Origin: Pseudogymnoascus verrucosus
Taxonomy: Eukaryota
Assembly (NCBI GenBank): GCA_001662655.1
Contig: KV460286.1
DNA length: 34,666 nucleotides
Reading direction: 5' to 3' (one strand)
A program made the position numbers and the translations under genes. The notes beneath the pieces were generated by a model, which saw only the letters and a list, made by a program, of their open reading frames with translations, ran no database searches and had not been told where the DNA came from. Of this stretch, positions 1 through 34,666 are shown piece after piece. Position 1 is the stretch's first letter; every line of letters starts with the position of its first letter.

Positions 1-313
1 AAACAGTGTTGCAAAGATGCTGAAAATTAAAGCAACAAGTAACTTATAAGAAGTGTGAGGCTTCATACTATAGGATCTACTCGATAACAGCGTAGGGAGA
101 GATAGTTGTTATCAGGCTTAGCTAGGAATTAAATGAAAATGGCTCTGATTATAGATATATCTCAGTTGCTTACTATTTGAACCGCCGAGCTCTTAGCATC
201 AGGCCGATTAAATAATATATCAACGTGTTTCGCAGCCTCTTGGAGTAATATGTATAACAATTAATTAACCCTTTTCAAGCCATCCTATCTAGTTGGTGCA
301 AGGTAACTAAATA

Positions 314-1318
314 CTACACGGTAACGGCCTGTGGGTTCTGCTTCAGTCTCTCCAGTTCAAGTTTCTTCATTCTCTCTTGATTCTTCAGACGCTCTGGAAT
401 AACTGCTTCCCTGGGACCCGTAGCTTTCCATCCTTCCAGTTTATCCTTCCCAAGGGATCGCAGGGTCTTCAGCTCAACCAGGCTGTAATCCTTGGGATTT
501 TCCCTGTCAAAGTTGAAGTGCTCCTTCAGCGAAACTGGGGGATTCGTAATCATACGCGGTATGCGTAAACTGTTCCGCGATGCCGAGTGCACCATAAGTG
601 GATGCATCAGTACCACGTCACCAATCGACCCAGTCATCTCGCGGAAATCGTCGCACTGATTCACAACTTCGGAATACCAGCCAAGGTCATTATGTTTTGG
701 CTCCTCGCCTCGGGGTACCATTCGAGGTGAAACTCCATCAGGATGAGTGTACTGGACATGCGATCAGCCTTCTGAGCCGGCCTGCAAATGAAAATCAATC
801 CTTACCAAGTGGTTTGCGATCAGAGGAATCGCATCGGGACATATCATAGTTCCACCGCCGTTATCCTTGATGTCCGTGAAGAGAGGAATGACAAGCAGCC
901 CCTGTTCTTTGGAATCCAGGTAATGCACGAAGAAATCACCGTCGACATGCCAGCCATCGAGCTCCTTGGGATGGGGGAACTTCCCCTCCCACTCGGGTGT
1001 GCCTAGGTTAACAATAAGGCCATCGCCCCAATCTGCGGACCCCTCCGCAATTCGGTCTTCCCCACCCAGTAGCTCACACATAGCATTCCATGCCTTAGGT
1101 GCAAAAGTTTGGACGCCTTCTGTCCTATGCATGGGCATGTTGATGCGTTCGGTAGTCCAGGTTGACTTGTCGTTTGGATCCATGCCGAGTCGCTGCCATA
1201 CGGTCTCGGTCCAGTCCTGAGCTTTCTCAACGGAGAAGCAGTTTTCCAGGCGGAGGAAGCCATATTTCATAAAGTTCTCCACTTGCTCCTTGGTAAGATG
1301 CTTGTATTCGCGGTCCAT
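314..1318 (-). CDS. Phytanoyl-CoA dioxygenase (PhyH)-like Fe(II)/2-oxoglutarate dioxygenase, 316 aa, 2 exons (1318-806, 751-314)
   Basis: ATG at 1318 (MDREYKHLT...). A 54-nt intron at 805-752 (GTAAGG...GCTGAT...CAG) joins ...IANHL to YTHPDGVSPRMVPRG... in frame. Shows the PhyH-type start LTKEQVENFMKYGFLRL, the HxD motif WHVDGDF, GGTM, and a distal His in GDVVLMHPLMVHSAS. TATA-like TATATATA lies near 1425. Confidence 0.85.
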
Positions 1319-1733
1319 ATTGTTCTTGTGTTTGTTTGGTTTCGGTTTGAGTGAGTCCAATTCTATTCTACTGATCAACGATGCCAGCGGTGAAGTTGAA
1401 CACAAGTATTAAGCCAATAAGACCTATATATACCACAGGGCCAGAAACCACATCTTGACCCAGCCATTCATGTCTTCATGGCGCTAGTATAACCCGAGGC
1501 GAGTTATTTAGCCTGAATATTATCAACGAACTAAAAGCGCCTTCATACGTCCGATGCGAGAGGGGGCATTACAAATGCCACAGCCATGGGATTGGAAGTC
1601 TACGGTAAGTATGACAAATATATGGTGTCGACGGTGCGAACCATCATTATATTTAGCCAGAATATATCAGAGGGGGCGTATGAACGGGATCGAGAAACGA
1701 CTCCCATCAAAAGGCTTTCTCGTACTGAGATGA

Positions 1734-1754
1734 GGGGTGCGGGGTGCGGGGTAC
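1734..1754. promoter_or_regulatory. Tandem GGGGTRC x3 containing two SYGGRG (CreA/Mig1-type) consensus matches
   Basis: GGGGTGC GGGGTGC GGGGTAC, with GCGGGG at 1739 and 1746, about 420 bp upstream of the dioxygenase ATG. Consensus match only. Confidence 0.3.
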
Positions 1755-3417
1755 GGCAGAGGCCCACATCCAGTATCCCGGGAATAAACTTGGGGTAAGA
1801 AGCGTCATCAGTGAGCCTGAGGTGGTAGTCCTAGATAACTCCGTAATTGTATTTTTGCTCCGTATTGGGTCGTACAATCCCGAGAATTCTATAAACTCTC
1901 GACAAAGAAGCCGAGAATGTGGTGCAGACTCAAGTATTCGTGTGAAGTTTGTCTCGTGCTGAACTCTGACTTAACTTCCACCCCATGCCCTGAGTTTGTT
2001 TCCGCGTTTTCCGCAATGATGCTAAAGATCAATTAGCATCGCCGTACAAATGACAGTTGAAGGTGAAAGGGGATAGGATGTCGCTAGCAGAGTGAAGAGG
2101 TAGCATTAGAAGGGAACTTCTAACAAACGAGAGGAAAAGGAAAAAGGAATAAGGAAAAAGCCTACGCAGCCAAAAGCCCACCAGATATATGGTGCTGCTT
2201 CACAGATTGATCACATTCCAGTGGCAGTGATCCATATGATGGAGCACAGGCTTTGTGCTGTAATATAGATGACTTTACATGTTTAATGAAGATGGCCGCA
2301 CAGGAAGGGCCAATATGACTTATCGAGATAAACTGGTACACTGCGCCTGAGGAATGTTAGGAGTGGCAGGTCAAGGTGTTTATATAGTTCAACTAGGGGT
2401 GCTCATATGGTTCTATAATATCGGAATAAATATTTCTCATTTGAAAAACAATGTAATAAATAATAAATAATAAAATAAAATGGAACGAAAGATTACATCT
2501 TACGGCATATACTAACCCCCACACCAAGCAACTGCCGTTCCAATTACCAAAAGCAATAGAAACAGACGGTGATACCTCAGTTGTGAGGTTTTATGCTGTA
2601 AAATGGTCTGCTGCATCCCATCACGACATCTCACCCAGGAACGGCGCAATCGCGAAATGCGGCAAGCGACCAACGACAATCCCCTATCACAGACCCACCC
2701 AGAATGAACATCATCGCACTTGCCGCAACTGTGCTGCATCATGCAACTCGCAACCTCCTTCTCCACTGCACTCATATTATAGTATCATACTATACTGTAG
2801 TAAGCACCTTCCCACGATAATAAAAGATGCATTTTGCTCGATACTAGGCACATACATACAAGTACTGATTGCCGCTGTATTATTGTGGCGCTGCACCCCC
2901 CTTTCATCCGCGCAATGAGCTCTTATTATCTGGTAACCGCGGCGTTCGGGTTCGTTCCCATCCATCTCGGTGGCTTGTCGATGTGTTCTAGATGGGACAG
3001 GGGGGAGATGAGTAGCGATGGCGTGAGATGGTAAATGACTATCGTCATGATAGTCCCGCACTTTACAACTGAGAGCTGGGCGAATAGGCAACTACTAGAC
3101 ATGTCACCACCATTGTTGAAACACTGGGACAGCGGGGCCACGACGATAACGTGGGGTGAAGCTGGGACATATGCAGTCCATGTAACTACCCCACATCTAT
3201 GCACCGCTTGTTAAAGCTGTCCGTTTCCCAATATATTTTTTTTTCTTTATTATTTTGAAGCTCTAAGTTGCTGTTCGGAGCCCAGAGTACGTGTTGATGC
3301 CATTCTTTGCATCAATTCCTCATATCAAACCCTGAGTTCTCACATTATCGAGACCTCAAACTATACTGGGCAAAGTAGAGTTCTTGTGAGCCAGCACCAC
3401 AGGCGTGGATCATATCG

Positions 3418-5038
3418 ATGGCATCCCAAATCGTGGACGGCGGCCTCATCTCCGACGAGAAGGTAGCGTTGGAAAATGAGAAAGAGAAGCTTGAAGTCTT
3501 GGAAAAACCCAGCCCGCCCCTCACTACTTCATCATCATCCATATCCGATGGAGAAGAAATCAGTGAGAAAGCAATCCTACGAAAGCTTGATTACAAGCTC
3601 CTTCCGCCGTTGACGCTGTTGTATCTTCTCTCCTTCCTTGATCGAAGCAATGGTATGATACCCGTTCTCCGAGTCTATCCATAGGGAGGTTCTAACAAGA
3701 CCACCAGTCGGGAATGCGAAACTTGAAGGCCTTGCAGCAGACATGAACTTTACCGATACCCAATACCTGAGCACGCTCACCATCTACTTCATCGGATATG
3801 TCATCTTCGAAGTGCCGGCCAACATAGTTCTTAAAAAGACGACGCCACAGTTTTGGCTGCCGACTACCATGGTAGCGTGGGGGATTGTCGCGACTCTCCT
3901 GGGTGTCTGCAAGAATTTTAATGGATTCCTCGTTGCACGCTTTTTCCTCGGGGCCACGGAGAGTGGATTGTTTCCTGGTGTGGTATTTTATTTATCCATG
4001 TGGTATAAGCGCTCAGAAACGACATACCGCGTGGCCCTCTTTTTTTCAGCAGCAAGTCTAGCAGGGGCCTTTGGCGGGATTTTGGCATTTGGGATTGCTC
4101 ACATGAGAGGAATTGCTGGGTTGAATGGATGGAGCTGGATCTTCATTTTGGTAAGATACTGCTCCTGTTGGCCCCGAACGTAAATGCAGAGCACTAATAT
4201 TCTACAGGAGGGCATCCTAACTGTTGTCGTTGCCTTTGCCGCTTATGGGTTCATCCATAACTATCCCAAAACCGCCAAGTTTCTCACCGAGCCTGAGCGG
4301 GAATTCGTCCAGGCCCGCTTGAAGGCTGATAACGATGCAACCAACCATGAGCCATTCTCCTGGCCATCTGTGCTCCGTGCGGTCAAAGATCCAAAGTGCT
4401 GGCTGTACGGCCTCGCCTTCCACACTCTTAGTCTGCCACTCTATACACTCTCACTATTCCTCCCAACCATCATCAAAGCACTCGGCTACACAGCTGCGCA
4501 GGCACAACTAATGTCGGTCCCACCGTATGCCGTCGCCACTGTCCTTACTGTCCTCGTCGCAGTCGCATCCGAGAAGGCCAAGCGTCGTGCTCCGTTTATT
4601 ATCGGGTCCTCTATCGTTGCTATTATTGGGTACATCATCCTTCTCTCCGCTCCCTCCAACAAACCAGGGGTCAGCTACGTTGGCACTATATTCGCTGCCG
4701 CTGGTATCTACCCCGCAACCGGAATTGTTCTCGCCTGGCCTGCGAACAATGTCTCAGGGCAGACGAAGCGTGCAACGGCCAATGCGATGCAGATTTCGAT
4801 CGGGAACTTGGGGGCAGTGCTTGGGACCCAGCTGTATCGACCGAGCACCAAGCCGCGATACTACCTTGGGCATGGGTTTGCGGCAGGGTATTTGCTGGCG
4901 AATATTCTGGTGGTGCTGACGATCTGGGCCGTACTTGCGCGGGAAAACAGGAGGAAGCTGGAGTCGGAGAGGTCGGCGGTGGTGGATGAGAGTCCGATTG
5001 AGAACGACGATGATGTGAGATGGATCTTTCAGGTTTAA
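3418..5038 (+). CDS. MFS transporter, anion:cation symporter / allantoate permease (Dal5/Tna1-like) family, 502 aa, 3 exons (3418-3652, 3708-4150, 4208-5038)
   Basis: Introns 3653-3707 (GTATGA...CTAAC...CAG) and 4151-4207 (GTAAGA...CTAAT...CAG) restore the family motifs RKLDYKLLP..LSFLDRSNVGNAK, EVPAN, RFFLGATESGLFPG, WSWIFILEG and LSLFLPTII..LGY...AQLMSVPPY. About 12 hydrophobic segments. Confidence 0.93.
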
Positions 5039-5461
5039 TTAGCTTGATGTGAAGATGGGTTTGGGGGAGCTAGTCCCCCCCTATACGAGTAGTAGTAGAT
5101 ATTATACACTTGAACCAGCACCCTGGGGACATCTCTTTCTAGGAACATCGAATATCTTTATGGTTAGATAACCTATTTCTGTCTATTGATCCATTCTCGA
5201 GCAAGCCACTCATCAATCAATGTATGTAAATAAATCATCTGTAATGAAATTAATTATTAACACGAGCCTGATAGCATCGTTTCAATATATATTGGAGGCT
5301 AGATACATGGGACGAGTGTAGCCCATTAAGTTCAATACATAGTTGATGTAAAATAAACAGTTATAAACGGCCCCGTGTATTCCACCCAATCACCCAAGAA
5401 ACACTTCAATTCCGAAACCGATCTCCAGGCCCATCCGATGATGTGATCTTCTCCAATTACA

Positions 5462-6788
5462 TCATGCCTGCTGTCCGGGTTGTCGCTCGCGGATAACGCG
5501 CTTTACTGCCTTTCGCTTTGCGGTACCCAGACCTTCGACTCCGAGCTCTTGGTTCTTTCCGAGCCACGGCTTCTTGCTGTCTCCCAACATAGACCCGGCA
5601 AGGAAGTAGACCATCAGACCAATGATAATAAGCACAAATGCGATTGGGTACAGAAAGTGTATCGTGTATCCGAAAACATGAATGCCGATAATCGTGCCCC
5701 AGAAATTTCCGGTGAGCAGCGAGATGTCGAAAAACGCCGCACTTGCCATTCGGAGGATGATAGGCGCCAACGAATAGAATATCGAGAGAGCCAACGTGTA
5801 TCCAACCAGATATCCCGCCACGGCACCATTCCAGGTTGCATCGTGGAAGGATGTTCGGTCAAAGATCGCCGCTTGGACGCCATTTATCAGAATACCAAAA
5901 ATGCCGAGCATTCCCAGTACCTCATACATTGGACGCCGACTGACGAACCACTCTTCGAAGACATTGCTTAAACCATATAATGTGGCGCCCAGCAAGCCAA
6001 ATAGATCTCCTTTGAGCTGATCTACACCTTGACCACCATTGGTACCTTGGAGATGATCAGATGCAAGTAGTAAACCCATGCCGCCGCAGCATACGAGGAT
6101 ACCAGCAATCTGGGCCCACTTGTAGCGTACTTTGAGGAAACAGAAAGACAAGATGACCACACAGACGATAGACCAGAAGTTTAGTAGCTGCGCCGAGAGA
6201 AGCGTTGTGTATCGGTAAGCAAGCACGGTGAAATAGTTTCCCTCCACATCAAAAAATGACAGGATGAAGTATTTCCACCCATCGACAAGAAGGAGCTTGA
6301 AATATTTCTTAAAACCGTAGGTATAGATGGTGTATGTCGTGTAGATCAAGGTGAGCAGCACGTAGTTGAAGAGAGTTTGGATTGCCGGAATGGAGTTGCC
6401 AGCCATCACAAGCTTCGTGGAGAAAGTGTTCGTAGCTGTGATGCATAATGCAAGGATTTGCCTGGATTATCACTCAGTATATGTCATAGATGTGGCGTGT
6501 CCATGGGCACAGTGGGTATTTAGCATACCCGAGAATTAAGACGATATAAAAGTCTCTCGTCTTTAAATAGCCAAACCAAGACTTCTCCTGGTTCTCGAGC
6601 TCGTCGATTGCACGGCCAATTTCCTCGTTCTCGGGCGTATCTGTTTCGTCGCTGTCGCTGTCATCGCGAAGAGGTTCCTCGGTTCTGGCTGCCCTGCCAT
6701 CATCTACCCGCCTGTCATCATGCCCGGCACTCCCAACTGGGCTGATGTCTATCCCAGCAGTCTCCTTTGTCATCTCAGGAGAAACCAT
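5462..6788 (-). CDS. SLC35F / DUF914-type solute carrier (DMT superfamily), 419 aa, 2 exons (6788-6529, 6461-5462)
   Basis: A 67-nt intron at 6528-6462 (GTATGC...CAG) gives ...IVLILGQILALCITATNTFS.... Family motifs include Q.LFNYVLL, DVEGNYFTVLAYRYTTLLSAQLL, KGDL..LLGATLYGLSNVFEE and SAAFFDISLLT. Acidic N-terminal tail, multiple TM helices. Confidence 0.9.
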
Positions 6789-8395
6789 AACGCCGTTTCC
6801 CGTCTATTCGAGCCACCTAAAATATCAATATAAATAGTTTCCCTGTCGAGGCTACTGGAAATGAAATGCGCTCGCTCGTCTCGAGGTTGCATACACTCAA
6901 AAAAGCGCAATGTAATAGGGTATAGGATGGCTGAAGGGGGCCCGCACGAGTCTTTCTAGCTCTCCTAGTGAACGCAAAGACTCCAAGTCGTTCACAGATA
7001 TGTCTTGTCTGTTAGCTAGATTAAAGCAGAGGCAAAGGCATTGGCTGTATTTCGGCACCGATTAATGAATTATACGGTTGAGGGCTACTCTTGACGTGAA
7101 AAAAAGGGTGTTTGCAACGAATTTTTTGGATTGGCTGACACTTACCTAATTGGGTTTGCGATGGCTTGGTCTAACTCTTATAAGTTTAAGAGACAAGCAC
7201 GTGGGTGGGGGGCAGAGTGGGATGTAATCAAGATGTGATAAGATAAGATGGAGAGTTCGCATTGGATTGTGGGAAACGTCAGTGAGATGTGATCTTAGGT
7301 AAGCGACTGGCCACTCACAACCGCTGTCTCACGCATTTCCAATCCCCAAGCTTTCCGACAATCCGCTCCCGCCAAGTCAACCAACTTCACTTTCGCATAA
7401 AGGTTATTATAGAGTGTCCCAATCCTGCATATTGGATGAACACCCACTATCGAGATCACTACCGCCCTCTGGCCCCATTGGCGAGTTCCCTTAGATGCAT
7501 GCGGGGGAGTGTAACGTTTGATCCTTCGAGCATTCTCATTGCTCTAGCTTGGACCCTTCAATTAGCACTAACAGTTAAACATAGAGCCGACTGCGCCCTG
7601 ACCCTTCCTTCGGCCTTAATTGACGATGATGAGGATGTTGGAACTGTCCGTTAATTTAAACTATGGTCTAGTCTCGGGAATCGCTATATGTTTCACCCGA
7701 ATCGGTCCGCCGTAGCGCCGAGAGCTTCCTTACGTGGGAGAAGGGGCCTTGTCGGGTTTGAGTTGAGGAGGATTCCCCCCCAGTATTCCCTTGTGTAGCC
7801 TGTTGGAACGCACCTTAAAAAGTACTGCCGAACCCTAATCGGCCCTCGACCGTGCGCTACTGCAGGAACCCCAACCATCCCCCTTCCTTTGTCAAAATGC
7901 AACTATAACATACGCAAACCCCAGATATAGTCCGCACGTGGGTCGTTACACATACCTAACTTTTCAATTAGCTTCTCTAATACCCTGGAAGCGCCTATTA
8001 TAGGCGCGTTTACTGACACCTGCTAGATATTTTAGGATTGGCATCCTGGATAGCTTCATACTTCTCATGCCACCCGCTCGCCTTGGCCTGCACATAATCT
8101 TGCTCACCAAGCAATTAATTACTTTTGCGTGTTATAGTTACCAGTCTGTTAGCTTCAGGCGTTTTATAGCAATGGTACGTTAGCTTAGGAACGTAACAGG
8201 AGGGAGCAAGGGTGAGAATGACACGCTCGTCCTTTCTGATCATGAGGTTGTGATATATAAAACGATGGATATTCCCACAGATCATATTGTTCGTGCTCCT
8301 CGTCAGACATTGCATCCATCCATTCCTTCATTGAACTGGGCTTTCTATTATAGGTATCTGCCTACCTATTCACTCCTTTTCAACCCACACCCGTC

Positions 8396-9706
8396 ATGCA
8401 TTCTGTTACGGCATTGGTTGCCCTTGCGGCTGGCCTTATCGGCCAATCTCTAGCCATGCCTCTCATTGTTCATCCCGGAAATGCTCATGATATTATCATC
8501 ATCCCGGAGGAGATACATGATGGAATCCTCGTTGGAGGGACGGCTGCCGAAGGGGACGGACAGTCCACGTCCAACCCCCAGCTAGGTCTGGTTTTGCAAA
8601 ACAACTATGGTGCCGCTCCAATCAACGTGTATATCACCGGTCAAGATTCAAGCGGTGGCATCGTTTTTGTCCTTCCCGATGGAACGTTCTATTATCCACC
8701 AAGCACGACGTCTACGACCCCAGTGTTAATTACTGAAAACGTTGCTGTCCCTCTCGGTGGCAAAGGAAGCGCAACTTCTCTGTCCTTCCCGGATTATATC
8801 TCGTCTGGTCGCATCTGGGTCGCCGCGGGGGACCTGAAGTTCTACATTGTTGACGCCGGTGGCAGGGCGGGGCTTGTTGAACCGTCGTCAACCAACCCCA
8901 CCGACCCTAGCGCCGGTAGCGATTGGGGATTTGTCGAATTGACGAATAATGCCGGTGGTATCTATGCCGATGTCAGCTTTGTTGACTTTGTTGGAATGCC
9001 TCTGGGTCTCTCACTGAAGTCTCGGGACGGAGTCCAGACTGTTCAGGGGACATCCACAAATGCTGTGTCGGAAGTCTGTTCTGCCTTGCAAGCACAGGCG
9101 GCTATCGATGGTGCGCCGTGGGATGCGCTCTGTGTGAAAGATGCGTCTGGAAAACTTTTGCGTGTCATGGCACCTGCCGATTATATCACCCTGGATAACG
9201 GAGCGTTCAGTAATTACTGGACCGACTACGTCAACCAAGTCTGGGACCACTATACTTCCAACACGCTGACCATCGATACTCAAACCTCGAACGGGAAGGT
9301 TGCCTGCAGAGTGGTCGGCGATGAGTTAAAATGCGAGGGAGACAACCGTGGCTACGCTAAGCCTGGTCCTGTTGATATCTTTGGCTGCGACCGTGGACCA
9401 TTTTCTATTGCAGAGAACGACGGTGATATCCACAGAGCTGTTGTTCCAAGGCTGTGTGCAGCCTTTGTCCGTTCGACTTTGCTCATTCCCGGAGGAGATG
9501 TGCAGCCAAGTCTGAGCTCGGAGAACTACTATACGGTGTCTCCTACCAACTATTACAGCAAATTTGTCCACGAGCACGAACTTGATGGATTGGGATACGC
9601 GTTTGCGTATGATGATGTTGCGGCCGATGGACAGCCCAGCGCGGCCGGGTTGGTGAACAACCCGAACCCCGAGGTCTTGACCGTTATTATCGGTGGTCCT
9701 GCATAG
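8396..9706 (+). CDS. Secreted endo-beta-1,3-glucanase, glycoside hydrolase family 64, 436 aa, intronless
   Basis: Signal peptide MHSVTALVALAAGLIGQSLA. GH64 motifs SGRIW, EPS..NP.DP....WGFVELT, SFVDFVGMP, RLCAAFVRSTL and TNYYSKFVH......GYAFAYDDV. Confidence 0.92.
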   Translation: MHSVTALVALAAGLIGQSLAMPLIVHPGNAHDIIIIPEEIHDGILVGGTAAEGDGQSTSNPQLGLVLQNNYGAAPINVYITGQDSSGGIVFVLPDGTFYYPPSTTSTTPVLITENVAVPLGGKGSATSLSFPDYISSGRIWVAAGDLKFYIVDAGGRAGLVEPSSTNPTDPSAGSDWGFVELTNNAGGIYADVSFVDFVGMPLGLSLKSRDGVQTVQGTSTNAVSEVCSALQAQAAIDGAPWDALCVKDASGKLLRVMAPADYITLDNGAFSNYWTDYVNQVWDHYTSNTLTIDTQTSNGKVACRVVGDELKCEGDNRGYAKPGPVDIFGCDRGPFSIAENDGDIHRAVVPRLCAAFVRSTLLIPGGDVQPSLSSENYYTVSPTNYYSKFVHEHELDGLGYAFAYDDVAADGQPSAAGLVNNPNPEVLTVIIGGPA

Positions 9707-10474
9707 TGATCTTGAGCTGTGGTCGATTTCTCCTGTCCATATATGCCGCCATTTTTTGTATATATTCAATGCCTGTCATCTGCAAATATTTTGTCTTTGT
9801 GTTTGGCTTTTCGTTGTTGGGTTGGCCAGAGTACAGGTCATAGACATATTCTCATATTTGCCAACTACATAATCTGCCACCTAAATTCGCCATATAAATG
9901 ACTCATTACCTTAAAGTATGGTTCAATTTATGCCTGTCAGCTCAGAAATATCATATAATAGTGATTGCAACAACGACTGCGTGCACCACCATCATGATAG
10001 GAAAATTCTAGATAATGACTATTTTCATTGCGAATAACGGTAGTTATGGTACGACCTGAGGGTCTCTCATATGCCACCATAGACTCTAGATAATTAGGCA
10101 TCCGACCGCCCTGCCATATACAGTGTATGGCCCCCCAAAGTGATAAATACGAGAAGTGAGAAAGCCACAATTAGGCCTAACGCGGTAGTGATCTCAGGAG
10201 TAATGAGGTAGAGTCTCACCTACGGCCCTAGGCAAAGAAGCCACGCGCAAGGGCCTTGACATGGGCATCCGTAATGAGGCGTTGTACTCTGCCACTTTAC
10301 TTCTATGTGAAAGCACATATGATTTTTATGCAATGAATAGGCGCAACGCTGATTTAGCTTGCTCCACTACCAACTCTACTTATCCCCTGATAGGTGCCCA
10401 CTGTATCGTATTTCTCACCCGAGCTGGCCATACACTGTACAAGTTCAAACTTCTCATAGGCTTGCCAACTCAAT

Positions 10475-13400
10475 CTAGACCCCATCCGGGTCCAATCCTG
10501 GCATTGCTGGTAACTGTGGGTCAGTGCCAGTGGAAGGGCCATCCCCCATTGCATTTCCTCCATCACATGTATTGAACCAGGTCCTAGCCTCGTTGGTGAA
10601 GGTACCAAGGACATTATGCTGGTCGGCTCGATTGTCGCCGTTGAGTTCGGGGTAATAAACACATGTCCCCGCAGCATTTCCGGTAAAGGCTTTGCCCTCG
10701 TTACTCCACAGGAACTGTGAGCCTCCTACTTCCTGGCGGCCACCGTTGTAATAGACCGTCCCGTCACCGTTGAATTTGTCTGTCCAAATTAGATCTGCCT
10801 TGCCATCTCCGTCGGCATCAGCAAATTGGAAGTTTGCCCTATCAAGACCCTCGGTATGCTTAAACTGGTCTATTACCTCCCAGCCTGAGTCACCATTTAC
10901 CCAGCCAGTGGTACGACCATCCTTTTGCATACACAGATAGTCGGCCTTCTTATTGCCCGTGACATCAGCAAAGTGAACGGGTATGTCGTGAATGCCGAGA
11001 CCGCGCTTTTCCACGCAAGATAGTTCTGTTGCTGGATTGCCGAGATACGACCAATTCCAGGCGTGGGTCTCTCCGTAGAGGTTTCTCCAGACCTCCACCT
11101 GATTGTTTTCATCAGGATTTGTCCAGATAATATCGCAAAACCCATCACCATCCCAATCGACCAGATGCAGATCTCGTCGGTCCAGATTGCGTCCGCCCGC
11201 AGTTCATGCACTGCGGGCGGACGCAATCTGAACTGCGGGGTCAAACATGGTTGCCTCTGGGCCCCAAAAACTTTGCCCATCACCAACCTCGCCCAACCCA
11301 GCGTTTGGATGGATTGTCATTTGCCCAGTTGACAAAGTCCAGACGTAATCCTCCCTGCCGCCAGAGTGGCCCATCATATTACAGTATTTATTTCCGTCGG
11401 CTATATGATGCAAGTAAGTAGGTGTTGTAGTAATGCCATAGAATGATAGTTGGGCTTCGGCAAAGGGGCTTGATTACCTTTCAACTTCGTGGATCCATAT
11501 CCAGCATTCTTCCATACCTTAACTTGAATGTCATATTTGTCGCCATTTCGTGTGTGTTCCATGTATACATAGTCATGGCGTCCCAGCAAGCCAAAGGACT
11601 CCAACTCGCCGTAGATGCGAGCAAAGTGAATCCTATCACGGATTCCCGCAACGCCCATGCCGAGATGAGTTGGTCCAGAGCTACTCCCAGAGAGGAAGCC
11701 CTGCCGCCAAGCAACATTAAGTCCGTCGCCTAGCTCCCCTTTCTGGCAGCTTCGCGAATTTGTATAGGTGTAAACTTCACCTTTGTCGCCCACCCAGATT
11801 CAGTCATCTCGGCCCTAGTCACGTTGTATTAGTTTCCTGCATTGTTACAGACAACAGTTGAGAGTCTTACATCGCCGTTTATATCCACAAACCGAACACC
11901 GTTCAAGTCACCTATGTTATTGCCAGTATTCCGGCTTGTCTTCTATTCTCGTTGATACAAGTTAGCCTTTTATTTCATATAGAAGTGCAGGAGAGAAAGA
12001 TTGTGTTATCTTACGTATTCCGCCATTTCGCCAGCAGGATATGTCGCCAGCCGCATTAGAGGCACAGTAATCGGCACGTCCATCGCCGTCTATATCAGCA
12101 AGGCGTATATTAGACTGATCATAGCCGGGCTCAGAGATCTTGATAGAACCTATAGAAGTGAATGTCGGGGAACTTCCACTTGAGGGGCCGTTGTTAATAG
12201 AAGCGAAAGCCTCCCCGTCCTTTGCGATGCAAACGAAATCGTCCAGTCCATCCCCTATGTTGTGCAATATTAGCTGCGAAACCCACCTCTCTTAATAATA
12301 ACTATATTTCGGAGTGAGCAGGGAAAACTTATTACATACCGTTAATATCCACAAAATTTACTTCTGATATTAAACAGTTGTCATGAACGGTCATGTCGTC
12401 AATTTTGGTAAACCGCGGGAAACCTCCACCATTGTTTTTATAGACGGCGTACACGACAGTGCCATCAGGCTGGTCAACCCATCCTACGAGATCATCCCGA
12501 TCCCTTGAGAATAATTTTGCAAAGAACCACTGGCCTCGATCAAAATTACTTGAGAAATCGAAGACCGAGCCCATTCCTACACTACTATGATAGTAGATAC
12601 CGTCATCCAGGCCGTTTACTTGCTGGGTGAGGCCGCCGGCAGATACCCCATCTCCTGGTTTCTTATGGCAGTCCTCATCGATTTTGGAGATGTTCGGTGG
12701 CTGTAAAAGTCCATCGTTTCTAGCTTTGTTGATGGCAGCCCACCACACGTAAGCCATTTTGGCATAACCCTGGTCATTTGGGTGGACTAGATCACCATAG
12801 TCGGTAGGATAGCTTAACCAGCCATTACCTGCTACTGGAGGGTCCATATCAGCGAGAACTATGCGCACTCCGTCTGCTTGCATATCTTTGACGAGGTTTC
12901 GGTACTGGTCGTTCACGCTACCACGGGGTGCTTCAGTATCTCCATTTGCAGACGGAATAAGTGTTGATAGTATAATTGTGGTTCTATCCCACCCAGGTTG
13001 GCCAAGAATCGTTTGTATCAAATTTTTCATGCGTGCACCGGCGTTTGGAATGTCGATATTTCCTGTGCAGTCATTTGTGCCCGCATTGATGGTAACAACA
13101 TTAGGATTGAAGTGGTAAGAATTTTCAGCAGCAACCCTGACCTAATCTATGATGTCTCCAGAGTGTGCCTCAACGTCCTATGGCTACTATTAGTGCACTG
13201 TATATCAATGTAAAGATTTCCATTACTAACATTATCTTGCATGTCGCCATTGTTTTTGCTTCCAACCATGTCAACATTCCAGCCCTTTAACCTTAATTGG
13301 TCACGTAGCGGCTTCCGATAACTATTCGGGCACCTAGTTAGTTACAAGCCGTGAAAACTGCCAGAGAAAGAGACAGCAGCTATATGAATTAAGCTCTAGA

Positions 13401-13675
13401 GAGAATTACCCGTTTCCAGTTGAAGAATATAGGCCCCAAGTGATTGAGGCTCCAAGAGGCAAGATTCTTAGATCCACCATATCGGCTTTACTAACTAGGT
13501 TAAAGTCATTCTTATTGTCGAAACTTTCAATTCGAGTATTATTGAATCTATCCATCAGGTCCTCATGGGTACGGAAGGCTGGACTACCAGTGGCAAAGCA
13601 TGCCACATAGGCTAGGATACATAGCGAAGATAAAAGGAGTCGTATAGAATGGCTGGTCACTTGTTTGGTTCTCAT
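10475..13675 (-). pseudogene. Disrupted secreted SGNH/GDSL hydrolase (carbohydrate esterase family 3-like) with C-terminal FG-GAP/VCBS-like repeats; 7 exons (13675-13410, 13321-13231, 13177-12340, 12254-12015, 11942-11871, 11814-11478, 11400-10475)
   Basis: Six canonical GT-AG introns. SGNH blocks LRILPLGASITWG, GYRKPL...VDMVGS, NAGTND and DLVHPNDQGY. Repeated D-[IW]-[ND]-G-D-G-x-x-D motifs. Lesions: in-frame TAG 13144-13142, frameshift with TAA 11919-11917, TGA 11802-11800 and TGA 11206-11204. The spliced length, 2770 nt, is not a multiple of 3. Confidence 0.88.
11183..11230. repeat. Perfect 21-bp inverted repeat with 6-nt spacer inside the esterase pseudogene
   Basis: CAGATTGCGTCCGCCCGCAGT (11183-11203), spacer TCATGC, then ACTGCGGGCGGACGCAATCTG (11210-11230). 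Confidence 0.97.
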
Positions 13676-15561
13676 GCTTGTAGAAAATTAGCTAAGCGGT
13701 GGCCAAGCTCAACAGCGTCGGGGAGTTTGCTGGTAGTCTTGTATTTCTACTCTGGACCAGAAGGTAGTTCTATGGTTCTTTATATAGCTCCCTGCGAGAG
13801 ATCCCGTCGGCATCTGTGGCGTCTATAATCTCAAGCCTCGAAAAAGCTTGGGACCTAGACTTGATGGATTGCGCATAAAGCTACCCATGCACACGCCTGC
13901 GCCAAATGCCCCGATGTGCCAATGAATACGCATATGCCACCCCAAAAGTGACAACTGGGAGCCCCACGCTATTGGAATACTTCGGCCAGGCAGTGCAGTG
14001 GAGACGAGCATAATTGACGGATAAGATTAATAGATCCTCTCCATCGGTCAGGATCGCTTCCATGCCTGCGACGTAACAAAGGCGGCAATGGCATACCATG
14101 TCATTAAAATAAGCCAAATAGGCCTCGGGGCGAATACTCGTTGAGAGTAGCTCTGCTAGGTTATCCCGCACCATTCCCAAGGCCTGAAGTCTTCAGACCC
14201 CTCAGCCTAGTACTAATCTTAGGAGGTTTGATGTGCCCTGGATTCGAACATGGTTTGTATTCCTATGGTCTTAAAGGCAACGTTTGTCGGCCGTGGGGCC
14301 AACACTAAGTTCTTGGCATACTACAACAGTATGCGCAGTTGACGCAGTATTAAAGGTCGGCAATTAAAAGAAGCACCGTGAACCTTATTGTTTAGTGACT
14401 ATGCGAGTTTGGCGCCCTGATGTGGGGAATATTACAGGCTATTTTTACCTTGCCGACAAAAACCGGCGCCGCTCACTAACCCCACATGGACCCTTTCGTT
14501 CCAGAATCCCACCTTCAATTGTTTCAAAAGTTAGGGCCCATCCTGCCTGCACGTACCTCTCAATCAATTCTTACTTTCCCCGCTTCCTTCGGCCTCTATC
14601 TGTCCCCGACGGCGCTAGGAAATCCAAATAACCCTGAGGTATCGGCCCTTTTCTTCAAGCTTAGGTGGTTTAAACTTTCACAAGGTAACATGTAGGCGCT
14701 AGAGATCGCTCTTATGCGATGTCGACAAATGGCCGCCCAACTAACAGACGCCATAACAGTTTATGTTACGGCTCATATATCCGACCATATGTTGTAGTAG
14801 TTCTGCCTGCTAATTTTACATAATCACAGATTGCCTCGTCCACTCCTCGTCCCCCATATCCGCTAACTTTAGCCGTCCCGATTTTTTCCAGATCAAGTTC
14901 CAGCCCTCCTTGTTATTAGAGACCAGACGGATTCTTTTCTTGCTAGGAATTGAGCAAAGTCTTCTCTTTGCTAGGGATTGAATGTGTCTCCTTCTGCTTG
15001 CATCTCTTCTTTGGAATTTAATGAGATGGGCTAAACGAAGCACTCTCACATCATTTTCGTGTCAGCATCGCGGAGTTTGATGGTTTTTAGCTTACGTACA
15101 TACGTACCATGGGTTTAGATTTCAGCGGCGGAGAGCCTAAATATGATATCGCTGACATTAATCGAGACCTTGAGAGAGTGAGAGATCGATACTGTCAGCT
15201 GATGGACCACCAGGACCATAGCGCAGGGTGTTGGGGATAATGCCGCAGCCCGGAACCTGCCATGGGATTGCAAAGGATTAGCTGACGAATATAGTACAAA
15301 TTGGAGCTTATTCCTACCGTAGAATAGGTAGTCGAATCAATTCCCTTTCCTGAGACCGTAAGATTCCTATATTGGCTAGATCATTGTGGATGCGCGGCCC
15401 GTAATTTAGTGAGGGGGCCGCGAATCCTGATCAACAGGGGTGGATATAACTGAGGTAGGAATTGCCTCATCCCCTCGTTTTGACCTCGTGGAAACATTTG
15501 TATGCACGCATCCCTTCTCTTTGACTAAATAGATCATCATTACTTAAAAATAAGAGACAAG

Positions 15562-16467
15562 ATGTTGGAATTAACTACCCCGAAGACTGTGCTAGTGATC
15601 GGTGCGACTGGGAAGCAAGGCGGTGCTGTCATTGAGAACATCCTAGCTTCTCCTCAAGCGCATTCCTTCAACATCGTCGCGGTGACCCGCAATGCGACGG
15701 GTCGAAAAGCTCAGAAGCTCGCTGCCCACCCTAACGTGTCGGTTATTGAGGGAAACTTAGCAAATGTAGACGACATTTTTAATAAAGCCGGGCCCGTATG
15801 GGGAATCTACAGCGTCCAGATCAACTCGGACGTCGAAGAACAGCAAGGGAAGGCCATGGCGGATGCTGCCGTTATGCATGGCGCTCAGCATTTCGTTTAC
15901 TCGTCTGGAGACCGTGGTGGTCCTGAACGATCGCCCAATAATCCCACCTACGTCAAAAACTTCGCTGCAAAGCACGCCATTGAGAAGCATCTTCAACAAC
16001 GGGCCGAGAAGAGCCCCCAGCAAATGACTTATACAATCCTTCGCCCGGTGACCTTCTTTGAGAACCTCACCACAGACCTTCACGGCAAAGGGTTTGCCCG
16101 TATGTGGGAGCAACTAGGCAGCAAGAAGCTCCAGATGGTATCAACAAAGGATATCGGCTGGTTTGCAGCTCAGAGCTTTCTTCAGCCCGACAAGTACAGA
16201 AATGCGGCCTTGACGCTCGTGGGCGATGAGCTGACACAACCTGAGGCCAATGTTATTTACAAGGAAGTTACAGGACAGACTATGGCCATGGCAGCTTGCC
16301 CAATCGCGAGTGCTGTCAAGTTTGTATTAAAGGGGTCTGTAGGGGACATGTTCAAGTGGTTTGAGGACGAAGGGTATGGTGGTAATGTACAGGAATGCCG
16401 CAACGCCAACCATAACATGCAAGATTTCGCTGCTTGGCTGAATGAGAACAAAGGCAATTTTATGTAA
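15562..16467 (+). CDS. NmrA-like family NAD(P)-binding Rossmann-fold protein, 301 aa, intronless
   Basis: VLVIGATGKQGGAV nucleotide-binding motif, AVTRN, EEQQGKAMADAA...GAQHFVYSS, K.AIE and TILRPVTFFEN. Confidence 0.92.
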   Translation: MLELTTPKTVLVIGATGKQGGAVIENILASPQAHSFNIVAVTRNATGRKAQKLAAHPNVSVIEGNLANVDDIFNKAGPVWGIYSVQINSDVEEQQGKAMADAAVMHGAQHFVYSSGDRGGPERSPNNPTYVKNFAAKHAIEKHLQQRAEKSPQQMTYTILRPVTFFENLTTDLHGKGFARMWEQLGSKKLQMVSTKDIGWFAAQSFLQPDKYRNAALTLVGDELTQPEANVIYKEVTGQTMAMAACPIASAVKFVLKGSVGDMFKWFEDEGYGGNVQECRNANHNMQDFAAWLNENKGNFM

Positions 16468-18802
16468 CTTAGCGAGTGTTAACACCACTTGCATAGCCCG
16501 ATGGCCCTTTGCTTGATGACTATTACAATTGAATAAAATAGACTGCCCCCATACTTAGTAAGATCACTGTGCTGAACCGCCATGTGCCAATTGTTAGCTT
16601 GGGAGCGTATGGCTACAGCAAATAGAGTAAGTATAAAGTATAACGACAGCATTATACTGAGAATAGTGCCTAGAACCTTAAACTAGACAACGATACTAGA
16701 AATAGAAGAGTCTATAAGAGCTATTTGCTCCAACATTTTTATGATGATTTGATCTTTAAAGGCTTGTATAACTCAAGACTCAATAATCCACCACCGACCT
16801 TCCAGCCCACCAAGTATGGATGTTACTTTGGCATGATTGAAAGGAGAACCGGAGGCTTTGTATCTGTTTGCGACCCTTATTTGTGGCTCATAGCTTTAGT
16901 AAGTGAACCCCTGCATCCGCACCAAGGCAAGGCTCATTAATTATGCTCTGTCTATCAATCAAGTAAGATGAGGAAACGCATCGAATGTCAGTCAGAAGAC
17001 TGTAGGAGTCTATTATATTTCTCTCCATCATTTTTTATTATTTGACTGCGCAGTACCAGAGTCATATCCTGATATAAGCAAGCCTGTTGAAAACGAGTAA
17101 ACCAGAGCATTTGCTAAATAGCAACCATATACAGAACATATTTACTGCCAACATGCGAGCCGATGTTTGGATTAGAGTGCACCAAGTGCATCACAATAGA
17201 CATCGTACAAGCTACAGTTCCATGCTAATGCGGGGTTGATTTCTCGACATAATACAATAATTGAAGATCAGGGGGAACTACCGGACTCAGATTCTCCCGA
17301 GCCGCGCTATGCCAATCTTCTCCAAACCGCGACGAAAATATAGTGCTTTGCGGCGATATTTCACGTAGTAAGGTTAAATATTACCTTCGTTTTGACCTGA
17401 TTTGTGGAAATGGAATCCAGAGGGACTTGGACGAGGCAGCGGGTCAAAAGATGTATAACATCAAGTCAAGCTTCTATAGCGACTACAATATATGCCTACA
17501 GAGTATGATATTAACCTGTCAAATCAAACATAGACTTATGAGTAGGACGCATAATAAAGTTACTATACTCACTAGTTTATTTGTTAAAGCTAATGTAATC
17601 GAGGGCAGCTATCTGTCAGCTAGATTACTAGACACACCTTTCAGGTCAAATATTGAAGCGGTCCCATATACAACATGTAAAGTAAAATAAAAACATAGCA
17701 ATGCAGGAACTTATAATAATAAGCTCTGAATGGCAATATAATACAGAGAAGAAGTGACAACTGATTATTGGCCGGAGTAGAATGTGTTGCTGAGGCGACA
17801 ATGAGAGAGTGTCCGAGATTTGAGAAAATCATTGCTGCTTCTCAAACCATAACCTCACGATAAGTAATAGATCGCCAGTCCCCATATTTTAACCGGCCTC
17901 ATAACATTCCTACGCCCCATATCAATTTCCCAGGCTGTATTAATGAGGGCAGGATGACGGAAGATATTGTCCGTTCAACAATAGCGATCACAACAGAACC
18001 TTACCGCGAATAAATCGAATCCTACTCAACACCTCTTTGATAATTTTCCCGTGCACGATCACTTACGTATTTGTCCTGTGTGGGTCTCGAGTTTTGCCCC
18101 AATATTCCCCATGAGTGACTGTGGCTGGAGATCTCATTAATTCGCGACTGTACCGCGGGTTTCAGGCCGCCCCGACGTCTCACCGATATTCTATCTCCGC
18201 ACGACATTTTCGATTAATTGCATCTTAATATTAATTATTAACAAGCCTATTGTTCCTAATATTTCCCATCGTCTCCAATTGCCGGACAATTCCACCACTA
18301 CCGACGGCTGTCCCGCTGCCGTTGGAACTAAGCCCCTTTACCACAATGCTTATCATTTTGGCTAAACTAGCTAAACTGGGGCCCCTTGTTCGGCGCGGCC
18401 AGTAATATAAGTCGTGGGGGAACCAAATCTAATTCTGTAGGGTTTCGACGCGCGGCAAAGGAGGTGGATCAATGTCTAGCTTCTCTGGGATGTATGAGAA
18501 ATATATGAGGTGTGCGCAGCTCTTATAAGTATAGGGCCAGATCAGTCTCCTGTCATATGGTTCGAAATGGCGGAAGAATACTTGTGACCATCGGCCAAGG
18601 GGAAACATAAGTTTACATGGATGGAAGGCCAGGAAATTATGGAGCACTGGTTCCCAAAGTCAGGTATAAAGAAGCTCAAGGTTCCCCAAAAAGTCTCCCT
18701 CTCAATCCAACATCTTCAAAGTCTCTTCAGCTCAATCACATTTCGCACCTCACTATCCAATTCATAACAACACTCTTCTCTAAAACCAGCACTCAATTCA
18801 AA

Positions 18803-19191
18803 ATGCAAATCACATACTTCGTCCAGGCTCTGTTCGTCGCCGTCGCACTGGCTGCGCCCGCTCCTCAGGGCGGTGGTAAGAATCCTCTCACTACATAGGC
18901 CAACTGCGGCCCATACCATCTAAAACCCAACTAACTTTCCCAGGTGACTTGCCTTCTGGCATCTTCCCATCCGGAGGCTTTCCAACCGGCACTAGAGGCC
19001 CCATCCCAACTGGGGGCCCCATCCCTACCGGCACTGGCGGTGGTCCCGTCCCAACCGGCGGCTTCCCATCCCACACTGGCGGAGGTGGCCACCACCACCA
19101 CCACCACACCCGCACCCGCGGCGGCGATGGACCTGTTCCAACTGGCTCCCCCGCCGGAGGCGATGAGGGCGACGACGAGTCCAGCCAGTAA
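18803..19191 (+). CDS. Small secreted Pro/Gly/Thr-repeat protein with a His6 tract, 106 aa, 2 exons (18803-18875, 18944-19191)
   Basis: TATAAA at 18665, ATG in a CAAAATG context, signal peptide MQITYFVQALFVAVALA-APAPQ. A 68-nt intron at 18876-18943 (GTAAGA...CTAAC...CAG) joins in frame to GDLPSGIFPSGGFPTG...HHHHHH...DEGDDESSQ*. Strongly C-ending codons. Confidence 0.85.
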
Positions 19192-20174
19192 GCGTGGAGA
19201 ATGGCGACAAGTAGCACCGCAGGCGGAAATTGCACAATCCTCTTGATACGATCGAGGCGGCTGCAGGGCAAGGAGATGGCGCAGCGGGCTGCTAAAATTT
19301 CGATCCTGTGGATCAGTACATAAGTTTTGTGTTTTTAGCTGAATTTGATTTGTTGATGCCGATGAGAGTTATAATGCGCAAGTTGGGACGCGTATGATGT
19401 TGTCTTCTTTGCTTCCCCCGTTGAATGGATGCTCCAGCCCACTTGCCCCATTGTCCACCAGATCCTAATCGATTTTGAGTTGATAACACGTGTATTCGGA
19501 CGCGCAAGCTATAATAGTACAGTAGTTCAGCGCCGAATCAAAGATATGTCTGGGGTGGGAAAGAATCCTCAATGACGTTCGTACCCATAATTCCAAAATA
19601 AGCAACCAACCCCCTTATCCACTTCGCGCGCACGACGACTCAACCATCGGCCCCACTGTCTCACCTACAGGGCTGTATCGTGGCGTGGCCCGCCCCACCA
19701 ACCTTTAACTACCCGAGACTTGGTCGCAACGATGAGAAGAAACCTGGGCGATCGAATTGCGTATTTCAGGAACAGGTTACTCTACCCATCTGCAGGTACT
19801 GTAGTGTCCTGGTCCCGGCCTGCGTGGCCAACCAATCTGCGCGTGGTAACGTACCCGCATATATCCTTGGACTCTTTTCGACTCTTTCTTCTCGCTTATA
19901 GTATGAGAGAATTATGATTATTTGCCTGTTACGTCGTGCTTTTAGAATGTTATGTGGGCATTGTGGGTAGTTGAAAACGAATATGAAACAAAACAAGATA
20001 ATAATAAGACATGGCCAAGTCGTTAGCGATCTATACTATGTAGGCAACGCCCACGGGCTAAACACGCAGTATTCTCCGATATATGGTATGATTTTATCTG
20101 GCCACCCCAAATAGCTCAGATACTCAGCAATGCAATGCCTTTAAAATCGTTAGGCATAGGCTGCCATAAACAAA

Positions 20175-21364
20175 TTATTCAATGGGCGCTAGTTGCCGTG
20201 GGGCCCGCTCCCATACGATTATGCTCTTCTGTCGGTTCAACGCATCTTTCCTATGTTGTATGAGATCATCTCCCCAGACGGGCTCACCACTATCATCGTT
20301 TCCTGTGATGATAGGAGATGCTGGTGGTACATCAGGCAAATCAGGCGTGAAATCGACATGCCTTCGAGGTGCATCATCTTGACATTTCCGACGGCGAACC
20401 TACTCGTCCAACAGTTTTCGGAATTCCCCAACCTCGCAGTCTAGCTTGCACTTGAGTGGCCAGCTTTCAAGGGCTAGCACCGCGTCTGGATCCTGTTCTC
20501 TGTGTTCCACGCGCCGGAAATGGTCATCTTGCGAGACAATTTCGTACAGAGTGAAAATGACGCCGCTGACATCGTTCCGCTCGGGGGGAAGCAGCTGGGT
20601 TGGCCGATACGAGCAGCACGGTCGAAGTCGAAGAGAAGGAGGTTGTCGGTTTTGGGATCGACGAGGAGATTCCGCGGGGCTATGTCTTGATGCGCAATTC
20701 CAAGGTCGAAATTTAAGTAGTCTACCACGTCTAACAGTTGCTGGAGCCAAGCTAGTTTAAAGACCCTGTCTTTATTTTGTTCGATGGTGCCGTTGTGGAT
20801 GTATGGTGTTGTAAAACCAAGAATACGGGGTTCTGCGTCGGAGAGAACCACACGGTCAAACGGGAGTATGTTTGGGTGCCTAGGGAGAGCTTTGGTGAGA
20901 TGGAGTTCGTTCCGTATCCAGTGCCTCGTTTGATAGATCATGTAATACTTGACAGCAAACTTCGAGGTGCCGGAGTCGTCCACATAGCTAACCAAGTCGA
21001 CACTTGGGCCAAGTCGATCCTCTTCAGTTAATTGCGATAGGTGGACGGTGAGACAGTTTTGAAGGGAAGGCGCAGTAGCAAAACGTGGGTAGTGGGTAGT
21101 CAAGGTACGGTCATCCTCTGGGTCTGACGAAACTTTGACCAAAAGGCCTTTATCGTCTACTGTTATAGATTGAACGGTTTGGCCAAGCTGGCCAACGTAG
21201 CACTTCAGAACATCAATGTCGACGTTTTCATCGGGCGGTATAAGTGATACTGGGCCCTCGATTGTATACCATCGGCGTTGATCCCAGTCGATAACCTGAC
21301 CTGTATGAACGTTTCCCTTGACTTGTTCACCGACCACCCAAAATCTGTCTGACGGCTCGATCAT
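20175..21364 (-). pseudogene. Protein kinase-like gene, disrupted by a frameshift and a premature stop
   Basis: Kinase motifs HPNILPFDRVV, HQDIAPRNLLVD and LFDFD. The frame breaks at the G6 run 20583-20588. The shifted frame continues ERNDVSGVIFTLYEI...LLDE, hits TAG at 20402-20400, then reads on VRRRK...WERAPRQLAPIE to TAA at 20177-20175. Confidence 0.8.
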
Positions 21365-22091
21365 GGTGGATCGCTGGAGAACACGGGATATCTATTGTAG
21401 TGTTAAACACTACCTATTAAGTCGTAGAACAACGAATCTCTTGCGCCGTTGAGTTGATAAAGGGAGAAGCTTCCGATCTCTAGTGTGGCACCGAGAGACG
21501 CGGGGAAGAACAGGGGTTGTATAACAAATTCGCCTACTACGGTCGGGCGCTCAACTCTATAATACTTGAACCAGCTCGTAACGACAGGCACCAATGTCAG
21601 AAATAGAAGTTATGATGATTACGGGGACCGAAGTAGTCATTGGATCCGCTGTGAAGCTCGACCAGACAGCTAAAGACCAACGACTTAGTACGTAGAGTGG
21701 GAAGCTTTAAGAAAAGTTAGCAATATCAATTCGTCGTTCTACCTGAATTTTCAAAAGCATCACATCCAGTTCCAGGCACCATGGGTTATTTTTGACATAC
21801 ATAACTGAATTGAGATAAGTTTTTTTCCAGATCATTCACCCAAGAATAAGTAAAGATAAAAACCAATAAACAAGTAAATCCATCCGACAAATGCTCCCAC
21901 CAAGAAGTAAAACACCATCCCCTTCCATCCCATCCCGTCCCTTCGCCCCCAAAAACCCCCCCAACGCTCTATCCAAAGAAACCGACAGAAGCTAAACAAA
22001 AACGGGGAAGCTAGAAACCAAGACCCCAATAACTCAACCAAGAAATCACAATCTAACGAAAGAATACTAGCAAACACCTCAGCACCCCCCA

Positions 22092-25000
22092 TCAAACCTC
22101 CTCCTCCCGACCCCCATTTCTCCCCCTCGCCATCCTCTCCCCCCAAACCCTCTTCCCAGCCCTCAACTCAAACACCTCGAACCTCTCCCCGCCCTCCACG
22201 ACCTCAAGCGCTTTTCGGATCTTCGTGCGATACACATCCACTACCCAGCATTAGCCTTTGCCACTTCCGTCATCACCAGCATCGCCATCAACCCCCCTCC
22301 CAAAAGAAAGGCCAAGAAAAGAGAAGTAAAGAAAAAGAAAGGAGAGAAAATACTCACAACATCTCTGCAGCAGCACCTTCCGTCCCCCCACCCTCTTCGT
22401 CCCCACCCACGCCAACCTCCACGCCAACTCATTCAGCCCCCTCTCCCTCGCCCTCCTCGCCCTCCCCATCCTCGGAATCACAACCTCCATCCCCATCCCC
22501 ATCCCCCCCCTGGCACCCTCACTAGCCCTCAACCCCGGCCACGCAAGGACCCTAACACCGACCCCTTTCCCAACATCCTCCTCATCCTCCCCATCCTCGC
22601 CCACAGGCTTCTCCCACACCGCGCGCCAGCTGCGCACGAACACGCTCGCGGCTTTACGGACACTGTCCGGGATCTCAGACACGCGGACGCTGGCGAGGTC
22701 AGCGCGGATTTTGTGTTTTGGCGCCAACCCCCCGCCTGTCCCACTCGCACCACCCACACCAGCTGAGCTCGAGGCGTGTGTGGTGGTGAGGGCGGTGGAT
22801 GTGGAAGGGGTGGAGGAAGGGGATTTGGTGGCGGTGGAGATGGGGATGTGGAGGTATTTGGGGGATTTGCCGGGGGGGAGGATGGGGGGAAAGAGGGAGG
22901 GGTTGAGGGGTTCGGAGGGGGGAGGTGGGGGGGCGGTGATGGTGGTGTTAGCGGTGGCGGGGGGGTGGATGGGGAGGGTTGTTGTTGTCGTTGTTGCTGT
23001 CGATGATGCCGGTAATGCTGGGTTCCGTGGGGGGTAATTGGAGGCCGGGTCGATGGACATGGACATGTCGTCGACGACGTTGTTGGGGGAGGGAGGGCCT
23101 ACGGAGACAGGACGGCGTTAGCCTATTTCTACACAACAATCCTCAAAACGTGTTCAGACGGATGACGTGACAGACGATATGAGACGACAGGTAAGACGGT
23201 GTGGATGGATGGAATAGACAGAACGAGCCAGCCAGCGCAGGACAGCCCCCTCTGCGCCCGCCGCGACGGGTATGTGTGTGTCTGCGCCGCCACAAAAAAA
23301 GGCAAGCAGCAGCAAAGCACAACAGGGCGACCAGTGCAGCAGCTCGGCTCCGTGGGAAAATTTCTAGTATACAAGCAAAATCCGCCTCCCCTTTTCCCAA
23401 TTTCCCTCTTTTCCATTTCCAGATCCTTAATCCTATTCCGCCCTGACATATCCCTCATAGCACCAGCACTAGCACCAGCCACCCCCACCAAGTGACGCCG
23501 TTCCGCGCGCCACGTTGTAGACGGTATCCAGCGAATACAAGTAAAAAAAAAAAAACGAACAAAGCAGGAAACAAGATGTGCGGCAGAAAGACAAATGTGT
23601 AAGAGCCGAGAGAATCGAACAAAAAAGCCAAACAGAATCAATCAGATTGAGATGAAACAAAATCCAGCCCGCAGGCGCCCTAGAGAAGCAGAGTTTGAAA
23701 GAACAAGAGAAGACAAAAATGAGCCACATCGGGCCGAGCGCAGCGCGTAAGAAGGGAAGTAGATGATGGTGGTGCACGAGCACGGAAATCTGAGGGGGGT
23801 CCAAACAAAAACATTTGCAAATGTATGACGAAAAGATGTGTGTGTGTGTGTGTGTGGTATCATAACAAAGAATTTTTATCGCAATCCTCAAATTTTAACG
23901 TGAGGGAGGGGGGGTTTGGGCTGTGTGAAGGGGAGAAAAGCATCACATCTGGTGAAACATACCACTTCCGTCATCGCCATTCGGCGCCGCTGCTCCATCG
24001 GCATGCGCTTGGTGATGATGATGCATCTGCGCGCCCATCTTCCCCTGTTGCTGCTGTTGTTGCTGCTGAACCGGTAGCGGTCCCGGTGGTGCTCCCGGCG
24101 GCAGGCCGAGCGGTGCCGCGTGCACGAGCTTGCGGGAGTTGATCTTCGCCATGCGGCGGACGCGGCGCGAGCGCAGGCGCGGGTCCTGGTTGCTGTTTCG
24201 CCACGAGTCGACGGCGCGCTGGATGAGACCGCGCTTCCCCCTCAGGCAGGGGTTCAGCTCGGCGAGGGCCCAGCCGACAGTGTTGCACTCGCTCTCGTAG
24301 ACGAGGCGGTTGCCACGGTACTGGTCCTTGGAGCAGCAGGCGCGGGGGTAGACACAGTTCTCGGTCTTGAATTCGGGGGCAAGCGAGTCGACGGCTACGG
24401 ACTCGACGTCGCACCGGATGGTGTACTCCATCTTGACGCGGTCCCGCGAGTACTCAAAGGCGATCCATTGGACGCCGTTGCCGTCCTGGCGGACGACGAG
24501 AGGGGTTGTGGCTGGGATTGGCCCAGGAGCTGCGGAGGGGTTGACGCCGGTCCCTGGGAGAGGTGGTGCGCCGTTGGTGGCAGGCGGGATGTGCTGGTGT
24601 GTGTGTGGGGGTTGTGCTTGGCCCTGTGGGGGTGCTGGGGCGGCGCGCTGCTGTTGTTGTTGGGGTGGGTGCTCCATCTTGGTGACGCGCGGGCTGCTGG
24701 TCATCTGCTGTGGGTGCTGGCCGGGGTGCTGCATCTGGTGCTGCGCCTGTGGGTGTGACATGAGCAGATTCGACTGCGGGCCCATTCCCTGGTGATGCTG
24801 TGGTTGCTGCTGACCGTACGGCGAGGGGTTACCCTGCTGCGGCATGGGCGGGTATGTTTGGGGTGGTGGTGGGTAGTACATTGGTTGCTGCTGCTGCATC
24901 TGCGAGGGAGGCTGGGAGTAGATTTGGCGACCGTGCTGGTCGTGGCCCGATGGTGATGCTACGGACGCGGGCGAGTTCGATTGAGGGGTGTGGTAGATCG

Positions 25001-25418
25001 GGGGGTAGAGAGGGCGCGCCATGCCTGCGGCTGCGATGATGTCGGGCGTGTCTGCCGCTGCGCTCGTCAGTCGCTGCTGTTGTTGCGCAGGCGGCGCCGT
25101 GGGATCTCTCGCAAACTCACCTGCGGAGGTATAGGTGCCTGTCGCGCTGGGCGTGCTGTATGGGCTCGCGTGAGTGTAGTAGGGCACGTCTTGCGGGTGC
25201 TGGGCAACCTGGCCGGTGCCGTTCTGGCCGTACTGCTGCGGCAGGCCGTGGGAGGGCTGGTAGGCACCGGAGTGCTGTTGTTGCTGCTGCTGCGGCGCGG
25301 GCGGCTGCTGCTGCTGGTGCACGACGCTTGAGGGGCGCTGGTGCGGCAGTTGTTGCGGCGGCGGGCCCTGCGCGTGGTGCGGCTGATGCTGCTGTGAATA
25401 ATACTTGTCAGTCACCAT
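22092..25418 (-). CDS. Conserved fungal Q/P/H-rich putative regulator with two copies of an uncharacterised domain (DUF8032-like, from recollection); long model 758 aa, 4 exons (25418-25121, 25051-23963, 23098-22358, 22240-22092)
   Basis: Introns 25120-25052 (GTGAGT..CTGAC..CAG), 23962-23099 (GTATGT..GCTAAC..TAG) and 22357-22241 (GTGAGT..GCTAAT..TAG) are all phase 1 and give 2277 nt with no internal stop. Domain 1: WIAFEYSRDRVKMEYTIRCDVESV...NCVYPRAC...CNTVGWALA...KRGLIQRAVDSWRN. Domain 2: HKIRADLASV...SVFVRSW...LNELAWRLAW...RKVLLQRCLDVYRT. Both parts are confidently coding; their joining is inferred. Confidence 0.75.
23099..23962 (-). other. Putative 864-nt intron, far longer than the 53-117-nt introns elsewhere in the window
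   Basis: Donor G|GTATGT at 23962, branch GCTAAC near 23117-23122, acceptor CGTAG at 23099, compatible phases. Contains (TG)10 at 23837-23856 and A13 at 23543-23555 (+ strand). Confidence 0.7.
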
Positions 25419-26924
25419 TGCGAATTACTCTCAATGAGCAAAAACAACCATTGACAGGTGATAGAGTCCTCGCGTCGTGCGCTTGCAGAGATGGAGCAAG
25501 GCGCGCGGAGAGGGGGGTCGTGAGAAGAAGCGTCGACTATTTAATTATTTATTCGGGAATGCGCGCGCGTGCGACTTGTAGCTGTCGCGATGGGAGGAGG
25601 TGTGTTTGTCGACGACTTGACAAGGGACTTTTTTTTGGGCGTGTGGAAGGGTCTGGCCGGGTTATAGGTCTCGTCGAGTGCTTGGCGGTAGACTGATAAC
25701 GAGAGAAGGGTGCGCGTGGAGTCGGCAGGATGTTTGGGTGAAGAGAGAGCGTCGAGTCGTTCAGGTCGTGGGACAAACTGAAACGTCGAGTCTTTTATTG
25801 AGTAACTCGTTCGAAGTAACTATATGTTGCAAGGACTCGGGGTTGGGGTAGCGCGGAACGATGAACCCCGATTTTTTCGCGTTTTTTTTTCTACCCTTTG
25901 TCGCGTCGCGTAACGTGAGAAACGTGGAGATAAGTTTTGATGGTGCTTGACTCGACAGATAGTGAAATCGGGCCGTGTGGAAAAGGACCGTTACGCACGC
26001 GTTACTTGACGGTGGGATAGGTAACGAGAGTTGTGAATAGCTTCACTTTTTGGTTGATTATATTTGGCAGTGGCAAAACGTGTGGTTGCGATTGCTTGCT
26101 CCTGTGGGTAACAAAAAGTTAATGCCTGTCGCGTTTTGACGTTGATGGGGTTGAGTGGTGGTAGTTGTGGTGGTGGAAGGTGGGTGGGTGTGGGCAGCAG
26201 GGTAAGGTAAGGTAGGGGATGTTGATGGGGGATGGGAGGGGGGATGGGGGGAGTAAGTACCTTGCACGACTACTGCGCGGTGCGGGAAGCGTCAGGTACC
26301 TTGAGGATTTTTTGTTTTGGGCGGGCGGGTTCGGCTGTGTCTGGCGTGTCTTGCGTGAAAACTTGGTAGGCGGGCGGTGTGTGGTGGCACTGTGAGCGAG
26401 CGACAGTGGAGAGAAGAAAAAGAAGAGTGTGGGAAGGTGGGAGGGGGAAGGGGGTAAGGTAGTGAGGTAGTAAGGTAGTGGAAGTGGAAGGGTTTGTCAA
26501 CGGTCGACCATGCCATGCGGGAAGCAGGGGACATGGGTCGCTTTAAGTATGGACGGTGGGCGTGGGAAAGGGACTGGGGGGGGTGAGGATGGATGGGGAG
26601 GGGGGAGGGGGAGAGGAGAAAGGACCGGGGGAGACGGGATTGGGAATTTGAGAGGGGAGGGGTGGGGGAAGGGATGGGATGGGATGGGAGGGGGGAAGGA
26701 AGGAGCAAAGATAGGTGTGGGTGTGGGGGGGTGTATGTGGTTGTGTGGGTGTGGATGTAGGGGTAGGTGTGGGTGTGGTGGATGGGATAGGTGAGGGTGA
26801 GGGTGATTGTGGGTTGGCTGGTGGCTGTTGTTGGTTGTGGTTTTTGTGGATGGTGGTGGGTGGAAGTAGCAGGTGGAGGTGGAAGTAGTAGGTAGTAGCA
26901 GAGTAGTAGAGGAGGCCGTAAGTA

Positions 26925-26954
26925 GAGTAGCAGAGTAGCAGAGTAGCAGAGTAG
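26925..26954. repeat. 8-bp tandem repeat (GAGTAGCA)x3.75
   Basis: Read directly; degenerate GAGTAG units also occur across about 26890-27150. Confidence 0.9.
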
Positions 26955-27550
26955 TCAAGTAGCAGAGTGGACTGTCTGTATAGCTGTATAGTAGCAACAG
27001 AGCGCACAGTAGTCGACCGTTGAGATTAATCCTGGCCCTTCTTCTAGCCGGCGGGCGCGTCTTGGGAGCGGCGGATGGCGGATGCTGCCTGGGATGTTGA
27101 TGTGGATAGAGTAGATTGAGCAGATTGAGTAGAGTCGAGTAGAGTTGAGTACAGCCAGAGTACACCCACAGTACACCCCCCCCGTACAGCCAAAGTACTC
27201 GAAATTGCAGGGGATTGCAAGGAGTGAAAGGTGGGTCCCGTACTCGAACCAAAGGGGACAGGGGTGTTTGGGGGAGGTTAGTAGTTAGAGACAGGGGTGC
27301 GTCGACAGCCAGAAAAAGCGGGTCGTGGAATGACAAAATATGGCAGGGATACGAGGAACGAGCGAGGGAGGGAGGAGCCAGAGAAGTAAGACATCGTCGT
27401 AGTAAGACACGCCAGAGACACGCCAGAGACAAGACAAGACCCGCAACGCAACATCCCTCTCACCCGCCGTACATGTGAGTAGGAAGATACAGTAGGAAAC
27501 AACGCAGCACACACAGACGCACACGCCACCCCCCCAGACACGCACGCAGG

Positions 27551-27660
27551 GAGAGAGAACCCTCAGTCCTTACCTTGCCTTGCCTGTTTCCCTACTTGCT
27601 TCTGTGTATCGAGAGAGAACCCTCAGTCCTCACCTTACCTTACCTTGCCTTGTCTTCCCT
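27551..27660. repeat. Local direct duplication, 60-bp period
   Basis: GAGAGAGAACCCTCAGTCCT is exact at 27551-27570 and 27611-27630. Each copy is followed by a variable (CCTTR)n tract. Confidence 0.9.
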
Positions 27661-28419
27661 CCCTGCATCCGTCATCCCTTCATCCCTCCCCTTACCTCCA
27701 TAAACTCCGATCCCCCAATCCCGACCACCCGCCAATTCACCATCAACACCCATCTTCATACATACGCCCCCAACACACCTCACTCACCACATACGTACTC
27801 AGCACACCCACCACTCTATCTCTCTTCACGTGATAGGCCAACTCTCCCCACCCACACACACCCACACTCGTACACTCACTCTACAGTACACACCTCCCTC
27901 TACACCCACACCCCCCATCCCACCAATCCCCTCGCCTCTCTCCCCGGCCACCCGCATGTCAGCCGCTTGGAGGCGTCCCGAGGAGAGGCCACGGCTAATT
28001 CGTGGTGCGGTGTCCGACTATGTGCAGTCGCATGCAACTGTATAGTACAGTGCAATACATACATTACAGTACTCTACTCCGTGGCTATGTGTGACGGATA
28101 GACGCTTTTGCGAGTCTGGTTTGGCAGCGGCCGAACTTGCGAGTGGCGGCTGGGGGTGATGGGTGATGGGTGATGGGATGGGAGGGGTGGGTGAATTCTG
28201 ATTTGCTGGGTGACGTGACGTCTATCTATCTCTGCGCAGATCGCGATATCTGTGGCGGCTGAAAGGGATGGGAGGAAGGGAGGGAGGCAATAGGTCTGTG
28301 TGGCAATCTCAGATATATTAAATGTGCTAGAAACATTACCATCCACACTCGACTACGCAATCGCGACCTCACCGCCGCCACAGCGTGTGTAAGCTACGAC
28401 CACAAGAAGTACTCACCGC

Positions 28420-28420
<1 letters not shown>

Positions 28421-28456
<36 letters not shown>
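28421..28456. repeat. (AAC)12 microsatellite
   Basis: Read directly. Confidence 0.97.
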
Positions 28457-28457
<1 letters not shown>

Positions 28458-31400
28458 GCACAGCACAGCACATGCACAAAATCAACCTCCCGCCTCCAAA
28501 AGTGGCAAGTCATCTCCGCCACCCATTCAGGCAGTTCTCTCCCTCTCCTCCGCCCAAAACACCCGCCCAACAAACCCCCCAATCACGTTATCCCCCATCC
28601 CACGCGTCCTCGCGAATCTAGACCGCCCACCCACCTGCGCCGCCAACACCCACAGGGCAGCGATGCGCACATTCCCACAGTTTCTAGCTAAGTATAGCCA
28701 CATCCATCCCTGCTCACACGCCTCGCCGTGGTCGAACAGTGAAAGTAGAAGGGGCGGGAAAAAACGGTCGCCGCGGCGGAGGCGGCGCTCATCCCTATCT
28801 CCATCTTATGCACATCCACATCCACCCATCGTCAAGTTCAAGGAAGGCAGGCAAGTGGGTGGTGGATAGGTAAGGTAGGGGGTCCCCCCGGTCAGAAACG
28901 GAAGGTGTCCTCTCTTCTCTCTTCTCTTCTGTCCTAGAGTAGGTAGGGTAGCACGCACATGGACGGAAAGTGGGTAAGTGGGGCCCCGGTCGGCCCAGCT
29001 TTATCCCGGCGCGACACGAACCCTCCCTCCATCACAGGCTGGCTGGATAAAAACAGCAACAGGGTGAGACAAAGCAAGACAGGACGGACGGTCTGTAAGC
29101 GCGCCCTCCCCCCTCCCCTTCTGCGATCGTCGGCGGGCATCGGGGGCGCCGAGGGGTGTGTGTGTGTGTCTGTGTGGTGGTAGTAGTGGTAGTGGTGGTG
29201 GTGGTGGTGGTGGTTGTGGAAAGCAGGGGGGAGAGATGTCGATGCGATGCGAGTACGATGCGATGCGCTTTTTCTGCGATGCGGATGCGAGGGGGACGGG
29301 GTTGGGGTTGGTGGGAATTTGATGGGGAGGGGGATGGGATGGGGGATGGATGGGGATATTGGGGTTACATGGGCGCGCGGCTGAGGGGAGGGTTTGGTAA
29401 TTGTATATGTAGAGTAATTTATGGACTTGGACTTGGGCTACTACGGTACTAGATGTAGATGTATTCGCATCGTTGTACGTACGAAGCTGTGTATCACACT
29501 TCCATCCCCTTCGAGTACGTACGGGCACGGCGGTACGCAGCACAAGCGAACGAGGCATTTCACGACGGACAGGACGGACATCGGCGGATGGGGGACGGAT
29601 AGACAGGGAAGGAACGGCGGACAGGCAGGGAACGACCGACACGATAGACAGACAGCTAGGGTAGGGTGATGTAGTGTACAGGGGAGTTCTCTAGGGCGGA
29701 AGAGGCAGGAGGGCCGGGGGTACAGGTGAGTTACTTGCGCGGTTCTTCTCTCTGAAGAGGGCCAATTAGATGGATGCAATGTGGAGAGGAAGGGTGGGGG
29801 GGAGCTGTATCTCAAACAGAGGGGTTGATTAGCCGGGGACTTATTTACTTGCGTGATGGCGGGTGTTGAGGTAGGGGAGGGGGGATGGATGGAGGGAGGG
29901 ATGTACCGGTTGATGGGGAGTGGAGTTGGGCAGGGTGTGGTGTGTGTGTGTGCACTGCACTACGGGTTTTTAAATTCGCGTTGGATTGCTTGGGGTGGGA
30001 GTTGTTGCGAGGGAGGGGAGGAGGTGAGTGGTGATGTGATGGATGGTGGTAGTGGAGACGAATCGAGACCAGACTGGACTGGATGGATGGATGGATGGAT
30101 GGGTAGATGGGCCGATGATGGGGAAATCATAAGTCTGCTGTACTATAGTTAGTACTTACTTTCAGTGTGCACTTCCGCGGAGGTGTCTGCATCTACTCTA
30201 CTGTACTAACTTCGTAGCTATTCTGCTCGTTCTCTATCGGCCCATCTTATCTCATCTCATCTCGAGCGTGCGTGCGTATCGCGTTATCACCGCCATCCAG
30301 CCAGCCAGCAGCCAGCAGCCAGCCATCCATCCAGCCAGCGACCCAGACCGACTATCCCATCCCCCCGCCGTACTGTAGAATAGAGTACTACTACTGCACA
30401 GCACAGCACAGCAGCACTCAAGCACCACACAACATCCCATACATACCATCCATCCCACACATACATACACCCATATCCCAGCCGTCCCAGAGATCTAAGA
30501 TAAGATCGCGCGCGCGCACACGCACACGCACACGCACACGCATACCACCTTCCCTACCACCCACGAGCAAGACCAGGCAAGGCAGGCTTCACATCCGCCA
30601 CGCCGCCCGCCGCACCTCGCCCATCTCATCCTCAACCTCACCCTCGCCCATCACCTATCCACCCCCTTCCCTCCCGCGCTTACCCAACCCAGCACACAAG
30701 CTCACCCTGTCCACCCCATCCTATCCTGTCCACCCAGCCCATCCCTCCCTCTCCTGTCAGCGCCGAACCCTCCGAACCCGTCCCTCCCCTCCCCATCGTG
30801 TCCTAGCTCCCTCGTGGGGCGCTCTTGGCACACCTCACCCACCACCCTCCCTTCCTTCCTCCCCGCCAAGACACGCACAGTCGCACGATCCTGAAACGGT
30901 CGCAGTGGGGGGGGAGAGAGGAGAGGCGCGTACGTGGATCCCTGTTCGCGTGAGTGAGGGAAGGAAGGGGTGGAGTGGGGCGGGGGGCGGGGGGCAGGGG
31001 GGTGGTGGCTGTTGCCGGGCTGGATGGATGGCTGGGCTTGTGGATCGGCGGTTGATAATTGTGTAGTAAGCTGGATGGCGTTGCAGGGAGAGGTACGGAG
31101 GAGGGAGGCGTTTGCCGTATAGAGGAAGGGTACTGTAGGGCGTCGTATAGAGGATTTGGAGTACAGCGGCGGTGCGAAGTACAGTATACGTACGGTGCAC
31201 AGGATGCGCGTATTCTTCGCACCTTTGCAGACAGACAGCACCTTCCAATCCCACCCACTGCGCAAATATAACTCCCCAAAAACAGCACAGCGGCAACATG
31301 CATACCGCCGTGCTGACCATCTCGCGCCGGTCGGTCGTGCCTGCCCCATCACCGCATCCTTCGCGCCATCCTCGACCGAAGCATCACCGACCGTTCCATC

Positions 31401-34400
31401 CCAGGTAATCTACGCATACATACAGTACCCCAAGTACGGTAGTAGTACTACACGCACATGCTTCCAACCCATCCCTACATCCACCAGCCAGCCAGCCAGC
31501 CCAAAAACATAAGCACCCAGATAATGCGGACCCTCTTTCCCTCCCCCCTCCCCTACCTCTCCCCAAAAGAAGCAGACCTTCACGCCTCTGCGGCCTCCCT
31601 CCCCTGCCCCCCTGTCTTGGCTGTCAGATGCAAGATGGCAAGAATAGAGCCCCTGCCACCTCCCCCCCAAGCCCAACCAGGCGAAACGAAAACAGAGTGA
31701 AGTGAAGCGAGTGATAGCCGTAGTTAGTAGCCCCTGGCATCGTAGCCGCCCCGCTGTACCCACAACCACGCCGAGGTTAACCCTAACGCCCCTCCCATCA
31801 CAGGTGTGATGTACGTACGGATGTGTGCGAATTCGACAGGACGGAGCAACCACTATGGGTATGGATATGGGTTATGGGATGGGCGGGCAGGGGATGGGGA
31901 TGGGAATACGTATGCCATCCCTGTTGTATAAGAGGAGTCTGATATGCCAAAACGCGCACGTCAACCGGAAAACATCCACCAAAGAGAACGCGTCGTTGCT
32001 CTGCTTTTTCCCCAAGTTAGACAGTTAGACATACACCCTGACCCCACCCTCAAACCGCGTGCCAAAAACGCGCAAATAGTGGTAAGATGCTATTATCTCA
32101 CTCACTCATTGTTGGAGATGAGACAAATCGAGAAAGAGAACAAGAAGAAAAAAATCAGCAAACGTACCTCGCACGGTCCCCTGCTCCACCAAGAACCGGT
32201 GTGAGATCCCGGGAGTCTTCCACACGTCGTCGATATGCTTTAGATTACCCTGGCGGCGCTGAAGAAGGGATTGATACCCGTTCATGCTAAACACGTGCAA
32301 GTAAACCCACGCAGCCCACGCACCCACACCCCAACCCAACCCACATACACCACAAACAGCTCCCCTACCCTGCCCTGCCCGCCTCAACGGCGGGACGAGC
32401 GGCGCCAACAGGGTGAGCTGCCCTGCCCTGCCTTGCCCTTCCCTTCTTTCCCTACCCTGTGTTGCCCTGCCTGTCCTGTCCTGTCCTGTCGCCTTGCCAG
32501 CTCGCAGGGCGGCGGATACTCATAGCTCCGTCAACTCCGCGCCCCTGCCCTGCCCATCCTCACTTTTCCCAACTCCACTCCCACTCCACCTCCCGGTGCG
32601 GTGCCGGTCCAGTTCAGGGCCCGCCCCGCCTTGCAGATACCCATCCCCCCTTCCACTATACTATACGCTGTGCCAGGGCCGCTCTGACTGCTGCGGGAAT
32701 GGGGAATAATAGCGAATGGGAAAATTGTTGCACTTGCACCAGATTCGATTCAAACACCCATCCCCATCCAGCGCTGACGCGGACAGGGCGGGCGGCGCAT
32801 GGTGCGTTTCGAGGTGATGAGGTCTAGGCTTCTTCACAGAGTTGGGGGGGGGGGTGGGCTTGGATTGGGGGGGACTGTGCTTGGATTTGGACCTTGGGGA
32901 TGAAAATCGTTCGATTTACGGAACGGGGATTATTGATTTGGGGACCGAGAAAAATGTCGATGTGTTTTTTTGGGCGAGTCTTACGGATACTTGGTTTACG
33001 TATGGGTCTAGCACGTGTATTCCCCCGGTTTGTCATTCTCGGGCCGCGGGTATTTATTTGGTTCTTGTATGCACGGTACGGAGCGGCGGCGCAGCAGCAG
33101 CGGCGGGGAGGGCGTGAGTCGAGGCGGCGGGGAGAGAGAAGGGGCGGGTGAGCCGCTGCGACTTCTCACCGGTCGGTCGGCGTGGGCAAGCGCTGGTGCT
33201 ACGGCGAGGCGAGGCGGTTGATACTACACACACACAGACTGACCAACTAACAAACTGACTGACACGGCATAACAGTATCAGCATCACATCGCTCCCTCCC
33301 CAAGAGATGCGCGATCGTGTTCCATCCTCGGCACTCGCCAACCCTGCCTTACAAACCACCCCCTCCTCCATCTTGATCCCCTCCCTGTCCTGTTTATTCG
33401 ATGCCCCCTCCGTGCCTGCTTATCCGTGCCTGGCCTGGCCTGGTCTGTTCGCTGAATCCCTCCCTCCCTGTTTACCCCCCCGGAGCTCATGCTTATCACC
33501 ACTACTCCTGATATTCCTTCCCTGCCTATACCCCCCTTCCCCTCCCATTAGGGCTTACCAACCCCTTACACCACCCATCCCCTACCACCCCCCCAAAACA
33601 AATCCCCTCACCCCCCCTTACCAGCGCTTACACCTCTAATCTCCGTCCCCCCGGCCACATCGGCGCGGTAATACGGCCCGCGCCCTCACGCCGACAAAAC
33701 GGGGACTTATAGACGGGGATAGGGGTCTCGGGGCTGGGATGGGATGGCGTCAGAGCGGGTGAGGGTGAGGGGGCGGGATGGGAGATAAGACGTTCTTTGC
33801 GCGGGCCGGGTGCGGGTGCGGGATGGGGGTTGGGATGGGGGTTGGCTTGTGCGAGGGGAGGGAGGGGGACGGGATCGGGATGCATGTGCTGGGAGCAAGA
33901 GGGGCCGGCCCGAGGTTAGTGGTTGAGGATTTTTGGGGGGGGGAGATAGGGGGTGAGAAGGTGCAGGAGGGAAGGAGGGGGAGGGTATGGTGGGCGCGGC
34001 TTGGAGTGAGGCTCATGATTTTATTTGGACGTCGAGGCTGGTGTTGTTCGTTCGATTTCTCAGTTCGATGCCCTCCCTACTGTCCACTCCGCCGCCACTG
34101 CTGAAGCTTTCTCCTCTTCCTGCTCACCGGCGCAAAGGCATATAGCCTCGCGAGCTGTTGCACTTCGAGAGAATGAAGCGTGGGACATCTCACTGTCTAT
34201 CCGTGTTTACCACCTCGCCCCTTGCCTCCCACCTGTCCCTCCTCTGTCTTCCCGCGCCCAATGCCCAGCTGCCGGCCTGCTTTTTTTGGTTGTCCATCTT
34301 CCCACCGGCCTGGCGCTGACTGGACTTTAAGCCCCTGGGTTCCATTCCTCTCCTTTAGAGGCTATGGAATCCCATTGACTGCCTGTTCCACCTCCCTGCT

Positions 34401-34666
34401 GTGCGTCCTCGCCGACGGTAGCGACTGTCTGGTGAAAATGGGGATAGGGCAGAAAATGTTTGGTTGAGGTCCGGGTCACGGGGGACAGTAGGAAGAGCAT
34501 GACGTGGATGGGGGGGATCTCTCATGGGGATAGGAGGGGATCGTGGTCTGGATTGGAAATATCCGAGGTCAGGAGAGGAGGGGACAGTAGAAATTAAATC
34601 GGGAGACTGAGAAAAAGGGGGTATGAAAAAATTGATATTTTGGGCAGTGTTCGGCACGGATACCAA

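Follow-up and report, generated by a model that had tools for sequence, protein, structure and literature searches.

The window, a stretch of 34,666 nucleotides from Pseudogymnoascus verrucosus, carries on its minus strand two open reading frames (23943-25424 and 22251-23117) that belong to a single gene with four exons. Joined together, the exons at 25418-25121, 25057-23963, 23098-22358 and 22240-22092 leave an open frame of 760 amino acids. Coding exon 1 (25121-25418) starts with the ATG at 25418, the same methionine with which the proteins of congeners begin, and encodes a Q/P/H-rich segment; in relatives, the 5' UTR extends to at least 25983. It is followed by intron 1 (25058-25120), which is 63 nt long, contains no in-frame stop and could alternatively end at a second CAG at 25052, making it 69 nt. 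Exon 2 (23963-25057) encodes a Q/P-rich region, a first domain and a His-rich linker. Intron 2 (23099-23962, 864 nt) has the form GTATGT...CTAAC...TAG, is in phase 1 at both ends and is either spliced or retained. Exon 3 (22358-23098) contributes a low-complexity linker and most of a second domain, with an unconserved ATG at 23066 inside it. Intron 3 (22241-22357, 117 nt), whose position is conserved in 17 loci, must be removed for the long form, which ends with its stop in exon 4 (22092-22240). When the donor of intron 2 is read through and the 63-nt intron 1 is removed, translation of the window gives a product of 470 amino acids with the C-terminus GMFHQM.

The earlier note on this DNA had proposed that a phase-matched 864-nt GT-AG intron fuses the two reading frames, and the junction was indeed recovered both in RNA-like contigs of relatives and in public gene models, one of which (P0296) has a junction identical to that of the window. 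The lengths given there for the two products, 758 and 468 amino acids, hold with an intron 1 of 69 nt, whereas the relatives' contigs splice 63 nt and thus give 760 and 470. The read-through tail GMFHQM with its stop at 23943 is present as described, and two public congener models of 470 amino acids end in exactly this tail. The fusion is already known to annotators, as the public gene models contain the fused form; among the best 120 matches to the first domain, 72 run well past it, most of them with a second domain, so that the fusion is the usual annotation. In a search of the genome, each of the two domains matched this one place only.

Around the gene, the roughly 9 kb upstream (25500-34666) hold no convincing gene, the longest ATG-initiated frame there being 215 amino acids and low-complexity-looking, among many simple repeats; an intron in the 5' UTR is possible near 26260-26102. 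Several orthologues (loci L003, L026, L046 and L069 and proteins P0041 and P0277) have alternative N-termini and an extra upstream coding exon (HRQ..YKEEP) located 1-2.5 kb away; an exon of the YKEEP type was searched for in the window and not found. More than one isoform is listed for the Botrytis models. The downstream neighbour is a protein-kinase-like frame at 20474-21391 on the minus strand (Pkinase, E 2.9e-8), and the region 4184-16467 encodes an MFS transporter, an SLC35F transporter, a GH64 beta-1,3-glucanase and an NmrA-like protein, as well as a GDSL lipase exon and, after it, an FG-GAP repeat exon, which gives a weak match to the TcdB mid-N profile, probably via its repeats.

The first domain (24129-24527, minus strand; residues 277-409) was identified as DUF8032 (PF26087). 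A protein search with it returned 1336 proteins; the best 120 of them, every one labelled PF26087, share 89-100% identity with it; the closest named proteins to the gene are from Pseudogymnoascus, and clear orthologues exist in model fungi, with records from Aspergillus and Botrytis. DUF8032 clusters in the Atlas match the domain at 0.88, an unindexed search gave 492 clusters, and the Atlas clusters lacking PF26087 yielded no usable match. The local Pfam scan assigned no family to the gene, nor to most of the homologues labelled PF26087, and the local copy may lack the model. Some DUF8032 proteins carry the wrong label ribosomal protein L24E. The domain contains 24 lysine and arginine residues in 133 amino acids and is modelled (pLDDT 86) as a beta-hairpin and three helices, of which the C-terminal one is basic and contains the invariant RSRRVRR. 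The PDB sequence search found no match, and with models of domain 1 and of the tandem, Foldseek returned nothing at E 0.001 and VIA a best Z of 4.0 for each, a result that does not prove a new fold. Literature searches with DUF8032, PF26087, locus tags and peptide words retrieved no paper, function or isoform switch; subscription journals and supplements, which may list an orthologue, lay outside this search.

The core of the second domain (22131-22718, minus strand; residues 592-748) is interrupted by intron 3 and is a degenerate DUF8032-like copy. Plain BLASTP of the two domains of the window gave no alignment, so profiles were needed; a domain-1 profile built from diverse homologues matched domain 2 with 30.9 bits (E 2.7e-9) and a further piece of 9.8 bits, and HHalign aligned the two with a probability of 99.3% (E 4.6e-20). 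In the AlphaFold model of P0007, strands and helices follow in the same order in both domains. The paralogy claimed earlier is thus borne out by the profile and HHalign matches, and two-domain homologues in other fungi are found among named records, in Geosiphon, Mucor, Basidiobolus, the chytrid Dinochytrium, Neolecta and Lipomyces, a distribution that makes the tandem form old. Whole-gene models with domain 1 only also exist (P0161, P0184 and P0202); Fusarium oxysporum has single-domain DUF8032 paralogues, and in other fungi the domain is fused to Zn2Cys6, C2H2 or PHD-like domains (for paralogues and fusions together: P0161, P0166, P0176, P0206, P0260 and P0306). Domain 2 of the window scored 93 bits, while the long matches among the best 120, 72 in number, have a median of 293, a gap that is partly built in because the profile was made from 60 of the 120 proteins picked by a motif absent from the window. 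Two other loci with a long intron 2 (603 and 725 nt) also have a weak domain 2, scoring 62 bits, in a copy truncated where its contig stops, and 55 bits. Judged by these sequence comparisons, domain 2 is a true copy of domain 1 that is decaying in this lineage. Predictions of a complex between the two domains, in which the alignment was not used, scored 0.00, 0.41 and 0.00.

Evidence for both forms of the transcript came from contigs of relatives about 90% identical to the window, in runs X6, X13 and X15 from three studies, which are counted as RNA-like solely on account of their spliced joints, no run being recorded as RNA. Intron 1 was removed at 25057/25121, with a loss of 63 nt, in contigs of these three of the four runs; from X1 came dispersed fragments of low depth without an informative joint. 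Run X13 contained both the 864-nt joint of intron 2 and the 117-nt joint of intron 3 (22240/22358), and its mismatches to the window, gaps aside, amount to 25 in 714 letters for pieces of the intron, 41 in 1096 for exon 2 and 66 in 533 for exon 3. In run X6, one contig lacking intron 1 crosses the donor of intron 2 and reaches 23593. Among metagenome loci, five contigs represent the short form (L006, L031, L036, L063 and L065), from five further fungi; they read through the position of intron 1, carry the tail and end within intron 2. In four of these, comparison with a genomic relative reveals the missing intron 1; L065 lacks a genomic counterpart spanning that intron. Seven others have intron 2 spliced out (L015, L022, L030, L046, L056, L069 and L073). 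The 72-kb genomic contig L028 lacks introns 1 and 3 and keeps intron 2 with its conserved start and stop, as does L057; the absence of intron 1 alone is therefore no proof of a transcript. In these relatives, RNA that is spliced elsewhere occurs both with and without intron 2, and the domain-1-only product claimed in the earlier note is supported by the retained-intron contigs and the conserved tail and stop, from which the protein itself would follow.

A candidate 3' end of the short transcript lies at 23205-23230, where contigs of three studies stop at 23205-23210; it is a weak hint, because contig depth cannot rank the parts of the gene and the assembly graph branches at 23210. No AATAAA was found in intron 2. 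Contigs of X6, X13 and X15 also run from the 3' end of intron 2 into exon 3, so that some RNA keeps the whole intron or starts within it. One X15 contig (record 18) has about 317 unlike letters upstream of 23275, where X13 has a second contig, and the stretch concerned has no second copy in the genome; the feature at 23210-23282 may represent an allele, a cryptic acceptor or a feature of another kind.

The strongest evidence, which the earlier note did not contain, is the nucleotide-level conservation of the 5' end of intron 2. It was measured in 80 metagenome loci plus the window, of which 55 have a full domain 1 and a short tail and 35 remained after removal at 90% identity or above; the mean domain-1 DNA identity in this set is 0.77, and, as the loci share ancestry, the counts do not represent independent observations. 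A donor element of 22 nt (23941-23962, minus strand), which encodes the GMFHQM tail and its stop (23945-23943), is conserved at 80-100% from +1 to +22 (about 90% overall) in the 35 loci, falling to about 0.4 at +23, and the donor consensus accounts for +1 to +6 only. Over +7 to +22, the mean majority-base conservation is 0.91 in intron 2 compared with 0.44 in intron 3 of the same 17 loci, and in domain 1 the third, silent base of invariant two-fold codons has a mean of only 0.69; moreover, all 33 histidine codons of the tail are CAC, against 96 CAC and 74 CAT among the histidine codons just upstream. Selection therefore operates at the level of nucleotides. It also maintains the stop, which is found 4-7 codons into intron 2 in all 35 loci, against 2-44 codons for intron 3, and indels in the tail are mostly of whole codons. 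A GMFHQM-like tail also ends 45 of the 48 short matches among the best 120, and named records with it come from Hymenoscyphus, Circinaria, Cirrosporium and Elasticomyces, which belong to different classes.

Two further motifs recur within the intron. The sequence (T/C)GATACC, at 23856-23862 on the minus strand of the window, is present in 25 of the 31 introns of sufficient length, where base shuffles predict 0.8, and the nine-base Puf4-type motif TGTA-N3-TA, with a window copy at 23365-23373 (minus strand), is present in 22 of 31 loci against 1.3 expected. UGUA can also serve as a signal for 3'-end processing. A shared RNA fold at the donor was considered and rejected, since pairing of the donor with ATACC exceeded 0.5 in 4 of 25 loci and a local hairpin appeared in 6 of 25; the sole Rfam match was a chance microRNA. 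Conservation of the length of intron 2, raised in the earlier note, did not hold, as 864 nt is specific to this lineage and lengths of 213-437 nt are found in 18 of the 21 introns that could be measured. In seven loci (L002, L003, L009, L011, L019, L026 and L035), a conserved CGCTT(A/G)CCGG-like motif, which is absent from the window and resembles the 5' end of U1 snRNA, was seen just upstream of the branch point of intron 2.

As for the origin of intron 2, seven genomic Pezizales-like loci (L016, L018, L045, L049, L051, L053 and L078) can be read continuously from domain 1 to domain 2, lacking both a stop and a GGTATG donor, and named proteins of Pezizales and Orbiliales have 35-45 extra linker residues, which in Pezizales start with G-x-M-L-H. 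The resemblance of this insert to the GMFHQM tail suggests that coding sequence of the linker became intron, as a lead only, given that the region is of low complexity, that aligners shift the insertion and that the direction of the change is unrooted.

The reading that we consider probable is that one gene gives two mRNAs, for either a two-domain protein of 760 amino acids or a domain-1-only protein of 470, with a role as a nuclear regulator inferred. Splicing of intron 2 would yield the protein with two DUF8032-type domains, and if the donor is left unused, translation would stop six codons into the intron. The retained intron would then be mostly the 3' UTR of the short form, whose RNA probably ends inside it. 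The 22 conserved nucleotides and GATACC may act as linear sites to which proteins bind and so restrain splicing; by slowing it they would let a share of the transcripts end within intron 2, where the Puf4-type site may tune the stability of the short mRNA. The invariant basic helix of domain 1 could bind nucleic acid, with activation by the Q/P/H-rich region; if domain 1 is the binding domain, the switch would set one versus two binding domains. For domain 2, the earlier note proposed that it may act as partner or antagonist. That the protein is a nuclear transcription regulator is slightly favoured, on the basis of the RSRRVRR helix, the Q/P/H-rich N-terminus (58 Q and 54 P in 275 amino acids), the fusions to zinc clusters or zinc fingers in 4 of 65 scanned homologues (Zn2Cys6 above the cut-off in two, C2H2/PHD below it in two) and the roughly 9 kb upstream without clear genes. 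Against it, 60 of the 65 have no other Pfam domain and one has TPR repeats. In this lineage, most of the function probably falls to the short form.

The same conservation could arise in a gene that makes no useful amounts of the 470-residue protein, if the intron-containing RNA stays in the nucleus or is degraded by NMD and the element merely sets the level of the long protein. This is unlikely, although positions +21 and +22, past the stop, are still conserved at 0.86 and 0.83, as expected of a signal that acts mainly at the nucleotide level, ATGT(G/A)A is kept where the stop has moved (L040 and L079), contigs span the whole of intron 2 into exon 3, and splicing factors have such switches (PMC4379411). 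Against it stand a Puf4-type 3' UTR motif in 22 of 31 introns, short-form contigs that end inside the intron in five of five cases, tail indels mostly of whole codons and a stop within seven codons, and a domain 1 that is invariant while domain 2 decays here. A further explanation, in which a decoy or additional donor (GT(G/A)A, from position +17) or else a structure in the RNA slows a constitutive intron and the retained RNA is only a splicing intermediate, is very improbable. The commonest bases at +17 and +18, G and T, each occur in 32 of 35 loci and the stops are always TGA or TAA, never TAG, but no joint from +17 was found in the contigs, the pairing and hairpin frequencies given above speak against a structure, and the contigs covering the intron are long, continuous and from three studies.

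The earlier note had envisaged three products, the third being a domain-2-only protein from the ATG at 23066, which in the window would be 285 amino acids long; an inner start or a cryptic acceptor in intron 2 could give it. The last ~130 nt of intron 2 and exon 3 are covered by unbroken contigs, and the X15 contig matches 23210-23275 only, near a CAG at 23282, before continuing in unlike sequence. Nevertheless, the pair of methionines concerned (codons 11 and 13 of exon 3) is absent from congener P0004 and has no counterpart in 19 other loci, the first methionine of exon 3 being scattered elsewhere (5, 35-66 or none), and full retention explains the crossing contigs; a third product is accordingly quite improbable, and the domain-2-only claim was not upheld.

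The two-isoform switch appears to be undescribed so far in the literature searched, and annotations list the gene as either 'fused' or 'short', by which the switch is hidden. The domain concerned is among the most conserved of the unstudied fungal domains, and conserved alternative processing that diversifies proteins is considered uncommon in fungi. Since clear orthologues exist in model fungi, isoform-locked alleles would be a direct test of a new regulator and of how the intron's first 22 bases control the choice between splicing and 3'-end formation. A bolder version, which we regard as rather unlikely, is that DUF8032 is a pan-fungal nucleic-acid-binding domain of new fold, that the gene sets its own valency through a linker-derived intron, the G-x-M-L-H coding stretch of Pezizales-type genomes lying at the very site of the GMFHQM intron, and that the protein may bind the intronic motifs in a feedback loop; if true, the choice between one and two domains would be set by a conserved intron in most filamentous ascomycetes.

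Compared with DUF8032/PF26087 proteins in general, domain 1 shares 89-100% identity with the best 120 of 1336 matches and domain 2 of this lineage is far more decayed. The Puf4 nine-base motif UGUA...UA is described (PMC4654594) from 3' UTRs of Leotiomyceta and Pezizomycotina, whereas here the putative site lies inside an annotated intron and is in a 3' UTR only if the intron is retained. Unproductive splicing at ultraconserved elements of SR and RNA-binding-protein genes combines a conserved alternative splice site with a premature stop (PMC4379411), and the present gene resembles it in nucleotide-level conservation at an alternatively used splice site and in the early stop, but differs in that the element is of 22 nt, no known RNA-binding domain is present and the truncated product keeps the invariant domain. 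A parallel is also drawn with yeast FES1 (Fes1S/Fes1L), in which, as summarised in PMC7491326, retention of a terminal intron exposes four codons followed by a stop and a poly(A) site, the position of the intron is conserved across species and splicing adds a nuclear localisation signal of 14-17 amino acids. As in FES1, the intron is either spliced or retained, with a few sense codons before the stop in all 35 loci; an intronic poly(A) site like that of FES1 is weakly hinted at here by the contig stops at 23205-23210. Relative to the FES1 arrangement as given in that account, splicing here adds about 300 amino acids with a second copy of the core domain, and the intron carries a conserved element of 22 nt.
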